A stretch of 64,000 bases of DNA. It comes from Candidatus Niyogibacteria bacterium. GTDB taxonomy: Bacteria; Patescibacteriota; Minisyncoccia; HO2-45-28. This document shows, piece by piece, positions 1-64,000 of the stretch (position 1 is the first letter of the stretch; each line of letters begins with the position of its first letter). A program made the translations under genes and the position numbers. The stretch covers positions 63,961-127,960 of the forward strand of contig JACOYI010000002.1 in assembly GCA_016181935.1 (NCBI GenBank), in the 5' to 3' direction. The notes under the pieces were generated by a model. That model was given only the letters and a program-made list of their open reading frames with translations, did no database searches and was not told the origin of the DNA.

Positions 1-18
1 TTTTGGGCGGGGGTTTTG

Positions 19-414
19 TCAGGGCATTTGTTTTTTAGCGACTGTTTCGCGGATCTTCTTCACAACTTCGTCGATCAACACATTCGCCTTGATGAGATAG
101 CTTTCGGCGCCGAGCTTCAATCCCTTTTCGACTTCCTCGCGGCTACCGAGATTCGAAAGAATAACCACAGGGATCGCCTTGGTCTGTTCGTTTTCTTTGA
201 TCTTTGCCAAAATTTCAAACCCGCTCATTCCGGGGAGGATCAAATCCAGGAGAATGATGTCCGGCATTCCGCCATCTGGCGGATTTTCAAGTTCCTTCAT
301 TCCGGCCTCGCCGTCCACGGCAAGCTGGACTTGAAAATCGGCTTTGGCGAGCTTTTCCGCCAAAAGCCCCGCCATCAGCTGATCGTCCTCAATCACCAGC
401 ACTTTTGTTTGCAT
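19..414 (-). CDS. Stand-alone response regulator receiver (CheY-like) domain protein
   Basis: 131 aa with the acidic pocket (VIEDD), the phospho-acceptor Asp context (ILLDLILPGMSGFE) and a conserved Lys region (KANV). No output domain and no adjacent histidine kinase. Confidence 0.8.
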   Translation of the reverse strand: MQTKVLVIEDDQLMAGLLAEKLAKADFQVQLAVDGEAGMKELENPPDGGMPDIILLDLILPGMSGFEILAKIKENEQTKAIPVVILSNLGSREEVEKGLKLGAESYLIKANVLIDEVVKKIRETVAKKQMP

Positions 415-430
415 GAATGTATTCTACCCC

Positions 431-1087
431 CTAGAAATTCTTTAGCCAATCCGCAAGCTCATCCATGAACTCCGGATGCGCTACAAGCATGTCTGTTCCA
501 TGGCCGCCGGTATCGAAGATTTTAAGCTCTTTGCGGCATGTAAGCGCGCCGAAAATGCGCGCCGCCCGTTCGTGTGCGGCACCGCCCGCGCGCACGTTGT
601 CTTTGGCCGCCACGATATAAACGCCCTGCTCGTTCCGAACCTTTGCGATGACCGGAAGCGTTTCAACTCCTCGATAATTGATGCCAGGCGACAACAGAAT
701 CGCGGCGGATACGCGCTCGGATTCCGCCAACATCTGTAATGCGAGATTCGCGCCGATGGATGCGCCAACGATAAAAAACTTCGAATGCCCTTCGGCTTCT
801 TGAAATGCGAGCGCCGCGCGAACATCGGCGATCGATGCCTGATGCTCCCCGTCCGTAAAATCTTGGTATCCGTCCGGCCCGCCCTGCGATTCGCCGTGTC
901 CTCGCAAATCAATGGCGAGCGCGCCGAATCCCGCGGCATTCAGTTTTCCGGCAAATGCGTTCCACGATGCGCGGGTTGCGGGCATCATATGCAGCAAAAG
1001 AACCGCGGGAGAGCCCTGCGGTCCTTTGTAGTGGTCGCCGACGATCGCAACGCCGTCCTCGGTTTCAAGCGTTATTCGTTCAACCAT
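431..1087 (-). CDS. Alpha/beta hydrolase (dienelactone-hydrolase-like)
   Basis: 218 aa with a GxSxG nucleophile elbow (GASIG) and a His near the C-terminus (GGHG). The stop lies adjacent to the response regulator start. Confidence 0.65.
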   Translation of the reverse strand: MVERITLETEDGVAIVGDHYKGPQGSPAVLLLHMMPATRASWNAFAGKLNAAGFGALAIDLRGHGESQGGPDGYQDFTDGEHQASIADVRAALAFQEAEGHSKFFIVGASIGANLALQMLAESERVSAAILLSPGINYRGVETLPVIAKVRNEQGVYIVAAKDNVRAGGAAHERAARIFGALTCRKELKIFDTGGHGTDMLVAHPEFMDELADWLKNF

Positions 1088-1106
1088 TGCTTCATTAATT
1101 GCTTCA

Positions 1107-1925
1107 TTAATCGTCGATCTCGAATCCGAGATAAACCGTTACCGTAATTTCATTTTCTCCTGCGGGCGTTTGCGGCGGTTGAAAACCGTCGCCGCCTACG
1201 CCAAATTCCAAGCTCCTCGCATAAATCGGAATCGCGCCGCCGCCGGATTCGCTATACGAAACGATGTCATCAAGATCAACACGCAAATCGCGGGCAAGTT
1301 GTTTTGCTTTTGCTTTTGCGTCCGCGATGGCTTTCGCGCGCGCCTCGGCGCGAAGCGCTTCGATATTGTCCACATCGAACCGGAGCGAACCCACTTCATT
1401 CGCGCCGAGCCCTGCGATCTTCGTCAAATGAGAACCGACTTTCGCGAGGTCGCGGATTTTCAATTCAAAGGATTGTCGTATTTGATACCCGCGAAAAACG
1501 CTCCCGCTCCGTGTGTAATCATACATCGGTGTGATGTTGTACGAGGTCGTTTTCAGGTCCTTTTCCTCCACGCCCGCGCCCTTCAAATAATCCACAATGG
1601 CGTTGGTCGCCTTGGTCGCCTGTTCCTGCGCCGTTCCTACGTCCTTCGATTCGCGCCACACCGAGAACGTGACAATGCCGATATCCGGTTTTGCCAAAAC
1701 CTTGCCCTCGCCCGTCACCGTGATGGTCGGAACATTGGGATATACGCCCTTCAAGCCCTTGGCCTCACTCACGAACTTTGCGCCGATCCAGAGCGTCAAA
1801 ACCGCAAGGAGCGCAAGCATCAGCCAGCGCTTTCCCTGATGGCCGCACATGTGCATCCCCGCTCCGCCTTCGTGCTTCCCGTCCTCACACTTCCCGCAAC
1901 ACCCCTTGAATAGATGATGAAACAT
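1107..1925 (-). CDS. SIMPL/DUF541-family periplasmic protein with a Cys/His-rich N-terminal leader
   Basis: Single TM or signal segment followed by a SIMPL-like body (ITVTGEGKV...AKAKAIADAKAKAKQLA). The N-terminus (CCGKCEDGKHEGGAGMHMCGHQG) is Cys/His-rich; the true start could be an internal Met. Confidence 0.6.
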   Translation of the reverse strand: MFHHLFKGCCGKCEDGKHEGGAGMHMCGHQGKRWLMLALLAVLTLWIGAKFVSEAKGLKGVYPNVPTITVTGEGKVLAKPDIGIVTFSVWRESKDVGTAQEQATKATNAIVDYLKGAGVEEKDLKTTSYNITPMYDYTRSGSVFRGYQIRQSFELKIRDLAKVGSHLTKIAGLGANEVGSLRFDVDNIEALRAEARAKAIADAKAKAKQLARDLRVDLDDIVSYSESGGGAIPIYARSLEFGVGGDGFQPPQTPAGENEITVTVYLGFEIDD

Positions 1926-1974
1926 AGGTTTTTATACTATGCGCTTTTCCGCTGTTCCGCAAGCCGAACCACCC

Positions 1975-2472
1975 TCACGACCCATGACATTTCTTAAATT
2001 TTTTGCCGGAGCCGCACGGGCAATCGGCGGCGTTTTGAATATATGCCTTGAGCAACCACGAACTGGATTGGACCTTGCCGCCCTTGCCGATGTTGAAGAC
2101 CATTTTGCATCCGATCTGATTGCAAACCGCTACTTCGGGAATGTTGCCGAGCTTTCGGTCGCCGCCATTCACGAAAATATCGGGTTTTAAATGCGCGAGT
2201 TCGGCATTCACGCTCATGTCGGTCGGGTTCGCCGTATGGCGCGTCAGCACCACCTTATCAACGCCCGTGATGGATTCAAGCAATTCTTTCCGCTCATGCT
2301 GGGGCATGAACACGAATCCTTTTTTCTTCTGCAGCCAATTATCGTTATTCAAAATGACGATGAGCTTGTCGCCCAGTTTCTTGGCATTCTGGAACATCCG
2401 CACATGCCCCACGTGCACCGGATCGAATCCGCCGCTTACCGCGACCACGATATGCTTTCTGTCCGATTTCAT
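1975..2472 (-). CDS. Cytidylyltransferase-like nucleotidyltransferase fused to a C-terminal SEC-C metal-binding motif
   Basis: N-terminal HxGH motif (GGFDPVHVGHVRMF) typical of glycerol-3-P / heptose-1-P cytidylyl- or adenylyltransferases. The C-terminus ends CPCGSGKKFKKCHG, a SEC-C-type zinc motif. Confidence 0.65.
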   Translation of the reverse strand: MKSDRKHIVVAVSGGFDPVHVGHVRMFQNAKKLGDKLIVILNNDNWLQKKKGFVFMPQHERKELLESITGVDKVVLTRHTANPTDMSVNAELAHLKPDIFVNGGDRKLGNIPEVAVCNQIGCKMVFNIGKGGKVQSSSWLLKAYIQNAADCPCGSGKKFKKCHGS

Positions 2473-2481
2473 TCTTTTATT

Positions 2482-3759
2482 CTATACCGATTTGAGCGCC
2501 TTTCGCACAACTTCGCGGTCGTCCCATGCGGTGCGGGAGCCATGCGGACCCATGATCCACGGCTCGCATCCCTTGCCCGTGATGATGACGACATCTCCCG
2601 CTTTTGCGTCATGAATCGCGCGCTCGATTGCCGTGCCGCGATCTAAAATTTTCACCGCCTTCGTCCCCGCGCCGACGCCCGTTTCAATTTCAAGTAAGAT
2701 TTTTTGCGGGTCTTCATCGTAAGGGTCTTCGTTCGTCAAAATCACTTCCGAGCAAAATTCGGATGCGATCTTCCCGAATTCGGGGCGCTTCCATTTGTCT
2801 CTGCCGCCGCCCGCCGCACCGAGCACGCAAATCAATTTTTTGCCTTTGAGCGCCTCGTATACTTTGTGGAGTGCGTCAGGCGTATGTGCATAATCCACGA
2901 TGACCGCGAACGGCTCCTTCTGAATGTATTCCATCCGTCCCGCGACCACATCCACTTTTTCAATGCCGCGCTTGATCTCGTCCCAGCCAATATTCATCGC
3001 GCGCGCGAGCGCGACGGCCGCTGCGATGTTGGCGAGATTGAATGCGCCTACGAGTTTGGAGCGGATTTCCATCCCTTGCGGGGTCAGAATCCGCATCCCA
3101 TCGTCCTCGAACGCAACCTCGTATTCCTTTGCGGAGTAGGTGATTTTTTTGTCGGCGTCGTAGCGCAGGAACCGGTCGCGCGATGCGTCATCCGCATTCA
3201 CCACCATCACTTTCGGGATTTCGTTTTTGCGATAGGTTTTTGAAAGCAATTTAAAAAGTTTTTCCTTCGCTCGGCGATATTTTTCAAACGAGCCGTGCGA
3301 TTCGATGTGTTCGGGCGTCACGTTCGTGAGCACGAGCGCATCCCACGCGATGGCGCGGTGGCGCGATTGGCGGATGCCCTCGGAGGTCGCTTCGAGCACC
3401 GCATGCGTCGCGTGTTCGCGCTTGGCATCGCGCAAAAACTTCTGGAGCGCTCCGCGGCCGGGCATCGTCATTTTGAGCGTGTTCGGCCATTCCTTATCAC
3501 CGATTTTGAACCGCACGGACGACACGGACGCGACTTTGAACCCCGCCTCCTCCAAAATTTTCACGATGAGCTCCACGGTCGTGGATTTCCCATTCGTCCC
3601 CGTGACGCCGATCACCGTCATCCCCCGCGAGGGATGCCCGTACCAAGCGGCGGCGAGCGCCGAAAGCGCTCCGTGGTAAAACGGCTGGGCAAAACGGAAA
3701 AGGGGCGCGGGAATGACCGGCCGGATGAGATCCCGAACCCTTGACATAAATCCATTCAC
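2482..3759 (-). CDS. murE: Mur ligase family protein (MurE-like UDP-MurNAc-tripeptide synthetase)
   Basis: P-loop GVTGTNGKSTT, DYAHTPDAL motif and Mur ligase middle/C-terminal architecture. At 425 aa it is shorter than canonical MurE, which may be lineage-specific. Confidence 0.7.
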   Translation of the reverse strand: MNGFMSRVRDLIRPVIPAPLFRFAQPFYHGALSALAAAWYGHPSRGMTVIGVTGTNGKSTTVELIVKILEEAGFKVASVSSVRFKIGDKEWPNTLKMTMPGRGALQKFLRDAKREHATHAVLEATSEGIRQSRHRAIAWDALVLTNVTPEHIESHGSFEKYRRAKEKLFKLLSKTYRKNEIPKVMVVNADDASRDRFLRYDADKKITYSAKEYEVAFEDDGMRILTPQGMEIRSKLVGAFNLANIAAAVALARAMNIGWDEIKRGIEKVDVVAGRMEYIQKEPFAVIVDYAHTPDALHKVYEALKGKKLICVLGAAGGGRDKWKRPEFGKIASEFCSEVILTNEDPYDEDPQKILLEIETGVGAGTKAVKILDRGTAIERAIHDAKAGDVVIITGKGCEPWIMGPHGSRTAWDDREVVRKALKSV

Positions 3760-3822
3760 AGCGTAAAAATTAGCACAGCATTGGTTCGTTCACAATGAAA
3801 TGGCTCAAACCAAGGAGAAGCC

Positions 3823-4512
3823 ATGAAGCGACCGCTCACAATTCTTTTCGCGTTCGTGCTTATCGGATTTCCGATGACGGGGTTTGGGGATGGATATGCG
3901 CCGAAAGGTCCGTGGCGCGTAGTGGTGGCGGAACGAATTTCCTACGACGATTTGGGAAATTGGGAATACGAAGTGCCCGCGGAACTATGCGAGGAGGTCA
4001 TCCAGACAAACGTGCTGGAAAATTACCGTCGATGGTCTCATTCCTACGGTCCGTATGGCCCCTACACCGGAAGTTACAAATCATTTGCCGATTTTCTTTC
4101 GGACAAGATCTGGGGCCTCGACTATGATCATCTTCAAAGTCAAAATAGTCGGTATTACCACGTGGAAATGGTGGTGATCCTTGAAAACGCCGTGGTCAAT
4201 TCCGAGACCACCACCATCACATTGCCCATCGCCAATCCGGAAGAAGACGCGGAGATCCATCTATCGGTTTACTACGATGACCGGCGGTTTCCGATGCGGC
4301 TCGACATTACGGAAGGGGAGGTCCGTGGCGATGCTGCTTCCTCATCGACAGAAGCAAACCTGCTTGTCTGGGCGACCATGGAACAAAAGCCGGTCCTCAT
4401 TAAGGGGGTCGTTCGCATTCCCGAGAGCTACAACGGCATGGTCGAGCTCTTGGACGACATCCGCCATTCCCAGATCAAAATCTGCGCCGTAAGCGCGGTT
4501 TATTCCGAGTAG
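3823..4512 (+). CDS. Hypothetical secreted protein
   Basis: N-terminal signal peptide (MKRPLTILFAFVLIGFPMTGFG). An RBS-like GGAGAAGCC lies upstream. No recognizable domain. Confidence 0.5.
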   Translation: MKRPLTILFAFVLIGFPMTGFGDGYAPKGPWRVVVAERISYDDLGNWEYEVPAELCEEVIQTNVLENYRRWSHSYGPYGPYTGSYKSFADFLSDKIWGLDYDHLQSQNSRYYHVEMVVILENAVVNSETTTITLPIANPEEDAEIHLSVYYDDRRFPMRLDITEGEVRGDAASSSTEANLLVWATMEQKPVLIKGVVRIPESYNGMVELLDDIRHSQIKICAVSAVYSE

Positions 4513-4523
4513 CGCGACAGCTG

Positions 4524-4553
4524 AGGACGTAAGTCCTCGGCTTTTTTATTTTG
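4524..4553 (+). terminator. Rho-independent terminator
   Basis: GAGGAC-GTAA-GTCCTC hairpin followed by GGCTTTTTTATTTT. Confidence 0.6.
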
Positions 4554-4573
4554 ATAACACTGCGAGGGCGGCT

Positions 4574-4822
4574 TTAATAGGCCTTGCTCCGATGTTTTAT
4601 TCTATAAATTTTCACTTCCCTCCGCTTGTCGTCGATTTCGTAAATAACACGCAAATCGCCGATCCGAATCCGCCACGCATTCGGAGACCCGTGTAATTTC
4701 TTAGCGTTTGCGCGCGGGTTGTCGCGTAATTTCAAACAATAACGAATAACCCTCGAGCGCATCGACTTCTCGAGGGCATTCAAATCGCGCTCCGCGCGCC
4801 GCTCGATCAAAACTTTATACAC
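4574..4822 (-). CDS. Type II toxin, RelE/ParE family
   Basis: 82 aa basic protein (…KKLHGSPNAWRIRIGDLRVIYEIDD…) with RelE/ParE-like architecture. It overlaps the upstream antitoxin ORF by 8 nt. Confidence 0.65.
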   Translation of the reverse strand: MYKVLIERRAERDLNALEKSMRSRVIRYCLKLRDNPRANAKKLHGSPNAWRIRIGDLRVIYEIDDKRREVKIYRIKHRSKAY

Positions 4823-5027
4823 GCTCCCGGAGATACTCGCCTAGCGCGCGAAAAGAGGTTTTACCTCTCCGAATGCGGTGCAATTCCTGAAGGTCGCTTT
4901 TTTCTTCTGCCGCTCCTAACAACCGTTCATATTCTTTGATATCCAAAATGACGGATTTCGGCTTTCCGCCGCGAAGCACAATTTTAGGTTTTGCAATGAC
5001 ATTGGGCATAAACCAGTATGCTGGCAT
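4815..5027 (-). CDS. Type II antitoxin (Phd/YefM- or RelB-like)
   Basis: 70 aa ORF immediately upstream of and overlapping the RelE-like ORF. The KSVILDIKEYERLL segment resembles Phd/YefM antitoxins. Confidence 0.5.
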   Translation of the reverse strand: MPAYWFMPNVIAKPKIVLRGGKPKSVILDIKEYERLLGAAEEKSDLQELHRIRRGKTSFRALGEYLRERV

Positions 5028-5061
5028 TTCGACTAAAAATCAATCGTTTTTTAATTCCCGC

Positions 5062-5119
5062 CCACCGTCATCCCACGCGAGGGGTGGCCGTACCAATCCG
5101 CCAAGAGCTCGGCGAGAAG
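5062..5119 (-). pseudogene. Orphan duplicated fragment of the murE 5' coding end
   Basis: About 40 bp nearly identical to murE 3616-3659. On the minus strand it translates to LLAELLADWYGHPSRGMTVGGN*, compared with murE LSALAAAWYGHPSRGMTVIG. It is truncated by a stop and has no start. Confidence 0.55.
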
Positions 5120-5148
5120 GAGATGTGATGTCGATTTTAAAAACAAAA

Positions 5149-5439
5149 TCAAAAAGAATCGCTCCATCCTGTTGGCAAGGTCACTGGCGAAAGATTTATT
5201 GGGGGTTGAGGTAATACCGGAGTAGAAGGCGGCAACTTTGGTAATCTTGGGACCGGAGATACGGCAAACTGATTAAAGATGATGTATTTGCTGTTCCAAA
5301 TCTGGCCGCGAAAGTTTCCTCTCGAATCCCATACATAATTATTTTCAACCCACCCCCAATATTCGCCATCCCTCGAAAATAATGAGCCAGTAGAAATAAA
5401 GCCGATATAAACTCCGTTTGACTTAAAAATAAAATTCAT
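5149..5439 (-). CDS. Hypothetical small protein in a low-GC islet
   Basis: 96 aa ORF directly downstream of the protease gene on the same strand. It has a Pro-rich middle (PVPRLPKLPPSTPVLPQPP) and no homology I recognize. Confidence 0.3.
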   Translation of the reverse strand: MNFIFKSNGVYIGFISTGSLFSRDGEYWGWVENNYVWDSRGNFRGQIWNSKYIIFNQFAVSPVPRLPKLPPSTPVLPQPPINLSPVTLPTGWSDSF

Positions 5440-5446
5440 ATTGCTT

Positions 5447-6151
5447 TTATTTTTTACTTAACTCCGAATTTTCGGGTAATTCTGAAATTTCTTTGTGCTC
5501 TGGTATATAAGAGGCAGGTACGGCATAGCCAACACCCAACTGCATATTTTTCGTCAACGCCTGATACATTTCCACAAGATCAATACCGTGCAATGAAATT
5601 GCGCCGAGCGACATTTTTTCAACCTTGCTTAAAAGATCGGAGCGCTCTCGTCGAGTTGCATTCACTACCCCAATAACCTCGCCATGGGAGTTCATAAGCG
5701 GACAACCACTATTCCCAGGATTTACTGTTCCATCAATAAGATAAGTTGTAGTTCCAACGGCATCCTTTGTAATCGCTGACAAAATACCTTGATGGGTTGT
5801 CAGAGTTTCCAAATTGAGAGGAAATCCCGAAAAAATAACGGGTACTCCCGGTTTAATTTTTTCTCTTGCCCCAATTGGCAAAATAGACCGATCTCCGCTT
5901 TCTAATTTTAACAAGGCTAAATCGTGTTCGGAGTCGCGTATTGCAACTTTTGCGGCTATAAAATTTTCATCATCAGAAAATCGACACAATAACGACTGAC
6001 TGCCTTCGATAACATGATCACAGGTCACAAGAATCCCTTTTTTTGAAAACAAAAATCCGGATCCGGTGCTATCGACCTTATTTTTGGCATTGAGACAATA
6101 TATTTTAGCAATGCTCGGTGTAATTTTTTCGACTATATTCGCGTAATCCAT
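5447..6151 (-). CDS. Trypsin-like serine peptidase (S1 family, HtrA-like core without a PDZ domain)
   Basis: Catalytic triad context TCDHVI (His), DLALLKL (Asp) and GNSGCPL (Ser). Local GC is markedly lower than the flanking DNA. Confidence 0.7.
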   Translation of the reverse strand: MDYANIVEKITPSIAKIYCLNAKNKVDSTGSGFLFSKKGILVTCDHVIEGSQSLLCRFSDDENFIAAKVAIRDSEHDLALLKLESGDRSILPIGAREKIKPGVPVIFSGFPLNLETLTTHQGILSAITKDAVGTTTYLIDGTVNPGNSGCPLMNSHGEVIGVVNATRRERSDLLSKVEKMSLGAISLHGIDLVEMYQALTKNMQLGVGYAVPASYIPEHKEISELPENSELSKK

Positions 6152-6194
6152 AGGATAGGCGCATTTAACGTCCGTTTGTCTTTAGTTGATGAAA

Positions 6195-6761
6195 CTACCT
6201 CCCCAACACTGCGAGAGCGGCTTTGATGCGGGCTTCGGCGCCTACGACATCCGACGACACTTTCGCGAGCGCATCTCTAGCTTCACGCAAAGAATACCCC
6301 AGTGCAGCGAGCGCTTCAAGCGCGTCCTCCTCATGGCGGAACTCGTCGGACGCCATCGTTTTGCCCATTTTTTCGCGAAGTTCAATGATGATTTTCTCCG
6401 CGGTTTTCCTCCCGATGCCAGATACCTTCGTGAGATAGCTCGTCTCCCCTCCCGCGATGGCTTTTTTCAACATATCGAGCGATGCCACGCCGAGCACGGA
6501 GAGGGCTGTGCGCGGCCCCACGCCCGATACGCTGTTCAACAAATCGAACAGATCAAGCTCGCCGTAGGTCAAAAACCCATACAATTCCTGCGCGTCCTCC
6601 CGCTGGCGGTGTGCCGTGTAGATTTTGACGGTGTCCCTGTTGTGTGGTATGGTTCGGAGCGTTTCGGGTCCTACGAACACTTTGTAGCCCACGCCGCCCG
6701 CCTCCAATATCAGGAAGCGCTCTCCTCGGAAGACGATTTTACCCTCCAAGCTGGCTATCAT
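6195..6761 (-). CDS. ruvA: Holliday junction DNA helicase RuvA
   Basis: N-terminal OB fold (MIASLEGKIVF...GVGYKVFV), HhH motifs and a C-terminal RuvB-interaction domain. Confidence 0.85.
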   Translation of the reverse strand: MIASLEGKIVFRGERFLILEAGGVGYKVFVGPETLRTIPHNRDTVKIYTAHRQREDAQELYGFLTYGELDLFDLLNSVSGVGPRTALSVLGVASLDMLKKAIAGGETSYLTKVSGIGRKTAEKIIIELREKMGKTMASDEFRHEEDALEALAALGYSLREARDALAKVSSDVVGAEARIKAALAVLGR

Positions 6762-6807
6762 CTTACTATTATAGTATATGTATATTCAATTTGTAATCAA
6801 AATGTAC

Positions 6808-6849
6808 TTCTAACACATTCCTGACGGCCGTCAGGAATGTGTTAGAAGA
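6808..6849. promoter_or_regulatory. 42-bp perfect palindrome in the ruvA/uvrB divergent promoter region
   Basis: CTTCTAACACATTCCTGACGG|CCGTCAGGAATGTGTTAGAAG lies between divergent DNA-repair genes. It is a candidate operator. Confidence 0.4.
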
Positions 6850-6863
6850 CAAAACGCCATTTC

Positions 6864-8852
6864 ATGAACCGATTTAAACTCCACTCACCCTACCAGCCGA
6901 CCGGAGACCAGCCCGCCGCCATCGAAAAGCTCGCGGCGGGTATTCGCGCGGGCAAAAAGCACCAAACACTCTTGGGCGTGACGGGCTCCGGTAAGACCTT
7001 CACAATGGCCAATGTCATCGAGAAGCTCAATCGCCCTGCGCTCGTCATTTCGCATAACAAAACGCTCGCCCTCCAGCTGTATCAGGAGTTCAAGGAATTT
7101 TTCCCACTAAACGGCGTCCACTATTTCGTCTCGTATTACGACTACTACCAGCCCGAGGCCTACCTCCCCACCACCGACACCTATATCGAAAAAGACGCGA
7201 AAATCAACGACTTCATCGACCGCCTGCGCCACGCGACCACCGCCTCCGCGCTCACGCGGCGCGATTTTGTGATTTGCGCATCCGTGTCCTGCATTTACGG
7301 CTTGGGCGATCCGGAGGAATACGAAAATGTCGCGCTCGAATTGCGCGTCGGGCAAACGATGAAACGAAAGGATTTAACCGAGCGCCTCGCCGACCTGTAT
7401 TACGAACGCAATGACACCGAATCGCCTGCCTCGCCGTTTGGCGGGCGCTACGGCACCTTCAGCGCCAAAGGTGATGTGATTTCCATTGCGTCCCCCGACG
7501 GCGCCACCATCACCGAAATTGAACTCCTTGGCGACAAAATCGACGCGATGCGGGAATACAAAAACGACATCCACCGCTCGGGTGAACGCGCCATTGAATC
7601 CAAACACTTCTTCCCCGCCAAACATTTCGTCACGCCGAAGGATAAATTGAAAGTCGCGATGGCGAATATCCGCACCGAGCTCGCCACGCGCCTCACCGCG
7701 CTCAAAAAAGCGGGCAAAATCCTCGAGGCCGCGCGGTTGGAACAGCGCGTGAATTTTGACCTCGAAATGCTCGAGACCACGGGCTATGTGTCGGGCATCG
7801 AAAATTATTCGCGCCAGTTGTCGTTCCGCAACGCGGGCGAGCCGCCGTTCACATTATTGGATTATCTCCCCGACGATACGCTCGTCATCATCGACGAATC
7901 CCACATGACCGTCCCGCAGATCGGCGGAATGTACGCGGGCGACCAAGCGCGCAAAAATGTTCTTGTGGATTACGGGTTCCGTTTGCCCTCTGCGCTCGAC
8001 AACCGGCCGCTCAAATTCGCGGAGTTCGATGAAAAAGCGGGACAGCGCGTGTATGTGTCCGCCACGCCCGCGCAGTATGAAATTGACGCGTCAGGTCCGG
8101 ATGGAATCGCGGAACAGCTCATCCGCCCCACCGGACTCCTCGACCCCGTCATCGAAATCCGCCCCGCGCGAAATCAATTAAAAGATGTGGAACAGGAAAT
8201 CGCAAAATGCGTCGCCGCGGGCGAGCGCGCGCTCGTCGTGACGCTCACCAAGCGCCTCGCCGAGGATATCGCCGCGCATTTCAAGGACGCCGGCATCAAA
8301 GCCGAATACATGCACTCGGAAATCAAAACGCTTGAGCGCGGCAAAATTTTGGAAAAATTGCGCCGCGGCGAAATTGACGTCCTCATCGGCATCAACCTGC
8401 TCCGCGAAGGGCTCGATTTGCCGGAAGTGGCGCTCATCGCCATTCTCGACGCGGACAAAGAAGGATTTTTGCGCAATGAAACTTCATTGATTCAAACCAT
8501 CGGCCGCGGCGCGCGCCATCCGAAAGGCCGCGCGATTCTCTATGCCGATATTGTGACGGGCTCGATACAGCGCGCGCTCGATGAAACCAACCGTCGCCGC
8601 AAAATTCAGGAGGACTATAACCGCGAGCACGGCATCACGCCGACCGCGGTCATCAAGCCCATCCGCGCACCGTTGTTGGAAGAGGAAAAAGACAAGCGCG
8701 ACCCCGTCGGCGCGCTCGTGAAAGATTTGTACGAAACGCTTAAGGACCATGACGCGGTCAAAGCCGAACTCGAACGTCAAATGCTCATCGCCGCCGACGA
8801 ACTCCGCTTCGAAGACGCCGCGCGATTGCGGGATGTGCTGGGAACGCTATAA
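6864..8852 (+). CDS. uvrB: Excinuclease ABC subunit B
   Basis: 662 aa with Walker A GVTGSGKT, helicase motifs and the C-terminal UvrB/UvrC interaction helix (...ADELRFEDAARLRDVLGTL). Confidence 0.95.
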   Translation: MNRFKLHSPYQPTGDQPAAIEKLAAGIRAGKKHQTLLGVTGSGKTFTMANVIEKLNRPALVISHNKTLALQLYQEFKEFFPLNGVHYFVSYYDYYQPEAYLPTTDTYIEKDAKINDFIDRLRHATTASALTRRDFVICASVSCIYGLGDPEEYENVALELRVGQTMKRKDLTERLADLYYERNDTESPASPFGGRYGTFSAKGDVISIASPDGATITEIELLGDKIDAMREYKNDIHRSGERAIESKHFFPAKHFVTPKDKLKVAMANIRTELATRLTALKKAGKILEAARLEQRVNFDLEMLETTGYVSGIENYSRQLSFRNAGEPPFTLLDYLPDDTLVIIDESHMTVPQIGGMYAGDQARKNVLVDYGFRLPSALDNRPLKFAEFDEKAGQRVYVSATPAQYEIDASGPDGIAEQLIRPTGLLDPVIEIRPARNQLKDVEQEIAKCVAAGERALVVTLTKRLAEDIAAHFKDAGIKAEYMHSEIKTLERGKILEKLRRGEIDVLIGINLLREGLDLPEVALIAILDADKEGFLRNETSLIQTIGRGARHPKGRAILYADIVTGSIQRALDETNRRRKIQEDYNREHGITPTAVIKPIRAPLLEEEKDKRDPVGALVKDLYETLKDHDAVKAELERQMLIAADELRFEDAARLRDVLGTL

Positions 8853-8940
8853 TCCCGCCGCCAGCTTGACAATCCATCTCATCTTTGGTATTCACAAACA
8901 AGCAGCTCGTTAAAAATCGCCACGGAATAAGGAGATAAGC

Positions 8941-9513
8941 GTGGACCGGCAAAAAGCCCAAGAGATCGTGGATGCGGCTATTCGGTTGCCGCTGTCGGAA
9001 CTTCTATATACGGCGGAGGAGATCGAGGAGGCGGTCCGAGCGAACACGACGGAAGTTTTCAATCGAATTCCGGAAATTGAAAATGCGCAAAAAGAATACA
9101 GGGAATCACTTCTTCGCGAGGCAACAATACAGCACAAAATAAAGAGGCTTTTGCTACGGGCAGGATTTCGCCCCTATAACGGCTGGACTCTAAATGGTCT
9201 GGAAGTGATGTGTACCAAGACCGCGAGCGTAGGCGAAGACCCCAGATACGACAAACCAAAACACATAGCAATCGTAAGGCCGAGGCGCTTTGTTACAAGA
9301 CCTCGGGATAAATGGATTGGATTGATTCATCTCTCCGAAAAATCGAATGAAATTCTTATAGAAATATTCGGGTCAAGAAATATTGCCGCGATCGCCGATA
9401 TATCAGAAAAAATCAGGCAGCAAATGAACCTTTCGGTTCGTTGTGATCTGGTGCTGAGAAAAGAGAAGGAGCTCGATGGAGATTGGATTGATGTTTGTAA
9501 AACAGGCCCCTAA
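8941..9513 (+). CDS. Hypothetical protein, paralog A (shares an N-terminal ~40 aa module with the 10706 gene)
   Basis: GTG start after an AGGAGA RBS. The N-terminus MDRQKAQEIVDAAIRLPLSELLYTAEEIEEAVRANTTEVF is about 85% identical at the DNA level to the start of 10706..11050. The remainder is low-GC. Confidence 0.5.
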   Translation: MDRQKAQEIVDAAIRLPLSELLYTAEEIEEAVRANTTEVFNRIPEIENAQKEYRESLLREATIQHKIKRLLLRAGFRPYNGWTLNGLEVMCTKTASVGEDPRYDKPKHIAIVRPRRFVTRPRDKWIGLIHLSEKSNEILIEIFGSRNIAAIADISEKIRQQMNLSVRCDLVLRKEKELDGDWIDVCKTGP

Positions 9514-9540
9514 AAACAAGGCTTAGCCTGCGGAGCGCAC

Positions 9541-9834
9541 ATGAAAAAAGCTCTAAAATGGGCGACGATTTTCTTTGTTGCGGCAACGTTTTCGATCTGG
9601 CTTGCCGGATTCGTTGATCCACAGATCAGCGATTTCTACTCGCGTCATATAACAAAATTCGGTTTCCTGTTTAAATTCGAACTCTACGGCACGCGCCGTG
9701 ACGGCCGCGGGAAAGCAAAAGCGCAAAAATCACTACACCGCCGGAAGAACGATCGCCAGCATACGCCCTCTCACGATAGAGAGGGTATTTTTATTGGGCG
9801 ACACCGAAACATCGCACGCGCGCTTGACACATAG
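9541..9834 (+). CDS. Hypothetical small membrane protein
   Basis: 97 aa with one TM (WATIFFVAATFSIWLAGFV) between paralog A and pspA. Weak evidence. Confidence 0.25.
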   Translation: MKKALKWATIFFVAATFSIWLAGFVDPQISDFYSRHITKFGFLFKFELYGTRRDGRGKAKAQKSLHRRKNDRQHTPSHDREGIFIGRHRNIARALDT

Positions 9835-9975
9835 CGAGCCAATATGTTATTCAAGCGGTGTCCCTTAAAAACCATTCGGTCCAACCTTCCTAAAAGGAGT
9901 GCAGACGTGCTTACCACCATTCTGGTCATCGCCGGTCTCGCCCTATTCTTGGGCAGTACGTATCGGACCCGATTC

Positions 9976-10695
9976 ATGCGAGTCGTGCGTTCGCATATCG
10001 GCGCCTTGATACGCCGGGCGGAAAATCCGGAGAAAATGATCGAGCATGCGTTGACAGAGATGACCGGCGCCTATCACCAAGCGCGAGAGCAAACGGCGCT
10101 TGCGATCGCCGCACAGAAGAAGATGGCGCGCCAGCTCGAGGAAGAGCAAACCGAAACCCAGCGCTGGATGGAGCGGGCGCGTCTGGCTGTGAACAAAAAT
10201 GATGACGACCTGGCCCGCGAAGCGCTCCGGCGCAAGCAGGAACATGCGACCGTGGCCCTGCAAATCGAGAGCCAACTTGTGCATTACAGCGCCCACGTCG
10301 AAAGCTTGAAGAGCGCGCTGGACGATCTCGAGCGAAAGATCGAGGAAGCGAGGCGGCGGAAAAATCTTCTCGTCGCGAAACAACGGCGAGCCGAGGCGCA
10401 GGATCGGATCTACGCCACCATGAACGGCATCCAGAACGAAGGCGGCCTCGAGCTGATCGAACGGATGGAACAGAAGATCGATGAAATATGCGATGCCGCG
10501 GATGCGCGCATCGATCTGAAATCCGAAAAAGAAAAACTGGAGATCCGATTCCAGCAGCTCGAATCCGTGGATGTCGAAACGGAACTCTCCCTGCTCAAGA
10601 ACCGGCGCGCGATCGAGTACAAGCCGGTGGAATCGCCCGTTCCCGAGCTCGACATGATTCGGGAAAAGTCGCCGCTCGCGGTAAAGCCCGCCTAA
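9976..10695 (+). CDS. pspA: PspA/IM30 family protein
   Basis: Starts ...RRAENPEKMIEHALTEM, the canonical PspA N-terminus, and has a long coiled coil. The ORF could extend upstream to 9844 with an added TM segment, but the canonical start fits 9976. Confidence 0.75.
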   Translation: MRVVRSHIGALIRRAENPEKMIEHALTEMTGAYHQAREQTALAIAAQKKMARQLEEEQTETQRWMERARLAVNKNDDDLAREALRRKQEHATVALQIESQLVHYSAHVESLKSALDDLERKIEEARRRKNLLVAKQRRAEAQDRIYATMNGIQNEGGLELIERMEQKIDEICDAADARIDLKSEKEKLEIRFQQLESVDVETELSLLKNRRAIEYKPVESPVPELDMIREKSPLAVKPA

Positions 10696-10705
10696 GGAGA
10701 CCCTG

Positions 10706-11050
10706 ATGGACCTGCAAAAAGCCCAAGAGATTGTGGATGCGTGCGTCACGCTTCCGTTGTCGGAACTTCCGTATACGGCGGAGGAGATCGAGGCGGCGGT
10801 ACGAACAAACGCAACCAACAGTATCACCCGGAATACGCCGAAGAAAATAGGAGTTTTTGAATCCATGTTGGCACATATAATGCCAAAATTTCCGAAAATA
10901 TTTTTAGTCTGCGGTTTATTGGCCGGTTTCGGAGCTTTTTTGTCGCCAATCTCACCGCTCTTTTTTCTCGCGTTTGCTTTACCATACGTAGGGCTCATGG
11001 TGACAGTCATACTTCTTGGAATCTGTGAGGAAATGCTGCGCTGGTGGTAA
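10706..11050 (+). CDS. Hypothetical membrane protein, paralog B (shared N-terminal module)
   Basis: N-terminus MDLQKAQEIVDACVTLPLSELPYTAEEIEAAVRTN followed by 2-3 TM helices. It sits immediately after pspA and is a possible PspA membrane partner. Confidence 0.5.
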   Translation: MDLQKAQEIVDACVTLPLSELPYTAEEIEAAVRTNATNSITRNTPKKIGVFESMLAHIMPKFPKIFLVCGLLAGFGAFLSPISPLFFLAFALPYVGLMVTVILLGICEEMLRWW

Positions 11051-11123
11051 AACCAGGTATGAAATAATGCGATCATTCTTAACATAAAAACTGCGCAATG
11101 CCTATTGCGTGGTTTTTTAATTG

Positions 11124-11168
11124 TTCGGCCTCGAGGACGCCGCGCGGTTGAGGAATGTGCTGGGGACG
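11124..11168 (+). pseudogene. Orphan duplicated fragment of the uvrB 3' end
   Basis: Translates to EDAARLRNVLGTL*, compared with uvrB C-terminus EDAARLRDVLGTL*. It is about 85% identical to 8808-8852 and has no upstream ORF. Confidence 0.55.
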
Positions 11169-11184
11169 CTGTAAAAAAAGAAAA

Positions 11185-11219
11185 ACCGCCAAGCCGTTTT
11201 TTATTTTTGGCTTGGCGGT
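11185..11219. terminator. Stem-loop terminator after the orphan uvrB tail
   Basis: ACCGCCAAGCC-(T-rich loop)-GGCTTGGCGGT with an upstream A-tract. This is probably the ancestral uvrB terminator. The U-tract geometry fits minus-strand or bidirectional use. Confidence 0.45.
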
Positions 11220-11440
11220 ACTGTTGTGTCGCCCGCTTTGTTCTTTCCGGAGCTGTGGCGCGCCGCGTGCCCGGAAATATCCCTGTCGCTCATTCCCTAG
11301 ACCGGGAAACGTCTTTGGGAATGCCGGCTGTCTCGCCTTCCGCCAGGTTCCGCCGGAACGAACTCTGACAAGGGCAGTATAGCGCGTATCTGTAAACCCA
11401 AGGGCTTCGGTGATGACCCCAAAAGCGCCTTCAAAAGGCC

Positions 11441-11469
11441 TTGTGTTTAAATAAAAACTACCCTATAGT
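11441..11469 (+). promoter_or_regulatory. Sigma70-like promoter for rpsT (near-leaderless)
   Basis: TTGTGT, a 17 nt spacer, then TATAGT, ending about 9 nt before the rpsT ATG. Confidence 0.4.
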
Positions 11470-11478
11470 ACTGGAAAC

Positions 11479-11733
11479 ATGCCGATTACCACTTCAGCCA
11501 AAAAAGCCCTGCGACAGGCGGAGCGCCGCCGCGTCCGAAACCTTAAACGCAAGGATGCGATCGTTTCCGTTGTCCGCAAAATCAAAAAGTTCGTGATAGC
11601 CGGCAAAAAAGAGGAGGCACGCTCACTCCTCCCGCAGGCCTACAAAGCCCTCGACAAGGCGGCCCAGCGCAATGTCATCCACAAAAACGCCGCGGCCCGC
11701 AAAAAATCCCGCCTGACCCAGTTCGTCGGTTGA
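11479..11733 (+). CDS. rpsT: 30S ribosomal protein S20
   Basis: 84 aa basic protein MPITTSAKKALRQAERRRVRNLKRK..., typical bS20. Confidence 0.85.
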   Translation: MPITTSAKKALRQAERRRVRNLKRKDAIVSVVRKIKKFVIAGKKEEARSLLPQAYKALDKAAQRNVIHKNAAARKKSRLTQFVG

Positions 11734-11807
11734 CCCCATTGCTACCTTGACAAATACACCATCCGGTGTATTTTTATTTTGTCAGTGAACCTTGAAAAGG
11801 AGATGCC

Positions 11808-12083
11808 ATGAAATACGCGAACAGAAACCTGACCGCGGATTTCTCGGTCGCGACCGAAAATCCCCGCGTTCGAGAACACGCGGAAAAAATCACCCGCAGT
11901 TTTTTTGATCTGCTTGAGACCATCACGATGCCGCTCAACGGCACCATCGAGATCCTTCTTCTGGAAACGCTTCGTGAAAATCTCACATCAGCGGCCCTCG
12001 AGATGAATTCCATCGTCGAGAAAGAAATGGTCCGAATCGCAAAAGAATCGGCTGAACACGTTCCACCGCCGACGCTCAACTAG
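11808..12083 (+). CDS. Hypothetical small protein
   Basis: 91 aa with a good RBS (AAAGGAGATGCC ATG). No recognizable domain. Confidence 0.4.
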   Translation: MKYANRNLTADFSVATENPRVREHAEKITRSFFDLLETITMPLNGTIEILLLETLRENLTSAALEMNSIVEKEMVRIAKESAEHVPPPTLN

Positions 12084-12108
12084 CGCCCCCTTATGCAAGG
12101 GGGTGTTT

Positions 12109-12987
12109 TTACTGGCGGCCGAGCAAAATTTTTTCAAGGTGGAGCGATAGATCGCTGCCGCTCTCGGCGCGCGCGTCGCGCCATGCGGCGAACAGCGAAT
12201 CGAACAGGAGCTCGACTTTGTCCGCACCGAGAAGCGTTACGCCGCGAAGCGCTTTTCCGATAACAAACGGGTGCAAACCCGTTTTTTCTTTTATTTCGGC
12301 GGGTGATGCGCCGTTGAACGATGCAACCTGAACCAATGTTTTTGCCTGCCACCAGAGTTTCCAAAATAATTCCTGTGCCGAAACTCCGGCGGCCAAATGC
12401 CGGTGATAGACCGCGTATGCGCGCCGCAGATCCCCACTCGAAAGCGCATCCGCCAGTTCGAACGGACTCAGCTCGGCGTCCTTATCCGCAATCGAACCGC
12501 CGAGAGAGCGCGTCTCGAGCGCGCTATCGATCGCCCACGGGTCCCCCAATACCGCGAGCCCCTCGATCTCATTCGCGGAGAGCGCAAGATTCCGTGTAAG
12601 CGCCTCTTTTGCGATCCACCGCTGGAGCGCCGCGCCATCTTCCGGCAATTCAAATTTCCGGAGCGTTGCCGTCTTTTCAAATTTCCTCACCGTCGCCACA
12701 TCCAATTTTTTCTCAAAAAGAATATAAAGATTTTTGGATTCAGCGAGCGTCTCGCGATAGGTAAGAACAGTTTTTTCGAAATCGCCGCCCAGTAATCCGT
12801 CCAAAACGACAACGAGTTTTGTGCCGAACAGGTCGCGCTCGGACGCCAATAAATTCGCGAGCGTTTCTTCGGTCGCGCTGTCCGGCGTCAGGCGGTGCAG
12901 AGCGGCGCCCTCCTTTTTGGCCGCGACAATGGCGCGGAGGTTCCTCCGCGACAGGAAATCGTTCTCGCCATAGAGCACATACAGCAT
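12109..12987 (-). CDS. holA: DNA polymerase III delta subunit
   Basis: Starts MLYVLYGENDFLS..., the canonical HolA N-terminus. The start was chosen at the internal Met, 2 nt after the upstream gene's stop. Confidence 0.7.
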   Translation of the reverse strand: MLYVLYGENDFLSRRNLRAIVAAKKEGAALHRLTPDSATEETLANLLASERDLFGTKLVVVLDGLLGGDFEKTVLTYRETLAESKNLYILFEKKLDVATVRKFEKTATLRKFELPEDGAALQRWIAKEALTRNLALSANEIEGLAVLGDPWAIDSALETRSLGGSIADKDAELSPFELADALSSGDLRRAYAVYHRHLAAGVSAQELFWKLWWQAKTLVQVASFNGASPAEIKEKTGLHPFVIGKALRGVTLLGADKVELLFDSLFAAWRDARAESGSDLSLHLEKILLGRQ

Positions 12988-12989
12988 AC

Positions 12990-13553
12990 TTAAAAATTCT
13001 CCGTCAGATTTTTTAATGTTTCTGTGTGACCGTCCCGGTCTAAAATTTCCCATGCGCGAATATAGTGCGGATCACGAACTCTTTTCCTTACCTTTTCTAA
13101 CCGCTCCTTATCAAATAATTTTTCCAAAACGGCAACCTGAACAGCATAAACTGGAATATGGGCTTTGGTCATTTGTGGCTCTCCTCGATATCGCGCCATA
13201 AATTTCATCCATCCTTCTTTGATTTGACCCCAATTCTCGGTAAAAATTCGGTGAATCAATTCATGCGTGAGCGTATCAATGTCGCTTTTCAATGTAAGCG
13301 TGACCGGATCAGAAAAGTTAACGCTTCCGGCGATGATATAACAAACAATTTCTTTTTCCTGCCATTGCAGTTTCGTTGCTTCCGCAATTTCCTGAAGAAT
13401 TTCTTCGCCATCCTTCGCCCATCCCCCCTCTATCTCCTGAATTTTTTCGGCGAAAATATCCTCTGGCGGCATTTCAAAACCCTCTTTTTTTATAAGAGCG
13501 CGGTCATAGAGCAGCGATCTTCGAAAAAACAACACGGGTAAATTTTTTTTCAT
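12990..13553 (-). CDS. Hypothetical protein with an HExxH motif
   Basis: 187 aa containing LTHELIHRIF, a putative zinc-metallopeptidase-like motif. It lies in an operon between polA and holA. Confidence 0.45.
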   Translation of the reverse strand: MKKNLPVLFFRRSLLYDRALIKKEGFEMPPEDIFAEKIQEIEGGWAKDGEEILQEIAEATKLQWQEKEIVCYIIAGSVNFSDPVTLTLKSDIDTLTHELIHRIFTENWGQIKEGWMKFMARYRGEPQMTKAHIPVYAVQVAVLEKLFDKERLEKVRKRVRDPHYIRAWEILDRDGHTETLKNLTENF

Positions 13554-13562
13554 ATCTACTTA

Positions 13563-15962
13563 TTAGACGATCTTTTTTAATTCCGCCCAGTTCGGGCCCG
13601 CGCTCACCTCCACCGCGAGCGGAATATCGTCTTTGTAAACGCCTTCCATTTCCTGCTTAATGAGCGTCGCCGCCTCTTTTACGGCAGAATCCTCGATCTC
13701 GAACAAGAGTTCGTCGTGGATCTGCAGAACCATCCGCACTTTTTTACCAAGCCCCGCTTTCGCGAGCGCCGGATGCAGTCGTACCATCGCTTTTTTTATC
13801 ATATCCGCCGCACTCCCCTGAATGGGCGCATTGATGGCCATGCGCAGATATTCGTGATGCATGTATTCGGGCATGGTCTGCAATTCCGGAAAATACCGCC
13901 GCCGCCCGAAAAGCGTGGTCGTATATCCGTTTTCGGCCGCCTCGCGCTTCACCTCCTCGATATATTCTTTCACGCGCCCAAAATCGTGGAAATATTTATC
14001 ATAGAATTCGCGCGCCTTTTCCTGCGTCACACCCAAGCTCTCGGCAAGCGCGCGTACGCCCATACCGTACAAAATCCCGAAATTGATGGTCTTGGCGGCA
14101 TAGCGCATATCCTTGGTAACGTTTTTGATATCGACATGGAACATCGCGGCGGCGGTTGCCGTATGAATATCGCGCCCCGCGAGAAACGCCTCTTTCAGAA
14201 TCGGATCATCCGACAAAATCGCGGCGATGCGCAATTCGATCTGCGAATAATCCGCGGCAACGAGTGTCCAACCAATAGGGGCGACAAATGCCTTGCGGAC
14301 CTCGCGACCGAGCTCGGTTCGGATGGGAATATTTTGCAGATTCGGATTCTCGGACGAAAAACGGCCGGTCACGGTCCCCGCCTGATTGAGCGTCGTGTGC
14401 ACCCGTCCTTCCGCATCCGCAAGCGCGGGAAGCGCATCGATATAGGTGGATTTCAGTTTTGCGAGCTCGCGGTATTGCAATATCAGCTCCACAATCGGAT
14501 GCGCGCTCTTCAGTTTTTCAAGCTCTGAGGCATTCGTCGAGAGCGCGCCCTTGCCGGTTTTGCGGATGCCTTTCGCGCTCAACTTCAATTGATTGAACAA
14601 AATATCGGACAATTGCTTGGGCGAATTGATGGTGAATTCCGTCCCTGCGAGTTCCCAGATCTTTTTCTCGAGCTCCGCGATTTTCTTTTCGTAGATTTTC
14701 GACATCCCTCCGAGATAGTCGCGATCGATCATCGTGCCGGCGCGGTGCATCTCATCCAAAATACCGATGAGCGGCAATTCGGTTTTTTCAAAAAATTCCA
14801 GCAGGCCTTCTTTTGCGAGTTCCGCGCGAAAATGCCCGAGCGCCGCCTCCGGTGTACTCGCCCCGGCGATGCGCATCGCTTCGTCCGGCGCGATGCCGAC
14901 GCGCCGCGAATCGAGGAGCCATGCCGCAACGGCAAGCTCCCGCGCAATTTTAGGATCATGCGCTTCCGAAGGCGCGAATAATTCCTGTGTTCCGCTTTCC
15001 GGCCTGCCCGCCGACCCGCGCTCCGCCGTAGGCTCTGGCGAGGCGAGAGCTCCAGCGAAGGAGGGCAAACGTGCGATCAAACTCGTGAATCCAAGCGCGC
15101 GAAAAAGCGGCTCGACAGCGCCGCGCTCGAATTGCTTCCACTCGGCGTCTTTTAGATCGAATTCGACGGGCGCGTCGCGGCGGATGGTGCTAAGTGTTTT
15201 GGAAAATAGTGCATCCTCCGATCTCTCGCGGAGCAATCCCGCCATCCGGTCTTTGATGCCCGCCGCCTTCAGTTTTTCCGGTTTTGTTTTCGCGAGCTTT
15301 ACAATATCCTCCACCGAACCGAATTTTTGAACGAGGATTTCCGCGGTTTTTTCGCCAATGCCCTTCACCCCCGGAATGTTGTCCGACGGGTCGCCGCGCA
15401 ACCCTTTGTAATCCGGCAATAATTCGGGGCCGAATCCGAACCGTTCGCGCACCGCTTTTTCATCATAAATAAAACTTTCGTTCCCCTTTTTGAGCGTCCA
15501 GACGCGCACGCGCGTCGAATCCACCAATTGCAATGCATCGAGGTCGCCCGATGCGATGATGATGGAAAGATTTTTCTCTTTTTTCAGCTTTTCAACGATG
15601 GTGCCGACGATGTCATCCGCCTCGAATCCGGCCTTTTCCAGCAACGGAATATGGAATGTTTCGACGATCTCGCGCGAACGCGCGAATTGTGAAATGAGCG
15701 CGGGTTCGGCCTCCGGCCGCTGGGCTTTGTATTTTTCGTAAGCCGCATGGCGGAACGTGGGCTCCGGAAGATCGTTCGCCGCGACCAAATAGTCGGGTTT
15801 GAATTCCTTCGCGATGCGAAGGATCGTCGTCGTCAATCCGTAGAGCGCGCCGGTCGGCTCGCCCGACGGCGACGTGAACGGCGGCAATGCGTGATACGCG
15901 CGATGTAGGATCGCGTGCAGATCGAGAATGACGAGCGTTTTGTTTTTAGATTTAGAACTCAT
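13563..15962 (-). CDS. polA: DNA polymerase I
   Basis: 799 aa with an N-terminal 5'-3' exonuclease/FEN domain and C-terminal family A polymerase motifs (…RRYAAKTINFGILYGMG…, QIHDELLFE). Confidence 0.95.
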   Translation of the reverse strand: MSSKSKNKTLVILDLHAILHRAYHALPPFTSPSGEPTGALYGLTTTILRIAKEFKPDYLVAANDLPEPTFRHAAYEKYKAQRPEAEPALISQFARSREIVETFHIPLLEKAGFEADDIVGTIVEKLKKEKNLSIIIASGDLDALQLVDSTRVRVWTLKKGNESFIYDEKAVRERFGFGPELLPDYKGLRGDPSDNIPGVKGIGEKTAEILVQKFGSVEDIVKLAKTKPEKLKAAGIKDRMAGLLRERSEDALFSKTLSTIRRDAPVEFDLKDAEWKQFERGAVEPLFRALGFTSLIARLPSFAGALASPEPTAERGSAGRPESGTQELFAPSEAHDPKIARELAVAAWLLDSRRVGIAPDEAMRIAGASTPEAALGHFRAELAKEGLLEFFEKTELPLIGILDEMHRAGTMIDRDYLGGMSKIYEKKIAELEKKIWELAGTEFTINSPKQLSDILFNQLKLSAKGIRKTGKGALSTNASELEKLKSAHPIVELILQYRELAKLKSTYIDALPALADAEGRVHTTLNQAGTVTGRFSSENPNLQNIPIRTELGREVRKAFVAPIGWTLVAADYSQIELRIAAILSDDPILKEAFLAGRDIHTATAAAMFHVDIKNVTKDMRYAAKTINFGILYGMGVRALAESLGVTQEKAREFYDKYFHDFGRVKEYIEEVKREAAENGYTTTLFGRRRYFPELQTMPEYMHHEYLRMAINAPIQGSAADMIKKAMVRLHPALAKAGLGKKVRMVLQIHDELLFEIEDSAVKEAATLIKQEMEGVYKDDIPLAVEVSAGPNWAELKKIV

Positions 15963-16078
15963 TTCAAAAATGTTATGAACCGAGCGCGTGCCGTTAAAAA
16001 GGGCTTTCGGAGCGCGACGGCGCGAGAACGAGCCGATTTTTCAGCAGAAGCGGCATGCGGGAGGGTAATTTTTGAAAT
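15955..16078. repeat. IR-flanked intergenic repeat element, copy 1 (core shared with 35088-35150)
   Basis: 17-bp terminal inverted repeats GAACTCATTTCAAAAAT / ATTTTTGAAATGAGTTC. The core TCGGAGCGCGACGGCGCGAGA…GATTTTTCAGCAGAA…CGGCATGCG recurs at 35088-35150. Confidence 0.5.
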
Positions 16079-16083
16079 GAGTT

Positions 16084-16581
16084 CTAGATACCTTCAACAT
16101 GAATCGTGATGTCGCGTTCCGTATCCGAAATAAATTCAAAATGAATATCAAAATGGACCTTGGGCAATAATTTTTCGATGTTTTTCGCCCACTCGACGAG
16201 AATAACTGCGTGGCGGTCCTCTACCCATTCGTTCCAGCCCACGGTTTCGATCTCGCGCGCTCCGCCGGCTGGCGGACCAAGACGATACGCGTCCACATGA
16301 ATGAGTTTGGTGTATCCGCCGCGCGTAAACGCATAATTGCGCGCGATAAGAAAGGTGGGGCTCTGAACCGCATCGCGGATACCGAGTCCTTTCGCGAATC
16401 CCTGCACGAATGTAGTCTTGCCGCCGCCCAAGTCCCCCGAGAGCGCGACAACGAGCGCGTGGTCATGAAAAGAAACAGCCGCGAGGTCCTTGGCGAGAAG
16501 TCCGGCGATCCGCTGGGTTTCGCCGGCGCTTTTCGTTCGGAAACGCACTTGCCTCGCGGACGGGCGGGTGCGGCTGTCCAT
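16084..16581 (-). CDS. tsaE: tRNA t6A biosynthesis ATPase TsaE (YjeE)
   Basis: P-loop LSGDLGGGKTTFVQG and TsaE size and architecture. Confidence 0.8.
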   Translation of the reverse strand: MDSRTRPSARQVRFRTKSAGETQRIAGLLAKDLAAVSFHDHALVVALSGDLGGGKTTFVQGFAKGLGIRDAVQSPTFLIARNYAFTRGGYTKLIHVDAYRLGPPAGGAREIETVGWNEWVEDRHAVILVEWAKNIEKLLPKVHFDIHFEFISDTERDITIHVEGI

Positions 16582-16659
16582 AGCGCCATTCTATCGAAAA
16601 ATCAAGCAAAATGAAAGCCCCGGAACGGTTTTACCCGTCCCGGGGTTTTGCTGAAACTA

Positions 16660-17535
16660 TCAGTGAGCGCCGACTCCGGACGCAGGGGCGCCTGCGCGCG
16701 GCACGCCTCCCATTGAGCGCATGTTGTGGTACATGGCCCGGTAAGCGGCCTGCCGGAATGCCGTGTCCGCGTTGTCGATGCACGACCCGCCCTTCGCGAT
16801 ATATCTGTCTTGGTACCAACATGCCCGCGAACCGCGATAGTACCGCTGTTCGCCGGTTCCGGTGGCCACCAGACGCCCGCTGCCGATGAGCTCGACATTC
16901 ACGCGAGCGACATACTCGTCCACATATCCCTTGTTGTTCGGGAGTTCGATCGAGCCGTTCCGAACGTTGGACAAGCAGACGATGGCGATAAGATCCGCCT
17001 TGGGGTCCAATGAGATGCGGGCGCCGTGGTAATCAAACCCCCGCGCGACCGTCATTTTGACGGCCTCTTCTGCGCGGTAGTCCGGCCAATCCGAGCGCAG
17101 ACAGCCGCGCGAATTGTAATCGAACACCACGGTTTTGCCTCCGAGTCCGAGCGTCTGGGCCGCCGAAACCACCCGTTTCTTGGCCGCTGGCGGCTCCGAA
17201 GCCACGCTGGGCCGCTCGAAGAACTTCGCGAGCTCATCGTACAGAACGATGGGCTCGTGCGCGTTTTCCGGCCGATACGGCCGATTTTCCTGCGGCCACG
17301 GCTCGCCGTTGACGCTGACGTTGACTTCCACATTGACCGGCGGGTTCTGCGGTGGCTGTGACGGCTGCTGCGGAGCGCAGCCCGCGAACAGCAGGATAGC
17401 GATCATTCCGAGAATCCCCAGAAGCCGGATCGCGATCAGTTGCGGCGCCGCCTTTTCGATGAGCTCGCAAAACTTCACAGAACCCAACTGCCTCAAAAGA
17501 CGTTGGTGCATTTCACACCTCCTTGATGTATTCAC
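16660..17535 (-). CDS. Hypothetical lipoprotein/secreted protein
   Basis: N-terminal TM or signal with a lipobox-like LLFAGC and a Pro/Gln-rich linker. The C-terminal domain is unknown. Confidence 0.45.
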   Translation of the reverse strand: MNTSRRCEMHQRLLRQLGSVKFCELIEKAAPQLIAIRLLGILGMIAILLFAGCAPQQPSQPPQNPPVNVEVNVSVNGEPWPQENRPYRPENAHEPIVLYDELAKFFERPSVASEPPAAKKRVVSAAQTLGLGGKTVVFDYNSRGCLRSDWPDYRAEEAVKMTVARGFDYHGARISLDPKADLIAIVCLSNVRNGSIELPNNKGYVDEYVARVNVELIGSGRLVATGTGEQRYYRGSRACWYQDRYIAKGGSCIDNADTAFRQAAYRAMYHNMRSMGGVPRAGAPASGVGAH

Positions 17536-17674
17536 TTCTCGCTTTCAGGGTTCAGAATCTGCGAGTATTATATATCAAAACGATGAAAAAGTCAAGCTAA
17601 GCACGGTCTGAAGATCTTGACAAATCCGACGATCTAAAGTAAAAAAGGCTATCGCTCATTAAAAATCGGAGGCA

Positions 17675-18385
17675 TTGATGCTTTCAAATCAGGAGGCGTT
17701 TCCGCGCTCATCGTCGGCACATGTGGACGGCTGGACATTGACCGCATATTTCAGTGGCGTTTTTCCAGAATTTGTTCTTTGCCGCGCCCAAGCCGGAGAT
17801 CCGGCGGGATCCATCGTCCTTAAGGGCCCAAATAAGATCGCTATCGAAGTCACTAAAATGACGGATTCGCTCGGCACCGAGAAACCCAAGTCGCCGCTCA
17901 ATCTCGCGAAATGGGAGAAGCTTGCGAGGATTCTTCACAATGAGGTGATCAATCACGCAAATATCAAATTGAATCTATACGGGCTTTTCTGGCTGACACA
18001 CCAAGTCCTCAAACCCTACCTTCTTTCGTATAAACAAGGTTTTCAGGATCCCCCGCTAAAACCGATGATCGAAAAACAAGAGGCGTTTCCTATTGTTCAC
18101 AACGCAGAAAGCGACGGATATCGTGTCACGGTTCATTGTTCCGGCGTTTTTCCAGAATTTCGATTTGCTCTGGCATACCCCGGCAACCCCAAAGGTTGGG
18201 TTGAACTCAGGGGACCGGGCGTGAGGGTTGCCGCCAAAAAGTGGTGGCGCGACCTCGATTTACGCAAAGCAGACGAAATCATGTCGCTTCTTGCGAACGA
18301 GCTTCTCAATAAATACAATCGGCAACCGGACATGTCGGCGCTCGTCCCACTGGTTCACACCGCCTTGAAGCCGTATCGACTCTAA
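17675..18385 (+). CDS. Hypothetical protein made of two tandem ~115-aa repeats
   Basis: Repeat 1 (QEAFPRSS…SGVFPEFVLCRAQAGDP…ALKPYLL) and repeat 2 (QEAFPIVH…SGVFPEFRFALAYPGNP…ALKPYRL) align throughout. Confidence 0.5.
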   Translation: MMLSNQEAFPRSSSAHVDGWTLTAYFSGVFPEFVLCRAQAGDPAGSIVLKGPNKIAIEVTKMTDSLGTEKPKSPLNLAKWEKLARILHNEVINHANIKLNLYGLFWLTHQVLKPYLLSYKQGFQDPPLKPMIEKQEAFPIVHNAESDGYRVTVHCSGVFPEFRFALAYPGNPKGWVELRGPGVRVAAKKWWRDLDLRKADEIMSLLANELLNKYNRQPDMSALVPLVHTALKPYRL

Positions 18386-18386
18386 A

Positions 18387-18415
18387 AGGCACGCTCTGCG
18401 TGCTTTTTTTATTTT
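18387..18415 (+). terminator. Rho-independent terminator
   Basis: GCACGC-TCTG-CGTGC hairpin followed by TTTTTTTATTTT. Confidence 0.6.
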
Positions 18416-18480
18416 GACCACAATATTTTCCTTTGGTCACCATTGAATGTGGATAAGAAAATTGCTAGGAATGAGTCACT

Positions 18481-19554
18481 ATGCCGGACGCAAAAGAAAC
18501 CATCAAGGAATTCATTGCGGCGGGAAAACGATTTTTCATCGGGTCCGATCCCTCATTTGATGAAGCCGCGCTCTTTGCGTCATGCGCTCTTAAAAAAATC
18601 CTTGAGTCCGCCGGCAAAGAGGTTTTTTTCTGGCCGCCCGTTTCCGAAGCCCTTGCGGAGCGTTATGCGCCGCTCATCACCGCGAATCCCAATCCCGCGA
18701 TCCCGCGCAAAATAAAGATCAAGATCCCCAAATCCGTCTCTCTCGAGGAAATGCGTTACGACGACGAGCCCGATGCGGTTTCCATCGTCATCTCGCCCAA
18801 AACCCACCTCGATATCAAAGACCTCCTGATCGAACGCGTGCCCTACGAAATGGATGCGGCATTTTGCTTTTTCGATGACGAGGCGCGATTCGAAAAAATG
18901 GAGGCGCCGATCCTGCGCCCGCCCCGCGAAAAAACCATTTATCTCGTGCGTAATGTGCGCACGCTCGCGGAAAAAATTTCAGATATCGCGCAAAGCGTGG
19001 GCGTCTCCATCGCCGATCCGGATACCGCGACCCTTCTTTTTGTCTCGCTTCTTGCCGAAACCGATCATCTTCGCGCCGCCGAAAACGCAGCGGCATTTCA
19101 TTTGGCCGGCCGCCTGCTCGAAAGCGGCGCGCGCGCAACCGATGCACGACGACTGTTCGAGCGGGTACTCACGCTCCCCCAGCTGCAGCTCGCGGGCCGC
19201 GCGCTTGCGCGCACCACCGTCGACCTGCCGCTCAATGCAAGCTGGACATTTTTGGCGGGCCGCGATTTTGAAAAAACGGCTCTCACGCCGTCGCCGGAGA
19301 TATTTCGGATCCTTTTTAAACACGTTGCGTCCACCATCGGCCGGCAACCGCTTTTTATTTTTTGCTATGAGCATCACGGAATCCGGACGCTCTTTGCCGG
19401 AGATGCTAAGGCGCTTCGCCGGACAGCGGAACGGCTCAGCGTTCCCGTATCCGGACAATTTTTAACCGGACCTGTTTTTTCGACATTTTCCGAAGCCGAA
19501 ACCGCGATTCGCCGATTGTTAAAAGAGTCGGGCGACGTTAAAATGCAGTCATAG
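18481..19554 (+). CDS. NrnA-like DHH/DHHA1 family protein with degenerate catalytic motifs
   Basis: Size and linker region (LLAETDHLRAAENAAAFHLAGRLLESGA) resemble NrnA. The DHH motif I is degenerate (FFIGSDPSFDEAAL) and no GGGH motif is evident. Confidence 0.4.
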   Translation: MPDAKETIKEFIAAGKRFFIGSDPSFDEAALFASCALKKILESAGKEVFFWPPVSEALAERYAPLITANPNPAIPRKIKIKIPKSVSLEEMRYDDEPDAVSIVISPKTHLDIKDLLIERVPYEMDAAFCFFDDEARFEKMEAPILRPPREKTIYLVRNVRTLAEKISDIAQSVGVSIADPDTATLLFVSLLAETDHLRAAENAAAFHLAGRLLESGARATDARRLFERVLTLPQLQLAGRALARTTVDLPLNASWTFLAGRDFEKTALTPSPEIFRILFKHVASTIGRQPLFIFCYEHHGIRTLFAGDAKALRRTAERLSVPVSGQFLTGPVFSTFSEAETAIRRLLKESGDVKMQS

Positions 19555-19557
19555 TCC

Positions 19558-19719
19558 ATGCGGGTTATGAAATCTATTTTAGAAACCCCGCAGGCGCTTT
19601 GCATGGTGTTTTTTGGCTATCATGTACGCGAAGCGAGCCAAAAAACAAAGCGCCAAGGACGGAGTCAGAACATCGCTGGATGTTCTGATGTGTTCTAAAA
19701 TAGATTTCATAACCCGCAT
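19558..19719. repeat. Intergenic element bounded by a 27-bp perfect inverted repeat
   Basis: ATGCGGGTTATGAAATCTATTTTAGAA … TTCTAAAATAGATTTCATAACCCGCAT flanks about 107 bp that contain an internal hairpin (CAGAACATC-GCTG-GATGTTCTG). Confidence 0.5.
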
Positions 19720-19724
19720 TAATC

Positions 19725-21398
19725 GTGGCGAAAAATAACGACATCGAAAAAAAGCTCGAAGAATTTCGCGCCAAAGAGGCGGAGGATTTCGCCGAACTCA
19801 TGGCGCAGAAATACGGCGTTCCGTATCTCGACCTGTCGCGCACCACGATCGACCTCGACGCCTTAAAACTCGTGAGCCAGCCGGATGCCGAAGCCGGCAA
19901 AATGGCGGTCTTTCAAAAAACCGCGCGTCGGCTGCGCGTCGGCGCTTTCAATCCGACGCTCCCGAAAGCCAAAGAGATCCTTGAGAGCCTTGAACGCAAG
20001 GGGTATCAACTAGAACTTTCCGTTGTTTCCGAACCGAGCCTGAAACGCGCATGGTCGCGCTACGCCGAAATAGCGGCATTCGAGGAAATGACCGCGGGCA
20101 CGCTCGATATTTCCGCCTCTCGGCTTGAGGAATCCATTGCCAAGATCAAAGCCATCGCGGATTTTCAAGAACTGATACTCCCGTTTACGGGAGCGTCCAA
20201 GATCAAGAACGTGAGCGAGGTGCTGGAGTTCATTCTTGCGGGCGCATTGGCGCTGGACGCGTCGGATGTTCACCTGGAACCGCAGGAAAAAGCGGTTGCC
20301 ATGCGATTTCGTCTGGACGGCGTCCTTTCCGAGGTCGCCACATTCACTGCCGCGGCCTATGCGCTCCTGTTATCGCGCGTCAAATTGACGGCGGGGATGA
20401 AGCTCAACGTGAAAGACCGCGCGCAGGACGGCCGTTTTACGATCCGCACGACGCAAACGGAGATCGAGGTTCGCGTCTCATCGCTCCCCGGCCCGTACGG
20501 CGAGACCATCGTGATGCGCGTGTTGAATCCGAAAACCATCGCGCTGACGCTCGAGGATCTCGGACTGCATCCCGAACTCCAAAAAATCGTTAAAAAAGAA
20601 TTGAAAAAGCCGAACGGCATGATCCTGACCACCGGTCCCACGGGTTCGGGAAAAACCACGACGCTCTACGCGTTCGTCAAAGCCGTGAACGAACCGGGCG
20701 TCAAGATCATCACCATCGAGGACCCCATCGAATATCACATCCCGGGCATCAGCCAAACGCAGGTGGACGCATCCAAAGGATATACGTTCGCGAACGGCCT
20801 GCGCAGTATCTTGCGCCAAGACCCCGACACGATCTTGGTGGGCGAGATCCGAGACCTCGAAACCGCCGAGATCGCGATGCATGCGGCGCTGACCGGCCAT
20901 TTGGTATTTTCGACGCTCCACACCAACAGTGCGGCGGGCACCATCCCGCGGCTCATTGACCTTAAGGCCGATCCCGCGATCATCGCGCCCGCCATCAATA
21001 TCGCGATGGCCCAGCGCCTCGTGCGCAGACTTTGTCCGCATTGCAAAAAAGAAACTGCGCCGACAGCAGACGAAAAAAAACTGATCGAGGATGCGCTCAA
21101 AAAAATGCCGTCCAAATACAAAAAAGACGTGAAAACCAAAGATCTTCGCGTTTGGAAAGCCGGAGGATGCCCAAAATGCAGCACATTGGGCTACAAGGGC
21201 CGGATCGGCATCTATGAGGCGTTTTTGGTGGACGACGCGGTGGAACGGCTGATTCTGAAAAAGCCGGCGGAAGGCGACCTGCGCGAAGCCATGGAACGCC
21301 AAGAAATGATGACCATGATGCAGGACGGCATTCTGAAGGCGCTTGATGGATTGACTTCGATGGATGAGCTGATCCGCGTGGCCGGTTTACCCACCTAA
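19725..21398 (+). CDS. pilB: Type IV pilus / type II secretion assembly ATPase (PilB/GspE family)
   Basis: GTG start. N-terminal GSPII_E_N domain, Walker A LTTGPTGSGKTTTLYA, Asp/His boxes and a C-terminal CxxC…CxxC zinc motif (CPHC…CPKC). Confidence 0.9.
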   Translation: MAKNNDIEKKLEEFRAKEAEDFAELMAQKYGVPYLDLSRTTIDLDALKLVSQPDAEAGKMAVFQKTARRLRVGAFNPTLPKAKEILESLERKGYQLELSVVSEPSLKRAWSRYAEIAAFEEMTAGTLDISASRLEESIAKIKAIADFQELILPFTGASKIKNVSEVLEFILAGALALDASDVHLEPQEKAVAMRFRLDGVLSEVATFTAAAYALLLSRVKLTAGMKLNVKDRAQDGRFTIRTTQTEIEVRVSSLPGPYGETIVMRVLNPKTIALTLEDLGLHPELQKIVKKELKKPNGMILTTGPTGSGKTTTLYAFVKAVNEPGVKIITIEDPIEYHIPGISQTQVDASKGYTFANGLRSILRQDPDTILVGEIRDLETAEIAMHAALTGHLVFSTLHTNSAAGTIPRLIDLKADPAIIAPAINIAMAQRLVRRLCPHCKKETAPTADEKKLIEDALKKMPSKYKKDVKTKDLRVWKAGGCPKCSTLGYKGRIGIYEAFLVDDAVERLILKKPAEGDLREAMERQEMMTMMQDGILKALDGLTSMDELIRVAGLPT

Positions 21399-21501
21399 AT
21401 TTTGGCGGGCGGGGAGATTTAAGCTGGAGAGCTGGAGACTGGATTGCTGGAGGCTGGATTTCCCAGATTCCGGCTCTCTAGTCTCTAGAGCTCCAAGATT
21501 A

Positions 21502-21670
21502 AACGTCTTGCTGTCTCTAGGCAATTGCTTGCGGCATGGGAACCGCAAGAATAAGACGTTCCTTTAGCAACGGCTGCGTTTGGTCCTCAACAGGGAAGGA
21601 ACCCAACCGCCCTGAAAGAACGTCCCGATGAGAATAAATTCCCTTAATTGCCTAGAGACAAAAAGACGTT
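21502..21670. ncRNA. Candidate structured RNA (long closing helix around a ~115-nt interior)
   Basis: AAACGTCTTGCTGTCTCTAGGCAATTG (21502-21529) is complementary to CAATTGCCTAGAGACAAAAAGACGTTT (21645-21670). Internal hairpins include CTTGCGG-CATGGGAA-CCGCAAG. The RNA class is undetermined. Confidence 0.25.
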
Positions 21671-21785
21671 TACCCGTCCGTAGTTTCGCGAAGTAAAACG
21701 AAGGAGGGTTTCCGTGCCAGATAATAGCAAAATAATGTTCGCCTGTCAAGCGCGCGTGAAAGCAAGTTCCGATACTCATTTAGTG

Positions 21786-21826
21786 TAAAAAATCTAGCCC
21801 CATTCCGATCTTTCGGAATGGGGCTC
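21786..21826 (-). terminator. Minus-strand intrinsic terminator with no annotated upstream gene
   Basis: On the minus strand, AGCCCCATTCCGA-AAGA-TCGGAATGGGGCT is followed by AGATTTTTT. The upstream minus-strand region 21840-21990 is very GC-rich and hairpin-dense. Confidence 0.45.
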
Positions 21827-22062
21827 AGAACTATTGGGGCGACACGGCAAACGCGAACCCGCAGCCGCGAGTCCACCTGTTGCCAGGCTCGTCGCTGCAC
21901 GCGCTGAGCCAGCGACCATCGGCGCTACGGTCCGCGTAGAGCAAGCGCGGATCGCCGACGCTCCGGCCGTCTTGACGAATTCTAGAAAAAGTTGTAATTT
22001 CTACGAAGATTGACGGCGCTAAATAGCGCATCAGCGGCCGAGCAACCAAAGGAGACCAGAAT

Positions 22063-23247
22063 ATGCTTTTGCGGTTCTTTAAAAATTTATGGGGACGCAA
22101 ATCACCGAATCGCTTTCTGTCTACCCCTGCCAAGTCCGATGATCTGGAACAATGGATCCGAAAAGCGCTTCCAACGGCTCATCCGAACCGAAGGGATATT
22201 TTTCGGGCGTTAACTTCATGTATGCTTTGGCGCATCGGAAACCAAATCCGCGGACGGCCAACACCTCCTTGGGTGGTGTTATTGGGAAACACCCTTCTTG
22301 GATGGTTCCTCGCTTTTAGCCTAGTAGGATTTTTTGATGCGGTATTTGGTCTCATTGGTGGTTTCGTTTGTGGTCTTATAACACTCATACCCCTTGATCG
22401 ATATACGTACTGCTACGGAAAAAAAACTGGGGTGGAACGACACGCGGTTTTTTGCGATTTCCTCCTGAAAAGTTTCTTGATTGCGATCACCGGTTTTTGG
22501 TTTGGATGGCCGCTTATCTGGCCACTTATCTTTCCGCTTCTTTTTGCAGTAGGGTGGTGGATTACAGAAACAACGGTTGCTCACATTAGACAATCGCGCA
22601 AAACGCCTGCGAACACTGAAGGCTTTTCACCAAGCAACCAAAAAAGTCGGCTTATTCTCTATTTTCAAACCCTCATCGAATCTCACCGGGGGCGGATTTT
22701 AGGAGATCAATCGGAATTCAATCGGCTGCGGGTACGGCTGGAACAACTTCGGGAACAGACAAAAACAGAGCGGGAAATACAGGAAAACAAACATCACGCC
22801 GAAAATCCTATAACAATCGACCGGTTGCGCCTTCTGGATGAAATTGAAGAGGATTTGAAAGGCGCGCTTGCGTCGCTCGCCCAGCAAAAAGAATATGTCT
22901 TGAACTTTTTCCGCACATGCGAGGCCCAGCTCGCGCGGATTGATATGAGTATGAATGAGTTCCTTGCCGACCAACGACTGCAAAAGCTCTCGCGGGAAGC
23001 GGAAGAGTTGACACGGAAAACCCGATCGCTTGCGCTTTCTATTGCCGCCTCATTCATGGAAGACGCGGCGCATCTGCAATCCGCGCTCGAGCGTCTCCAC
23101 GAGAAAATTGTGTTTTCCGTGCCGTATGAAATTGAGGATGTCCCGGCGATCGCGACCGAAATTGCGAATTTTGAACTCGAGAATATTGCCGCATTGCAAG
23201 AGCTCGAGCAGGGACTCGTGCGGGAAGCGATTCCGGCACTAAACTAA
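22063..23247 (+). CDS. Hypothetical polytopic membrane protein with a C-terminal coiled-coil domain
   Basis: Promoter-like TTGACG-17-TAATTT at about 21975. Multiple TM helices, then a long charged coiled coil. It is downstream of pilB. Confidence 0.5.
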   Translation: MLLRFFKNLWGRKSPNRFLSTPAKSDDLEQWIRKALPTAHPNRRDIFRALTSCMLWRIGNQIRGRPTPPWVVLLGNTLLGWFLAFSLVGFFDAVFGLIGGFVCGLITLIPLDRYTYCYGKKTGVERHAVFCDFLLKSFLIAITGFWFGWPLIWPLIFPLLFAVGWWITETTVAHIRQSRKTPANTEGFSPSNQKSRLILYFQTLIESHRGRILGDQSEFNRLRVRLEQLREQTKTEREIQENKHHAENPITIDRLRLLDEIEEDLKGALASLAQQKEYVLNFFRTCEAQLARIDMSMNEFLADQRLQKLSREAEELTRKTRSLALSIAASFMEDAAHLQSALERLHEKIVFSVPYEIEDVPAIATEIANFELENIAALQELEQGLVREAIPALN

Positions 23248-23340
23248 CCATCGAACCAATACCAACTCAACAAATATGGGTTGGTGTTTTTTATGCGCCC
23301 GGAAATTGCCAAGCCCAAACCCATATGAAAAGATAACCCC

Positions 23341-24348
23341 ATGGATGCAACTGTGCGCAAACAAAAGAGTGACGATAAAAACCTGGAACTCACGCTCCGA
23401 CCCTCCGTGTGGGGCGAATATATCGGGCAGGAAGCCATCAAAAAGAATCTCTCGATCCTCATTCAGGCGGCCCAAGAGCGCAAGGACCCTCTGGAGCATA
23501 TTCTCTTGCATGGTCCGGCGGGCCTCGGTAAGACCACGCTCGCGTATCTGGTCGCCAAAGAGATGAGCGCGAACATCAAGATAACATCGGGCCCCGCCAT
23601 CGAGCGCGTCGGCGACCTCGCGTCGCTACTGACAAATCTTGCTTCGGGCGACGTCCTCTTCATCGACGAGATCCACCGGCTGAATAAAACCATCGAAGAG
23701 GTGCTCTACCCCGCTATGGAATCGCGCTCGCTCGATATCATCATCGGCAAGGGGCCGGGTGCGCGTTCGATCCAACTCGAACTCCCGCCATTCACGCTCG
23801 TTGCCGCCACGACCCGTATCGCGCTTCTGTCGAGTCCCTTGCGCAGCCGGTTTTCCGGCGGCACATTCAAGCTCGAATATTATACAATAGAGGAGATCGA
23901 AAAGATCCTCAGGCGTTCCGCCGCCATTTTGGGATTCGCGATAACGCCCGACGCGCTCCGCATGACCGCGTCGAGGGCGCGCTTTACGCCGCGCATCGCC
24001 AACCGCCTGCTCAAACGCGCGCGCGATTACGCCCAAGTGCACAAACAAGACACGATCGACGAGAATGTGGCGGAAAAAACATTGGAATTATTGGGTGTCG
24101 ATCATGAGGGGTTGGAAGAGGTTGACCGGCAGATCCTGAACGTACTGATCACCAAATTCGGAGGAGGGCCGGTCGGGTTGAATACGCTTGCGGCTGCGGC
24201 ATCCGAAGATATCCAAACCATCGAGGATGTGTATGAGCCCTATCTTCTGCGTCTCGGTTTTTTGGAGCGTACGCCGCGGGGGCGCGTAGCGACGCCGCGG
24301 GCATGGCAGCACTTCGGGAAAACCCCGCCGCAAATAAAACTTTTGTAA
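23341..24348 (+). CDS. ruvB: Holliday junction branch migration ATPase RuvB
   Basis: AAA+ Walker A GPAGLGKTTLA, Walker B DVLFIDEIHRL and a winged-helix C-terminal domain. Confidence 0.95.
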   Translation: MDATVRKQKSDDKNLELTLRPSVWGEYIGQEAIKKNLSILIQAAQERKDPLEHILLHGPAGLGKTTLAYLVAKEMSANIKITSGPAIERVGDLASLLTNLASGDVLFIDEIHRLNKTIEEVLYPAMESRSLDIIIGKGPGARSIQLELPPFTLVAATTRIALLSSPLRSRFSGGTFKLEYYTIEEIEKILRRSAAILGFAITPDALRMTASRARFTPRIANRLLKRARDYAQVHKQDTIDENVAEKTLELLGVDHEGLEEVDRQILNVLITKFGGGPVGLNTLAAAASEDIQTIEDVYEPYLLRLGFLERTPRGRVATPRAWQHFGKTPPQIKLL

Positions 24349-24375
24349 TACTAATCAACGTCCGTCAAAAAAATC

Positions 24376-24618
24376 ATGATCGCACTCCCGTTTCTTTTTC
24401 ACTTCGTATTTCTCAGCGTTTATGCGCTTCTGGTCTTCGCACTCTTGTGGCACTACCGCCGTTACAGTCTGCTGCACGATCCCGCGCGCTTCGTGATCGG
24501 GCCGTTCCTTTTCTTCTCTGTGATTTTTGCGCTCGGCGCATCGGCTCTTCTTTTCTATGCGCCGTGGGACGCGCTGGTGTCCGGTGCGCTGTTACAGCTA
24601 TCGGTTCCCTCGTATTGA
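24376..24618 (+). CDS. Hypothetical small membrane protein (2 TM)
   Basis: 80 aa hydrophobic ORF directly upstream of the bPH_2 gene. Confidence 0.35.
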   Translation: MIALPFLFHFVFLSVYALLVFALLWHYRRYSLLHDPARFVIGPFLFFSVIFALGASALLFYAPWDALVSGALLQLSVPSY

Positions 24619-24622
24619 TCGT

Positions 24623-25123
24623 ATGATCACGCTTCACGCCGACGAACGGGTCTTATGCGCTGTCCACCGTCATTGGATCGTGGTCGCGCAAAAAATGACC
24701 ATGGTGGTGTTTTTGCTTCTGGGTGCGCTTATATTTTTTTTGCTCCTGCCGTCCTTCAGCATTGGCCCCTCGCTTCTCCCCTTCATTTTTTATCTTTTCT
24801 TGATTTATCTTCTCATCGTCCTGCTCGTTGCCTTTGTTTTGTGGATGGACTACTATCTCGATGTTTGGATCGTGACAACGGAACGCGTCATCGACGTCGA
24901 ACAAATCGGCATGTTCCGCCGCGAAGCGTCTGAATTTCCGCTTTCAAACATTCAGGATGTCACGGTGGAAATCCCGGGGTTCATTGCAACGCTGTTACAT
25001 TACGGGACAATCCGGATCCAGACGGCAGGCAACCAGAGTTTTGTGGCGCATGAGATCCCGGATGTCGATCGCGTGAAAAACATCATTTTGGAGGAGGCGC
25101 GTAAACATCGAACTTTAAAATAA
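24623..25123 (+). CDS. Membrane-anchored bacterial PH domain (bPH_2/YdbT-like) protein
   Basis: Two TM helices followed by a domain resembling bPH_2/DUF304 (…YYLDVWIVTTERVIDVEQIGMFRREASEFPLSNIQDVTVEIPGFIATLLHYGTIRIQTAG…). Confidence 0.55.
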   Translation: MITLHADERVLCAVHRHWIVVAQKMTMVVFLLLGALIFFLLLPSFSIGPSLLPFIFYLFLIYLLIVLLVAFVLWMDYYLDVWIVTTERVIDVEQIGMFRREASEFPLSNIQDVTVEIPGFIATLLHYGTIRIQTAGNQSFVAHEIPDVDRVKNIILEEARKHRTLK

Positions 25124-25285
25124 TGTTGCTGCGATTGATTCTCGACACGCTCACCCCGCCCCGCGAGCAGGATTCGCTCTATCCTCGGCTCGCTCGTTTC
25201 GTTTAGCGCTTCGCGCAATTATAAACGAAACGCCGTGCCCGCTCGCCTGTGGACGGTCTCGAATTCAATCGCAGCAACATCATTT
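25124..25285. repeat. Inverted-repeat-bounded intergenic element with an internal hairpin
   Basis: AATGTTGCTGCGATTGATTCTCGAC … GTCTCGAATTCAATCGCAGCAACAT (about 25 bp IR). Internal hairpin CGTTTCGTTT…AAACGAAACG. Confidence 0.45.
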
Positions 25286-25439
25286 TAAGCGAAACGCGAA
25301 AATTAAAATAATAATCGCGAGCGGCGCCGAATTTGCTTCGCGCCGCGAGCACTAATGGATGGGGAGGCAGCGAGCGAAGCGAGCGTCGGAAGGGGAAACC
25401 CTTAAAGGCGCGAAGCGCGAGGGTTTCCCCTCCGAGATT

Positions 25440-25976
25440 ATGGCCGGACACTCCAAATGGGCGCAGATCAAACGCCAAAAGGCGGTGACGGACGCCCAAA
25501 AATCCAAAGAATTCGCAAAACTCCTCCGTAAAATAACGGTGGCGGTAAAAGAGGCGGGTAAAGATCCGAACGCGAACCGAGCGCTCTCCTCTGCGGTCGA
25601 AAAAGCGCGCGATGCGAATGTCCCCTCGTCCAACATCGAGCGCGCGATCGAGCGCGCTGGGGGTGCGGGCGCTCATACGTTGGAAAATGTTTTGTTTGAG
25701 GCCTACGGCCCCGCAGGGGCGGCGCTCCTCATCGAGGGCGTGACTGATAGTAAAAACAGGACGTCACAGGAGGTAAAACACATTCTTGCGGAGCATGGCG
25801 GGAAACTCGCCTCTCCGGGTTCGGCGCGTTTTCTTTTTCAAAAGACCGCGCGGGGCTGGGAACCGGTGACCCCGCTTCCGGTCGACGATGGAACAAAAGA
25901 AACGCTTACGAAGCTTTTTGAAGCGCTCGACGCGCATGATGACATCACCGACATCTATACGAATGCCGACCTCTGA
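25440..25976 (+). CDS. yebC: YebC/PmpR (TACO1) family regulator, short form
   Basis: Starts MAGHSKWAQIKRQKA, the canonical N-terminus, and ends …DAHDDITDIYTNADL. It is shorter than typical YebC. A GGGGAAACCC/GGGTTTCCCC hairpin lies in the leader. Confidence 0.8.
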   Translation: MAGHSKWAQIKRQKAVTDAQKSKEFAKLLRKITVAVKEAGKDPNANRALSSAVEKARDANVPSSNIERAIERAGGAGAHTLENVLFEAYGPAGAALLIEGVTDSKNRTSQEVKHILAEHGGKLASPGSARFLFQKTARGWEPVTPLPVDDGTKETLTKLFEALDAHDDITDIYTNADL

Positions 25977-25986
25977 ACCGTTCCGG

Positions 25987-26445
25987 ATGCTGGGCATCGA
26001 TCCGGGATACGGCCGTATGGGTTTTGCGGTGCTTGAACGCAGCAATAAAAAAGAAACGCTCATCGAGGCAGGCTGCATCGAAACCTCCGCGGCGTCGCCC
26101 CATGATGAACGCCTCGAGATCATCGGCGATTCTTTGAAAAAACTCATCTCCAAACACCGGCCGCACGGATTCGCCATTGAAAAACTTTTTTTAAGCGCGA
26201 ATCAAAAAACCGCGATGCGCGTCGCCGAAACCCGCGGCGTGGCGTTGTATCTCGCGTCAGGACTCCCGATCTATGAATTTTCGCCGCCGGAGATCAAATT
26301 GGCGGTTTGCGGCTACGGCAAGGCGGACAAAAAACAAGTCGAGGCCATGGTGCGCCTGATCTTTAAGCCCACCGGACCCTTGCTCGATGACGCAATGGAT
26401 GCGATCGCTGTTGCATTTACCGCATTAGGACGGATTTCGCATTAG
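25987..26445 (+). CDS. ruvC: Crossover junction endodeoxyribonuclease RuvC
   Basis: MLGIDPGYGRMGFAV… has the RuvC N-terminus with catalytic Asp; the ORF ends …DDAMDAIAVAFT. The start may lie upstream at 25963 and overlap yebC. Confidence 0.8.
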   Translation: MLGIDPGYGRMGFAVLERSNKKETLIEAGCIETSAASPHDERLEIIGDSLKKLISKHRPHGFAIEKLFLSANQKTAMRVAETRGVALYLASGLPIYEFSPPEIKLAVCGYGKADKKQVEAMVRLIFKPTGPLLDDAMDAIAVAFTALGRISH

Positions 26446-26568
26446 TCCAAACCTCCAGTCTCTAGCCTCTAGTTTCCAGTCTCTAGAAGTTATCCACACC
26501 GGCCTTTACAAAAATTATCGTTCGGGTATGAAAGAGAGAGGTCGCCCGCTTATCACTAACTTTTTAGT

Positions 26569-26706
26569 ATGACGTACGAAGAAGTCAACTTCACTGCCCG
26601 CCCCGGAGAAACGGGCGACGGCGAAGAGGAGCTGGAAGGGGGAAGCGAGGGGTACGAATCGGGGGATCCTTTTACCGAAGAAGACGCGGACGAAGCTAAG
26701 TATTAA
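26569..26706 (+). CDS. Possible small acidic protein (45 aa)
   Basis: ATG…TAA ORF MTYEEVNFTARPGETGDGEEELEGGSEGYESGDPFTEEDADEAKY, followed directly by a terminator hairpin. Weak evidence. Confidence 0.2.
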   Translation: MTYEEVNFTARPGETGDGEEELEGGSEGYESGDPFTEEDADEAKY

Positions 26707-26715
26707 ACGAATCAA

Positions 26716-26739
26716 CAACCCCGCCGCCGGCGGGGTTGT
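26716..26739. terminator. Bidirectional GC-rich terminator hairpin
   Basis: AACCCCGCCG-CCGG-CGGCGGGGTT flanked by a T-run. It lies 2 nt from the tyrS stop on the minus strand. Confidence 0.5.
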
Positions 26740-26741
26740 TT

Positions 26742-27908
26742 TCATTCGAGTTCGAGTTTTGCGAATTTCTTCTTGCCGACAATTAAAATGCCTGATTTAC
26801 GGACGCTAAAATTTGGATCACGAATCGTCTCACCATCAAACTCAACAGCATCTCCCCAAATCAGGCGCCGCGCTTCCATTCTCGATAAAGCAAAATTGAG
26901 ATCCATCATTACATCGATGACCTGCGGGAAACCGGAAATTTTTTTGATAGGCGCGTTTTCAAAATCTCTTTTTGAAAACATTTTTATAAAATTCGCTTTG
27001 GCTTTTTTTGCTTTTGCCTCCCCATGGCATTGTGCAACCACCTCGAACGCGAGACGTAATTTTGCGTCGCGCGGATTCTTTAAAATCTCCGCTTCATATT
27101 CGCCCCGCGGGATATCCGTTAACAACGGGTAATAAAAGTCTTGCATTGCGGCATCCGATATCGACATGATCTTTCCGAACACGTCGTCGGACGCATCCTC
27201 AAGACCGATGAAATTACCGAAGCTCTTGGACATTTTTTTTACGCCATCGGTTCCCACAAGTAATTTAATCGTCATGATATCCTGCTCTTTTTTCCCGAAT
27301 TTCCGTTGGATGCGCCGCCCCGCGAGCAGATTGAACTCTTGGTCCGAGCCCCCAACCTCAATATCCGCGTTGACCGCCACCGAATCATATCCCTGCAATA
27401 CCGGATACAGCGCTTCGAGCAGCGCGATCTCTTGCCCCGCATCCATGCGTTTTTTGAAATCCTGCCGTTCGAGCATTTGCTGAATCGATGCCAGCGACAT
27501 CAATTCCAGTAAAAGCTTGGCCCCGCCTTTTTTCAGCCATTCGCTGTTATGACGGATCTCCGCCTTTTTGATATCAATAAACTTCCCCGCCTGCTTTAGA
27601 TACCGTTTTTCATTCGCCCCCGCCTCTTTTTCCGAGAGCATCTTCCGTGTTTCCGAGCGTCCGGACGGATCGCCGATCTGGGCCGTAAAATCGCCGATGA
27701 TCAAAACAATGATATGCCCCGTATCCTGAAGCTTTTTTAAAATACGAAAAATAGCGGCGTGCCCCAAGTGTAGCTCGGGGGCCGTCGGGTCAATGCCGAA
27801 TTTTATCCTCTGCGGCCCGGAAGTTAAAGCGCGCAACAGATGATTTTTTTCTTCGAGGCGCGCAATAATGCCCCGCTCGCTCCATGATTCAAGAAATCCC
27901 GATTCCAT
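26742..27908 (-). CDS. tyrS: Tyrosine--tRNA ligase
   Basis: HIGH motif (HLGHAA), KMSKS motif (KKMSKSFGN) and a C-terminal S4 RNA-binding domain. Confidence 0.95.
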   Translation of the reverse strand: MESGFLESWSERGIIARLEEKNHLLRALTSGPQRIKFGIDPTAPELHLGHAAIFRILKKLQDTGHIIVLIIGDFTAQIGDPSGRSETRKMLSEKEAGANEKRYLKQAGKFIDIKKAEIRHNSEWLKKGGAKLLLELMSLASIQQMLERQDFKKRMDAGQEIALLEALYPVLQGYDSVAVNADIEVGGSDQEFNLLAGRRIQRKFGKKEQDIMTIKLLVGTDGVKKMSKSFGNFIGLEDASDDVFGKIMSISDAAMQDFYYPLLTDIPRGEYEAEILKNPRDAKLRLAFEVVAQCHGEAKAKKAKANFIKMFSKRDFENAPIKKISGFPQVIDVMMDLNFALSRMEARRLIWGDAVEFDGETIRDPNFSVRKSGILIVGKKKFAKLELE

Positions 27909-27950
27909 TGCTTCACCCTATCACGCGCATATCCGCGCTTCAACAAAGCC

Positions 27951-30551
27951 TTGAAAAAGCGGGGAAATGTGACATTATCAACCCTAATGACCAAAAAACT
28001 CCTGCGGCTCAAAAAAATAGGGCTGCGCGCCGGAATTGCCGCTATTGTTTTGGGCGGGATCCTTGCGCTTTGGATCCTGACCCTCGATATCCCGAATTTC
28101 GAGGGGTTTTCCGAGCGAAAGATCGTTGAATCCACCAAGATCTACGATCGGACGGGTTCGATCCTTCTCTACGATGTTCACCGCGACGTGCAAAGGACCG
28201 TCGTTCCTTTTGAAGAGATCCCGCGCCACGTAAAAAACGCGACCGTCATCATCGAGGACGCGAATTTCTACAATCACGGCGGTTTTGATGTTTCGGGATT
28301 TTTCAGAGCCGTTCTTGTGAATGTCCTTTCAGGCAACTTCACGCAGGGCGGCTCGACCATCACCCAGCAACTCGTCAAAAACGCGCTCTTAACACCCGAA
28401 AAAACCTTTGACCGCAAGCTGAAAGAGTTGATCCTTGCATTGCGGGTTGAACGCACGTATTCCAAGGAGCAGATCCTTGAATTTTATTTAAACGAGATCC
28501 CTTATGGGTCTTCGGCATACGGCGTTGCGGCGGCCGCCGAAATTTATTTCGGGAAGAAGCTTCCGGATATCACCCTTGCCGAATCGGCGTATCTAGCCGC
28601 GCTCCCCCGCGCACCGACCTATTATTCCCCCTATGGCGCGCATCGCGACACATTGGATAAGCGCAAGGATCTGGTTCTTTCGCGCCTTTTGAAAAATGAT
28701 TTTGTCACGCAAGAGGAATACGATGCCGCCGCCAAGGAAGAAGTGAAATTCGTCACGCGCGGCAATGAAACGCTCAAAGCGCCGCACTTCGTGCTCTACG
28801 TCAAAGAATACCTTGCCCAAAAATACGGCGAGGAAATGGTGGAGCGCGGCGGACTTAAAGTGACGACCACGCTCGATTGGGAATTGCAGCAAAAAGCCGA
28901 GGAGCTTACGAAAAAATTCGTCGAGGAGGAACAGGAAAAATTCAACGTGCATAATGCGGGCCTCGTTGCGGTTGATCCGCAAACCGGCGGTATTCGCGTG
29001 ATGGTCGGGTCGCGCGATTTTTTCGGCGAACCCCTGCCTGCGGGATGCACGCCGGGCGCAACGTGCCGGTTCGAGCCGCAAGTGAATGTGACGGCGTACT
29101 CTTTTGGCCGCCAGCCGGGTTCGGCGTTCAAGCCTTTTGTGTACGCAACCGCGTTCAAAAAAGGCTACGCTCCCGAGACCGCCATCTTCGATCTTCCTAC
29201 GGAATTCAATCCCGACTGCGACCCTGATGTCGCGAAACAGGAGCTTGAGCCGGAAGACGAAAACCGCCCCGATTCCCAAAATCCGTGCTACCATCCGAAA
29301 AACTATGACGAGGTCTTCCGCGGACCCATCACGTTCCGCGAAGCGCTCGCACAATCCATCAACGTACCCGCCGTTAAGGTTCTCTATCTTGCGGGCCTTA
29401 TTGATTCCTTGAAAACCGCGCGCGACCTCGGCATCACCACGCTCGCCGATCCCGCGCGATACGGTTTGACGCTGGTGCTGGGCGGCGGTGAAGTGAAGCT
29501 TTTGGAAATGGTTGCGGCCTACGGCGTTTTCGCGAACGACGGCCTTCGTAATCCCGTGACATCGATTGTGAAAGTCGAGGATGCGCGGGGAAACATTCTG
29601 GAAGAATGGAAATCGGGGCCAGTTCAGGTTTTGGACACCCAAGTCGCGCGCCAGATTTCAAGCGTGCTCGCCGACAACAAAGCGCGTTCTCCCGCATTCG
29701 GCGAACAATCCTATCTAGTGATCCCCGGACACACGGTCGCCGCCAAAACCGGAACGACCAATGACTATCGCGACGCATGGGTCATTGGATATGTCCCCAA
29801 TCTCGCGGTCGGCGTGTGGTTCGGCAACAACGACAACACCGCGATGGAAAAACGCGTTGCGGGGTTCATTGCCGCGCCGTTATGGAATGCGTTTTTTCAA
29901 ACGGCGCTTCTCAGTATCGAAAAAAAAGACCTGATCCCGCCGACGCCCGAAACCATCGAAAAACCGGTTCTCCGCGGCGATTGGAGGGGCGGCATCACCT
30001 ACACGATCGATACGATCTCCGGAAAACGCGCGACCGAATATACACCGCCGCAATACCGCAAAAATGTGCCTCTGACCCAGATCCACACAATTCTTCATTG
30101 GGTGGATAAAAATAATCCGTTGGGACCGAATCCCGCAGACCCCGGACGCGACCCTCAATATGAACAATGGGAATTCGCCGTTCGCCGATGGATTTCGTTT
30201 CAAGGGATCCGCGAGGAGACAGAAGCCGACATTCCGCAGGAATTCGATGATGTCCACCGGCCGGAATATGCGCCATCGATCTCTTTCAAACCCGCCCCTT
30301 CGGATTCCTTTCCCCGGACCGGTACACTGAGTTTCGGGCTTACGGTTTCCACAAGCCGCTATCCGGTGCAGGAGATCGCGGTGACGCTGGGCGGGCGCTT
30401 ATTGGGAACGATCAAAAGCGCGCCGTATACGTTCGTCTACAATCTCGGCACGCTCGCGAATTTGAATCCTACAGAAACCGTCGCGGTCATCGCGTATGAC
30501 AGCGTCGGCAACAGCACAACGATCGAACGCGTCATCCGGATCACGGATTAA
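27951..30551 (+). CDS. Class A penicillin-binding protein (PBP1A family)
   Basis: N-terminal TM, GT51 motifs (EDANFYNHGG, GGSTITQQLVKN) and transpeptidase SxxK (SAFKP), SxN and KTGTT motifs. It also has a ~180-aa C-terminal extension. Confidence 0.9.
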   Translation: MKKRGNVTLSTLMTKKLLRLKKIGLRAGIAAIVLGGILALWILTLDIPNFEGFSERKIVESTKIYDRTGSILLYDVHRDVQRTVVPFEEIPRHVKNATVIIEDANFYNHGGFDVSGFFRAVLVNVLSGNFTQGGSTITQQLVKNALLTPEKTFDRKLKELILALRVERTYSKEQILEFYLNEIPYGSSAYGVAAAAEIYFGKKLPDITLAESAYLAALPRAPTYYSPYGAHRDTLDKRKDLVLSRLLKNDFVTQEEYDAAAKEEVKFVTRGNETLKAPHFVLYVKEYLAQKYGEEMVERGGLKVTTTLDWELQQKAEELTKKFVEEEQEKFNVHNAGLVAVDPQTGGIRVMVGSRDFFGEPLPAGCTPGATCRFEPQVNVTAYSFGRQPGSAFKPFVYATAFKKGYAPETAIFDLPTEFNPDCDPDVAKQELEPEDENRPDSQNPCYHPKNYDEVFRGPITFREALAQSINVPAVKVLYLAGLIDSLKTARDLGITTLADPARYGLTLVLGGGEVKLLEMVAAYGVFANDGLRNPVTSIVKVEDARGNILEEWKSGPVQVLDTQVARQISSVLADNKARSPAFGEQSYLVIPGHTVAAKTGTTNDYRDAWVIGYVPNLAVGVWFGNNDNTAMEKRVAGFIAAPLWNAFFQTALLSIEKKDLIPPTPETIEKPVLRGDWRGGITYTIDTISGKRATEYTPPQYRKNVPLTQIHTILHWVDKNNPLGPNPADPGRDPQYEQWEFAVRRWISFQGIREETEADIPQEFDDVHRPEYAPSISFKPAPSDSFPRTGTLSFGLTVSTSRYPVQEIAVTLGGRLLGTIKSAPYTFVYNLGTLANLNPTETVAVIAYDSVGNSTTIERVIRITD

Positions 30552-31651
30552 ACGCTCTTCATCGGCATTACCAAGTAGATATACGAAACGTCTTGCGGAT
30601 TTTGGATGACGAGCGGCCGGCCGGAACCCGAAAAACGCAACAGAACGGTCTCCGACAAAAGAGGGTCCAGCCCCTCAACGACATACCGCTGGTTGAACGA
30701 CATTTCGAGCCCCGAGCCTGTGATATCCGCCTTCATGCGGCTCGAATGTTCCCCAATCTCGCTATCCGTTGTCCGGATCTCCAGCAACCCATCGGCTGGA
30801 TACACTTTAAAACGCATTTCTTTCATCTGCCCTGAAAAAATGCCGGCGAGTTTCGCGTGCTCCAAAAATTCCGTGCGGTTCGCCGTCACTTCCGTCGTGA
30901 ACGACCGGGGAATCACTTGTTCGTAATCCGGGAATTTTCCTTCAGTGAGACGCGTAAAATAAGAAAAGTTTTGGTGATCCACGAAAAATTGCTGGCTGTC
31001 AAAAACACAATCTAATGATCCGGAAAAATTCTCAAGGATCCGAATAAACTCTCCAAGCCTACGCCACGGAAAAAGAAAAGAGAATTGTTTTGCTGTTTTG
31101 TTTGTGAACGCGCGCTCCGCAAGCCGAAAAGAATCCGTTGCGGCGATCTTAATAAGTCCGTCGGAAAATCCCCGAATAAGGACACTTGCGATCTCCGGAC
31201 GGATATCGGAGCGCGCCGCCGCAAAAAGAACGGAGTGCGCCGCTTTTAAAAAACTTTCGATAGGGACCGATATATGTTCTCCGTTTTTTATTTTCGGCAT
31301 CGTCGGAAAATCATCTTTTGGATACCCTTTCAGTGTGGAGGTTGTCGTATGTGTTGCGAAGTGAACAATAGAATCCTCCGCTTCCACATGAACCGTGTCG
31401 CCTCCCGCCGACGAAACCAGCTGGATGGTTGGACGCACCGGGATCACCGCGCTTCCTTCGCGGCGCATTTCACGGACAGGAACGGTCATTTGAAATCCAG
31501 TATTCAAATCGGTCGATCGGATAATAACCGTGTTTTTATTGGTTTCCAATAGAATCCCTTGAAGAGCCGGAATGGTCGAAACGCGATCTGCCAGATGTTC
31601 GGCGAGTTTAAGTCCTTTAGCGAATTCTATACGTGAACAGATGAAATCCAT
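30548..31651 (-). CDS. dnaN: DNA polymerase III beta sliding clamp
   Basis: 367 aa with a three-domain clamp pattern. It is positioned directly downstream of dnaA. Confidence 0.9.
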   Translation of the reverse strand: MDFICSRIEFAKGLKLAEHLADRVSTIPALQGILLETNKNTVIIRSTDLNTGFQMTVPVREMRREGSAVIPVRPTIQLVSSAGGDTVHVEAEDSIVHFATHTTTSTLKGYPKDDFPTMPKIKNGEHISVPIESFLKAAHSVLFAAARSDIRPEIASVLIRGFSDGLIKIAATDSFRLAERAFTNKTAKQFSFLFPWRRLGEFIRILENFSGSLDCVFDSQQFFVDHQNFSYFTRLTEGKFPDYEQVIPRSFTTEVTANRTEFLEHAKLAGIFSGQMKEMRFKVYPADGLLEIRTTDSEIGEHSSRMKADITGSGLEMSFNQRYVVEGLDPLLSETVLLRFSGSGRPLVIQNPQDVSYIYLVMPMKSV

Positions 31652-31884
31652 GCTTCTTTTTATGTATTAGTTCAATAAATAAGTTGTAGTAAGTGTGTGT
31701 GAATAAGGGGATAAACAGAATTTTTCGAAATATATTCAAAAATTTTACACCCTAGTTTTTGTGTTTTATGTGGATATTGTTTGGATGAAAACAAGCGCGG
31801 AAAAAATTTTTTCCAAAATCCCATTGTTATCATCAGTAAATCCACAATGTTTTACACCCGATATCCCGTCCGTTATCTGTCCGG
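31652..31884. promoter_or_regulatory. Candidate oriC segment (AT-rich dnaA-dnaN intergenic region with DnaA-box-like 9-mers)
   Basis: TGTGGATAT at 31769-31777 and AAATCCACA at 31838-31846 are near-consensus TTATCCACA boxes. The region is AT-rich and sits in a conserved origin gene context. Confidence 0.4.
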
Positions 31885-33246
31885 TCAGGATTTATCGTCT
31901 TCATAAAGGTGTGACCGAATGGTTTTCATTTCCTCCCGAAGCCGCTCATCTTTTTTCAAATCATTCGAAATTTTCAAATATGCATGGATGGCGGTTGTAT
32001 GGTCGCGGCCGCCGAATTTCTGGCCGATATAGGGATATGAGCCGCTGAAATCCTCCCGAAGCAGATACATGGCGATCTGCCGCGGACGCACAACTTCTTT
32101 GCGCCGCGTTTTTTCGAACAAAAACCGCTCCGGAACATCATAGAATTGGGCGACCGATTTGATGATGTGCTGAGCGGAAAGGGATTTTCGGGGTTTTGTG
32201 TTTTTGGAGAGGATCTCCTTGACTTCTTCCGCGGAGAGCGGGCGGCGGCGTATCTTGGAGTTGGCGACGATCGTATTGAGCGCCCCCTCCAGTTCCCGGA
32301 TATTGGTTTGAATGACCGACGCGATGTACTCCAAAATATCGGCTGCCGGCCGATATTCCTCCTTTCCGGCCGTTTTCGCTTGTAAGATCGCAAGTCGTGT
32401 TTCGTAATCCGGCTCCACAACATCCGCCATCATCCCCCCTTCAAAACGGGAGCGAAGGCGGTCGTCCAGATTAATGATGGATTTTGGCGCCCGATCGGAT
32501 GAAAAAACGATCTGTTTCGAGGCCTCCGACATCGCGTTGAAAATATGGAACATTTCCTCTTGGGAGGCGGTCCGGTTCGCGATGAATTGAACGTCGTCCA
32601 AGATCAGGAGATCGAATGAGCGGTATTTTTCTTTGATCGCCTCTTTTTCAGATGGCGTTCGAATGGCGAACATAATGTCGTTCGCGAAACGTTCCGTGCT
32701 TACATAATAGACCCGCTTTGCAGGAAAAAGAGCGCGCGTTTGATTGCCGATCGATTGCAATAAATGGGTTTTTCCAAGCCCAACCCCCCCATAGATATAG
32801 AGAGGGTTATAGGCGAGCCCGGGTTTTTCGGTAACCGCAAGAGCGGCCGCATGCGCGATCTCATTGAAGCGCCCGACAATGAACGTATCGAATGTGTATC
32901 GAGGATTGAGGTTGGTGTCTTTGTCCACATATAGCTCACGGAAATCCATCTGCTCTTCGTGCGGCTTCGGCGGCGGCGTTTTTGAGGGCGGGAGCATGGA
33001 TTGGGAGAGGATCGAGAATTCGATCGAGCGCACTTCCGGCGCGTGCGTTCGCAGATGCTTCAAAACAAGTTTTAGATATTTATTTTCAAGCCACTCTTTG
33101 ACGAACGCGGACGGCGTTCCAACCATGATCTTGCCGTTCAACTGATCCAAGATCGCGGTTTGTGCGAACCACGTTGCAAAATTTGCGGGCGAAAGCTCGA
33201 TTTCGATGTCGTGGAGAGTTAGTTTCCAAAGCTCTTCATTGGTCAT
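31885..33246 (-). CDS. dnaA: Chromosomal replication initiator DnaA
   Basis: AAA+ Walker A GGVGLGKTHLLQ, DnaA signature and a C-terminal HTH domain. The start was chosen at MTNEELWKL; the ORF could extend to 33291. Confidence 0.9.
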   Translation of the reverse strand: MTNEELWKLTLHDIEIELSPANFATWFAQTAILDQLNGKIMVGTPSAFVKEWLENKYLKLVLKHLRTHAPEVRSIEFSILSQSMLPPSKTPPPKPHEEQMDFRELYVDKDTNLNPRYTFDTFIVGRFNEIAHAAALAVTEKPGLAYNPLYIYGGVGLGKTHLLQSIGNQTRALFPAKRVYYVSTERFANDIMFAIRTPSEKEAIKEKYRSFDLLILDDVQFIANRTASQEEMFHIFNAMSEASKQIVFSSDRAPKSIINLDDRLRSRFEGGMMADVVEPDYETRLAILQAKTAGKEEYRPAADILEYIASVIQTNIRELEGALNTIVANSKIRRRPLSAEEVKEILSKNTKPRKSLSAQHIIKSVAQFYDVPERFLFEKTRRKEVVRPRQIAMYLLREDFSGSYPYIGQKFGGRDHTTAIHAYLKISNDLKKDERLREEMKTIRSHLYEDDKS

Positions 33247-33384
33247 AGCGAGTTTATTATAAATTTTCCGTGTTCTGTTCCGAAATCGCAAAATCCCAAT
33301 TAAACCTTACTATATATGTTAATAACGTGTGGATACGGTGGAAAGATTGTGCAGTGCCCGAGCGTGTTGTAGAATGAAAAAACC

Positions 33385-33522
33385 ATGCCGAAACGAACCT
33401 ATCAGCCTAAAAACCGAAAACGTTCCCGTGTCCACGGTTTTCTTAAACGGACCCGGGTTGCGGGCGGACGGGCCATTCTTCTTCGCCGCCGCCGCAAAGG
33501 ACGCGCCCGTCTGACCGTTTGA
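33385..33522 (+). CDS. rpmH: 50S ribosomal protein L34
   Basis: [45 protein letters not shown]. It was missed by the ORF track because it is under 60 aa. Confidence 0.9.
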
Positions 33523-33526
33523 AAGC

Positions 33527-33865
33527 GTGGCGCTTTCCCGAATTCATCGGTTAAAGGACAGGACGCGCATCGGGCGCGTTCTTCGCTTCGGACGGCGCGC
33601 CTCTATTGCCGGTATGCGGATCTCGATGGCGAAATCCCCCGACATACATTCGCATCTTGCCATTACTGTCCCTAAAACGATCGACAAGCGTTCGACTGTC
33701 CGAAACGCGCTGCGCCGCCGCGCGGCCGAAATCCTGCGTCCGATACTTCCCCGCCTCTCGCCACCCGCCGATATTGTGATAACGTTGTCTCCCGGCGCGA
33801 AAGCGCTCGATTCTCGAGAATTTAAACAAAAACTCGAATCCTTGGTTTATGGCCGGAATTTTTAA
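33527..33865 (+). CDS. rnpA: Ribonuclease P protein component
   Basis: 112 aa basic protein in the conserved rpmH-rnpA-yidC context (…RLKDRTRIGRVLRFGRRA…). Confidence 0.8.
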   Translation: MALSRIHRLKDRTRIGRVLRFGRRASIAGMRISMAKSPDIHSHLAITVPKTIDKRSTVRNALRRRAAEILRPILPRLSPPADIVITLSPGAKALDSREFKQKLESLVYGRNF

Positions 33866-34628
33866 CGAAGTTTTTTATCGTCCCCTTCTGAACGCGCTGG
33901 TTGTGCTGACCGGAGTATTACCGTTCCATGATCTGGGGCTCGCGGTGATCCTTTTGACGATACTCGTCCGGTTCCTTATGTTCCCGTTCAGTCATCGCCC
34001 TATGGTCGCCCAGCATAAGATGAAGATGATCGAGCCCGAACTGCAGAAGATCCGCGAGCGGGTCAAGGAACGCGAAGCGCAGGCAAAAGAGACCATGGCG
34101 CTCTATAAACGCCATGGTATCAACCCGTTCGCCGGGATCGTTTCTGTTATTTTTCAAATCCCCTTATTCCTTGCGTTATACTGGGTTTTTTCAAAAAGCG
34201 GAGCGATCGATCCCCAGTCGCTCTATTCTTTTGTGGCGCTACCGGACGGGATCCATACGGAATTTTTAGGGATCTTCGAACTGACGGAGCGGAGCATTGT
34301 TTGGGCGGCGTTCGCCGGCCTTTCGCAGTTCATTCATATGAAACTGACGAACCACCCCACGAGCGCTACGGGAGCAAAAAGCGATTTTGGAAAAGCGTTC
34401 TCATTTCAGATGACGTATGGGATGCCGTTCATCATTTTTTTCGTTTCCTTGTCGTTTCCGGCCGCGGTGAGCGTCTATTGGACAGTAAGCAATATTTTTA
34501 GTACAGTGCACGAAGGATTTGTGCGGCGCAAACTCCGCACCCAAAACGCACATGAAGCCCGAGATCGAGAAAATCCGTCAAACGATCAAAACCCTGCTGG
34601 AACGGCTGGGATGCCCGGCGTCCATTGA
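33849..34628 (+). CDS. yidC: Membrane protein insertase YidC (short form)
   Basis: Five-TM Oxa1 core (…ILLTILVRFLMFPF…QKIRE…). It overlaps both rnpA and jag. Confidence 0.85.
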   Translation: MAGIFNEVFYRPLLNALVVLTGVLPFHDLGLAVILLTILVRFLMFPFSHRPMVAQHKMKMIEPELQKIRERVKEREAQAKETMALYKRHGINPFAGIVSVIFQIPLFLALYWVFSKSGAIDPQSLYSFVALPDGIHTEFLGIFELTERSIVWAAFAGLSQFIHMKLTNHPTSATGAKSDFGKAFSFQMTYGMPFIIFFVSLSFPAAVSVYWTVSNIFSTVHEGFVRRKLRTQNAHEARDRENPSNDQNPAGTAGMPGVH

Positions 34629-35007
34629 TCACATCGAGTACCCCGACACGATCTATTTCAGTATTCACACTAAAGAAAGCGGCCTCTTGATCGGGGAGGC
34701 GGGCGAACGTCTTCGGGCTCTGAATCACGTCATCCACAAAATGATCGAGCACGAAAATCCCGACGCACCAAAATTTTTCGTTGATGTCAACGACTATCAA
34801 AAGCAAAAAACCGAGGAGTTAAAGGACGCGGCGCGGCTTTCGGCCCAGCGCGTGCGGTATTTCAAAAAAGAGGTGGCGATGGCGCCGATGAGCGCCTACG
34901 AACGGCGGATCGTGCACGCGACCCTTGCCGAATATCCGGATATTGCAACCAAAAGCGAAGGCGAAGGCGGCGCGCGCCGCGTGATCATCCGGCCGCTCTC
35001 GGGATAG
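34552..35007 (+). CDS. jag: Jag/KhpB RNA-binding protein (KH + R3H)
   Basis: …SIHTKESGLLIGEAGERLRALNHV… (KH-like) and a C-terminal R3H domain (…YERRIVHATLAEYPDIATKSEGEG…). The start was chosen at MKPEIEKIR. Confidence 0.7.
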   Translation: MKPEIEKIRQTIKTLLERLGCPASIDHIEYPDTIYFSIHTKESGLLIGEAGERLRALNHVIHKMIEHENPDAPKFFVDVNDYQKQKTEELKDAARLSAQRVRYFKKEVAMAPMSAYERRIVHATLAEYPDIATKSEGEGGARRVIIRPLSG

Positions 35008-35029
35008 CCGGCAGCTTATCAGCTAGAAC

Positions 35030-35170
35030 CCACCCCAAAACCGTTGATCGGAACGAGCGCATGCCGCGAGTAGGATTCTCGGAGCGCGACGGCGCGAGAG
35101 TAAGCAGATTTTTCAGCAGAAAAATACGGCATGCCTACTCGCGGCATGCGCGAGTGAGGTTTTGGGATGG
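35030..35170. repeat. IR-flanked intergenic repeat element, copy 2 (same core as 16005-16070)
   Basis: 19-bp perfect IR GCGCATGCCGCGAGTAGG … CCTACTCGCGGCATGCGC enclosing TCGGAGCGCGACGGCGCGAGA…GATTTTTCAGCAGAA. An outer CCCCAAAACC/GGTTTTGGG pairing is also present. Confidence 0.5.
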
Positions 35171-35232
35171 ATTCTAGTTAGTTTGTAGGCGATAGCAGTT
35201 TTTTTACCAGCTACCGGCTAATCAGCTACAAG

Positions 35233-36411
35233 CTATTCCGTGAGCGCGTAACTCCACAGCGAGTGGTTTTCCTTTTCCATAAAATAAAGAAAAGCGTCGT
35301 CGTCGGAGATCTCGAGTTTTTCAATATCAAAGAACCGGCCGACGGGGAGAATGACGTTCTCCCTTGTTTTCGTATTGATCTTCCATATAAGATCGCGCAA
35401 CTCGATCACCCCTTGCAGCCATTCGTCGGGATAGATCCCGCGCGGCGGATTTGAGTCGTTCGCGCAATAAATGATATCGGCATCGCGTCGCGAAAATGCG
35501 CATTGCGAGGCCATAGCGGCAACGGACAGGTTTTGCGGCGTTCCCGTTTCCGGCGCGAAGAAAAGCTCGGGTTTGCGGTTTTGTTCGTTGTATGAAGAGT
35601 AGACGAATGAACGGCCGGCAGGCGAAAGTTTGATCTCGAGCCCCAAAACGCCGCCCAAACGCTTTATGAGCGCGCCGGTTCGCGTGTTATAGGCAAAGTA
35701 AAATCCTTCCGCGACCCCCGAAGGCCGGTTTACGAGCGCGAATGTGTCGTTTGTGGGCCACAACAGCGCAAAATCCTGAAAGGCGAAGTTCGCGATACGG
35801 CGCTGACCCGTGTTGTCGGCTTTTGCGGTTATGAGGTCGGCTCCATCGCCCGACGGCAGGAGATAAGCGAACTCGGCGCCCGCCGGAGAGAACGCGCTAT
35901 CCAATAGGAGCGACGAGAGTGGGATCGCTTGGGTCGAGCTTGCGGAAAAGGTTGCCGCAACCACGCGCAGCGCGTCGCCCTCGAAGTATTTAAGGATGGC
36001 GCGCGCGGCGCCCTGCGCCCACAACGCATCAAAAACTTTAGGGATCGTGGTATTGGAAATGCGCAATTTCGTTTCCCCCTGCGGACTCACATCGAATACA
36101 TGGCCGGTTTGGCGCTCGATATAGCGAACGCCCGTAGTGCCGGTGATACCGAACCCTGCGACCGCCTCTGCGGACAAAAGCGTAAGCGCCATGCGTGGTA
36201 CTCCTTCCGTTGGTGGAGCCGAGATTCCTCCTTCGGTTGGTGTTACCTCCTCGCCGCCAAGACCGAAGATGTTGAACGGGAATCGGCGCACAATGCCCCG
36301 TTCCGGTTCCGGAATTTCCGCGGGCAGAGGACGAAAAACAAGCCAAAATGCGCCTCCGGCGATCATGAGGATGAAAAAGATGATAAGTCCGAGCGCGAGT
36401 GGTTTATTCAT
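35233..36411 (-). CDS. Hypothetical secreted/membrane-anchored protein (possible beta-propeller, TolB-like)
   Basis: N-terminal TM (LALGLIIFFILMIAGGAFWLV). The C-terminal region is repetitive and beta-rich. It is the last gene of the T4SS-like operon. Confidence 0.4.
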   Translation of the reverse strand: MNKPLALGLIIFFILMIAGGAFWLVFRPLPAEIPEPERGIVRRFPFNIFGLGGEEVTPTEGGISAPPTEGVPRMALTLLSAEAVAGFGITGTTGVRYIERQTGHVFDVSPQGETKLRISNTTIPKVFDALWAQGAARAILKYFEGDALRVVAATFSASSTQAIPLSSLLLDSAFSPAGAEFAYLLPSGDGADLITAKADNTGQRRIANFAFQDFALLWPTNDTFALVNRPSGVAEGFYFAYNTRTGALIKRLGGVLGLEIKLSPAGRSFVYSSYNEQNRKPELFFAPETGTPQNLSVAAMASQCAFSRRDADIIYCANDSNPPRGIYPDEWLQGVIELRDLIWKINTKTRENVILPVGRFFDIEKLEISDDDAFLYFMEKENHSLWSYALTE

Positions 36412-36424
36412 TGATTATTTGTTT

Positions 36425-37072
36425 CTATTTCGGTAATCCGCAACAGCGAAATCCCACCGGTGGTATTGAAGAGCAAGCCCCGGGCGCCGACACCCACCCA
36501 CCGCCGATGCTTTCGCAGGTTTGGGTGCTGGGAACGGCATTCGTTTGTTGATAATTCCCAGGCGGGCTGGTTTCAGCGCATAGGCCCGGCGTTGGAAGGT
36601 CTGGGCTTCCGCAGTAGGAATTACACTCACTTTCTGTTGCAAAGCTTCTTTCCTCCCCCGTAGGGCACACCCATGTTGTTGTGTCTATTCCCAGCGGTTG
36701 CGGCGGGCGCAACGATACGAGTTCCGGATTAATGGTGTTGAGAATAAGGAACGAAAGAAACGCAAGGATCAATCCGCCGACCGCCGCGGTGATGCGCTTT
36801 TTTGCAGCCTCCACTTGCGGAGGAGAAATGGCTCCGGTCATCCATTGAAAGCCCGCAATAACAATGACAAATACGGAAAGCAGGGTCGCGGCCGCAAGCA
36901 TTAAACGGAAAAGCCACGGCAGAAATTCGATAAAATTATCAAATTGGGGAGCTGGGGGTTGGGCGATCTGGGTGATCGGTTGCGCCTGAACAATGGCGGT
37001 CAAGAGCGAAAAAATGCCCATGGCGGCAAGGATCGTAATAGCGATAAAACAGCGATTATTGAACCGCAACAT
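36425..37072 (-). CDS. Putative T4SS pilin-like protein (VirB2/TrbC-like topology) with a Cys-rich C-terminal extension
   Basis: Signal peptide (…AIVQAQP) followed by two hydrophobic helices, as in TrbC/VirB2 pilins. A ~90-aa tail holds 9 Cys (…CPTGEE…CNSYCGSPD…CAETS…CESIGG…CSSIPPVGFRCCGLPK). Confidence 0.4.
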   Translation of the reverse strand: MLRFNNRCFIAITILAAMGIFSLLTAIVQAQPITQIAQPPAPQFDNFIEFLPWLFRLMLAAATLLSVFVIVIAGFQWMTGAISPPQVEAAKKRITAAVGGLILAFLSFLILNTINPELVSLRPPQPLGIDTTTWVCPTGEERSFATESECNSYCGSPDLPTPGLCAETSPPGNYQQTNAVPSTQTCESIGGGWVSAPGACSSIPPVGFRCCGLPK

Positions 37073-38069
37073 AAAATGATGTTTGGATCTGCTGCAAAAT
37101 ATTCACCGTATTTTGGATTTCGGCGCGGACAGAAACCGTTCCTACTGTTCCCCCCCCGCTTTTCAAACGTAACACCCCGCCCGGAGCCGCTGCAGCCGCT
37201 TGCCCGTCCACAGACCACGAGAAATTCAGCGATTCGCGGTTGTTGAATGTTGAGAAGAAAAAAGGAACTGCGCGGAATTCTTTGTCGTCATTCCGATTCA
37301 TGGAGAACGGCCGCGCCGTGCTTAATGCGCGCGCCGCGCGCACCCCTTCGAGCGGGCGCTCTTCATAAAAAAGGACTTTCGGCGATTCGACGTCAATAAA
37401 AGATGTCTTTGCCGCTGTTATGCTGTTTGATGGAGTTGAGACCTCAACCGCCACTTCATGCACGATCGTGCTGGCCTCTCCCGCTTGGAACGCAAATGTC
37501 TGTCTGCCTGCGCCCGAAAGCGCCTTATTGAATTTTCCGTCGAGCGTCCACTCGTAGATAAGCTGGGAGGCGGGAATTTCCCGACCTCCGCTTACGAGAT
37601 GCGGAATGGCGCTCACGATAACACGGGAGCGCGGGGACGCCAAACGCTTTCCTGCGTACCACGGGGGCGCGGTGGTTTGGGCGCGCCAAAGAAGGTCAAT
37701 ATCGCCGATACGGAACGACAGAGAGGCCTCGCGCGTTTTGCCGTCGGGCGCCGTTGCGACCGCGCGAAGGGCCTCTTCCGAGCCAGTGCCGCGCGCGGAG
37801 AATGTATAGGTGCGGAGCCCTGCGCCGTCCGCGACGCGCTGCCCGTTCCGGAACCACTGGATGCGCGCGCTTTGCAGGTCAACGGAAAAGCCGGTGAGCG
37901 TAGCGGTTACGGATTGGTTGGGGCCCGGGTGCTCGGGGAATAGGTTGATCGTGAGCGTGTTGAATCCGGTTTGCTGGGGAAGCGCCAATTGCGCGTGCGC
38001 TGATGCGGCGGCCAACCAGAGACCGGCCATGATCACGACAGCATACAAAATAAATGGAAGACGGTTCAT
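37056..38069 (-). CDS. Hypothetical secreted protein
   Basis: Signal peptide (…LWLAAASAHAQ). 337 aa with no recognizable domain. Start and stop overlap the neighbouring genes. Confidence 0.4.
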   Translation of the reverse strand: MNRLPFILYAVVIMAGLWLAAASAHAQLALPQQTGFNTLTINLFPEHPGPNQSVTATLTGFSVDLQSARIQWFRNGQRVADGAGLRTYTFSARGTGSEEALRAVATAPDGKTREASLSFRIGDIDLLWRAQTTAPPWYAGKRLASPRSRVIVSAIPHLVSGGREIPASQLIYEWTLDGKFNKALSGAGRQTFAFQAGEASTIVHEVAVEVSTPSNSITAAKTSFIDVESPKVLFYEERPLEGVRAARALSTARPFSMNRNDDKEFRAVPFFFSTFNNRESLNFSWSVDGQAAAAAPGGVLRLKSGGGTVGTVSVRAEIQNTVNILQQIQTSFYVAVQ

Positions 38070-38482
38070 GATTTGCGGTTATCGTGAATGATCCAGAGAA
38101 CCATCAGCGTATAGGTGGGGATAAGATCGCCGAAGGGAATGATCTCTATAGCGCCCGTAAGACCCCAGAACGGCGGTCGGCGCAATCCTTGGGAATAGAC
38201 CCAAAGCAGGATGATCCCCCACGTGGCGCCATCCAGAATGTCGCCGACAACGGGAATGGAGCCGATAATAAAATAGTCCAGCGTATCGTTGATCATGGCG
38301 ACCGCGAGCACGAGGTTAGCGATGAACATGTTCATACTTACTTGGCGCGCGGGAGCGGTCTCGTCGCCGGCGTCTTCCGGTCCTTCTTCGGCCTCTTCTT
38401 CATTTGCGAGCTTCGCTTGCCGCGCTTGGGCAAGCTCGAAGGCGCGCATCTCTTCGTCGATCGCTATCGTTCCGTTTGGCAT
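38066..38482 (-). CDS. Hypothetical membrane protein
   Basis: 138 aa with an acidic N-terminus and 3 predicted TM helices. Overlapping stop/start junctions tie it into the operon. Confidence 0.4.
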   Translation of the reverse strand: MPNGTIAIDEEMRAFELAQARQAKLANEEEAEEGPEDAGDETAPARQVSMNMFIANLVLAVAMINDTLDYFIIGSIPVVGDILDGATWGIILLWVYSQGLRRPPFWGLTGAIEIIPFGDLIPTYTLMVLWIIHDNRKS

Positions 38483-38485
38483 GGT

Positions 38486-40306
38486 TTAAGGATTGGTCGC
38501 CGCATATTCTTCTTTTGCCTGCTTGATCGCCGCAAGCTGGCTCGGGTCGGATGTGATGATCTGGTCTTCGGTATACGAACCGATGATCTTGATGGCCACG
38601 TGTTTAAGGCCGGCAAAAAACAACCCCTCTCCCACATCGGATTCCAAGATCAGGAATTTTTCCTCGTCCGTCAGATTGAATGTTTTTTGCACCTCATCAA
38701 TGGTCGCGGGCGACTGTTTGAGCAGGAGTTGGATCGAGGAATTCGTGATGATGGGAATGCCGTAGGGTGATTTCAAAAAATCGCCGACGTCCTGCGTGAT
38801 GGTGCAGACACCCAAGAAATATTTGCGCGCGCGCTTTGCGATGCCAAAAAGGAATGACGCCCCGTCTTCGCGCTTCATGATCCACCATGCCTCGTCGATC
38901 ACCAACAGGCGTTTTTTGATCTCTTTGCGGATCGCCGCCCAGATGTAATTGATGATGAGATACATCGCGACGGGCCGCAGTTCGTCCTCCATGTCGCGCA
39001 CCGAGAATACGATGAATTTTTTATTGATATCCACGTTGGTCGGCTGGTTGATGAATCCGGCCCACGTGCCCGACGTGTATTTATGAAGCCGTCCCGCGAG
39101 CGATTCCCCGCCCTCCATGTTGGCGAGCACCAATTCCAGATCCGAAAGGATGGGCGGTATCTTGCCCGTAAAATCCGTATTCGGCGTGATGTCACGCGAT
39201 GCGTACGTTTCGGTAATGGCGCGGTCCAGAACCGCATCTTCTTCGGGTGTAAGGCCGCCCAACATGATGCGGAAGAGCCCCACCAGATTGATGATGGTGG
39301 AACGAAGCACGTCCGTCGGGTCTTCGTCCTCGCGCGGAACCGGAAGTTCGAACGGGTTGATGTGGTGCGGGGAATTCAACGAGATATTGAAATAGCGGCC
39401 GTCCACGGCTTCCGCCAAGTGTTCATATTCGCGCTCAGGATCAATGACGATGACCTCGGTGTCGAACATCAAACTTCGCAAAATTTCGAGCTTGGTCGTG
39501 TAACTTTTACCCGAACCGCTTTTCGCAAAGATCACCGAATTGTAGTTTTCGAGCGAGAATCTGTCGAACAGGACCAAGCTGTTATTATGGCGGTTGACGC
39601 CGTAGAGAATTCCTTTATTGGACGTGAGATCGAATGAAACGAACGGGAAAATAGAAGAAACCGGTGAGGAATTCAGGCGGTTGGTGACTCCCAAACGATC
39701 CCTGCCCAGCGGGAACACCGTTAAGAGCCCTTCGGATTGCTGAAAAAGCGCGGGTTTTGCATACACGAGTTTGGATTGGAGCATGGAACGGATCTCAGAT
39801 TCCTCGCGGTCGAGTTCTTCGATCGAATCCGAATAAATCGTGATGTAAAAACCGAACGAAAAAAGCCGTTCTTGCGCCTGTTGGAGTTTGTCGCGCAAGT
39901 CCTCCAGATTTTGATAGGCGGCGTCGAGCATCGGGTCGCGGACCAGCCCTTTTTCCTCGCGGTCATGGATCTGCGACTGGACCTCCGCCACCTTCTTTTG
40001 GAGCTGACGCAGGACGGTTGCCGTATCGATCGGGTGGATATAGAGCGAGATATCGAATACCTTATCGAGATTGATGACGGGACTGAACCAATTGATGGAT
40101 AAGAATCGCGGGTAGGAAAAAACAAAAAGCGTTCGCGCGACTTTTTCGCCGAGTTTGACGTGATTGGCCGTGATCTCAAGCGCGGAGGGCGCGATCACGT
40201 CTTTTAATTCAAGGCGCGCGGCCTCGTAAATTTGTTCGGGCTGGATGGAGATGATCTCCTCCTCCGTTCCCGTTTTTTTCTTTTTAAATAGATCGTGTAA
40301 TGCCAT
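38486..40306 (-). CDS. virB4: VirB4/TrbE/CagE-family type IV secretion ATPase (ATPase body)
   Basis: Walker A VIFAKSGSGKSYTTK, Walker B LLVIDEAWWIM and a DUF87/AAA-like fold. The start was chosen at MALHDLFKKKK so that the upstream ORF ends just before it. Confidence 0.8.
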   Translation of the reverse strand: MALHDLFKKKKTGTEEEIISIQPEQIYEAARLELKDVIAPSALEITANHVKLGEKVARTLFVFSYPRFLSINWFSPVINLDKVFDISLYIHPIDTATVLRQLQKKVAEVQSQIHDREEKGLVRDPMLDAAYQNLEDLRDKLQQAQERLFSFGFYITIYSDSIEELDREESEIRSMLQSKLVYAKPALFQQSEGLLTVFPLGRDRLGVTNRLNSSPVSSIFPFVSFDLTSNKGILYGVNRHNNSLVLFDRFSLENYNSVIFAKSGSGKSYTTKLEILRSLMFDTEVIVIDPEREYEHLAEAVDGRYFNISLNSPHHINPFELPVPREDEDPTDVLRSTIINLVGLFRIMLGGLTPEEDAVLDRAITETYASRDITPNTDFTGKIPPILSDLELVLANMEGGESLAGRLHKYTSGTWAGFINQPTNVDINKKFIVFSVRDMEDELRPVAMYLIINYIWAAIRKEIKKRLLVIDEAWWIMKREDGASFLFGIAKRARKYFLGVCTITQDVGDFLKSPYGIPIITNSSIQLLLKQSPATIDEVQKTFNLTDEEKFLILESDVGEGLFFAGLKHVAIKIIGSYTEDQIITSDPSQLAAIKQAKEEYAATNP

Positions 40307-40311
40307 AACGA

Positions 40312-40959
40312 CTATGTTCTCATTTGGGGCGCTCGCCCTTTTTCTAATTCTCCGGGATTGAAATAGCCGTAAAAAAGTTCGACCAATTCCTCGGTATTCA
40401 ACGGCACTGTGCGTACGCCCGTGGACGCGAGCGCACCCGAAACCGTCTCGACTCTCTGCCATAGCTGGGAGCGGTATTCCTCGAATTTTGCATCATCAAA
40501 GCGCTTGGCGTCCGCCGGTTTCCCCCCGAACATTCCGCGCACCCCCTTTCCGATCTCGATCGCCGGCGGCGCGAACGAGACCACGATATAGAAATTTTTC
40601 GTGACGATCTTGGTGGTTTGGACGAATGTGCGGACGAACTCGATATATTCGCGCGTCTGGATCTTTAAGAGATCATTCGACTGCGCCCGCTCGGCTTCGC
40701 GGAGAGTTTCAAGGTAGGGCTCGATGTTCAAGTGGCGCGATTGGATGATGATCTCGACCGAAAAATCAAGCGCGTTCAAAAAGTTCTGGTATTGCGCCGT
40801 GATCGCCTCCTGTTCGTCGGCCGAACGCAGGCCAAAATTGAGCGCAGAGGCCATCAGCACCATGTGCATGTGATGATCGTCCGTGATCATCACGCCGTCG
40901 CGGATCTCGCGAATCGGGACGAATTCCTGCGCCGCTTTTCCTTTGGTGGGATTGGGCAT
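40312..40959 (-). CDS. VirB4 N-terminal-domain-like protein (split VirB4?)
   Basis: EFVPIREIRDGVMITDDHHMHMVLMASALNFGLRSADEQEAITAQYQNFLNAL resembles the N-termini of Gram-positive conjugative VirB4 homologs. Summed with the ATPase ORF the length is about 820 aa. Confidence 0.45.
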   Translation of the reverse strand: MPNPTKGKAAQEFVPIREIRDGVMITDDHHMHMVLMASALNFGLRSADEQEAITAQYQNFLNALDFSVEIIIQSRHLNIEPYLETLREAERAQSNDLLKIQTREYIEFVRTFVQTTKIVTKNFYIVVSFAPPAIEIGKGVRGMFGGKPADAKRFDDAKFEEYRSQLWQRVETVSGALASTGVRTVPLNTEELVELFYGYFNPGELEKGRAPQMRT

Positions 40960-40962
40960 ACC

Positions 40963-41367
40963 CTATTTTACCTTTTCTTTAACATCCAAACTCCATGCCA
41001 GGTCTTTTAATTTGCCTCTCGTAACCTTGGGAACTTCAAGCTTTGGACCTTCGGTCTTCGCGCCCGCCGGTTTCTCCGATTCCGTCTCGCCTCTTTTCCA
41101 AATGTAGAGCCGAGAGCCGAGGTAATAAGAGATCGCATTGCCAACGACTTTGATGAAGGGTTGGTTGTTTATCTTGTAAAAGGCAAGCGCCAATGCGAAT
41201 CCCGCGACCGGAAGTCCGAACAAAATGACGAGAAAAAACGGGAGAAAAACATACAAAATGAATACGGACGCGGCACCCCCCAGCAGATACACGAACTGCT
41301 TGAGCGTAAGCGGCCCGAAAATTTTATCCTCGACATCAATGAATTGGGGAACGTCGAATTGTCTCAT
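40963..41367 (-). CDS. PrgI/VirB3-like small membrane protein
   Basis: MRQFDVPQFIDVEDKIFGPLTLKQFVYLLGG followed by 2 TM helices. This is the PrgI-family pattern and the gene sits immediately upstream of VirB4. Confidence 0.5.
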   Translation of the reverse strand: MRQFDVPQFIDVEDKIFGPLTLKQFVYLLGGAASVFILYVFLPFFLVILFGLPVAGFALALAFYKINNQPFIKVVGNAISYYLGSRLYIWKRGETESEKPAGAKTEGPKLEVPKVTRGKLKDLAWSLDVKEKVK

Positions 41368-41927
41368 GAAATAGGTTCGCGATATGGATCCTTATTGCCC
41401 GGATAGGTTTTTTGCTCGCGCGCTTCGGATAATTCTTTTTGGGCGGAAAACACTTTTTCCTGAAGTTTGGACTCGAAGGGTGATGGCATTGGCGCGGGTG
41501 CCGGTTGTCCCAAAGGGTAGTCCTTAGGAGCGCTCAAAGGACTACCCTTTGGGAGTTCTGCGGCTGGCGGTCTGCTGACCGGCGGAGGCACGGGAATCAC
41601 GTGATCTTCTTCCATTGTGTGGACGCGGCGCAAAGAAGCGCGGATTTTTGAGAAAATGCGAACGTTTAAATCCTCGGTAATACCTTTGGAGATTTCCTCG
41701 GAAACACCGAGATTGCGCTGAAGTTTTCCAATAAAATGTTCCGGCTTAGTAAAACCGAGCATGAAATAACCGGTTTCATCCGCAAGAACCCCAATTTTAT
41801 CAACCGCGAGCCGATGTTTTTTCCCGATCATCCGAATTGCTTCCGCGGTATCCATACTGAAAATGGCATCCTTTAATTCTTGCGGAAGCCGTTGGAAGCG
41901 CTGTTGGATTTCTGTTGGCGTTGGCAT
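41364..41927 (-). CDS. Hypothetical protein (Pro-rich C-terminal half)
   Basis: 187 aa within the operon and overlapping its neighbours. No recognizable domain. Confidence 0.4.
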   Translation of the reverse strand: MPTPTEIQQRFQRLPQELKDAIFSMDTAEAIRMIGKKHRLAVDKIGVLADETGYFMLGFTKPEHFIGKLQRNLGVSEEISKGITEDLNVRIFSKIRASLRRVHTMEEDHVIPVPPPVSRPPAAELPKGSPLSAPKDYPLGQPAPAPMPSPFESKLQEKVFSAQKELSEAREQKTYPGNKDPYREPIS

Positions 41928-41945
41928 GGTTATTTCATTATATCG

Positions 41946-44309
41946 CTATATGGCAGGTCCGCGGGGCGGAATGCGCGTGTACGGCCCCGCAATCTCAATG
42001 GTCGGTTTCTCGAGGGGCTGCTGTGACTCGGTCGAAATGCCGGCCTCTTTTAATTCATCGCGGTAGGCGCCGCCGCGAACGCTGGCCGCAAGCGCTGGAT
42101 TTCCTGCCCTAGCAATGGAATCTGCCAGCTCATCCGTGGTTTTCCCGAGCGTTTTAAACGCCTCAATCATTTTTTCTGCCGCATCCCCTCCTTCCTCAAA
42201 AACACCTTTCACTGTTTTTCGGCTCAACTGTTTTACGACTTCTTCGGCGCGCGCCGGGTTTTTCATATCCGCGACAGTTGCCGAGCTGAAAACAGTTTGT
42301 TTTTCAATAGAGATGCCCGCCGCTTCCAAAATCGGCCGGCCGGCATTGCTGCGGAACCATCCGGCAAGCGTTGTATTGCCGACCTCTTCCAGCCCGTTCG
42401 CAACGTCATCCATGGTTGTTCCCATAGAGCGCAATCCCGCCGCTAATGCTTTAGCCGCATCTCCGCCCTCGTTTATGATATCTACAAGGAGTTTCGGGCT
42501 GGTAACGCCCCTAAAGACCTCCTGCGCGTAGGCTTTGTTTTTCAAGTCTTCCGCCGTCGCGTATTGGAATTCGAGCGCATCTGCGTCTTTTGTGCTGATG
42601 CCGTAATCGCGCATGTATCTCTTGTTTTGTTCGATGGCGCTGCGTGTGAACCCAATGCTTTCATCGAGTTTCAAATCTCTTCGTTTAGCAAGAATGTCCA
42701 TGATAGCCGCTTTTGTGGCGGGATCGAATGACGAGCGAAGCATATCTTTTAATTCATCTGTCGAGCGCTTGTTCAATTTTTCTTCCCGATCCAGAACAGC
42801 TTTTTTGTGTTCATTAAGGACCACATTTGCGCCGCGCTGGACAAGGCCCCCGCCGAGCCATTTTGCTGCGGGCTTGCGAAGTTGTCGCGCGAGCCACGGG
42901 GCCTCGATTTTTTGCCCGCCGAACATCTTTTCCTTGCCAACCGCCTTTTCCGCGAGTAGGCTACTCCCCGCAAGCGTCACGCGGCGCAACCCGTGCCGCC
43001 ACGCAACTCCGGGGGCTGCGCGCGTATATCCGCGCAGGCGCCCGATCGCTTTATCTGCGATGGAAGCGGACACCCCGCCCATTTTTTTGGCAAATCCTAG
43101 GGCAAAGAGGAGCATCATCACGAGCAGGATGTAATACATGACGAGCTGGAAATTCGAAATGAAGGATTTGTTCACGGAAGGATCAGCTCCCATGGTAAGT
43201 CGAACAAAGGGGTTCGCGATCATATTGACGGTGATGGAGAAGAAAAAGAAAAACCCAACGGGCCAGAGCGCGTTCGATACGAGTTTTGAGAGCCATTCGC
43301 GCGCATAGCTCTGGAGCGCGGGCAGGGTCCAGAAGAAAAAGGCGATGGGAGAGGCGATCATCAAAAACCAGAGCATGACAATGCGGACAAGAAGCATGAT
43401 GGCGACCGTAAAGAGAACAAAGGTGGCGACCGCAAGAAAAATAATAACGCCGATCATGGAGACGATGACTTGGGTGAATAGGCCTTCGGCGCCCTTCTCG
43501 AGACCTTGTTGTTGGGCAAGGAGTTGATTTTCCACGCCTTTTAAAGTTTCCAAATAGCCTTGTTGTTCTGGGGTAAGATCTCCTCCAAATGCATGCGTTC
43601 CCGTTGTTTTCCCGATTTCCTCTTGAACCGCTTTTAGGCTCGCATTTACCGCCGCCAATGAATCCGCATTGTTGTTTTCAAACGACGCAAAAAGGATATT
43701 CGGATTGACGCCCGTCACGAATTTTGCGGAAAAGGACGGCGTTGTCGCGCCCGTTCCGATCCCCGGCACAAAAAGCCGCGCGAAAAGATTCGATGATATG
43801 ATGATGTATTGCGTGAGCGCAAAGGAAAAATTAATGAAAAGCGCAACGATGATGAGACGGGCGAGCAGCCGTTTTGCGCCGTATGCTTCGAATTGGAGAA
43901 TGGTCGCGATGGCAATGACCAAAAGAACGAAAATGAAAAAAAGATTGACGGTATCGCGCGCGACAACCCACCCGGCATAGATTGCCGGCACTTGATACAT
44001 ATCGGGATTGAGCGTGAAAGCAATGACCGTATCAATAAGATTGCCGGCCAAGATAAAAAGCTGACTGACGGCCTGAAGAACGAAATAAACGAGCCACGCG
44101 AGCCACGATCCGACGCAGATGCCAAAAATATTCTCGCAGTGCGTGATCTGCGTGATGATGTTCGTGGCATCCGAGCGCGTTCCCTGCGCCAGGGCGTCGG
44201 ATAGCGGCAATAACACAAATATGCCGAGCGCGAGCACGAACACCGCTATATACAGAAACGACAATCGGAGCGGAAAAAGCTTTTTCATGAATATTAGAGC
44301 GCCTGACAT
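41946..44309 (-). CDS. VirB6/TrbL-like polytopic membrane protein with a C-terminal repeat domain
   Basis: About 400 aa of multi-TM region, then a ~350-aa hydrophilic tail with reiterated motifs (EGGDAAKA…, EAAGISIEKQ, KEAGISTESQ, DYGISTKDAD). Confidence 0.5.
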   Translation of the reverse strand: MSGALIFMKKLFPLRLSFLYIAVFVLALGIFVLLPLSDALAQGTRSDATNIITQITHCENIFGICVGSWLAWLVYFVLQAVSQLFILAGNLIDTVIAFTLNPDMYQVPAIYAGWVVARDTVNLFFIFVLLVIAIATILQFEAYGAKRLLARLIIVALFINFSFALTQYIIISSNLFARLFVPGIGTGATTPSFSAKFVTGVNPNILFASFENNNADSLAAVNASLKAVQEEIGKTTGTHAFGGDLTPEQQGYLETLKGVENQLLAQQQGLEKGAEGLFTQVIVSMIGVIIFLAVATFVLFTVAIMLLVRIVMLWFLMIASPIAFFFWTLPALQSYAREWLSKLVSNALWPVGFFFFFSITVNMIANPFVRLTMGADPSVNKSFISNFQLVMYYILLVMMLLFALGFAKKMGGVSASIADKAIGRLRGYTRAAPGVAWRHGLRRVTLAGSSLLAEKAVGKEKMFGGQKIEAPWLARQLRKPAAKWLGGGLVQRGANVVLNEHKKAVLDREEKLNKRSTDELKDMLRSSFDPATKAAIMDILAKRRDLKLDESIGFTRSAIEQNKRYMRDYGISTKDADALEFQYATAEDLKNKAYAQEVFRGVTSPKLLVDIINEGGDAAKALAAGLRSMGTTMDDVANGLEEVGNTTLAGWFRSNAGRPILEAAGISIEKQTVFSSATVADMKNPARAEEVVKQLSRKTVKGVFEEGGDAAEKMIEAFKTLGKTTDELADSIARAGNPALAASVRGGAYRDELKEAGISTESQQPLEKPTIEIAGPYTRIPPRGPAI

Positions 44310-45805
44310 GCGGTAATGGATGCGTTGTAATCCGCAAGCGCCGCCTGTAGCGCTGTCGTTGCATTTTCGGCCTCGGCAAGCGCGTCTTCGCCGATCGAGC
44401 TCGCGATGGTCGTTGCGGTTTCGGCTTCAAGTTCATCCATATTGCTCAACTTGCTTTCCGTAAGGATCCGGCTTTGAAGCACGGTCAGAGCTTGCGTACG
44501 CGTTCGCGAGCGCTGAATATCAGCGACAACAATTTGCAATTGCGCCGTGTAGGTATCGGTATCCGTTTGGAGGTCTTGACCGCTACAGGCCTCGAGCGTC
44601 TCGATCTGCGTAAGGATCGTTTGAATGGTGTTGAGAGAGGTTTGCTTTTCGTTCCTGTAGTCATTTTCACGCGCCAGCACCGGATTGAGATCTGCGAGCA
44701 GAGTCGTGCGGCGCGCCTGTAATTCTTGGAAATTCGCCTGCTCTTCTTCAAAGCTCGGGGAATCGCTCAATCCCTCGATCAGCGGCTTTACGATCAATTG
44801 GCCGACCAAGGCGGATATAATGGCGTTGATGGATTCTGCGAGATACAGCTCATTCATTTGCGCCTGCGTATTCGCGTTAAACATACCGACAATGGCGGCG
44901 CCCGGCGTTTTGTTTTCGTATTTCGCGCAACCGAATTCCTCGCTACGCTCATAAATAGGGATTTGATTGAACGGATTATTGGGGTCGGGTTCCATGCCGA
45001 CGCGTCCCTTGTTGTATTCAACGCACTCTTTGAACGCGAAGAATCCTTGGCTTGCCTGTGCTTCGTCACGATTTGCTTCAAATGTCGAAAGCGCCTGCGC
45101 ATGGAGTTGGTCCCAACGTACAAGAAAACTTCCGAATGCGTTATTGTTCACGTTCGCCGTAATGGTGATAAAAGACGCCCATCCGCCGGTAAGGAAGTTT
45201 TGATACATTTCGGTTACGTTTTCGACGATATCGGAAATCGTACAGCGCGGCCGCGGCACGCGGAATTCAAAAAGGTTGAGAATGATTTCGATCCGGAATG
45301 GACTGCAAACGGCATCCAATTGATCCGGCGTGAGCAAGCTTTCCAAAAAATAGCCGGAGGCGGTGTCAGCCGCATTCAGGGCGGATGTTCGGAAATCCTG
45401 AACAAACAGCGGTCCGCCTTCCGGAAATCCTGAATTGATCCAATTCACAATGTCGCCGGTCATCTCGACAATAATTGCGCGAAGGATGCTTTTGCCAAGA
45501 ACCTCAAAAATGTCCTTTCTCGCGCATTCTTCCCAGTCGAAAAGGTTGTAAACACAAATCGCGAGCAACGCTCCGATCGCTGCGCCCGCGAATTCCTCGG
45601 GATGTTCGGCTATCGCGTCTGCGGCTTCATTGGCGATGGCGAAGGCAATATCCGGACTTCCGCCAAAAGGACTCATAATAGTGATAAGATCGCCGAGTCC
45701 GCCATCCCCGAGCTGCGCATAAGCGGTTTTTGGCGCAAAAGCGCTCGGGATGAGCCCCACGAGCATTGTGATCAAGAGAAGGGCGGCAATAAATTTTCGC
45801 GTCAT
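44294..45805 (-). CDS. Hypothetical secreted protein with a C-terminal coiled coil
   Basis: Signal peptide (…LIPSAFAPKTAYAQ). 503 aa; the C-terminal 150 aa are coiled-coil-like. Second gene of the operon. Confidence 0.4.
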   Translation of the reverse strand: MTRKFIAALLLITMLVGLIPSAFAPKTAYAQLGDGGLGDLITIMSPFGGSPDIAFAIANEAADAIAEHPEEFAGAAIGALLAICVYNLFDWEECARKDIFEVLGKSILRAIIVEMTGDIVNWINSGFPEGGPLFVQDFRTSALNAADTASGYFLESLLTPDQLDAVCSPFRIEIILNLFEFRVPRPRCTISDIVENVTEMYQNFLTGGWASFITITANVNNNAFGSFLVRWDQLHAQALSTFEANRDEAQASQGFFAFKECVEYNKGRVGMEPDPNNPFNQIPIYERSEEFGCAKYENKTPGAAIVGMFNANTQAQMNELYLAESINAIISALVGQLIVKPLIEGLSDSPSFEEEQANFQELQARRTTLLADLNPVLARENDYRNEKQTSLNTIQTILTQIETLEACSGQDLQTDTDTYTAQLQIVVADIQRSRTRTQALTVLQSRILTESKLSNMDELEAETATTIASSIGEDALAEAENATTALQAALADYNASITACQAL

Positions 45806-46776
45806 GGCATTTTGGCGGGTTTTACAGTTTTTGCGATAAAGACATAGGCAGGATCGCCAGATGCAATGGAAATACGGTCGCGCTTCAATTGCGCCGAAAC
45901 ACTTTCAAGCGAATGTTGCAATTGCCGGGCAATTTGAACATGCGCTTCGATCAATGACGGTGCCGCAAAGAAATCATTGGGCAGGGTTTGAAAACCCGCA
46001 TTCGTTTCGGACAAACCCTCGAACGCATTGATGATGGTTAAATGCAGGTCGCGATAGTGCGCGGGAACCGGCGTTTTGAGGAGTTTTTGAGCCGCATTAG
46101 CATACGCATAGCGGTATGCCCCAAAAGCGGAAAAATATTTGACTGTATTTTCGCGGTCCGTGGCGTTTAGGAGTTGAATAAGCAGGGCCAGCTCATTCGA
46201 CTTAAAACCGCTAAAAAAAGATGTCAGAATTGCGCCAAGCTCATTCGCATATTTTTTTACCGCTTCCGAAGAGGCATCCGGAGAAATCACAATATCCGCG
46301 CCTGTCCGCTTGGTTTTTTGGGAAAAAGTCGTTGCGGTCGGAGGCGGCATGGAAACGCTTAAATACTTTCGAATTTCATCATCCGACCACCCCTGTTGCT
46401 TTAGCGTGACGACATTGGTTAAAAAATCCCGCGCGAATGCGTCGGAGGGAGAAAGAGCCGCCGCGCTGCTTTCGGTCAACGATCGGGAAACGGCCGTCGT
46501 ATCTTTTACAGCGCTCTTTTTGATCGCTTCGCCGTCCGGAATCCCGTCGCCATCCGTATCGGGATTATTCGGGTCGGTTTTCCAAAGAAGCTCTTCCCAG
46601 TCCTTCAGGCCGTCGCCATCGGAATCCGACGCTTGCTGACGGGCGGCGGCAGGTACCGCTGTGACAATAGCCGCGGTTTGCGGTGTGGATCTCGAGAGCG
46701 AGCGAACATACCAAATACCGCCTCCGACCACGAAGACGCTCACAATTCCCAAAAGGATGAACTTTGGGTTCCTCAC
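45802..46776 (-). CDS. Membrane-anchored protein with calcium-binding-like Asp-rich repeats
   Basis: N-terminal TM helix, then DSDGDGLKDWEE and DTDGDGIPDGE (thrombospondin type 3 / EF-like motifs). First gene of the operon. Confidence 0.45.
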   Translation of the reverse strand: MRNPKFILLGIVSVFVVGGGIWYVRSLSRSTPQTAAIVTAVPAAARQQASDSDGDGLKDWEELLWKTDPNNPDTDGDGIPDGEAIKKSAVKDTTAVSRSLTESSAAALSPSDAFARDFLTNVVTLKQQGWSDDEIRKYLSVSMPPPTATTFSQKTKRTGADIVISPDASSEAVKKYANELGAILTSFFSGFKSNELALLIQLLNATDRENTVKYFSAFGAYRYAYANAAQKLLKTPVPAHYRDLHLTIINAFEGLSETNAGFQTLPNDFFAAPSLIEAHVQIARQLQHSLESVSAQLKRDRISIASGDPAYVFIAKTVKPAKMP

Positions 46777-46836
46777 TTACCTTATTATAGCGCTTGACTA
46801 TCATGACCTCTTGTGGACAACCCAATAAATGGTGAG

Positions 46837-47688
46837 TTATTTGTGTAAATTTTGGCGGGCAAGGCAGAGCCATTGTTCAAGCGAAATATTTTCTGCGCGG
46901 GCTGTTTTTGATATTTTGCATTTTCCCAAAAAGGAGCCCCAAGGTCCGCCAGTTGGCGGATTAGGAATCAGATAAGGACTACCCTTAAAAGCTCCCTTTT
47001 TGAGAACACTAAGCGCGATTTTCCGCTTTTGGCCGAATGCCGTTTTAATGAGCGCGAAGTAATATCGGGAAGTCGGACTTCCCGAGATCAAAAGTGGCCG
47101 GGAGCGGCGTTCGAGAACGAGAACCGCGGAATCCACTCCAGGAGGCGGCCGGAAATTGCCGCGGGACACCCGGAACGCAATGCGTGCGGTCATGAACGGC
47201 TGAATCGAAAGCCCCAGAAGATTGGTTTTGGATTGTATGAGGCTCGGCCTCGTACGATTAGCGATGCGCTCCGCCACTTCTTTCTGAACCATCAAAACTA
47301 TCAGACTTGGAGGCCTCGCTCTATCGGACACCAAGAGACGGAAAAGCTGACCCGAAAGATAGTATGGGATATTCGCAACCACCTTAATGGACGGCACATT
47401 TGTGTTGAATTTTCTAGGTTTTTTGAGAACGTCGCGGATATCGGCTTCGATAAGGACAAGGTTTTTGTTTTTGTCGAATTTTTCGCGAAGTTTTTCGATG
47501 AGTTCCGTGTCCTTTTCAACCGCAATAACGCGCTTCGCGCGTTTTAAAAGTTCTGCTGTCAGTATGCCGGTTCCGGGACCGATTTCGAGAACGGTATCGT
47601 TCGGCTGAATATCCGCGCTTTTGGCGATGCGCTCGGCGATCCTCGGAGACGTTAGAAAATGTTGCCCTAGGCGTGTTCCCATGATCAA
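46837..47688 (-). CDS. rsmA: 16S rRNA (adenine1518/1519-N6)-dimethyltransferase
   Basis: GQHFL motif and SAM-binding VLEIGPGTGILT, the KsgA signature. Confidence 0.9.
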   Translation of the reverse strand: MIMGTRLGQHFLTSPRIAERIAKSADIQPNDTVLEIGPGTGILTAELLKRAKRVIAVEKDTELIEKLREKFDKNKNLVLIEADIRDVLKKPRKFNTNVPSIKVVANIPYYLSGQLFRLLVSDRARPPSLIVLMVQKEVAERIANRTRPSLIQSKTNLLGLSIQPFMTARIAFRVSRGNFRPPPGVDSAVLVLERRSRPLLISGSPTSRYYFALIKTAFGQKRKIALSVLKKGAFKGSPYLIPNPPTGGPWGSFLGKCKISKTARAENISLEQWLCLARQNLHK

Positions 47689-49631
47689 AGCTCAATAATC
47701 GGTTCGTTATCGGCGGGCTCGATGAGTTCCGGCGGGATTTCATCCAAAAACCGTGATGGCATATTGACCTGACGCTCGCCGAACATGGTCCGGAAGAGCG
47801 CAAGCGAGAGATATGCACGCTTGCGCGCGCGGGTCAGGGCGACATAAAAAAGCCGCCGCTCTTCTTCGATGCGCAGTTTTTCTTCTTCACCGGAAAGCGC
47901 GGTGTGCGGGAACAGGCCGTCTTCGAGGCCCGCAATGAATACATGATCGAATTCAAGGCCTTTGGCCGCATGCACCGTGGAAAGCGGTATACTCGCCTCT
48001 TTTTTGTGGATCGTGTCGTCGCCAGTCATGAGCGCCGCTTCTTCCAAAAGCGCGAGAACTCCTTGGGGCGGCTCCAGCACGTCGAATCGCTTCACAAGGC
48101 CTGCAAGCTCTTTCAGGTTGGCAAGGCGCATGAGATCGTCCTCGACTTCCGGATCAAAAAGCTCGCGGTATCCGGTTGTTTTGAAAACACAATCGAGCGC
48201 AAATGACGCCGGATGCTCATGCGCCGCTTCCCGGATGGCGGCAAGTGTATTTTCAAACGCCGCGATCTTTTGCTGTTCCGAAGCGGAAAGCGGGAGGTTG
48301 CTGAAATACTTGGCGAGGAGCACTTTCCCGATCTCGCGCCTCGGCGTATTGATGACGCGTTTGATACTCAATAGGTCATTCGGGTTCGTTGCGGCGCGGA
48401 GATACGAGAGAATATCTTTGACCTCACGGCGGGCGTAAAATTTGACGCCCACGACGTGATACGGGATCTGATGAAGCAGGAATTTTTCTTCGAGCACGCG
48501 GGACTGGGCGTTCGTGCGGAAGAGGACAGCAATGGAAGCCGGTTTTGCGCCTTCCTCCACTAAGTTTTTGGCCTTTCCTGCGATCCACTCGGCCTCATTC
48601 GCCTCATTTTCCGTCACCCGAAGCTCGATTTTGGCAAAATCGCCGTCCAGCGTCGTATAGAGATTTTTAGGTTTCCGGAAAACATTTTTTGCGATAACGG
48701 CATTCGCCGCATCGAGAATAGGCTTGGTGGAGCGGTAATTTTCCTCGAGCGTTACTACCACAGCTTCGGGCCAGTCGATCTCGAATTGGAGGATGTTGCG
48801 GAAATCCGCACCTCGGAACGAATAAATGGCTTGGTCGATGTCCCCCACCACACAGAGATTGGAATGGGTGCGCGCCAGAAGATTGGCAAGCCGGTACTGG
48901 ACGGAATCCGTATCCTGATATTCGTCGATATGGACGTATTTCCAGAGATTTTGGTATTTCGCGAGTATTTCGGGGTGCTTGTCAAAAAGATCCACGGTCC
49001 GCACCAGCAGGTCATCAAAATCGAGCGTAAGTGATCGCACCTTTTTTGCTTCATAAAGCGCCCAAACCTCGCCGAATGCGCGTGAAAAGCCGTCCTTCGC
49101 ATCCGCCAATTGCCCATCCGGCGTCAAAAGTGAGGTTTTTTTGGAAGAGATCAGATGTTTGATGCGGCGCGGTTCGAATTGTTTGGGGTCGAGCCCGAAC
49201 TCTTTGATGCATTCTTTGATGAGCGCCGTGCGGTCTTCATCGTCCAAGATCGTAAAACGGGGGTCGATTCCCACCGCTTTCCCTTCTCGGCGCAAGATCC
49301 AAGCGCCTAGGGCGTGAAAAGTGCCGATCCATGGGGAGTCCTTTAAGGGGAGTCCTTTTCTGATTCCTATTCCTAAGGACTCCCCTTGGGGATTCCCCGT
49401 AAGGAGCTTGATGATGCGTTCTTTCATCTCACCCGCCGCCTTGTTGGTGAATGTGATGGCGAGAATGGATTCCGGCACTATGCCCGATGCAATGAGATTT
49501 GCGATGCGATAGGTTAAAACGCGGGTTTTGCCTGAGCCAGCTCCCGCCACGATCAAAAGCGGTCCCGAGCGGTGCAAAACCGCCTCTTTTTGGGCGTCAT
49601 TGAGGCCGGCGAGGAGATTGGGGGTTGACAT
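47685..49631 (-). CDS. pcrA: ATP-dependent DNA helicase PcrA/UvrD
   Basis: Walker A AGAGSGKTRVLT and UvrD helicase motifs throughout. 648 aa. Confidence 0.95.
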   Translation of the reverse strand: MSTPNLLAGLNDAQKEAVLHRSGPLLIVAGAGSGKTRVLTYRIANLIASGIVPESILAITFTNKAAGEMKERIIKLLTGNPQGESLGIGIRKGLPLKDSPWIGTFHALGAWILRREGKAVGIDPRFTILDDEDRTALIKECIKEFGLDPKQFEPRRIKHLISSKKTSLLTPDGQLADAKDGFSRAFGEVWALYEAKKVRSLTLDFDDLLVRTVDLFDKHPEILAKYQNLWKYVHIDEYQDTDSVQYRLANLLARTHSNLCVVGDIDQAIYSFRGADFRNILQFEIDWPEAVVVTLEENYRSTKPILDAANAVIAKNVFRKPKNLYTTLDGDFAKIELRVTENEANEAEWIAGKAKNLVEEGAKPASIAVLFRTNAQSRVLEEKFLLHQIPYHVVGVKFYARREVKDILSYLRAATNPNDLLSIKRVINTPRREIGKVLLAKYFSNLPLSASEQQKIAAFENTLAAIREAAHEHPASFALDCVFKTTGYRELFDPEVEDDLMRLANLKELAGLVKRFDVLEPPQGVLALLEEAALMTGDDTIHKKEASIPLSTVHAAKGLEFDHVFIAGLEDGLFPHTALSGEEEKLRIEEERRLFYVALTRARKRAYLSLALFRTMFGERQVNMPSRFLDEIPPELIEPADNEPIIEL

Positions 49632-49737
49632 AGTATACGGAGCGTAGCATTCGCGGCCATTCGTTTCAACGAATCTTTACAAAAGACGCATAGATTTATA
49701 GATTTTATAGAGATTTTTGTCTTGAAATGAGGTTCCG

Positions 49738-50202
49738 ATGATCACGCTGATGCCGCTTAAGGTTTTACGGGTCAATGAACGCCATGTCAGAGATATCCGG
49801 ACGCTCTGTGAAGCGTTGGCAGGGGTTTCGCTGGGCCAGAACTTCCGTACCGTGGAGGCGGTTCAGGTGATCCAGCGCCAGAGCGCTCTGGAGGTTTGGT
49901 GCGCTTTTGATGGGGATGCGCTTGTGGGTATGGCAGGCCTGATCGTCGCCGATCTTTTTATGGGAAAACGGGCGTTCATCGAGGAAGTCGCTGTCCATCC
50001 GGCCTACCAAGGGAAAGGCATTGGCCGCTCCTTGGTCGACCAGTTGATCGCCCTTGCGCGGCATGCAGGGTGCCTGTGTGTTGACCTAACCAGCAACCCT
50101 CAGCGGATAGCTGCAAACGCGCTCTACCAGCGGCTCGGCTTCAGGCGGCGAACGACCAATGTATACCGGCTGGATTTAAGCGAAAAACCCCCTCACTCGT
50201 GA
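49738..50202 (+). CDS. GNAT family N-acetyltransferase
   Basis: Acetyl-CoA binding motif VHPAYQGKGIGRSLV. Confidence 0.8.
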   Translation: MITLMPLKVLRVNERHVRDIRTLCEALAGVSLGQNFRTVEAVQVIQRQSALEVWCAFDGDALVGMAGLIVADLFMGKRAFIEEVAVHPAYQGKGIGRSLVDQLIALARHAGCLCVDLTSNPQRIAANALYQRLGFRRRTTNVYRLDLSEKPPHS

Positions 50203-50213
50203 GGGTTTTTTTG
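50186..50213 (+). terminator. Rho-independent terminator
   Basis: CCCCTCAC-TCG-TGAGGG hairpin followed by TTTTTTTG. It overlaps the GNAT stop codon. Confidence 0.6.
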
Positions 50214-50294
50214 TTCAAAAATTGGCGTTTTTCATGATTCGGCGCCTGTGGATAACTGATTGACTTTTGGCCATTCCGGCGGTAAGCTGGACGT

Positions 50295-50492
50295 GTATCC
50301 GGTAGCAATACCGGACTTTGATTGAAAAGACCGGAAAACGCTGATTTTACGGAGAAAACCGGGCTAACCTGGTTTTGAACTCGTATTATAGAAACCTCAA
50401 AACGCTCATCGGCCGCCCCCGCGAAACAGGACGCCGAGAGCCATAAAAACTCCTCAAAAGGACTTTCCGCGATTGCAAAGTCCTTTTTGGCT
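50295..50492 (+). promoter_or_regulatory. Structured 5' leader ending in an intrinsic terminator upstream of the LysM/M23 peptidase gene
   Basis: Promoter-like TTGACT at about 50260. Several hairpins (CCGGTAGCAATACCGG; AAACCGGGCTAACCTGGTTT). A terminator AAAGGACTTT-(10 nt)-AAAGTCCTTT plus a T-run ends exactly at the TTG start. Confidence 0.35.
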
Positions 50493-51473
50493 TTTTCCGC
50501 CTTTTTACTGCTTTCGCTCCCCTTTTTTGGCGCGGAGGCCGGCATCCTTTCTTTTTTTAAGAATATGTTCAAGGGTGAAACCGAAACCGAAACGGCTGCC
50601 ATTTTCAATTCGCAGACCATACCCCTCCTGGAAGCGCCGACGAACGTGGACCCGTTGGCCGGAACCGGCGGCGGCGACATCACGATCGTTCAGAATAACG
50701 CCCTTTTGGCGGCGACGGGCCCTTTGGGCAGTATCGCGGATATTGAGGAAAGCGCGAAAGCGAACGGGCAGATCTCGATTTACGTTGTCCGTGAAGGCGA
50801 TAGCTTGAGCGCTATTGCGAAAATGTTCGGTGTTTCCGTGAATACGATCGTTTGGGCGAATGATTTGAACCGGACAGACCTGATCAAAACGGGGCAGGTT
50901 TTGGTCATTTTGCCGATATCCGGAGTCCAGTACACCGTGGCGAAGGGAGATACGATCCAATCGATTGCGAAGAAATTCAAAGGCGATGCGGATGAGATCG
51001 CTCAATTCAACGACCTATCGGCTCCGGGAATACTCGCGATTGGTTCTACGGTCATCATCCCGAACGGCGAATCGTATCTGGTTTCGACGCCAACGAGTCG
51101 GTTGCGCTCTGCAGGCGGACCGGAGTATCCGGGGTATTATCTTCGCCCGATCGCTGGCGGCCGCCGGTCGCAAGGACTCCACGGGTATAATGGCATAGAC
51201 CTTGCGGCGAGTTGTGGTACGCCGGTGCTTGCATCGGCGTCCGGCGATGTGATCGTTGATCGTTCTTATGGCTGGAATGGCGGCTACGGCCTTTATACGG
51301 TCGTTCGCCATCCCAACAGCACGCAGACGCTCTACGCGCATTTGAGTTCGGTCATCGTGCAGGCCGGCTGGCCGGTGGTTCAGGGACAGGTCATCGGTTA
51401 TGTCGGAAGCACCGGCAACTCGACCGGATGTCACCTGCACTTTGAGGTCCGCGGAGCAAAGAATCCGTTTTAA
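50487..51473 (+). CDS. LysM-domain M23 family peptidase
   Basis: TTG start. Signal peptide, two LysM repeats (YVVREGDSLSAIAKMF; YTVAKGDTIQSIAKKF) and an M23 domain (HxxxD …GIDLAA… HLHFEV). Confidence 0.85.
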   Translation: MAFSAFLLLSLPFFGAEAGILSFFKNMFKGETETETAAIFNSQTIPLLEAPTNVDPLAGTGGGDITIVQNNALLAATGPLGSIADIEESAKANGQISIYVVREGDSLSAIAKMFGVSVNTIVWANDLNRTDLIKTGQVLVILPISGVQYTVAKGDTIQSIAKKFKGDADEIAQFNDLSAPGILAIGSTVIIPNGESYLVSTPTSRLRSAGGPEYPGYYLRPIAGGRRSQGLHGYNGIDLAASCGTPVLASASGDVIVDRSYGWNGGYGLYTVVRHPNSTQTLYAHLSSVIVQAGWPVVQGQVIGYVGSTGNSTGCHLHFEVRGAKNPF

Positions 51474-51583
51474 TTGGTTGACTTTTTCCGAAAACCGCGC
51501 TATGGTAGGCGCGGTTTTTGTTTTTTTTTGCAGTGCGCCTCGCCGCCAGCAGGCGGCGTTTGCTTACAAGAGGAGGTGTTTGT

Positions 51584-52211
51584 GATCCCCCCAGCATCGT
51601 TTACGCAGCATGCATTCGAACGTATGCGTGCGCGGCTGTCGCTAACGGCAGCCGAAGTGGCGAAACTTTTGGATTCGGATCGCGTTGTCTTAATCGGAAA
51701 GGAAACAGATTCATCCACGATTCATCGGCTCTTTTACAGCGCACCCGACAATTATTGCTTTGTCGCCATTCAGGATGAAATAACCGGCGAAGTCGTGACC
51801 GTCGTGCCCGTGGATTATCGCAAAGCATTCAGGGTGAGCGAAGAGGCGGCAGAAATGGCGAAACGGATCGTGGTGGGATTGCCGGCGCGTTCGGAGCCCA
51901 TCAAAGAGGAACCCAAAGGCGCGATAAAACAAGTTCATTTACATTTCAAGTGCATATTTTCTTATGATGGCATCCGGAAAGAAGTAAAGCTTGGTGTCTG
52001 CGCGATCAGAGCCGAAATATGGGTGGTCGAGAGTGATTTATTCCGTCTTACCCAAAAATCCGAAGTTCTGAATTGGCTAAGCGAAAAACTTGATCTCCGT
52101 GTGCCTGCGGAGGCGAATGAGAAACAATTGTACATTAAGTGGAGCGCGTATGGCGAACGTAAAACGCAGTGGATGTATATAAAAGGTTTTTTTGAAGAGG
52201 AATTTCTGTGA
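51584..52211 (+). CDS. Hypothetical protein (possible DUF4258-like N-terminus)
   Basis: GTG start after AGGAGG. The N-terminus IPPASFTQHAFERMRARLSLTAAEVAKLL resembles the H-A-x-E-R-M-x-x-R motif of DUF4258. The remainder is unknown. Confidence 0.4.
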
Positions 52212-52226
52212 TTCCTCTTTTTGTTT

Positions 52227-53753
52227 TTATAGAAGCACTTCCTTGGGCCGGTACTGGAGGGCTTCTGCGAGATGCTCTTCTTTTATCGGTTCGGAATGCT
52301 CGAGGTCCGCGATGGTGCGCGCGAGCTTGATGACGCGGTGATACGCGCGGGGCGACAGATCGAGGCGCTTGGCGGCGGCATCAAGCAGGAGGCGCGCATC
52401 ACCCGCAAGAGGCGCGAATTTTTCGAGATTCCGGATGCCAAGCTCGCAATTCATGCGGATCCCGATTTTTTTATATCGCCGTTCCTGAATGGCGCGCGCA
52501 GAGACGACGCGCTTTCGGATATCGGCGCCCGACGGAACGGAGCGGTCCACGCGCATGCCGAGCTCTTTATGATCCACCAGCCCGACTTCGGTCCAGAGGT
52601 CAATGCGGTCGGCAATGGGTCCCGAGATTTTGCGCTGATACCGGAAGAGTGCCGACGGCATGCAGACGCAGATCTTGGTTTTGGAGCCGAGGTTGCCGCA
52701 GGGACACGGGTTCATGGCGGCAACGAGCATGAAGCGCGCCGGAAATTGCATCGTACTTTTGGCGCGCGCGACCGTGATGACGCCGTCTTCGAGCGGTTGC
52801 CTCAATGCTTCAATGACGCGGCGGTCGAATTCCGGAAATTCATCGAGAAACAAAACGCCGCGGTGCGCGAGCGTGATCTCGCCCGGACGCGGCGATGTTC
52901 CACCGCCCGTGAGCGCAACATACGACGAGGTGTGGTGCGGACTGCGGAACGGGCGTTCGGTCGCGAGAGGTTCCCGCTTTGCGCCCGCAACGCTATGGAT
53001 CGTGGTCACTTCGAGCGCCTCCTCGCGCGAGAGCGGCGGCAGAATCGTTGGCAGGGCGCGCGCCAGCAGAGTTTTTCCGGTGCCGGGCGGGCCCGACATC
53101 AGCACATTGTGTCCGCCCGCAGCCGCGATTTCGAGCGCGCGCTTGGCAGTTTCCTGTCCGCGGATATCGAAGAAATTGTGGGGCGCCGCCACCGTTCCCC
53201 CTTTCCATGGCGTCGGCGGCAGAGCGGCCAATGGTTTTTCATTTGTGATGTGCAGGAGAACATCGGAAAGATTCGCGGCTTCATAGACGCGGATGCCGCG
53301 AACAAATGCGGCTTCAATGCCGTTGCCCTTGGGGACGATGACGGATTCAAAACGCGCATGTTCGGCGGTTTGGGAGAGGGAGAGCATTCCGGGAACGGGG
53401 CGTAAAGCGCCATCAAGCGCGAGTTCCCCCAAAAATAGCGTGCGTCGAGAATCGAATACGGCTTGTTTCGAAGCGAGAATGTATCCCAATGCGATCGCGA
53501 GATCGAATCCGGACCCCTCTTTTTTAATGTCGGCGGGTGCGAGCGATACGATGACCTTTTGATTCTGCTTGTGGGGCGGTTTCAACCCGATGTTTTTGAT
53601 GGCATAACTGATGCGCTCTTTTGCCTCGTCCACGGCTTTGTCTGCGAGCCCCACAATGGTGAACGAGCGCAGTCCTTTGGAAACATCCACTTCCACATCA
53701 ATGATGCGTCCGTCGAGGCCTACCGTTTCCGCGCTGAATAACCGGACCGCCAT
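52227..53753 (-). CDS. comM: Mg-chelatase-like AAA+ ATPase YifB/ComM
   Basis: N-terminal Lon-protease-like ChlI domain, Walker A MSGPPGTGKT, Walker B VLFLDEFPEF and a C-terminal Mg_chelatase_C domain. Confidence 0.9.
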   Translation of the reverse strand: MAVRLFSAETVGLDGRIIDVEVDVSKGLRSFTIVGLADKAVDEAKERISYAIKNIGLKPPHKQNQKVIVSLAPADIKKEGSGFDLAIALGYILASKQAVFDSRRTLFLGELALDGALRPVPGMLSLSQTAEHARFESVIVPKGNGIEAAFVRGIRVYEAANLSDVLLHITNEKPLAALPPTPWKGGTVAAPHNFFDIRGQETAKRALEIAAAGGHNVLMSGPPGTGKTLLARALPTILPPLSREEALEVTTIHSVAGAKREPLATERPFRSPHHTSSYVALTGGGTSPRPGEITLAHRGVLFLDEFPEFDRRVIEALRQPLEDGVITVARAKSTMQFPARFMLVAAMNPCPCGNLGSKTKICVCMPSALFRYQRKISGPIADRIDLWTEVGLVDHKELGMRVDRSVPSGADIRKRVVSARAIQERRYKKIGIRMNCELGIRNLEKFAPLAGDARLLLDAAAKRLDLSPRAYHRVIKLARTIADLEHSEPIKEEHLAEALQYRPKEVLL

Positions 53754-53865
53754 GATGTCCCTACTCTATCGGAGAGCGGAAGCGTGCTCAATGGATTTCG
53801 GTATTGACGGGAACGCGGCCATGCCGTACTCTGATTTCAGACTTTGATTTTTTCGAGGAGAGCGT

Positions 53866-54090
53866 ATGGCGCTTTACCATCCACCGGTCAAATGTTTCAA
53901 GTGCGGAGGAGTCATTCCGTGGGTCCCCAATCCGATGACCGAGTACCAGCGGATACACGGATTTATGGGAGATACCGGCGGGCATCACGATCACGAAGGG
54001 CACGTGTGTTCCGAAAAAAAGCCCGAGAAGCAACCGCCAGCAACCGGGAAAGCCGCTTTGCGGTCCGCAGAGGGGGAAGGCGACAAATAA
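53866..54090 (+). CDS. Hypothetical small Cys/His-rich protein
   Basis: 74 aa with RBS GAGGAG. Contains CFKCGG and GGHHDHEGHVC, putative metal ligands. Confidence 0.3.
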   Translation: MALYHPPVKCFKCGGVIPWVPNPMTEYQRIHGFMGDTGGHHDHEGHVCSEKKPEKQPPATGKAALRSAEGEGDK

Positions 54091-54123
54091 CAAAACACCG
54101 AGCATAGCGCTCGGTATTTTTTA

Positions 54124-54477
54124 TCAAACCGTATGCTCGACGCATCGCGCGGCCGCGGGATTGGCTTCGAGGCGTTCAGGGTCAATGGGCTTGCCGTCCT
54201 CGATGCATTTTCCGAATGTTCCCTCGTCGATGCGCTTGAGCGCCGCCTTAACCTCATTCAATTGGGTTTCGAGCGCGACCTCGATCGATGCGTCGGTCTG
54301 GAATTCTTCGAATACATCCGCCATTTCGTTTTCATCGGATGTTTGCGCGTTGAATTCGGGGCGCTGGGGTTCCCAGTCATCCGGCGTTCCGGGATGCGTT
54401 TGCCCCACACTTTTGAGCTGCGTTTCAAGCCGCGCCTTTTCCTCCTCCAATTTTTTGCGAAAATGCTCGATGTCCAT
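54124..54477 (-). CDS. DksA/TraR-family C4 zinc-finger protein
   Basis: Coiled-coil N-terminus and a C-terminal zinc finger (…EGTFGKCIEDGKPIDPERLEANPAAARCVEHT). No acidic DxxDxA tip is obvious. Confidence 0.65.
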   Translation of the reverse strand: MDIEHFRKKLEEEKARLETQLKSVGQTHPGTPDDWEPQRPEFNAQTSDENEMADVFEEFQTDASIEVALETQLNEVKAALKRIDEGTFGKCIEDGKPIDPERLEANPAAARCVEHTV

Positions 54478-54489
54478 GTTGAAACCGTA

Positions 54490-55464
54490 TCACGATGAGG
54501 GGAAAAACGAAAGCTGTCGAAGAACGACTTCAAGCGCCTCCTGCGATTGAACGATGATCAGGGTTTGGCGGTTAAAGATCGTATAAAGAAAGATCGGCTC
54601 CCCGGCCATATTTTTTAACAGTCGTACGTCATGATTGGAAATGATGCGATCTGTGAACGTCTCCGAACCCCGCTCGAGCGCAATATCGGGAGCAAGGAGG
54701 GGTGATAATGCATTCGGCAAACTGCGTTCCCATTCAAGCATGCCGGCAAGCGCCTCGCTGAATGAGCGCACGGCGACGATCACGACGGTTTCAATGCCGC
54801 GCGCCGTGCGGATCGTGCCCAAGGTCGCAGTGCCGCGGAGGCCATTGGTCAAAAGGGATGGCGCAGGAAGCTGAAGGAGCGAAAAAAGTTCCTGCGCGCT
54901 CAAAAATGCGGAGGTTTGAGTGTTTAGAACGCTGACGGCGCGGAATTCCGCCGGCAAGAGGGGCTTTTTGTAAAGCGCATTCCATTCGGTAAGAAATGCG
55001 GAGCGACTGGATTCCGCAAGCCGGACGATCTCGGATTGCGTTGCCGGAATTGCGGGCTTGGGCGCCGTGACAGCTGGCGCGCCCGGCGCGCTTTGAATGG
55101 TGAACCAAAAAAAGAGACCGCCGCCGATGATGACGAATGCCCCGACGCTAATAGAAAGCCACAAAGTCCAATGCCGCGTCCGCCAGCTGGCGGATTCGCC
55201 CGCGTATCCGCCTACGCGCCGCGCGGTTCCTTCGCGCGTGAGCATGCCGATCTCGGACACTCCGCCCGATTTCAATGTACGTTCCGTATCCCCCACCATC
55301 GTGCGGATGGACGAAGGTTTTTGCGCGCTCGCCGGCCCCGACGGCGTCATCAGAACCGGTCCCGAAGGCGCCGGCGGAGCCGGCGGAGGGGTCTGCGGTG
55401 GTTGGGGCGCAGGCGGTTGCGGTCGTGACGGTTCGCCCGTAGGCAAAATAATTTCGCCGTTCAT
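54490..55464 (-). CDS. Hypothetical membrane-anchored protein with a Pro-rich N-terminus
   Basis: PQPPAPQPPQTPPPAPPAP low-complexity region followed by a TM helix and a ~200-aa extracytoplasmic domain. Confidence 0.4.
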   Translation of the reverse strand: MNGEIILPTGEPSRPQPPAPQPPQTPPPAPPAPSGPVLMTPSGPASAQKPSSIRTMVGDTERTLKSGGVSEIGMLTREGTARRVGGYAGESASWRTRHWTLWLSISVGAFVIIGGGLFFWFTIQSAPGAPAVTAPKPAIPATQSEIVRLAESSRSAFLTEWNALYKKPLLPAEFRAVSVLNTQTSAFLSAQELFSLLQLPAPSLLTNGLRGTATLGTIRTARGIETVVIVAVRSFSEALAGMLEWERSLPNALSPLLAPDIALERGSETFTDRIISNHDVRLLKNMAGEPIFLYTIFNRQTLIIVQSQEALEVVLRQLSFFPSS

Positions 55465-55605
55465 TCATTCATTATACGGCGATATTCGGAGATTTGACAA
55501 AAAAAGCAATTCATTCTATTATGGCGACTTGTACTTTGAACTGGCCCGCCGAATATCCAAATGGTTTGGAATGCGACGACGCCGCAATTCAACCGAGGAC
55601 TTGCT

Positions 55606-56214
55606 ATGAAAACGGCAACCCAAGGGCAAGAGGATAAACTCCTCTCGATTTTCAAAAGAGTATCCAGCGAACGAGTTCAAAAACTTATTGAATCGGGGCT
55701 TCTTCTCGATCTTCGTGATTCCGATGTTTCTGATATCAATCGCGGCGAATTTCAGAAATTTGTCGGTCTTAAATTTCGAATCCCAACCCTTGCGATTTCG
55801 TTTATGGATTCGGCGTCGATGTCCCTCCGGCTACCGCGTGAAACAATGAGGATCGTGAGAAATGTTGACGGTTCGTCCGCGGTAGCAACCCTTGAACTGG
55901 CCGCGCTTCCGGATAGTGAATATTACGAGGAAGAGCGCTGGCAAAACGAAAAACACGTGATGGAAATAATCGAATGCGCACAAGAAATGGGGGGTCTCGG
56001 CGAGCATTCTCTTTGTGTGCTTTTGGAAAAGCAACACATGATTCCGGAAGCGTGGCGGGATTTTTATCTCATTTTTCCCGGATTCGTTTTGGAAGAAGGC
56101 GCTTATTACGTTCCTTATCTTTACTGGAATGGAGCGAAATGGGTTTATGATTTCTATTATCTTTCTATCCATGGTTGGCGATCGCGCGATCGTCTCGTTC
56201 GCAATCTGATTTAG
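55606..56214 (+). CDS. Hypothetical protein
   Basis: Start chosen at MKTATQGQE. About 200 aa, AT-richer than the surroundings, no recognizable domain. Confidence 0.4.
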   Translation: MKTATQGQEDKLLSIFKRVSSERVQKLIESGLLLDLRDSDVSDINRGEFQKFVGLKFRIPTLAISFMDSASMSLRLPRETMRIVRNVDGSSAVATLELAALPDSEYYEEERWQNEKHVMEIIECAQEMGGLGEHSLCVLLEKQHMIPEAWRDFYLIFPGFVLEEGAYYVPYLYWNGAKWVYDFYYLSIHGWRSRDRLVRNLI

Positions 56215-56245
56215 CAGTAAATCGCTGGTCACAAAAAAGCGTAAA

Positions 56246-56268
56246 CCCCACAGAGAATATCTGTGGGG
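56246..56268. terminator. Bidirectional terminator hairpin
   Basis: CCCCACAGAG-AATAT-CTGTGGGG with T-runs on both strands. It lies between the convergent hypothetical gene and pnp. Confidence 0.55.
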
Positions 56269-56287
56269 ATTTCATTTAATTTTCCAG

Positions 56288-58492
56288 TTACCGGCGGTCG
56301 TGGCGGGGACGGAAATGGTTGCCTTCTCCGGTGTCGGCAGGCGGCGGTCCGCCTCGGCTCGCATTCGGCGAGACGGGAGGATATTTCATATTCGCAGCGC
56401 CCGAGGATTGTTTGATGGAAAGATTCACGCGGCCCATTTCGTCAATCTCGATGATCTTGACCGGAACTTTGTCGCCGATATTGACGATGTCGCGCACTTT
56501 GCCCACGCGAAACGGAGCAAGCTCCGAAATATGCACGAGCCCTTCCTGTTTGGGCGCGATCTCCACCATGGCCCCGAATTCAAAAAGGCGCGATACCGTT
56601 CCGATGATTTCCTCCCCCACCTTGAATTCGCGGGTGATGGATTTGATGATCTCTTGCGCCTTTTCCGCCGCCTCTTTGGAGCGCGCGGTAATGAACACTT
56701 CGCCGGTCTGCTCGATGTCGATCTCGGCGCCCGTGTCCTCGATGATCTTGTTGATAACCTTGCCGCCGGGGCCGATGACATCGCGGATCTTGTCCGGATG
56801 GATCTGCATGGAAATGATACGCGGGGCGTAGATGGAAATGGAATCTCGATGTCGCGGAATGGCTTCGAGCATCACACTCATGATCTTCGTGCGCGCGGCG
56901 AGAGCATCTTTCAGTGTCGAGGCGAGCATTTTGAGCGTAATGCCCTCGACTTTCACATCCATTTGAATTGCCGTGATACCGTTTTTGGTTCCGGCGGCCT
57001 TGAAATCCATATCGCCGTGGTGGTCTTCCGGCCCCTGAATGTCGGTCAGCACCTTGAAATTATTTTCTCCGCCGGATTCCATCATCAAGCCCATGGCAAT
57101 TCCCGCAACGGGCTCTTTAATGGGTACGCCCGCGTCCATCAAGGCGAGCGTGGAGGCGCAGGTTGAACTCATGGATGTCGAACCGTTCGATGACATAGCC
57201 TCCGAAACCAACCGGATGGTGTACGGGAAAATTTCTTTCGGCGGTATTACCGGCAAAAGCGCGCGTTCCGCGAGAGCCCCATGCCCGATTTCACGCCGCC
57301 CCGGAGCGCCCATCCGGCCGGTCTCGCCGGTCGAGAACGGCGGGAAATTGTAATGGTGCATGAAGCGCTTTTTCATCTGCACTTCCATGCCTTCGATGAG
57401 CAGCACGTCCGACGGCGCGCCCAAGGTCGCAACCGTCAAAATGTGCGTTTCGCCGCGGTAAAAAATACCGGAGCCGTGCGTGCGCTCGATGGCGCCGGCT
57501 TTTGCATACAATGGACGAACCTCATTCATTTTGCGGCCATCCGGACGGCGGTCTCGCTCCAAGATATTTTTGTGGACGATCACGTCCACCGCGTCTTCAA
57601 AATAGGGTTCGGCCAGTCCGCCAGCTGGCGGACCAAATTGCTCTTCCACGGATTTTTTCCATTCTTTCAATAACTCGCCCACGCCACTACGCTCTTCGGA
57701 TTTGTCGCGAGCCCCGTAGATCGCGTCTTCCAAATGCGGCGCGATATGCTTTTTGAAAAGTTCCTCGGCTGCATCCGGGAGTTCGGGAACGGCAATTTCC
57801 ATTTTTGATTTCCCGACCTCCGCAATGATGTCTTTTTGAAAGCGTTCGAGCCGTTCGAATTCCGGCATCGCTTTTTCGATAGCGCGCACGATATCGTTTT
57901 CCGGAACTTCGGAAGCTCCCGCTTCGATCATATTGATCTTGCCGGATTTTACGCAGGCAATGAGGTCGAGTGTCGTGGTTTTGCGGTCTTCGTAGGCGGG
58001 GTTCAAAATGACCTCTCCGTCCTTGAGCGCGACGCGGAACGGGCTTACTGGTCCGTCCCACGGGATGGGCGAAGTCGCGACCGCAAGAGAGGCCGCAAGG
58101 ATCGCGGGAACATCCGGATCATTGTCGCCGTCGATCGCGAGCGTCATTACGACGACTTGGACGTCGTGGCGTATTTTATGGTTGAACAGCGGCCGCAGCG
58201 TGCGGTCGATGAGCCGTCCCGTAAGCACCGCTTCTTCGGATGGACGGCCTTCGCGGCGCATGAACCGCGAGCCCAAAATCTGGCCGGCCGCGTAAAATTT
58301 CTCTTCGTAATCAACGGAGAGCGGAAAATAGGATGCGGTTGATTTGGGCTCCCGCGCGATGGTCGCGGTCGCGAAAACAACCGTGCCGCCGTAGCGCACG
58401 AGTACCGAACCGGATGCTTGGGATGCCAAGTCCGAGAATTCCACATCGAGCGCCCGTCCGGCAACCTCTGTTTCGTACTTTTTGACTTTCAT
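56288..58492 (-). CDS. pnp: Polyribonucleotide nucleotidyltransferase (PNPase)
   Basis: Two RNase PH domains followed by KH and S1 domains (…GDKVPVKIIEIDEMGRVNLS). 734 aa. Confidence 0.95.
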   Translation of the reverse strand: MKVKKYETEVAGRALDVEFSDLASQASGSVLVRYGGTVVFATATIAREPKSTASYFPLSVDYEEKFYAAGQILGSRFMRREGRPSEEAVLTGRLIDRTLRPLFNHKIRHDVQVVVMTLAIDGDNDPDVPAILAASLAVATSPIPWDGPVSPFRVALKDGEVILNPAYEDRKTTTLDLIACVKSGKINMIEAGASEVPENDIVRAIEKAMPEFERLERFQKDIIAEVGKSKMEIAVPELPDAAEELFKKHIAPHLEDAIYGARDKSEERSGVGELLKEWKKSVEEQFGPPAGGLAEPYFEDAVDVIVHKNILERDRRPDGRKMNEVRPLYAKAGAIERTHGSGIFYRGETHILTVATLGAPSDVLLIEGMEVQMKKRFMHHYNFPPFSTGETGRMGAPGRREIGHGALAERALLPVIPPKEIFPYTIRLVSEAMSSNGSTSMSSTCASTLALMDAGVPIKEPVAGIAMGLMMESGGENNFKVLTDIQGPEDHHGDMDFKAAGTKNGITAIQMDVKVEGITLKMLASTLKDALAARTKIMSVMLEAIPRHRDSISIYAPRIISMQIHPDKIRDVIGPGGKVINKIIEDTGAEIDIEQTGEVFITARSKEAAEKAQEIIKSITREFKVGEEIIGTVSRLFEFGAMVEIAPKQEGLVHISELAPFRVGKVRDIVNIGDKVPVKIIEIDEMGRVNLSIKQSSGAANMKYPPVSPNASRGGPPPADTGEGNHFRPRHDRR

Positions 58493-58494
58493 GA

Positions 58495-59043
58495 TTATTC
58501 GTTCTCCGCGTCCCGTCCATCCCGTTTTCCGTGCGGAATACCGAGCAGGAATTTTGGATTTTCATCCAGATCCGTGAACGAATCCGTATGTTCGCGGAGT
58601 TTGGCGGATGCCGAACGGCCGAATGCCATCACTTCGACCTGAATGCCGAATTGGCCCTCTTTCAGATATTCCACGAGCGGCACGAAGTCGCCATCGCCCG
58701 TGACGAGTACGATCGTGTCCACGCGGGGCGCCAAACGCACCGCATCAATGGTAAGACCCACATCCCAATCCGCTTTTTTTACGCCGCCCGCAAAGATCTG
58801 GATGTCCTTGTTTTTGGGTTCGATCCCGATCTTTTCGAGCGCCTCAAAAAACGCCGCTTCCTCTCCGGAGGGCGTTTTGATCACATAACCGATCGCGCGC
58901 ACCAATTTCCGGTTCGCGACCGCCTGCTTCAGGATTTCTTTGAAATTGACGCGCTTTCCGTAGAGGTTGCGCGCCGAGTGGTACATGTTTTGAACGTCGA
59001 TCAAAACCGCAACTCGCTGTTCTTTGTGTCGGATGACGGGCAT
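58495..59043 (-). CDS. NYN-domain (LabA/PIN-like) protein
   Basis: VAVLIDVQNMYHS…VLVTGDGDFVPLV has the acidic residue pattern of NYN/LabA nucleases. It is inserted between rpsO and pnp. Confidence 0.7.
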   Translation of the reverse strand: MPVIRHKEQRVAVLIDVQNMYHSARNLYGKRVNFKEILKQAVANRKLVRAIGYVIKTPSGEEAAFFEALEKIGIEPKNKDIQIFAGGVKKADWDVGLTIDAVRLAPRVDTIVLVTGDGDFVPLVEYLKEGQFGIQVEVMAFGRSASAKLREHTDSFTDLDENPKFLLGIPHGKRDGRDAENE

Positions 59044-59044
59044 T

Positions 59045-59308
59045 TTATGATTTTAAACCGATTTTTTTGGCAATATCCGAATAGCGCTTCTCGTCTTCTT
59101 TTTTCAGATAGTTCAGGAGCGATTTTCGCTTGGCCACCATGCGCAAAAGCCCGCGGCGAGAGTGGGTGTCTTTCGGGTTTGTCTTCAAATGCTGGGTCAG
59201 GGACTTCATTTCCTCGGTCAGGAGCGCGATCTGAACCTCGGATGAGCCGGTATCGCGCTCGTCCAGCTTGAATTTTTCGATGACTTTTTGCTTGGTTTTA
59301 GTGCTTAA
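59045..59308 (-). CDS. rpsO: 30S ribosomal protein S15
   Basis: MLSTKTKQKVIEKFKLDERDTGSSEVQIALLTEEMKSLTQHLKTNPKDTHSRRGLL…, canonical uS15. Confidence 0.9.
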   Translation of the reverse strand, partial: LSTKTKQKVIEKFKLDERDTGSSEVQIALLTEEMKSLTQHLKTNPKDTHSRRGLLRMVAKRKSLLNYLKKEDEKRYSDIAKKIGLKS

Positions 59309-59410
59309 CATCGCTTCCAGCGTAGCACGGGGGCTTGATTTAAGCAAGGCTTTATGCTATCCTGTCGTGGGGTTCTTCTAATCATTCCTTTAACCATGAG
59401 AGGAAACATA

Positions 59411-59626
59411 ATGCCGCGCAACAAGAAGATGGAGAGAAAAAAAATAAGAGGGAAAATATCCTCCCTGAACCTAGAAATAGGAAATTTAAGGAGGATGGCT
59501 GCATATTGGGGGTCTGATTTTGCGGTGTATGCTCCGGAAAGGGCCATAAAATGTCGTGATGAACGAATTCAGCTTGAACATAAGCGAGAACAATTGAGCA
59601 TGAAGCTGAAATCTCTTCCTTCGTAG
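59411..59626 (+). CDS. Hypothetical small basic protein
   Basis: 71 aa (MPRNKKMERKKIRGK…) with RBS AGGAAAC and a following terminator. Weak evidence. Confidence 0.3.
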   Translation: MPRNKKMERKKIRGKISSLNLEIGNLRRMAAYWGSDFAVYAPERAIKCRDERIQLEHKREQLSMKLKSLPS

Positions 59627-59648
59627 CACGGCTGCAGGATTTGTTCAA

Positions 59649-59675
59649 CCCCGGCTTCGGCCGGGGATTTTTTTA
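59649..59675. terminator. Bidirectional terminator
   Basis: CCCCGGC-TTCG-GCCGGGG followed by ATTTTTTTA. It overlaps the stop of the Cys-rich gene on the opposite strand. Confidence 0.55.
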
Positions 59676-61430
59676 TCCGACCGATTCGAGATAACACTTT
59701 TCGCAATAGACAATACGCGGATCGGATGGCGGGTAAACGGTTTGGAACGAGCAGCCGCACTTCGGGCAGGTGCGGGTATAAAATTGCGTCCGGATCGAAC
59801 CGAATGCCTTCCGCATTTTTTCAATGAGAGTGATCGGGTTTTCCTGCGGCAACGGGAGCGAATGCATCCGATAAAAATCAAGCTCCGTTTTCGTGACGCG
59901 GAATTTTTTGTTATCCCGACCGAGAATGATCGTTCGCAGAATATCATCATGAATATCGCGTATATCGTCCGGAAGGGTATCGGCGCGGACGATTTCGCCG
60001 TCCGCTGATCCGTCGGTTTCCGGAATGATTTCCACGGGGTAGCCGAGTTTTCGCGCTTCTTCCACATTGTCATAGCCGATATACGATGTTGCGAAAGAAA
60101 TATTATATGGGAAGGGCGACAGATGCGGCGGATAGAATTCGCCGTATTCCCCGCGCTCGAGCATCGCGGTTTTAAGCGTGTCCACGAGCGGCCAATACTC
60201 ATCTTCCATATATTGTTTGTTGAAAATGCAGAATTTTTTCTTAGACAATGCGACACAGCCGAAACAGTCTTCACACGCATTGCAATCCCACGAGTATTCG
60301 AGATTTTGCCCGTTCTTATCGAAGTAGCAGAATTTGCAATTTGCCGAGTTGAGCGATGTTAAGCTTTCGTAGCACCGTTCAACATTGAGGCCGCCAAAGT
60401 TATGATAGGAGTCGCGGGCGTTGAATCCGCCCATGGAGTACGCGACATTTTGGGCGCCTTCCATGAAGGACGACTCGTAGCAATTTGTTGAATTGACCAG
60501 CCGGTCGCCGATACTGTCTTTGGTGTTTTCATTATGGTTCGGGCGGTGAATTGCGCGTTTTTTCAATTCCTCGAATTGCTTTTTGTAGCGCTCCACGACG
60601 TCGCGGCTTCCGAAATTGATTTCCTTGATGCGCGCCGCATACGCTTCTTTACTTAACGGTTCGTTCAAAAAATAGTGTTTTTTATGGCGGAGATTTACAG
60701 AACCGAAACAGGAGTCGCAGCTGCGGCAGTCGTAAAGGAAATAAGAATCTTGGCAGTCGCGCGACTGTTCGCACCAAAACGAGCGATACATATTCTTGCA
60801 ATCCAAAAGGCCGTAGCAGGAATCGCTCGAATATAATCCGCAGGAATTCCCGGAATTCGTTGAATAAATATAGCCCGCGCCGTTCCAGCAGTTTTCCGCT
60901 CCCACGGAATCGAAAATGAGATAGCAGTTTTTTACGCCGAGGACGACATTCGCATATTCCGTACCAACGCTCGCGGGATCGATGAACAAGTTGAAGCGCG
61001 GAACATCGAGCGTGAGTTTTTTGAACTGCTCGAAAAAGGGCGCGTTCATGTCTATGGCGCGGCCATAATCCATCGGGTTCCATTGGTCGCCGAACCACGC
61101 CTTGTGTTCGTAAATTTTGTAGGGCGTATTCGGCGGATACATCGCTACGATGGTTTTACCAGAAAATGCGGATTTGACTTTGAAAAGATTGTAAATGTTG
61201 GTGAACGCAAATTTTTGCCGGTGGCGTTCGTCCGGTGAAACGGTCGGCAAAGGCACGCGGATGTTCTTGTAAAATGCAATGTCTTCGGGACGGATATAGA
61301 AGGGCTCTCCCGAAATACGGCAGGTGCGCGTTTGCCCGCCTTTTTCGTCGAGTTCGAGCTTTGAGTAGTAGGCATCGAGCGCGGCGTCGAACCGCGGGGT
61401 TTTGGATTTCATATCGCCATCATGCCCCAT
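59673..61430 (-). CDS. Large cysteine-rich repeat protein with a C-terminal zinc ribbon (unknown function)
   Basis: 585 aa with about 40 Cys. Reiterated short units (NCYLIFDS…NCWNGAG…NSCGLYSSDSCYGLLDCKN…DCQDSYFLYDCRSCDSCFG…; later CKFCYFDKNG…DCNACEDCFGC). The C-terminus has TCPKCGC…CEKC. Confidence 0.5.
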   Translation of the reverse strand: MGHDGDMKSKTPRFDAALDAYYSKLELDEKGGQTRTCRISGEPFYIRPEDIAFYKNIRVPLPTVSPDERHRQKFAFTNIYNLFKVKSAFSGKTIVAMYPPNTPYKIYEHKAWFGDQWNPMDYGRAIDMNAPFFEQFKKLTLDVPRFNLFIDPASVGTEYANVVLGVKNCYLIFDSVGAENCWNGAGYIYSTNSGNSCGLYSSDSCYGLLDCKNMYRSFWCEQSRDCQDSYFLYDCRSCDSCFGSVNLRHKKHYFLNEPLSKEAYAARIKEINFGSRDVVERYKKQFEELKKRAIHRPNHNENTKDSIGDRLVNSTNCYESSFMEGAQNVAYSMGGFNARDSYHNFGGLNVERCYESLTSLNSANCKFCYFDKNGQNLEYSWDCNACEDCFGCVALSKKKFCIFNKQYMEDEYWPLVDTLKTAMLERGEYGEFYPPHLSPFPYNISFATSYIGYDNVEEARKLGYPVEIIPETDGSADGEIVRADTLPDDIRDIHDDILRTIILGRDNKKFRVTKTELDFYRMHSLPLPQENPITLIEKMRKAFGSIRTQFYTRTCPKCGCSFQTVYPPSDPRIVYCEKCYLESVG

Positions 61431-61456
61431 TTATGGATGTTTGATAAGATAAGATT

Positions 61457-62368
61457 GTGCGACGCATAGATATACAAGCCCTCTATAGAAATTACCTCGA
61501 ATACTTGGAGATCGAGCGGGGGCGGAGCTTGAAAACGCTCGATAATTACGGGCACTATATTTCGGCGTTTCTTGAATTTGCGAAGGCGAAGACGCCAGAC
61601 GATATCACCGAGGACGGCGTGCGGGAGTTTCGGATGCGGCTCAACCGCGCGAATCTCAAGCGCCGGACGCAAAACTACTATCTTATAGCACTCCGCGGAT
61701 TCCTGAAGTATCTGGCCAAGCGCGGGGTTCCGAGTTTGGCGCCCGAAAAGATCGAACTGGCCAAGGTGCCGGAGCGCGAATTCGACTTGATTAGTGACGA
61801 CGAATTGGGGCGTCTGCTCGCCTCCCCCAACGGGTCGGACGCGAAAAGCATGCGCGACCGCGCACTCTTTGAATTGTTGTTTTCGACGGGATTACGGGTT
61901 TCGGAGCTCTGTTCGCTCAATCGGGATTCGATCAATCTCTCGCGCGGCGAGTTCAGTGTGCGCGGAAAAGGCGAAAAAGTGCGCGTGGTATTTTTGTCGG
62001 ACAGCGCGCGCGATGCTCTTAAGGGGTGGCTCGATAAGCGGAAGGATATGAGCGAAGCATTGTTTACGAATTTCCGGCGCGGCGCAAAAGACGAACTGGA
62101 TGAAAAAGCGCGGCTTACCTCCCGCTCGGTGGAGCGCATCATCAAGTTTTATGCGGTAAAGGCGGGCATCTCGAAAAAGGTCACGCCGCACGTATTGCGG
62201 CATTGTTTTGCGACCGATCTTTTGCAAAACGGCGCGGATTTGCGTTCGGTGCAGATGCTCTTGGGCCATGCGAATGTGGCGACGACGCAAATTTATACGC
62301 ACATCACGAACCGGCAGTTAAAAGATATTCATCAAGCGTTCCATGGGAAAAAAAGAAGGGCGAATTGA
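61457..62368 (+). CDS. Tyrosine recombinase (XerC/XerD family)
   Basis: GTG start. N-terminal core-binding domain and catalytic R…HxxR…Y pattern (VLRHCFATDLL…LLGHANVATTQIYTH). It is divergent from the Cys-rich gene across about 26 bp. Confidence 0.85.
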   Translation: MRRIDIQALYRNYLEYLEIERGRSLKTLDNYGHYISAFLEFAKAKTPDDITEDGVREFRMRLNRANLKRRTQNYYLIALRGFLKYLAKRGVPSLAPEKIELAKVPEREFDLISDDELGRLLASPNGSDAKSMRDRALFELLFSTGLRVSELCSLNRDSINLSRGEFSVRGKGEKVRVVFLSDSARDALKGWLDKRKDMSEALFTNFRRGAKDELDEKARLTSRSVERIIKFYAVKAGISKKVTPHVLRHCFATDLLQNGADLRSVQMLLGHANVATTQIYTHITNRQLKDIHQAFHGKKRRAN

Positions 62369-62386
62369 ATTCGCCCCCCAAATGTA

Positions 62387-62677
62387 TTAAGCATATGCGC
62401 CTGATTTCATTTGCTCGATAATCTCCTCAACCGCTTCGATGTCTCCTCGTTCGATGCGCTCTCGGGGCGTATCGCCGCCCAATAGTTTGTTGGGCAAACT
62501 GATCCATCGTAACGCTTCTTCCCTTGAATATAGCTTGTTGAGTAGCCACAAGATCCGTTCCACATCAGACGACACGGCGTTCTTTCTCCGCGGAAATCCG
62601 CGCCTTTTCTTCCGTTGTCGGGAGCCAGATGAAGGGCATGGCGAATAGTGCGATGGCGACGATAATCTTTGCGACAA
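62387..62677 (-). pseudogene. Possible remnant of a DUF2384 (Xre/MbcA/ParS-type) antitoxin C-terminal domain
   Basis: The C-terminal 55 aa (…EALRWISLPNKLLGGDTPRERIERGDIEAVEEIIEQM) match the DUF2384 pattern. The N-terminal part is low-complexity and there is no HTH and no RES/ART toxin partner. It overlaps a 71-aa membrane ORF (62565..62780). Confidence 0.3.
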
Positions 62678-62780
62678 AAAATCCTACCTCTTCTCCCACG
62701 CCGACCGCGGCGAGTGCAAAAACGGCGGAGATTCCCGCGATCTCGAGCGAGCGCCTGACCTTGTCATTCCGGTTTTTCAT
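62565..62780 (-). CDS. Hypothetical small membrane protein
   Basis: 71 aa with a strong RBS (GGGAGAGAAAA ATG) and one or two TM helices. It conflicts with the DUF2384-like reading frame. Confidence 0.3.
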   Translation of the reverse strand: MKNRNDKVRRSLEIAGISAVFALAAVGVGEEVGFFVAKIIVAIALFAMPFIWLPTTEEKARISAEKERRVV

Positions 62781-62905
62781 TTTTCTCTCCCGATGAAGTT
62801 GTCAAACCGTTGTTTGCGAGTTGTTCAAAACTACGGCCATATTACATACAAACACCAACTATGTCAAGCGCGAAAGAGAATCCCGATGCCAAGCATCGGG
62901 TTTTG

Positions 62906-63529
62906 TTAGAATCGTTCGATTGCGTCCTCACATTTTTCAATGCCGGTTTGGGTGCAGTCATACCAGCAGGTTTTGCCGCCCTGCGCCGCAAATGCGTCGA
63001 GATAGGGGCGGACGTCATCAATGTACAGGATGTTTGATGGGTGGGCGCCGGAGCGCGCAATAGCCGTAAGAAAGATTTTTTCCTCGGGTTTGCGGGCGCC
63101 GACCTCAAAAGACAGGATGCGGCGTTCGGGATTTGAAAAATATTTTTGAATCACCGGAAGCCGCTGAACGTATTCCCATTGGATCTCATCGATGTTGGAC
63201 AGGAGAAACATCGAAATATCCATTTCGTGAATGATTTCGAGAGTGTTGGCGATGCCGTGGTTTTCCCGAAAAATATCACCCCACAGGCGCCGGAATGCCG
63301 CAAAGGATATTTTTTTGTTGAGAGAAAAGCGGTTTCGAAATTCTTCGAAAAATTCTTTTGCGCTCACTTCCCCCCGTTCGCGCCGATCCAGAGAGGAATC
63401 CGAAAAGGTCGCTTGCATGATTTCTTCCGGCGCTGCCGCAGAAAGCAGGGCGAGTTTTTTACACGCCATTTCGCGGTCAAATGTCACGAGCACATTTCCG
63501 ACATCTAACAACACGGCTTTGGGGACTGT
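62906..63529 (-). CDS. HAD-superfamily hydrolase
   Basis: Motif I LLDVGNVLV (DxG/DxV); the ORF ends …ILYIDDVRPYLDAFAAQG… (motif IV Asp). The start was chosen at MTVPKAV. Confidence 0.7.
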   Translation of the reverse strand, partial: TVPKAVLLDVGNVLVTFDREMACKKLALLSAAAPEEIMQATFSDSSLDRRERGEVSAKEFFEEFRNRFSLNKKISFAAFRRLWGDIFRENHGIANTLEIIHEMDISMFLLSNIDEIQWEYVQRLPVIQKYFSNPERRILSFEVGARKPEEKIFLTAIARSGAHPSNILYIDDVRPYLDAFAAQGGKTCWYDCTQTGIEKCEDAIERF

Positions 63530-63654
63530 CATTCCCGTACCCCTCGCGAAAGAGTTTTGCTTGTTTTTTAAGAGAGCAGGTGAGAACTTCACAGAAAATA
63601 ACGTATTTTTTTATATTTGTCAAGTGGGCGGAATGATGGTATTTTTAATGCGTT

Positions 63655-63726
63655 GCTCTCGTGGTGAAATGGATATCACGGCTGCCTTCGAAGCAGTTAT
63701 TGGGGGTTCGAATCCCTCCGAGAGCA
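63655..63726 (+). tRNA. tRNA-Arg (anticodon TCG)
   Basis: Cloverleaf: acceptor GCTCTCG/CGAGAGC, D-arm GTGA…TCAC with a GG loop, anticodon stem GCTGC/GCAGT with loop CTTCGAA, T-arm GGGGG-TTCGAAT-CCCTC. Discriminator A; CCA is not encoded. Confidence 0.85.
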
Positions 63727-63840
63727 CAAAATTGCTATAGTAATTTTGTGCTCGAAGAGCGAGCCAACTGCTTGGCTCGCGCGAGGATTCGAAGGGTTGA
63801 GCGATGCGCGAGGCGCCGCGAAACTCCGGATTTTGCGTAG

Positions 63841-63868
63841 GGGGCAAAATCGAATCCTGGCGAGAGCA
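63841..63868 (+). repeat. Partial direct repeat of the tRNA-Arg 3' end (att-like)
   Basis: GGGGCAAAATCGAATCCTGGCGAGAGCACA compared with the tRNA 3' end GGGGGTTCGAATCCCTCCGAGAGCACA. A 12-bp inverted repeat (GAGCACAAAATT…AATTTTGTGCTC) directly abuts the tRNA. Confidence 0.4.
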
Positions 63869-63876
63869 CATAAAAA

Positions 63877-64000
63877 TGGAGCAACTTATCTTTAGAGAAA
63901 CAAGCGGACCATTGCCGACATCCGAGTACGATTTTGTTGTGGATGGAGAGAAAGTAGGGTTTTTGCAAATTCGGCATAAGCTATCTCATGCTCCCGATGT
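63877..64000 (+). CDS. Start of a hypothetical CDS running off the window
   Basis: ATG at 63877 opens MEQLIFRETSGPLPTSEYDFVVDGEKVGFLQIRHKLSHAPD…, which reaches the window edge. Confidence 0.3.

What the first reader, a model, noticed from the sequence alone, without database searches (positions are those of the whole stretch)
38486..40959. VirB4 appears split into a separate N-terminal-domain protein and an ATPase-body protein
The 215-aa ORF (40312..40959) carries an N-terminal pattern typical of conjugative VirB4 N-termini (…VPIREIRDGVMITDD…NFGLRSADEQEAI…). The adjacent 607-aa ORF carries the Walker A/B ATPase. Together they total about 820 aa, the usual single-chain VirB4 length. Either this is a natural split or a frameshift or assembly error joins them.
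Basis: partly seen in the sequence, partly recalled or inferred. Interest (0 to 1): 0.55.

Follow-up and report, generated by a model that had tools for sequence, protein, structure and literature searches.

The report
Naturally split VirB4: TrsD plus ATPase
The type IV secretion motor VirB4 really is encoded here as two adjacent genes, but this split is ancient, conserved across Patescibacteria and some Gram-positive plasmids (TrsD + TrsE), and already published, so it is an ordinary member of a known arrangement and not an error.

Summary
On the minus strand a 215-aa ORF (40312-40959) ends in TAG. Five bases later, in another frame, a 606-aa ORF (38486-40306) starts with its own ATG. The 606-aa protein is a VirB4-family ATPase that lacks the first ~170 positions of single-chain relatives. 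The 215-aa protein matches exactly those missing N-terminal positions. The two map colinearly, without overlap, onto single-chain VirB4-like models and onto two fused relatives.

It is not a frameshift or assembly error. In 79 of 79 species-representative Patescibacteria genomes holding both genes, the same two genes are separate. The first has its own stop codon, the second its own ATG, and the pair occurs in all three relative frames. The 120 closest homologues of each protein are stand-alone (214-238 aa and 586-643 aa).

The same breakpoint occurs in Staphylococcus pSK41 TrsD/TrsE. The window comes from a Candidatus Niyogibacteria MAG. The genes sit in a PrgI-TrsD-VirB4 operon with VirB6-like and pilin-like genes, close to dnaA.

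A 2025 paper (PMC12102498) already reports TrsD, a remote homologue of the VirB4 N-terminus, as the most abundant T4SS component next to virB4 in Patescibacteria. The verdict is real, natural and already known. How TrsD works is inferred, not shown.

The parts
40312..40959 (-). TrsD-family protein (215 aa), equivalent to the first ~170-215 residues of single-chain VirB4 (first half of the N-terminal domain)
   Evidence: NCBIfam N-terminal hits to VirB4_plasma, conju_CD1110 and TrsD/TraD. Weak Pfam TraC_F_IV hit at positions 15-178/375. Precomputed PF26593 'TraC-like'. AF2 model with pLDDT 88 whose top 14 PDB fold hits are all TrwK/VirB4. Profile match to pSK41 TrsD, E 1.4e-5.
40307..40311 (-). 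5-nt spacer between the TAG stop of the trsD-like gene (40314-40312) and the ATG of virB4 (40306-40304); the frames differ
   Evidence: Sequence read directly. In relatives the spacer ranges from -14 to +496 nt (median 5) and all three relative frames occur.
38486..40306 (-). Short VirB4-family ATPase (606 aa): second half of the N-terminal domain (res ~1-228) plus the P-loop C-terminal domain
   Evidence: conju_CD1110 374 bits (cutoff 325) at model positions 173-732/752. PDB 4AG5 VirB4 C-terminal domain, E 1.7e-42, res 229-585. Pfam P-loop_TraG, AAA_10 and DUF87. Aligns from residue 1 with pSK41 TrsE.
39503..39517 (-). Walker A (GSGKS, res 264-268)
38885..38908 (-). Walker B region (LLVIDEAW, res 467-474)
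40963..41367 (-). PrgI-family (VirB3-like) membrane protein, 134 aa, 3 nt upstream of the trsD-like gene
   Evidence: Pfam PrgI E 2.5e-10, above the gathering score. The same PrgI-then-TrsD-like-then-VirB4 order occurs in a Geobacillus plasmid; in pSK41 an unnamed 135-aa ORF holds the position upstream of trsD.
41946..44309 (-). VirB6/TrbL-like polytopic membrane protein (787 aa) with a long C-terminal extension
   Evidence: Pfam TrbL 28.9 bits, above the gathering score of 25.9.
36425..37072 (-). VirB2/T4SS-pilin-like protein (215 aa); sub-threshold hits only
   Evidence: Pfam T4SS_pilin E 5.6e-4 and TrbC E 2.2e-3, both below the gathering score.
35233..45805 (-). Ten-gene minus-strand operon that contains the pair; gene spacings run from -17 to +18 nt
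   Evidence: No promoter-like or terminator-like site on the minus strand at the junction.

Best explanation
This is a natural, anciently fixed two-gene form of the type IV secretion ATPase VirB4. The upstream gene encodes a TrsD-family protein that corresponds to the first half of the VirB4 N-terminal domain. The downstream gene encodes the rest: the second half of that domain plus the P-loop ATPase domain. Both lie in a tightly packed operon (PrgI/VirB3-like, TrsD-like, VirB4, with VirB6-like and pilin-like genes) beside the replication origin of a Candidatus Niyogibacteria chromosome. They are translated separately, each with its own start and stop. Inferred, not shown: the TrsD-like protein binds the short VirB4 in trans and rebuilds the membrane-proximal N-terminal domain. 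In the R388 structures that domain contacts VirB3 and the inner-membrane complex. TrsD would therefore dock the ATPase hexamer onto the PrgI/VirB6 platform of the Patescibacteria T4SS. That system lacks a relaxase and, in Saccharibacteria, is essential for epibiotic growth.
For: Complementary mapping. The 215-aa protein hits conju_CD1110 positions 2-121 and the 606-aa protein hits positions 173-732 of 752. The concatenated pair hits Pfam TraC_F_IV positions 15-373/375 above threshold, while each part alone is below it.

Fused relatives. P0356 (797 aa, encoded after PrgI and near dnaA) aligns at res 2-214 with the small protein and res 230-796 with the large one. The Myxococcus plasmid 858-aa protein matches the TrsD profile at res 15-211 with probability 97%.

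Conservation of the split. The 120 closest homologues of the small protein are 187-238 aa, all but one of them 214-238 aa, and those of the ATPase are 586-643 aa. Of the best 150 clusters at 50% identity, only one is fused. In 79/79 species genomes with both genes, the first ends in a stop (59 TAA, 12 TAG, 8 TGA) and the second has its own ATG. The median spacer is 5 nt, and relative frames 0/1/2 occur 15/35/29 times.

Fold. The AF2 model has pLDDT 88, and its top 14 PDB fold hits are all TrwK/VirB4 of R388.

Same architecture and breakpoint in Firmicute plasmids. In pSK41, trsD (227 aa) precedes a 672-aa DUF87 ATPase (TrsE). The profile match to TrsD has E 1.4e-5, and the ATPases align from residue 1 to residue 1. 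Geobacillus and Halobacillus plasmids show the same arrangement.

Literature. PMC12102498 reports 2,272 TrsD homologues in Patescibacteria, 1,664 of them next to virB4. It describes TrsD as remotely homologous to the VirB4 N-terminus and as essential in S. epibionticum.
Against: [quoted passage not shown] The hit to the curated NCBIfam TrsD/TraD model is far below its cutoff (18.5 vs 200 bits). The profile match to pSK41 TrsD has only 80% probability. Fold matches to TrwK are specific but weak (E 2e-3 to 0.1, TM 0.34-0.49), and there is no sequence-level match to TrwK. An AF2 model of the fused relative, meant to show how the two parts pack, failed (pLDDT 56).
Confidence: 0.88

Rival explanations
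1. A sequencing or assembly indel, or a recent pseudogenising frameshift, broke a single ~820-aa virB4 gene in this MAG.
For: The two ORFs are adjacent, in different frames and only 5 nt apart. The virB4 frame also stays open for 52 codons upstream of its ATG.
Against: 79/79 related species genomes from independent assemblies have the same two genes, with their own stops and starts, varying spacers and all three relative frames. All 120 closest homologues of each protein are stand-alone. Some TrsD-like homologues carry long C-terminal tails of their own. The same split exists in cultured Firmicute plasmids.
Confidence: 0.01
2. Programmed ribosomal frameshifting or stop-codon readthrough at the junction makes a full-length fused VirB4 in addition to the two separate products.
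For: In this window a -1 or +2 shift anywhere in the last ~50 codons of the trsD-like gene would run into the virB4 frame without meeting a stop.
Against: There is no canonical slippery heptamer at the 3' end of the gene (sequence). In relatives the virB4 frame is usually closed a few codons upstream of its ATG. The relative frame varies (15/35/29), and spacers reach 90-496 nt in 7 loci. No frameshift or readthrough signal is therefore conserved.
Confidence: 0.02
3. The TrsD-like protein is not a complementing piece of the motor. It is an independent accessory factor, such as a regulator, assembly chaperone or substrate receptor, that merely descends from a VirB4 N-terminal fragment, and the short VirB4 works without it.
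For: TrsD evolves much faster than the ATPase: 55-60% versus 72-79% identity in the same genomes. Some homologues have long disordered tails. In Gracilibacteria, TrsD homologues are reported not to be adjacent to virB4. Its function is unassigned.
Against: The two proteins cover a single-chain VirB4 model without overlap, and the short VirB4 lacks that region. Natural fusions exist at exactly this junction. Adjacency and tight spacing are nearly universal. The TrsD homologue is listed as essential in S. epibionticum, like VirB4.
Confidence: 0.1

Closest known systems
TrsD + TrsE of Staphylococcus aureus pGO1/pSK41 (MPF-FATA, pGO1 subclass; TraD + TraE of pIP501 by family name)
   Same: The layout matches: a small ORF upstream (135 aa and unnamed in the pSK41 record, PrgI-family here), then a ~215-227-aa TrsD, then a ~600-670-aa VirB4-type ATPase. 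The CPR TrsD profile aligns end to end with pSK41 TrsD (11-205 vs 33-217 of 227, E 1.4e-5). The ATPases align from residue 1 to residue 1, so the breakpoint is the same.
   Different: Sequence similarity is remote: about 20% for TrsD and 24% for the ATPase. The window's system is chromosomal and next to dnaA, with no relaxase or coupling protein recognised among the genes scanned in the cluster. The staphylococcal system is a plasmid conjugation apparatus with a relaxase and VirD4.
Patescibacteria T4SS described by Quinonero-Coronel et al. 2025 (PMC12102498) and Wang et al. 2023 (PMC10633639)
   Same: The component set matches: VirB4, TrsD, PrgI/VirB3, VirB6 and a VirB2-like pilin. TrsD is adjacent to virB4 and the cluster lies near dnaA/dnaN. 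The window is from a Niyogibacteria MAG, which the source records place in the Patescibacteria/Parcubacteria group.
   Different: Nothing substantive; the window is one more instance. In the passages read, the paper does not spell out that the Patescibacteria VirB4 is correspondingly N-terminally short, or that the breakpoint equals that of TrsD/TrsE.
Single-chain VirB4 ATPases (CD1110 family of Clostridioides CTn2, TraC of F, TrwK of R388)
   Same: The domain content matches when the two window proteins are summed (821 aa). They map colinearly to conju_CD1110 and Pfam TraC_F_IV. The C-terminal domain matches 4AG5 and TrwK, and the small protein's fold matches TrwK.
   Different: Here the chain is broken inside the N-terminal domain into two polypeptides. 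The TrsD profile has no detectable sequence similarity to TrwK.
VirB3-VirB4 fusions (e.g. in Campylobacter; the fusions themselves are cited in PMC12102498, the Campylobacter example is from my own knowledge)
   Same: This is another case where the boundaries between the VirB3 / VirB4 N-terminus / VirB4 body modules are redrawn by gene fusion or fission.
   Different: The direction is opposite (fusion rather than fission) and the junction is different. No VirB3-VirB4 fusion was found in Patescibacteria.

Membership tests
VirB4-family T4SS ATPase, MPF-FATA / CD1110 type (606-aa protein) | Score above the curated cutoff of the family model | tested here: met
   NF045971 conju_CD1110: 374 bits against a cutoff of 325, E 1.5e-111.
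VirB4-family T4SS ATPase, MPF-FATA / CD1110 type (606-aa protein) | P-loop C-terminal domain with Walker A and Walker B motifs | tested here: met
   GSGKS at res 264-268 and LLVIDEAW at res 467-474. 4AG5 VirB4 C-terminal domain, E 1.7e-42. Pfam P-loop_TraG, E 4.7e-29.
VirB4-family T4SS ATPase, MPF-FATA / CD1110 type (606-aa protein) | Complete N-terminal domain in the same polypeptide | tested here: not met
   The match begins at model position 173 of 752 (conju_CD1110), 240 of 800 (TraC-F-type) and 264 of 792 (VirB4_CagE). The missing part is supplied by the upstream ORF.
VirB4-family T4SS ATPase, MPF-FATA / CD1110 type (606-aa protein) | Encoded with VirB3-like and VirB6-like partners | tested here: met
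   PrgI at 40963-41367 and TrbL/VirB6 at 41946-44309, in the same operon.
TrsD/TraD family (215-aa protein) | Score above the curated cutoff of NCBIfam NF041427 | tested here: not met
   18.5 bits against a cutoff of 200, E 1.4e-3. The curated model is built on Firmicute plasmids, so this shows remoteness rather than exclusion from the wider family.
TrsD/TraD family (215-aa protein) | End-to-end homology to a prototype TrsD | tested here: inconclusive
   hhalign of a 78-sequence profile against pSK41 TrsD gives probability 80%, E 1.4e-5, over 174 columns (11-205 vs 33-217 of 227). PMC12102498 detected these proteins with the MPF-FATA TrsD HMM.
TrsD/TraD family (215-aa protein) | Stand-alone ~200-230-aa protein encoded immediately upstream of a short VirB4 | tested here: met
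TrsD/TraD family (215-aa protein) | Homology to the N-terminal portion of single-chain VirB4 | tested here: met
   VirB4_plasma positions 103-233/894, E 1.7e-7, and conju_CD1110 positions 2-121/752, E 1.5e-5. Fused relatives P0356 (res 2-214, E 2e-45) and Myxococcus (probability 97%). Top 14 fold hits are TrwK.
Frameshifted pseudogene or assembly artefact | Close relatives carry one continuous ORF across the junction | tested here: not met
   79/79 related species genomes are split. Only 1 of the best 150 clusters at 50% identity is fused.
Programmed frameshift gene | Conserved relative frame and slippery site at the junction | tested here: not met
   Relative frames 0/1/2 occur 15/35/29 times, spacers range from -14 to +496 nt, and the upstream frame is usually closed.

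The most novel reading that the evidence does not exclude
TrsD and the short VirB4 descend from one ancient fission inside the VirB4 N-terminal domain, shared between the pGO1/pSK41-type Firmicute plasmids and the whole Patescibacteria T4SS clade (same breakpoint), with occasional re-fusion (P0356). The freed N-terminal half has become a separately tunable docking or regulatory subunit: it evolves faster and sometimes carries long disordered tails. It would control when the ATPase hexamer engages the PrgI/VirB6 platform. The papers read here note only 'remote homology' and assign no function, so the explicit split-motor model and its consequences for assembly would be a modest new point.
Probability: 0.4. 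Interest if true: 0.35.

Novelty: already known. Interest (0 to 1): 0.15.

Why it matters
For annotation, the 215-aa 'hypothetical protein' should be named a TrsD-family VirB4 N-terminal-domain protein. The pair should not be flagged as a frameshifted pseudogene or merged into one gene.

For biology, the Patescibacteria T4SS is essential for epibiotic growth in the one cultivated system tested. TrsD is its most widespread component after VirB4, yet it has no assigned function. Recognising it as the detached first half of the VirB4 N-terminal domain gives a concrete, testable hypothesis for its role: docking the motor to VirB3/PrgI. This window adds no new kind of system.

Tried and rejected
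- phmmer of the 215-aa protein against PDB sequences found nothing, even at E 10. Only the fold search found VirB4.
- The search for related loci with the diverse 78-sequence alignment failed because it had no conserved 7-10-column stretch. The call was repeated with a closer 18-sequence alignment.
- The AF2 model of the naturally fused relative P0356, built on an unpaired alignment, was too poor to show how the TrsD-like part packs on the body (pLDDT 56, pTM 0.47). It was not used.
- hhalign of the TrsD profile against the TrwK sequence was not significant (probability 1.4%).
- Guglielmini et al. 2014 (PMC4027160) is cited by the 2025 paper for the TrsD / VirB4 N-terminus homology, but its main text as held does not contain the word TrsD. 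The attribution therefore rests on PMC12102498.
- The pELF (PMC13492992) and pNP40 (PMC8194271) papers were checked for functional data on TrsD/TraD. Their 'TraD' is a VirD4-like protein or is absent, so they are not relevant.
- The promoter/terminator scan gave counts at or below the shuffled expectation and nothing on the minus strand at the junction.
- Frameshift error and programmed frameshifting were considered and rejected on comparative grounds.
Full report
**What is in the sequence**

On the minus strand, a 215-aa ORF (40312-40959) ends with TAG at 40314-40312. After five bases (TCGTT), an ATG at 40306 opens a 606-aa ORF that ends at 38486. The two are in different frames. The ORF listing reports a 658-aa frame from an upstream ATG at 40462. 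The quoted motifs are present in the small protein. Walker A (GSGKS, res 264-268) and Walker B (LLVIDEAW, res 467-474) are in the large one.

**Identity of the two proteins**

The 606-aa protein is a VirB4-family ATPase:
- Pfam P-loop_TraG, AAA_10 and DUF87.
- NCBIfam conju_CD1110, 374 bits against a curated cutoff of 325.
- Residues 229-585 match the crystal structure of the Thermoanaerobacter VirB4 C-terminal domain (4AG5, E 1.7e-42) and, more weakly, R388 TrwK.

Its matches to single-chain VirB4 models all begin well inside those models: position 173/752 in conju_CD1110, 240/800 in TraC-F-type and 264/792 in VirB4_CagE. It therefore lacks the first ~170-260 model positions. It does keep about 228 residues ahead of the ATPase domain.

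The 215-aa protein hits the missing N-terminal positions:
- conju_CD1110 positions 2-121.
- VirB4_plasma positions 103-233 of 894.
- Weakly, the curated TrsD/TraD model.

Alone, it scores 23.3 bits on Pfam TraC_F_IV (positions 15-178/375), below the gathering score of 28.1. The concatenation of the two proteins scores 31.9 bits as one colinear match over positions 15-373/375.

An AlphaFold2 model of the small protein built on 78 homologues is confident (pLDDT 88, pTM 0.78). Its top 14 Foldseek hits in the PDB are all TrwK/VirB4 chains of the R388 T4SS (probability 0.85-1.0). After those, probabilities fall below 0.25. The scores are modest (E 2e-3 to 0.1, TM 0.34-0.49), so this is supporting evidence only.

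**Natural split or error**

- The window protein is 100% identical to a hypothetical protein of a Candidatus Niyogibacteria MAG.
- The 120 closest homologues of the small protein are 187-238 aa (all but one 214-238), and those of the ATPase are 586-643 aa.
- An exhaustive search of 1.84 billion cluster representatives found 2,048 related clusters. Among the best 150, all but one are stand-alone proteins.
- A scan of one genome per GTDB species returned 560 relatives, and I analysed the best 80 loci. These are labelled Niyogi-, Giovannoni-, Taylor-, Kaiser-, Campbell-, Ryan-, Vogel- and Tagabacteria and other Paceibacterota, with many records deposited as 'uncultured Candidatus Saccharibacteria'.
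- In 79 of the 79 loci that hold both genes, the first gene ends in a stop (59 TAA, 12 TAG, 8 TGA) and the second starts with its own ATG.
- Spacers run from -14 to +496 nt (median 5). The relative frames 0, 1 and 2 occur 15, 35 and 29 times.

This pattern rules out an assembly indel or a recent pseudogene. It also rules out a conserved programmed frameshift or readthrough.

**Fused relatives show colinearity**

One representative, P0356 (797 aa), is a single chain. It is encoded right after a PrgI gene and near rnpA, yidC, dnaA and dnaN in another MAG. The window's small protein aligns to its residues 2-214 and the large one to residues 230-796. A Myxococcus plasmid encodes an 858-aa fused protein whose residues 15-211 match the TrsD-like profile with probability 97%. 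The two window proteins are therefore complementary halves, not paralogous duplicates.

**The known counterpart**

tblastn against plasmids found stand-alone homologues mostly in Bacillales.
- Geobacillus pGspE55-1 has PrgI, then a 318-aa hypothetical protein, then a 636-aa DUF87 ATPase.
- A Halobacillus plasmid has a gene annotated TrsD, then a 622-aa DUF87 ATPase.
- In Staphylococcus pSK41 the order is a small ORF, trsD (227 aa), then a 672-aa DUF87 ATPase, i.e. TrsE.

The Patescibacteria profile aligns end to end with pSK41 TrsD (E 1.4e-5, probability 80%). The window ATPase aligns with TrsE from residue 1 to residue 1 (E 3e-36). The breakpoint is therefore the same.

**Literature**

Quinonero-Coronel et al. 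[quoted passage not shown] They report 2,272 homologues, 1,664 of them associated with virB4. No function is assigned, and the homologue in Southlakia epibionticum is listed as essential. They also describe the PrgI, VirB6 and VirB2-like components and the location near dnaA. Wang et al. 2023 (PMC10633639) showed that this T4SS is essential for epibiotic growth and lacks recognisable relaxase and coupling proteins.

The window fits this description:
- The ten-gene operon (35233-45805, spacings -17 to +18 nt) contains PrgI, the TrsD-like protein, VirB4, a VirB6/TrbL protein and a weak pilin-like protein.
- It lies about 0.6 kb from yidC (33849-34628), about 2 kb from dnaA (31885-33291) and about 3.6 kb from dnaN (30548-31651).

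**Mechanism**

Shown: two separate genes, complementary to a single-chain VirB4, conserved and co-located with the gene for the VirB3-like partner.

Inferred: the TrsD-like protein associates in trans with the short VirB4 and completes its N-terminal domain. From established knowledge of the R388 structures (7O41, 8RTB; not tested here), that domain is the membrane-proximal part that contacts VirB3 and the inner-membrane complex. TrsD would thereby dock the ATPase onto PrgI/VirB6. I give the natural-split/TrsD identification about 0.9 and the docking-in-trans mechanism about 0.6.

An alternative is that TrsD has drifted into a separate accessory or regulatory role. Three observations favour this. 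It evolves faster than the ATPase (55-60% versus 72-79% identity in the same genomes). Some homologues carry 200-aa low-complexity tails. In Gracilibacteria it is reportedly not adjacent to virB4.

**Verdict**

The feature is a typical member of an arrangement already described for Patescibacteria and for pGO1/pSK41-type plasmids. Interest is low. The useful residue is twofold:
- An annotation point: do not merge the pair or flag it as a pseudogene.
- A sharpened hypothesis for the unassigned function of TrsD.

Noticed in passing
window 30548-34628: dnaN (30548-31651, -), dnaA (31885-33291, -) and yidC (33849-34628, +) lie directly beside the T4SS operon. The cluster is therefore origin-proximal, as reported for many Patescibacteria.
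   Followed up: partly
window 36425-37072 (-): The pilin-like 215-aa ORF has only sub-threshold T4SS_pilin/TrbC hits. It carries a C-terminal extension of about 90 residues rich in cysteines (…WVCPTGEERSFATESECNSYCG…FRCCGLPK), which is unusual for a VirB2-type pilin.
   Followed up: no
window 41946-44309 (-): The VirB6/TrbL-like protein is 787 aa. The TrbL match covers only res 206-402, and about 380 C-terminal residues have no family hit.
   Followed up: no
P0267, P0299, P0319, P0347 (homologues, not in the window): Some stand-alone TrsD-like proteins are 406-443 aa because of long Pro/Gln/Ala/Thr-rich low-complexity C-terminal tails. This shows that the small protein evolves as an independent polypeptide.
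   Followed up: partly
L001 544-2937 (P0356): A rare naturally fused TrsD-VirB4 single chain (797 aa) occurs in another MAG, after PrgI and near dnaA. It is either a secondary re-fusion or a retained ancestral state.
   Followed up: partly
window 44294-46776 (-): Two ORFs lie upstream of VirB6. The 503-aa ORF has no family hit and overlaps VirB6 by 16 nt, so it probably belongs to the operon. The 324-aa ORF carries a bacterial thrombospondin-type-3 repeat.
   Followed up: no
window 40307-40462 (-): The virB4 reading frame stays open for 52 codons upstream of its ATG, overlapping the 3' end of the trsD-like gene. This produces a spurious 658-aa ORF call. It is not conserved in relatives and is compatible with chance.
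   Followed up: yes
L013, L020, L029, L044, L063 (relatives): In five of the 79 related genomes the trsD-like gene and virB4 are separated by 189-496 nt instead of a few bases. I did not check whether a small ORF is inserted there.
   Followed up: no

What the first reader, a model, noticed from the sequence alone, without database searches (positions are those of the whole stretch)
59673..61430. 585-aa cysteine-rich repeat protein of unknown family, divergent from the xerC-family gene
About 40 cysteines fall in reiterated short units (…NCY…, …SCG…, …DCK…, …CRSCDSCFG…, …CNACEDCFGC…) and a C-terminal CPxCG…CxxC zinc ribbon. There is no signal peptide. The repeats resemble a beta-solenoid built from Cys-containing rungs, or a multi-zinc-knuckle nucleic-acid-binding protein. 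The 26-bp divergent spacer from the recombinase gene suggests co-regulation.
Basis: seen in the sequence. Interest (0 to 1): 0.6.

Follow-up and report, generated by a model that had tools for sequence, protein, structure and literature searches.

The report
Cysteine-cored solenoid protein of CPR bacteria
The gene is real and encodes a member of a very large, unnamed protein family found in the ultrasmall Patescibacteria (CPR): two rod-like 12-residue-per-turn beta-helices whose cores are lined with cysteines, flanked by zinc-finger domains; in other genomes the family forms tandem arrays interleaved with 'orphan' VirD4-type ATPases, which hints at an undescribed CPR machine.

Summary
The ORF (59673-61430, minus strand) is real, but it has 25 cysteines, not about 40. 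Its start is probably Met7 (579 aa, as NCBI annotates it in a Candidatus Niyogibacteria MAG).

No curated family or solved structure matches the core. The protein belongs to a CPR-wide family (4,975 clusters at 50% identity; at least 572 hits in species-representative genomes).

Architecture:
- a basic finger pair (zf_Tbcl plus a zf_Tbcl_2-like finger, decayed here);
- solenoid A;
- a helical hairpin;
- solenoid B (a duplicate of A, hhalign E 7e-34);
- an acidic linker;
- a second finger pair (duplicate of the first, E 1e-28), ending in an invariant Cys4 zf_Tbcl_2.

The solenoids are dodecapeptide repeats. More than 93% of the family's module cysteines fall in one period-3 register, and they are swapped one at a time for S/V/I/L. 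That marks them as core residues, not obligate metal ligands or disulfide pairs. The only geometric precedent I found is the 12-residue beetle antifreeze beta-helix.

The multi-zinc-knuckle idea and xerC co-regulation are not: XerC is present in 4 of 81 loci and never adjacent.

Elsewhere the family sits in co-directional arrays of 2-11 ancient paralogs, interleaved with VirD4/TrwB-like ATPases that carry the same finger (25 of 81 loci). Function is inferred: a client or adaptor of those ATPases.

The parts
59673..61430 (-). Whole ORF including the stop codon. It is 585 codons from ATG 61430. The likely true start is Met7 (ATG 61412), giving 579 aa, identical to NCBI MBI2038832.1 (hypothetical protein, Ca. 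Niyogibacteria).
61104..61337 (-). N-terminal basic finger pair (residues 32-109, net charge about +8): a decayed zf_Tbcl (only Cys37 of four ligands is kept; the FYIRPEDIAFYKNIRVPLP motif is kept) plus a decayed zf_Tbcl_2-like unit.
   Evidence: hhalign against the C-terminal pair: probability 99.8%, E 1.3e-28. Ligand columns are CCCC in 103 of 147 relatives but CSSE here. PF13451 is precomputed in relatives. Charge.
60966..61103 (-). Conserved alpha/beta linker and probable N-cap of solenoid A (residues 110-155; W116, FFEQF, P143/144).
60657..60965 (-). Solenoid module A (residues 156-258): about 8-9 dodecapeptide coils with consensus [ND]-C-x-[YF]-x6-S-[KE]. It ends in the ring C235-x2-C238-x2-C241-x2-S244 followed by NLRHKK.
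60531..60656 (-). Basic helical hairpin between the two solenoids (residues 259-300).
   Evidence: DSSP helices at 260-269 and 275-289; charge +5
60213..60530 (-). Solenoid module B (residues 301-406), an internal duplicate of A. It ends in the ring C383-x2-C386-x2-C389-x2-C392 followed by LSKKKFC.
   Evidence: blastp E 8e-13; hhalign probability 99.9%, E 7e-34; pLDDT 94-98; lag-12 autocorrelation
60096..60212 (-). Long helix plus the near-invariant GEYGEF(F/Y)P...PYN motif (residues 407-445); probable C-cap of solenoid B.
59937..60095 (-). Poorly conserved, strongly acidic linker (residues 446-498, net charge -10).
59676..59936 (-). C-terminal basic finger pair (residues 499-585, net charge +7): a second, Cys-less zf_Tbcl copy (FRVTKTELDFYRMHSLPLP, 509-528) followed by an intact Cys4 zf_Tbcl_2 (C555, C558, C576, C579; nt 59688-59786).
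   Evidence: PF23477 E 0.02 here, above the cut-off in relatives. Invariant Cys. LIM-like profile hit E 1e-3. BFVD 'zinc-ribbon domain protein' probability 0.99. Matches the finger of neighbouring ATPases, probability 95%.
59649..59676 (.). GC-rich hairpin (CCCCGGC-TTCG-GCCGGGG) with a T-run on the + strand that overlaps the stop codon. It is shared with a convergent small ORF, so the gene is not co-transcribed with rpsO-pnp.
61413..61456 (.). Divergent spacer to the xerC-like gene: 44 bp from Met7, or 26 bp from the first ATG. No promoter-like match was found here, and the junction is not conserved in relatives.

Best explanation
SHOWN.
- The gene encodes a cytoplasmic protein of about 579 aa from a Candidatus Niyogibacteria (Patescibacteria/CPR) genome.
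- It belongs to a very large, unnamed family seen so far only in CPR lineages.
- The protein is internally two-fold. A basic zinc-finger pair (zf_Tbcl plus zf_Tbcl_2 type) sits at each end. Between them are two duplicated beta-solenoid modules built from 12-residue coils.
- Positions 2, 5, 8 and 11 of each coil, which are the inward-pointing positions in the known 12-residue beta-helix of beetle antifreeze protein, are preferentially cysteine.
- These cysteines behave as interchangeable small core residues, not as obligate metal ligands or disulfide partners.
- In the window protein's clade three of the four ancestral fingers have lost their cysteines. Only the C-terminal Cys4 finger should still bind zinc.

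INFERRED (mechanism).
- The two solenoids form rigid rod-like spacers that present two basic finger domains and an acidic linker.
- The family works together with the 'orphan' VirD4/TrwB-type (T4CP-like) ATPases of Patescibacteria, as clients or adaptors that dock through the shared zf_Tbcl_2-type finger and/or the basic C-terminus.
- The anciently diverged paralogs in one array supply non-redundant variants, either distinct specificities or subunits of a hetero-oligomer.
- The window copy is a solitary representative of one orthologous subfamily. It has its own promoter region and terminator and is not functionally tied to xerC.

Confidence in the structural description is about 0.85. Confidence in the ATPase-partner mechanism is about 0.3.
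For: - Family size and range: 1,344 and 5,449 hits in two word-indexed searches. The exhaustive search gives 4,975 clusters at 50% identity with E<=1e-3. At least 572 hits in species-representative genomes, nearly all labelled with CPR lineages. Every named member is 'hypothetical' or 'zinc-ribbon domain containing protein'.
- Internal duplications: module A against B, E 7e-34; finger pairs, E 1.3e-28.
- Twelve-residue period and period-3 cysteine register.
- Core-like substitutions, piecemeal loss of ring cysteines, and no co-occurrence of C2-C8 partners, mean phi -0.13.
- AF2 model with pLDDT 93.1 and pTM 0.90, showing bridges every third residue.
- TmAFP geometry: 12-residue coil with positions 2/5/8/11 pointing in (PMC8038014).
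- Invariant C-terminal Cys4.
- Cytoplasmic location.
- Arrays: 65 of 88 loci hold two or more copies and up to 11, nearly all co-directional. For 205 of 231 members the closest relative is in another genome.
- T4CP-like genes occur in 25 of 81 loci, against about 3-9% expected (P<=5e-8). Thirty-three of 41 lie 1-2 genes away and 39 of 41 are on the same strand. The layouts look like operons.
- The ATPases carry PF23477 at E 4.5e-15 and 7.5e-14, and that finger matches the family's finger at 95% probability.
- Orthologues of the window protein lie next to T4CPzf in L012, L015, L006 and L013.
- The literature reports 5,713 VirD4-like T4CPs in 2,918 Patescibacteria genomes, only 148 near virB4, with exaptation for other functions not ruled out (PMC12102498).
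- Both finger pairs are basic, +8 and +7.
Against: - The 64-kb window contains no T4CP-like, TrmB or CutA1 gene and no second family copy, so the proposed partnership is not visible for this particular gene.
- Fifty-six of 81 related loci show no T4CP within the DNA held.
- Other recurrent contexts exist: glycosyltransferase clusters, and HisRS-MreB-MreC-PBP2.
- Gene adjacency and a shared small finger do not prove physical interaction.
- The loci analysed are the 80 best of at least 572 hits, not a random sample. The neighbour families were defined by single-linkage BLAST clustering.
- I could not inspect model coordinates, so residues per turn and handedness come from sequence periodicity and DSSP only. 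Foldseek did not list 1EZG among its top hits.
- Module A is modelled less confidently, with pLDDT 73-93.
Confidence: 0.45

Rival explanations
1. Nucleic-acid-binding bridge, independent of the ATPases. The two basic treble-clef finger domains each bind DNA or RNA, and the solenoids act as a spacer. The paralogs would then differ in target preference, in line with the divergent TrmB-type regulators next to many copies.
For: - The finger pairs are basic (+8 and +7; family medians +5 and +7) while the rest of the protein is acidic.
- The ancestral fingers end in Arg-rich CPxCRxxRR helices.
- BFVD and PDB weak hits are to zinc-ribbon, LIM, HNH and C2H2 finger proteins.
- TrmB HTH genes are adjacent in 20 of 27 cases.
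- The window gene sits among RNA-metabolism genes: rpsO, an NYN-domain gene and pnp.
Against: - Whole-protein net charge is negative (-6).
- In the window clade three of the four fingers have lost their zinc ligands and part of the Arg-rich helices.
- No known nucleic-acid-binding family is matched at threshold.
- The rpsO-pnp neighbourhood is not conserved in relatives; rpsO is seen in 1 locus.
Confidence: 0.2
2. Metal-binding protein: zinc or iron-sulfur storage or delivery, or a multi-zinc-knuckle array. The repeat cysteines, especially the CxxCxxCxxC ring that closes each module, would coordinate metal ions inside the solenoid. The neighbouring CutA1 genes would reflect a role in metal handling.
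For: - Cysteine is 9% of the modules.
- C226, C235, C238 and C241 are 91-98% conserved.
- Each module ends with one full 12-residue turn whose four core positions are Cys.
- CutA1 is immediately adjacent and co-directional in 9-10 of 10 loci.
Against: - Core cysteines are replaced by L/I/V/M/S/G one at a time. Ring B is CCCC in only 36 of 147 sequences, with CSLC, CCLC and LCCC common.
- Cys columns show no concerted loss.
- The window protein itself has Ser at ring-A position 244.
- No Fe-S or metallothionein family is matched.
- The function of CutA1 is itself unclear (established knowledge).
Confidence: 0.12
3. Left-handed beta-helix (hexapeptide-repeat) acyl- or acetyltransferase-like enzyme acting on sugars or cell-wall precursors.
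For: - All weak Foldseek PDB hits are LbH enzymes: LpxD, GlmU, LpxA and gamma-carbonic anhydrase (best E 0.012).
- Some arrays lie inside glycosyltransferase clusters.
- One member is fused to a GNAT acetyltransferase.
Against: - TM-scores are 0.06-0.19, rmsd 13-22 A, and probability is at most 0.28.
- No Hexapep Pfam hit appears in any of 50 members, even at E<=1.
- The repeat period is 12, not 18 (lag 18 gives 0.11-0.22 against 0.35 at lag 12).
- Core positions recur every 3 residues, unlike the hexapeptide pattern.
- No conserved His or Asp catalytic candidates were identified.
Confidence: 0.04
4. Contingency or antigenic-variation gene arrays, or rapidly diversifying host-interaction effectors. 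The tandem copies would be recent, fast-evolving duplicates that provide surface variability.
For: - Arrays of 2-11 copies parallel the 2-11-gene VirB2 pilin arrays reported in Patescibacteria (PMC12102498).
- CPR bacteria are episymbionts.
Against: - For 205 of 231 members the closest relative is in another genome, and intra-array identity has a median of 42%. The duplications are therefore ancient and the subfamilies are conserved.
- There is no signal peptide or TM segment.
- Length and motifs are strongly conserved across the whole radiation.
Confidence: 0.04

Closest known systems
Beetle hyperactive antifreeze protein TmAFP / DhbAFP (PDB 1EZG): 12-residue right-handed beta-helix, TCTxSxNCxxAx
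   Same: - Both have a 12-residue coil.
- In both, the inward-pointing positions recur every third residue (2, 5, 8, 11), and Cys is the dominant core residue at position 2 and frequent at position 8 (PMC8038014).
   Different: - There is no sequence homology, and no TxT ice-binding face.
- This protein is cytoplasmic and has no signal peptide.
- There is no evidence for the C2-C8 disulfide ladder (phi -0.13).
- It has two modules of about 100 residues embedded in a 580-aa multidomain protein.
- Foldseek did not return 1EZG among the listed hits.
- The resemblance is geometric and inferred from sequence; it has not been superposed.
Pfam PF23477 (zf_Tbcl_2) and PF13451 (zf_Tbcl), 'probable treble clef zinc fingers' / 'zinc-ribbon domain containing protein'
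   Same: - The C-terminal CxKCG...VYCExC unit matches PF23477: 31 of 50 members hit it and some exceed the cut-off.
- The N-terminal unit of many relatives matches PF13451.
- BFVD fold hits are to 'putative zinc-ribbon domain protein', probability 0.99.
   Different: - These Pfam entries cover only about 40-residue fingers of unknown function, not the roughly 450-residue remainder.
- In the window protein PF23477 scores 15 bits against a cut-off of 27.
- Both zf_Tbcl copies have lost their Cys ligands.
Type IV coupling proteins (VirD4/TrwB/TraG) and their clients; the 'orphan' T4CPs of Patescibacteria (PMC12102498)
   Same: - The family is interleaved with T4CP-like ATPase genes in 25 of 81 loci and shares a finger domain with one ATPase subtype.
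- The C-terminus is basic, as are many T4SS substrate signals (established knowledge; charge).
   Different: - No virB4 or other T4SS channel genes were noticed in these loci.
- Two ATPase subtypes lack a membrane anchor.
- The family is uniform in architecture, unlike typical effector repertoires.
- No translocation has been shown, and the window itself has no T4CP.
Left-handed beta-helix hexapeptide-repeat enzymes (LpxA, LpxD, GlmU, gamma-carbonic anhydrase)
   Same: Both are beta-solenoids with short strands. These enzymes are the only PDB proteins that Foldseek retrieves, and only weakly.
   Different: - The period is 12, not 18.
- There is no Hexapep signature.
- TM-scores are at most 0.19.
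- No catalytic residues were identified.

Membership tests
Pfam PF23477 zf_Tbcl_2 (C-terminal finger) | hmmscan score at or above the gathering cut-off (27 bits) | tested here: inconclusive
   The window protein scores 15 bits, E 0.02. Relatives P0009 (27.1) and P0079 (29) pass, and 31 of 50 members hit the family.
Pfam PF23477 zf_Tbcl_2 (C-terminal finger) | Four zinc-ligand cysteines, CxxC...CxxC | tested here: met
   C555, C558, C576 and C579 are present, and CCCC is found in 146 of 147 relatives.
Pfam PF13451 zf_Tbcl (N-terminal and second C-terminal unit) | Two CxxC knuckles around the F-x-I-x3-[DE]-x2-FY-x-K...P-x-P motif | tested here: not met
   The motif is kept, but the ligands read C-S-S-E at positions 37/40/65/68, and the second copy has none. 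The window protein has no PF13451 hit. Homology to intact copies is shown by hhalign, E 1.3e-28, so these are decayed descendants, not functional members.
TmAFP-type 12-residue beta-helix | 12-residue coil with core positions 2/5/8/11 | tested here: met
   Autocorrelation peaks at lag 12. All multiples of 3 are positive and other lags negative. Cys register is 97.5% and 93%. DSSP bridges occur every 3 residues. Coordinates were not inspected.
TmAFP-type 12-residue beta-helix | Intra-coil C2-C8 disulfide ladder | tested here: not met
   Cys columns 6 residues apart do not co-occur (mean phi -0.13), and the protein is cytoplasmic.
TmAFP-type 12-residue beta-helix | TxT ice-binding face and a secretion signal | tested here: not met
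   The consensus coil is [ND]-C-x-[YF]-x6-S-[KE] with no TCT, and there is no signal peptide.
Hexapeptide-repeat LbH transferases | [LIV]-G-x4 hexapeptide signature (Pfam Hexapep) and 18-residue triangular coils | tested here: not met
   None of 50 members hits Hexapep at E<=1. The period is 12. Foldseek TM-scores are at most 0.19.
Pentapeptide-repeat proteins | Period-5 repeat A(D/N)LXX | tested here: not met
   Autocorrelation at lags 5 and 10 is negative.
Fe-S / radical-SAM partner or metallothionein-like Cys protein | An invariant, concerted set of ligand cysteines and a match to a known cluster-binding family | tested here: not met
   Cysteines are replaced piecemeal by hydrophobic residues. 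There are no family hits. Metal content cannot be tested here.
T4CP (VirD4-type) client or adaptor | Genomic linkage to a T4CP gene | tested here: inconclusive
   Met for the family: 25 of 81 loci, P<=5e-8. Not met for the window copy: no T4CP in 64 kb.
T4CP (VirD4-type) client or adaptor | Physical interaction with, or translocation by, the ATPase | not testable with these tools
   Only a shared finger type is shown (hhalign probability 95%).
   XerC is present in 4 of 81 loci, at gene distances 2, 5, 6 and 6. L011 has an intervening ORF.

The most novel reading that the evidence does not exclude
The cysteine-cored solenoid family and the 'orphan' VirD4/TrwB-like ATPases of Patescibacteria together form a previously undescribed, radiation-wide, multi-gene machine. 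Its parts would be three ATPase subtypes (membrane-anchored, soluble and zinc-finger-bearing), plus CutA1 or TrmB genes, plus arrays of 2-11 anciently diverged solenoid paralogs. It would serve translocation or assembly. The solenoid proteins would be its cargo or its modular rod-like subunits, built on a 12-residue beta-helix fold so far known only from insect antifreeze proteins.
Probability: 0.3. Interest if true: 0.8.

Novelty: new variant of a known kind. Interest (0 to 1): 0.6.

Why it matters
- Patescibacteria make up a large share of bacterial diversity and have genomes of about 1 Mb. Some still devote up to about 19 kb (11 genes) to this single uncharacterized family, which no database names and no paper in the searchable library mentions.
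- The work gives the family a concrete anatomy and a testable partner. The roughly two-per-genome VirD4-like ATPases have no known role and lie away from the T4SS genes, as the literature explicitly notes.
- If the link holds, it explains what those ATPases act on and exposes a CPR-specific machine.
- Structurally, it would be a bacterial, cytoplasmic, disulfide-free example of the very narrow 12-residue beta-helix, with cysteine used as a packing residue.

Tried and rejected
- Pfam, NCBIfam, PADLOC and PHROGs on the window protein gave nothing except a sub-threshold PF23477 hit.
- PDB sequence search with the single sequence and with the profile returned only LIM-like hits to the last finger.
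- Foldseek against the PDB with both models gave no hit with E<0.01. Against BFVD it found only zinc-ribbon proteins.
- An Rfam scan of 58900-62500 found nothing near threshold.
- The promoter scan gave no more matches than shuffled sequence, and none in the spacer.
- tblastn of the protein against the window found no second copy.
- The viral contig scan gave one partial hit in 2.9 million contigs, so the family is not phage-borne, although one GNAT-fused member weakly hits phrog_15341.
- Rejected readings: a hexapeptide LbH enzyme, a pentapeptide repeat, a TmAFP-style disulfide ladder, a concerted Cys4 metal ring, antigenic-variation arrays and xerC co-regulation. The reasons are in the rival explanations and the membership table.
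- A literature search for the Pfam names and accessions returned no paper.
Full report

An uninterrupted ORF occupies 59673..61430 on the minus strand, 585 codons from the first ATG.

The cysteine count is 25, not about 40. That is still 4.3% against 0.76% in the other 51 sizeable ORFs of the window (P = 9e-12). Nineteen of the 25 lie in 209 central residues.

There is no hydrophobic segment. The maximal 19-residue hydropathy is 1.08, and only 1 of 265 full-length relatives has one. The protein is therefore cytoplasmic.

Homologs start M-x-SKTPxFD, which corresponds to Met7. The exact Met7 product (579 aa) is NCBI MBI2038832.1, 'hypothetical protein HYT22_00910 [Candidatus Niyogibacteria bacterium]'. 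The 585-aa version is not on record. The divergent spacer to the xerC-like gene is therefore more likely 44 bp than 26 bp.

**2. Family**

No curated library names the protein. Pfam gives only a sub-threshold PF23477 hit on the last 33 residues, and NCBIfam, PADLOC and PHROGs give nothing. PDB sequences give nothing beyond LIM-like similarity of the last finger.

Yet the family is very large:
- 1,344 and 5,449 significant hits in two word-indexed searches;
- 4,975 clusters at 50% identity in the exhaustive HMM search, 2,105 of them below 1e-30;
- at least 572 hits in one-genome-per-species contigs.

Every informative label is a CPR/Patescibacteria lineage: Niyogi-, Giovannoni-, Jorgensen-, Sungi-, Kaiser-, Nomura-, Lipton-, Staskawicz-, Moran-, Uhr- and Kerfeldbacteria, plus Peregrini-/Peribacteria and Gracilibacteria. 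A few MAG contigs are labelled Nitrospirota or Gammaproteobacteria and are probably mis-binned. Names are 'hypothetical protein' or, for one clade, 'zinc-ribbon domain containing protein'. Only one partial hit exists in 2.9 million viral contigs.

**3. Anatomy**

Two internal duplications organise the protein.
- Residues 143-262 align with 299-412 (blastp E 8e-13; profile-profile probability 99.9%, E 7e-34).
- Residues 32-109 align with 499-577 (probability 99.8%, E 1.3e-28).

The 147-sequence consensus shows the ancestral state:
- an N-terminal zf_Tbcl (CxxC...FYxKxxVPxPTLCPxCRxxRR) followed by a zf_Tbcl_2-like unit;
- at the C-terminus, a second full zf_Tbcl followed by zf_Tbcl_2 (CxKCG...VYCExC).

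The ligand columns are CCCC in 103 of 147 sequences for the first finger and in 146 of 147 for the last. In the window protein's clade the first finger reads C-S-S-E and the second zf_Tbcl has no cysteine. Only the last finger (C555, C558, C576, C579) should still bind zinc.

Both finger pairs are basic (+8 and +7). The solenoids are mildly acidic, and the poorly conserved linker 446-498 is strongly acidic (-10).

**4. The cysteine repeats are a solenoid core, not zinc knuckles**

Within each module every column where cysteine is frequent has the same residue number modulo 3. Across 147 sequences, 1,665 of 1,707 (module A) and 1,254 of 1,344 (module B) cysteines share one register. The window protein has 9 of 10 and 9 of 9 in register.

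Column-profile autocorrelation is positive at every multiple of 3 and negative elsewhere. It peaks at lag 12 (0.35 in both modules), and the terminal domains give about 0. The unit is thus a dodecapeptide, roughly [ND]-C-x-[YF]-x6-S-[KE], with 8-9 copies per module.

At these columns cysteine alternates with S, V, I, L, A and G, for example C18/S11/L11/I7/V3 at position 181. The CxxCxxCxxC turn that closes each module is CCCC in 91 of 147 (A) and only 36 of 147 (B), and it is eroded one position at a time by L/I/M/S. Columns six residues apart, which would be the partners of an intra-coil disulfide, do not co-occur (mean phi -0.13). This is the behaviour of buried packing positions, not of obligate metal ligands or disulfide pairs.

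AlphaFold2 with the 147-sequence alignment gives pLDDT 93.1 and pTM 0.90 (module B 94-98, module A 73-93), with beta-bridges every third residue over long stretches. With the earlier 50-sequence alignment the modules were at pLDDT 58-75.

Foldseek finds no significant PDB match for either model. The best hits (E 0.012-0.3) are all left-handed beta-helix enzymes, but with TM 0.06-0.19 and rmsd 13-22 A. I read this as 'solenoid-like local backbone, different coil'.

The known solenoid with this geometry is the beetle antifreeze protein TmAFP (1EZG). [quoted passage not shown] Here the resemblance is in period and core register only. There is no sequence homology, no TxT face, no signal peptide and no evidence of the disulfide ladder. 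I could not inspect coordinates, so handedness and residues per turn remain inferred.

**5. Genomic context**

In the window the gene is flanked by a divergent xerC-like tyrosine recombinase (PF00589, E 3e-46). Downstream lie a small convergent ORF and then rpsO, an NYN-domain gene and pnp. A GC hairpin plus T-run at 59649-59676 overlaps the stop codon. The gene therefore looks monocistronic.

The xerC adjacency is not conserved. XerC occurs in 4 of 81 related loci at gene distances 2-6. In the nearest relative (L011; 84% and 88% identity for the two proteins) a 216-aa ORF lies between them.

What is conserved is tandem paralogy. Of 88 related loci, 65 hold two or more family genes and some hold up to 11 within about 20 kb, almost always co-directional. 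Some counts include split or truncated genes. Intra-array identity has a median of 42%. For 205 of 231 members the closest relative is in another genome. The arrays are thus sets of ancient, conserved subfamilies rather than recent amplifications.

The commonest non-family neighbours are as follows.
- T4CP-like ATPases (TrwB_AAD_bind, TraG-D_C, DUF87): 41 genes in 25 of 81 loci, 33 at gene distance 1-2 and 39 on the same strand.
- TrmB-type HTH genes: 16 loci, adjacent but mostly divergent.
- CutA1: 10 loci, 9 immediately adjacent and all co-directional.

Typical orders are T4CPtm> (u189>) T4CP/T4CPzf> FAM xn> CutA> T4CP> FAM xn in Paceibacteria-type loci, and <TrmB FAM xn <TrmB FAM xn T4CP> in Peregrini-/Gracilibacteria-type loci.

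The ATPases come in three subtypes:
- membrane-anchored;
- soluble;
- soluble and zinc-finger-bearing, carrying PF23477 at E 4.5e-15 and 7.5e-14.

The finger of the third subtype matches the family's C-terminal finger (hhalign probability 95%, E 2.6e-8).

By chance only about 3-9% of such loci should contain a T4CP gene (P<=5e-8). That expectation uses the roughly two T4CPs per genome reported in PMC12102498. The same paper notes that only 148 of 5,713 Patescibacteria T4CPs lie near virB4 and that exaptation for another function cannot be excluded.

Orthologues of the window protein are next to T4CPzf in L012, L015, L006 and L013. The 64-kb window itself contains no T4CP, TrmB, CutA1 or second family gene.

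**6. Most likely mechanism**

Shown: the protein is a cytoplasmic, internally duplicated protein with two 12-residue-repeat solenoids, a cysteine-rich core and terminal treble-clef finger pairs, of which one is intact here.

Inferred:
- The solenoids act as rigid spacers presenting two basic finger domains.
- The family acts with the orphan VirD4-like ATPases as clients or adaptors, docking through the shared finger type and/or the basic C-terminus.
- Conserved paralogs provide non-redundant variants.

I put about 0.85 on the structural description and about 0.3 on the ATPase partnership.

Rivals:
- an ATPase-independent nucleic-acid bridge (0.2);
- a metal-binding protein (0.12);
- an LbH-type transferase (0.04);
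- variation arrays (0.04).

The remainder of the probability is 'something else'.

**7. Novelty and verdict**

The gene is annotated only as hypothetical. The core has no family model, no structural relative and no literature; a search for the Pfam names and accessions returned no paper. The component ideas, beta-solenoids and zinc ribbons, are known, so I classify it as a new variant of a known kind.

The wider finding is a CPR-wide, array-forming family linked to orphan T4CP ATPases. That finding is what makes this worth following up.

Noticed in passing
window 59411-59626 (+), hairpin 59649-59676: A small convergent ORF of 71 aa (MPRNKKMERKKIRGKISSLNLEIGNLRR...), preceded by GAGAGGAAAC. It ends just before a strong GC hairpin plus T-run that overlaps the stop codon of the family gene. 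It has no Pfam hit. It may be a real small basic protein gene, or the region may belong to the rpsO leader.
   Followed up: partly
window 58495-59043 (-): An NYN-domain (PF01936, E 7e-33) gene is wedged between rpsO and pnp. This inserts a predicted RNase-like protein into the otherwise classical rpsO-pnp pair.
   Followed up: no
window 62387-62677 (-): A 96-aa ORF just downstream of xerC has an Xre/MbcA/ParS-type antitoxin C-terminal domain (PF09722, E 4e-6). No partner toxin was looked for. The overlapping ORF 62565-62780 is hydrophobic.
   Followed up: no
L006, L009, L012, L013, L015, L020, L028, L059, L069, L078 (coordinates): Soluble VirD4/TrwB-like ATPases of Patescibacteria carry an internal zf_Tbcl_2 finger (CxxCGKxTxVPFKPDxxRPVYCxxC) at about residue 455-495, followed by a long low-complexity tail. 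Their ATPase domain starts at about residue 27, with no membrane anchor. Separate genes of about 450 aa with N-terminal TM segments match the N-terminal part of the same phage family (phrog_5156), as if a full-length T4CP had been split.
   Followed up: partly
P0163 (731 aa): One family member has an N-terminal GNAT acetyltransferase fusion (PF00583, E 3e-8). Its solenoid module A weakly matches phage family phrog_15341 (E 6e-7).
   Followed up: partly
L009, L013, L023, L024, L026, L036, L049, L059, L061, L064: CutA1 (PF03091) genes lie directly next to family genes and on the same strand in every locus where they occur. The reason is unknown.
   Followed up: partly
L004, L005, L007, L008, L014: In Giovannonibacteria-type genomes the three-gene family array is embedded in a large cluster of glycosyltransferase, PMT_2 and methyltransferase genes. 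In L001 and L002 it precedes HisRS-MreB-MreC-PBP2. The context differs by lineage.
   Followed up: no
L011 2037-2687 (+): The closest relative of this locus has an extra 216-aa ORF with no Pfam hit between xerC and the family gene. It is absent from the window.
   Followed up: partly
window 63655-63727 (+): tRNA-Arg (TCG) is the only tRNA in the 64-kb window.
   Followed up: no
window 36425-37072 (-): This is the second most cysteine-rich ORF of the window: 215 aa with 9 Cys (4.2%). It was not examined.
   Followed up: no
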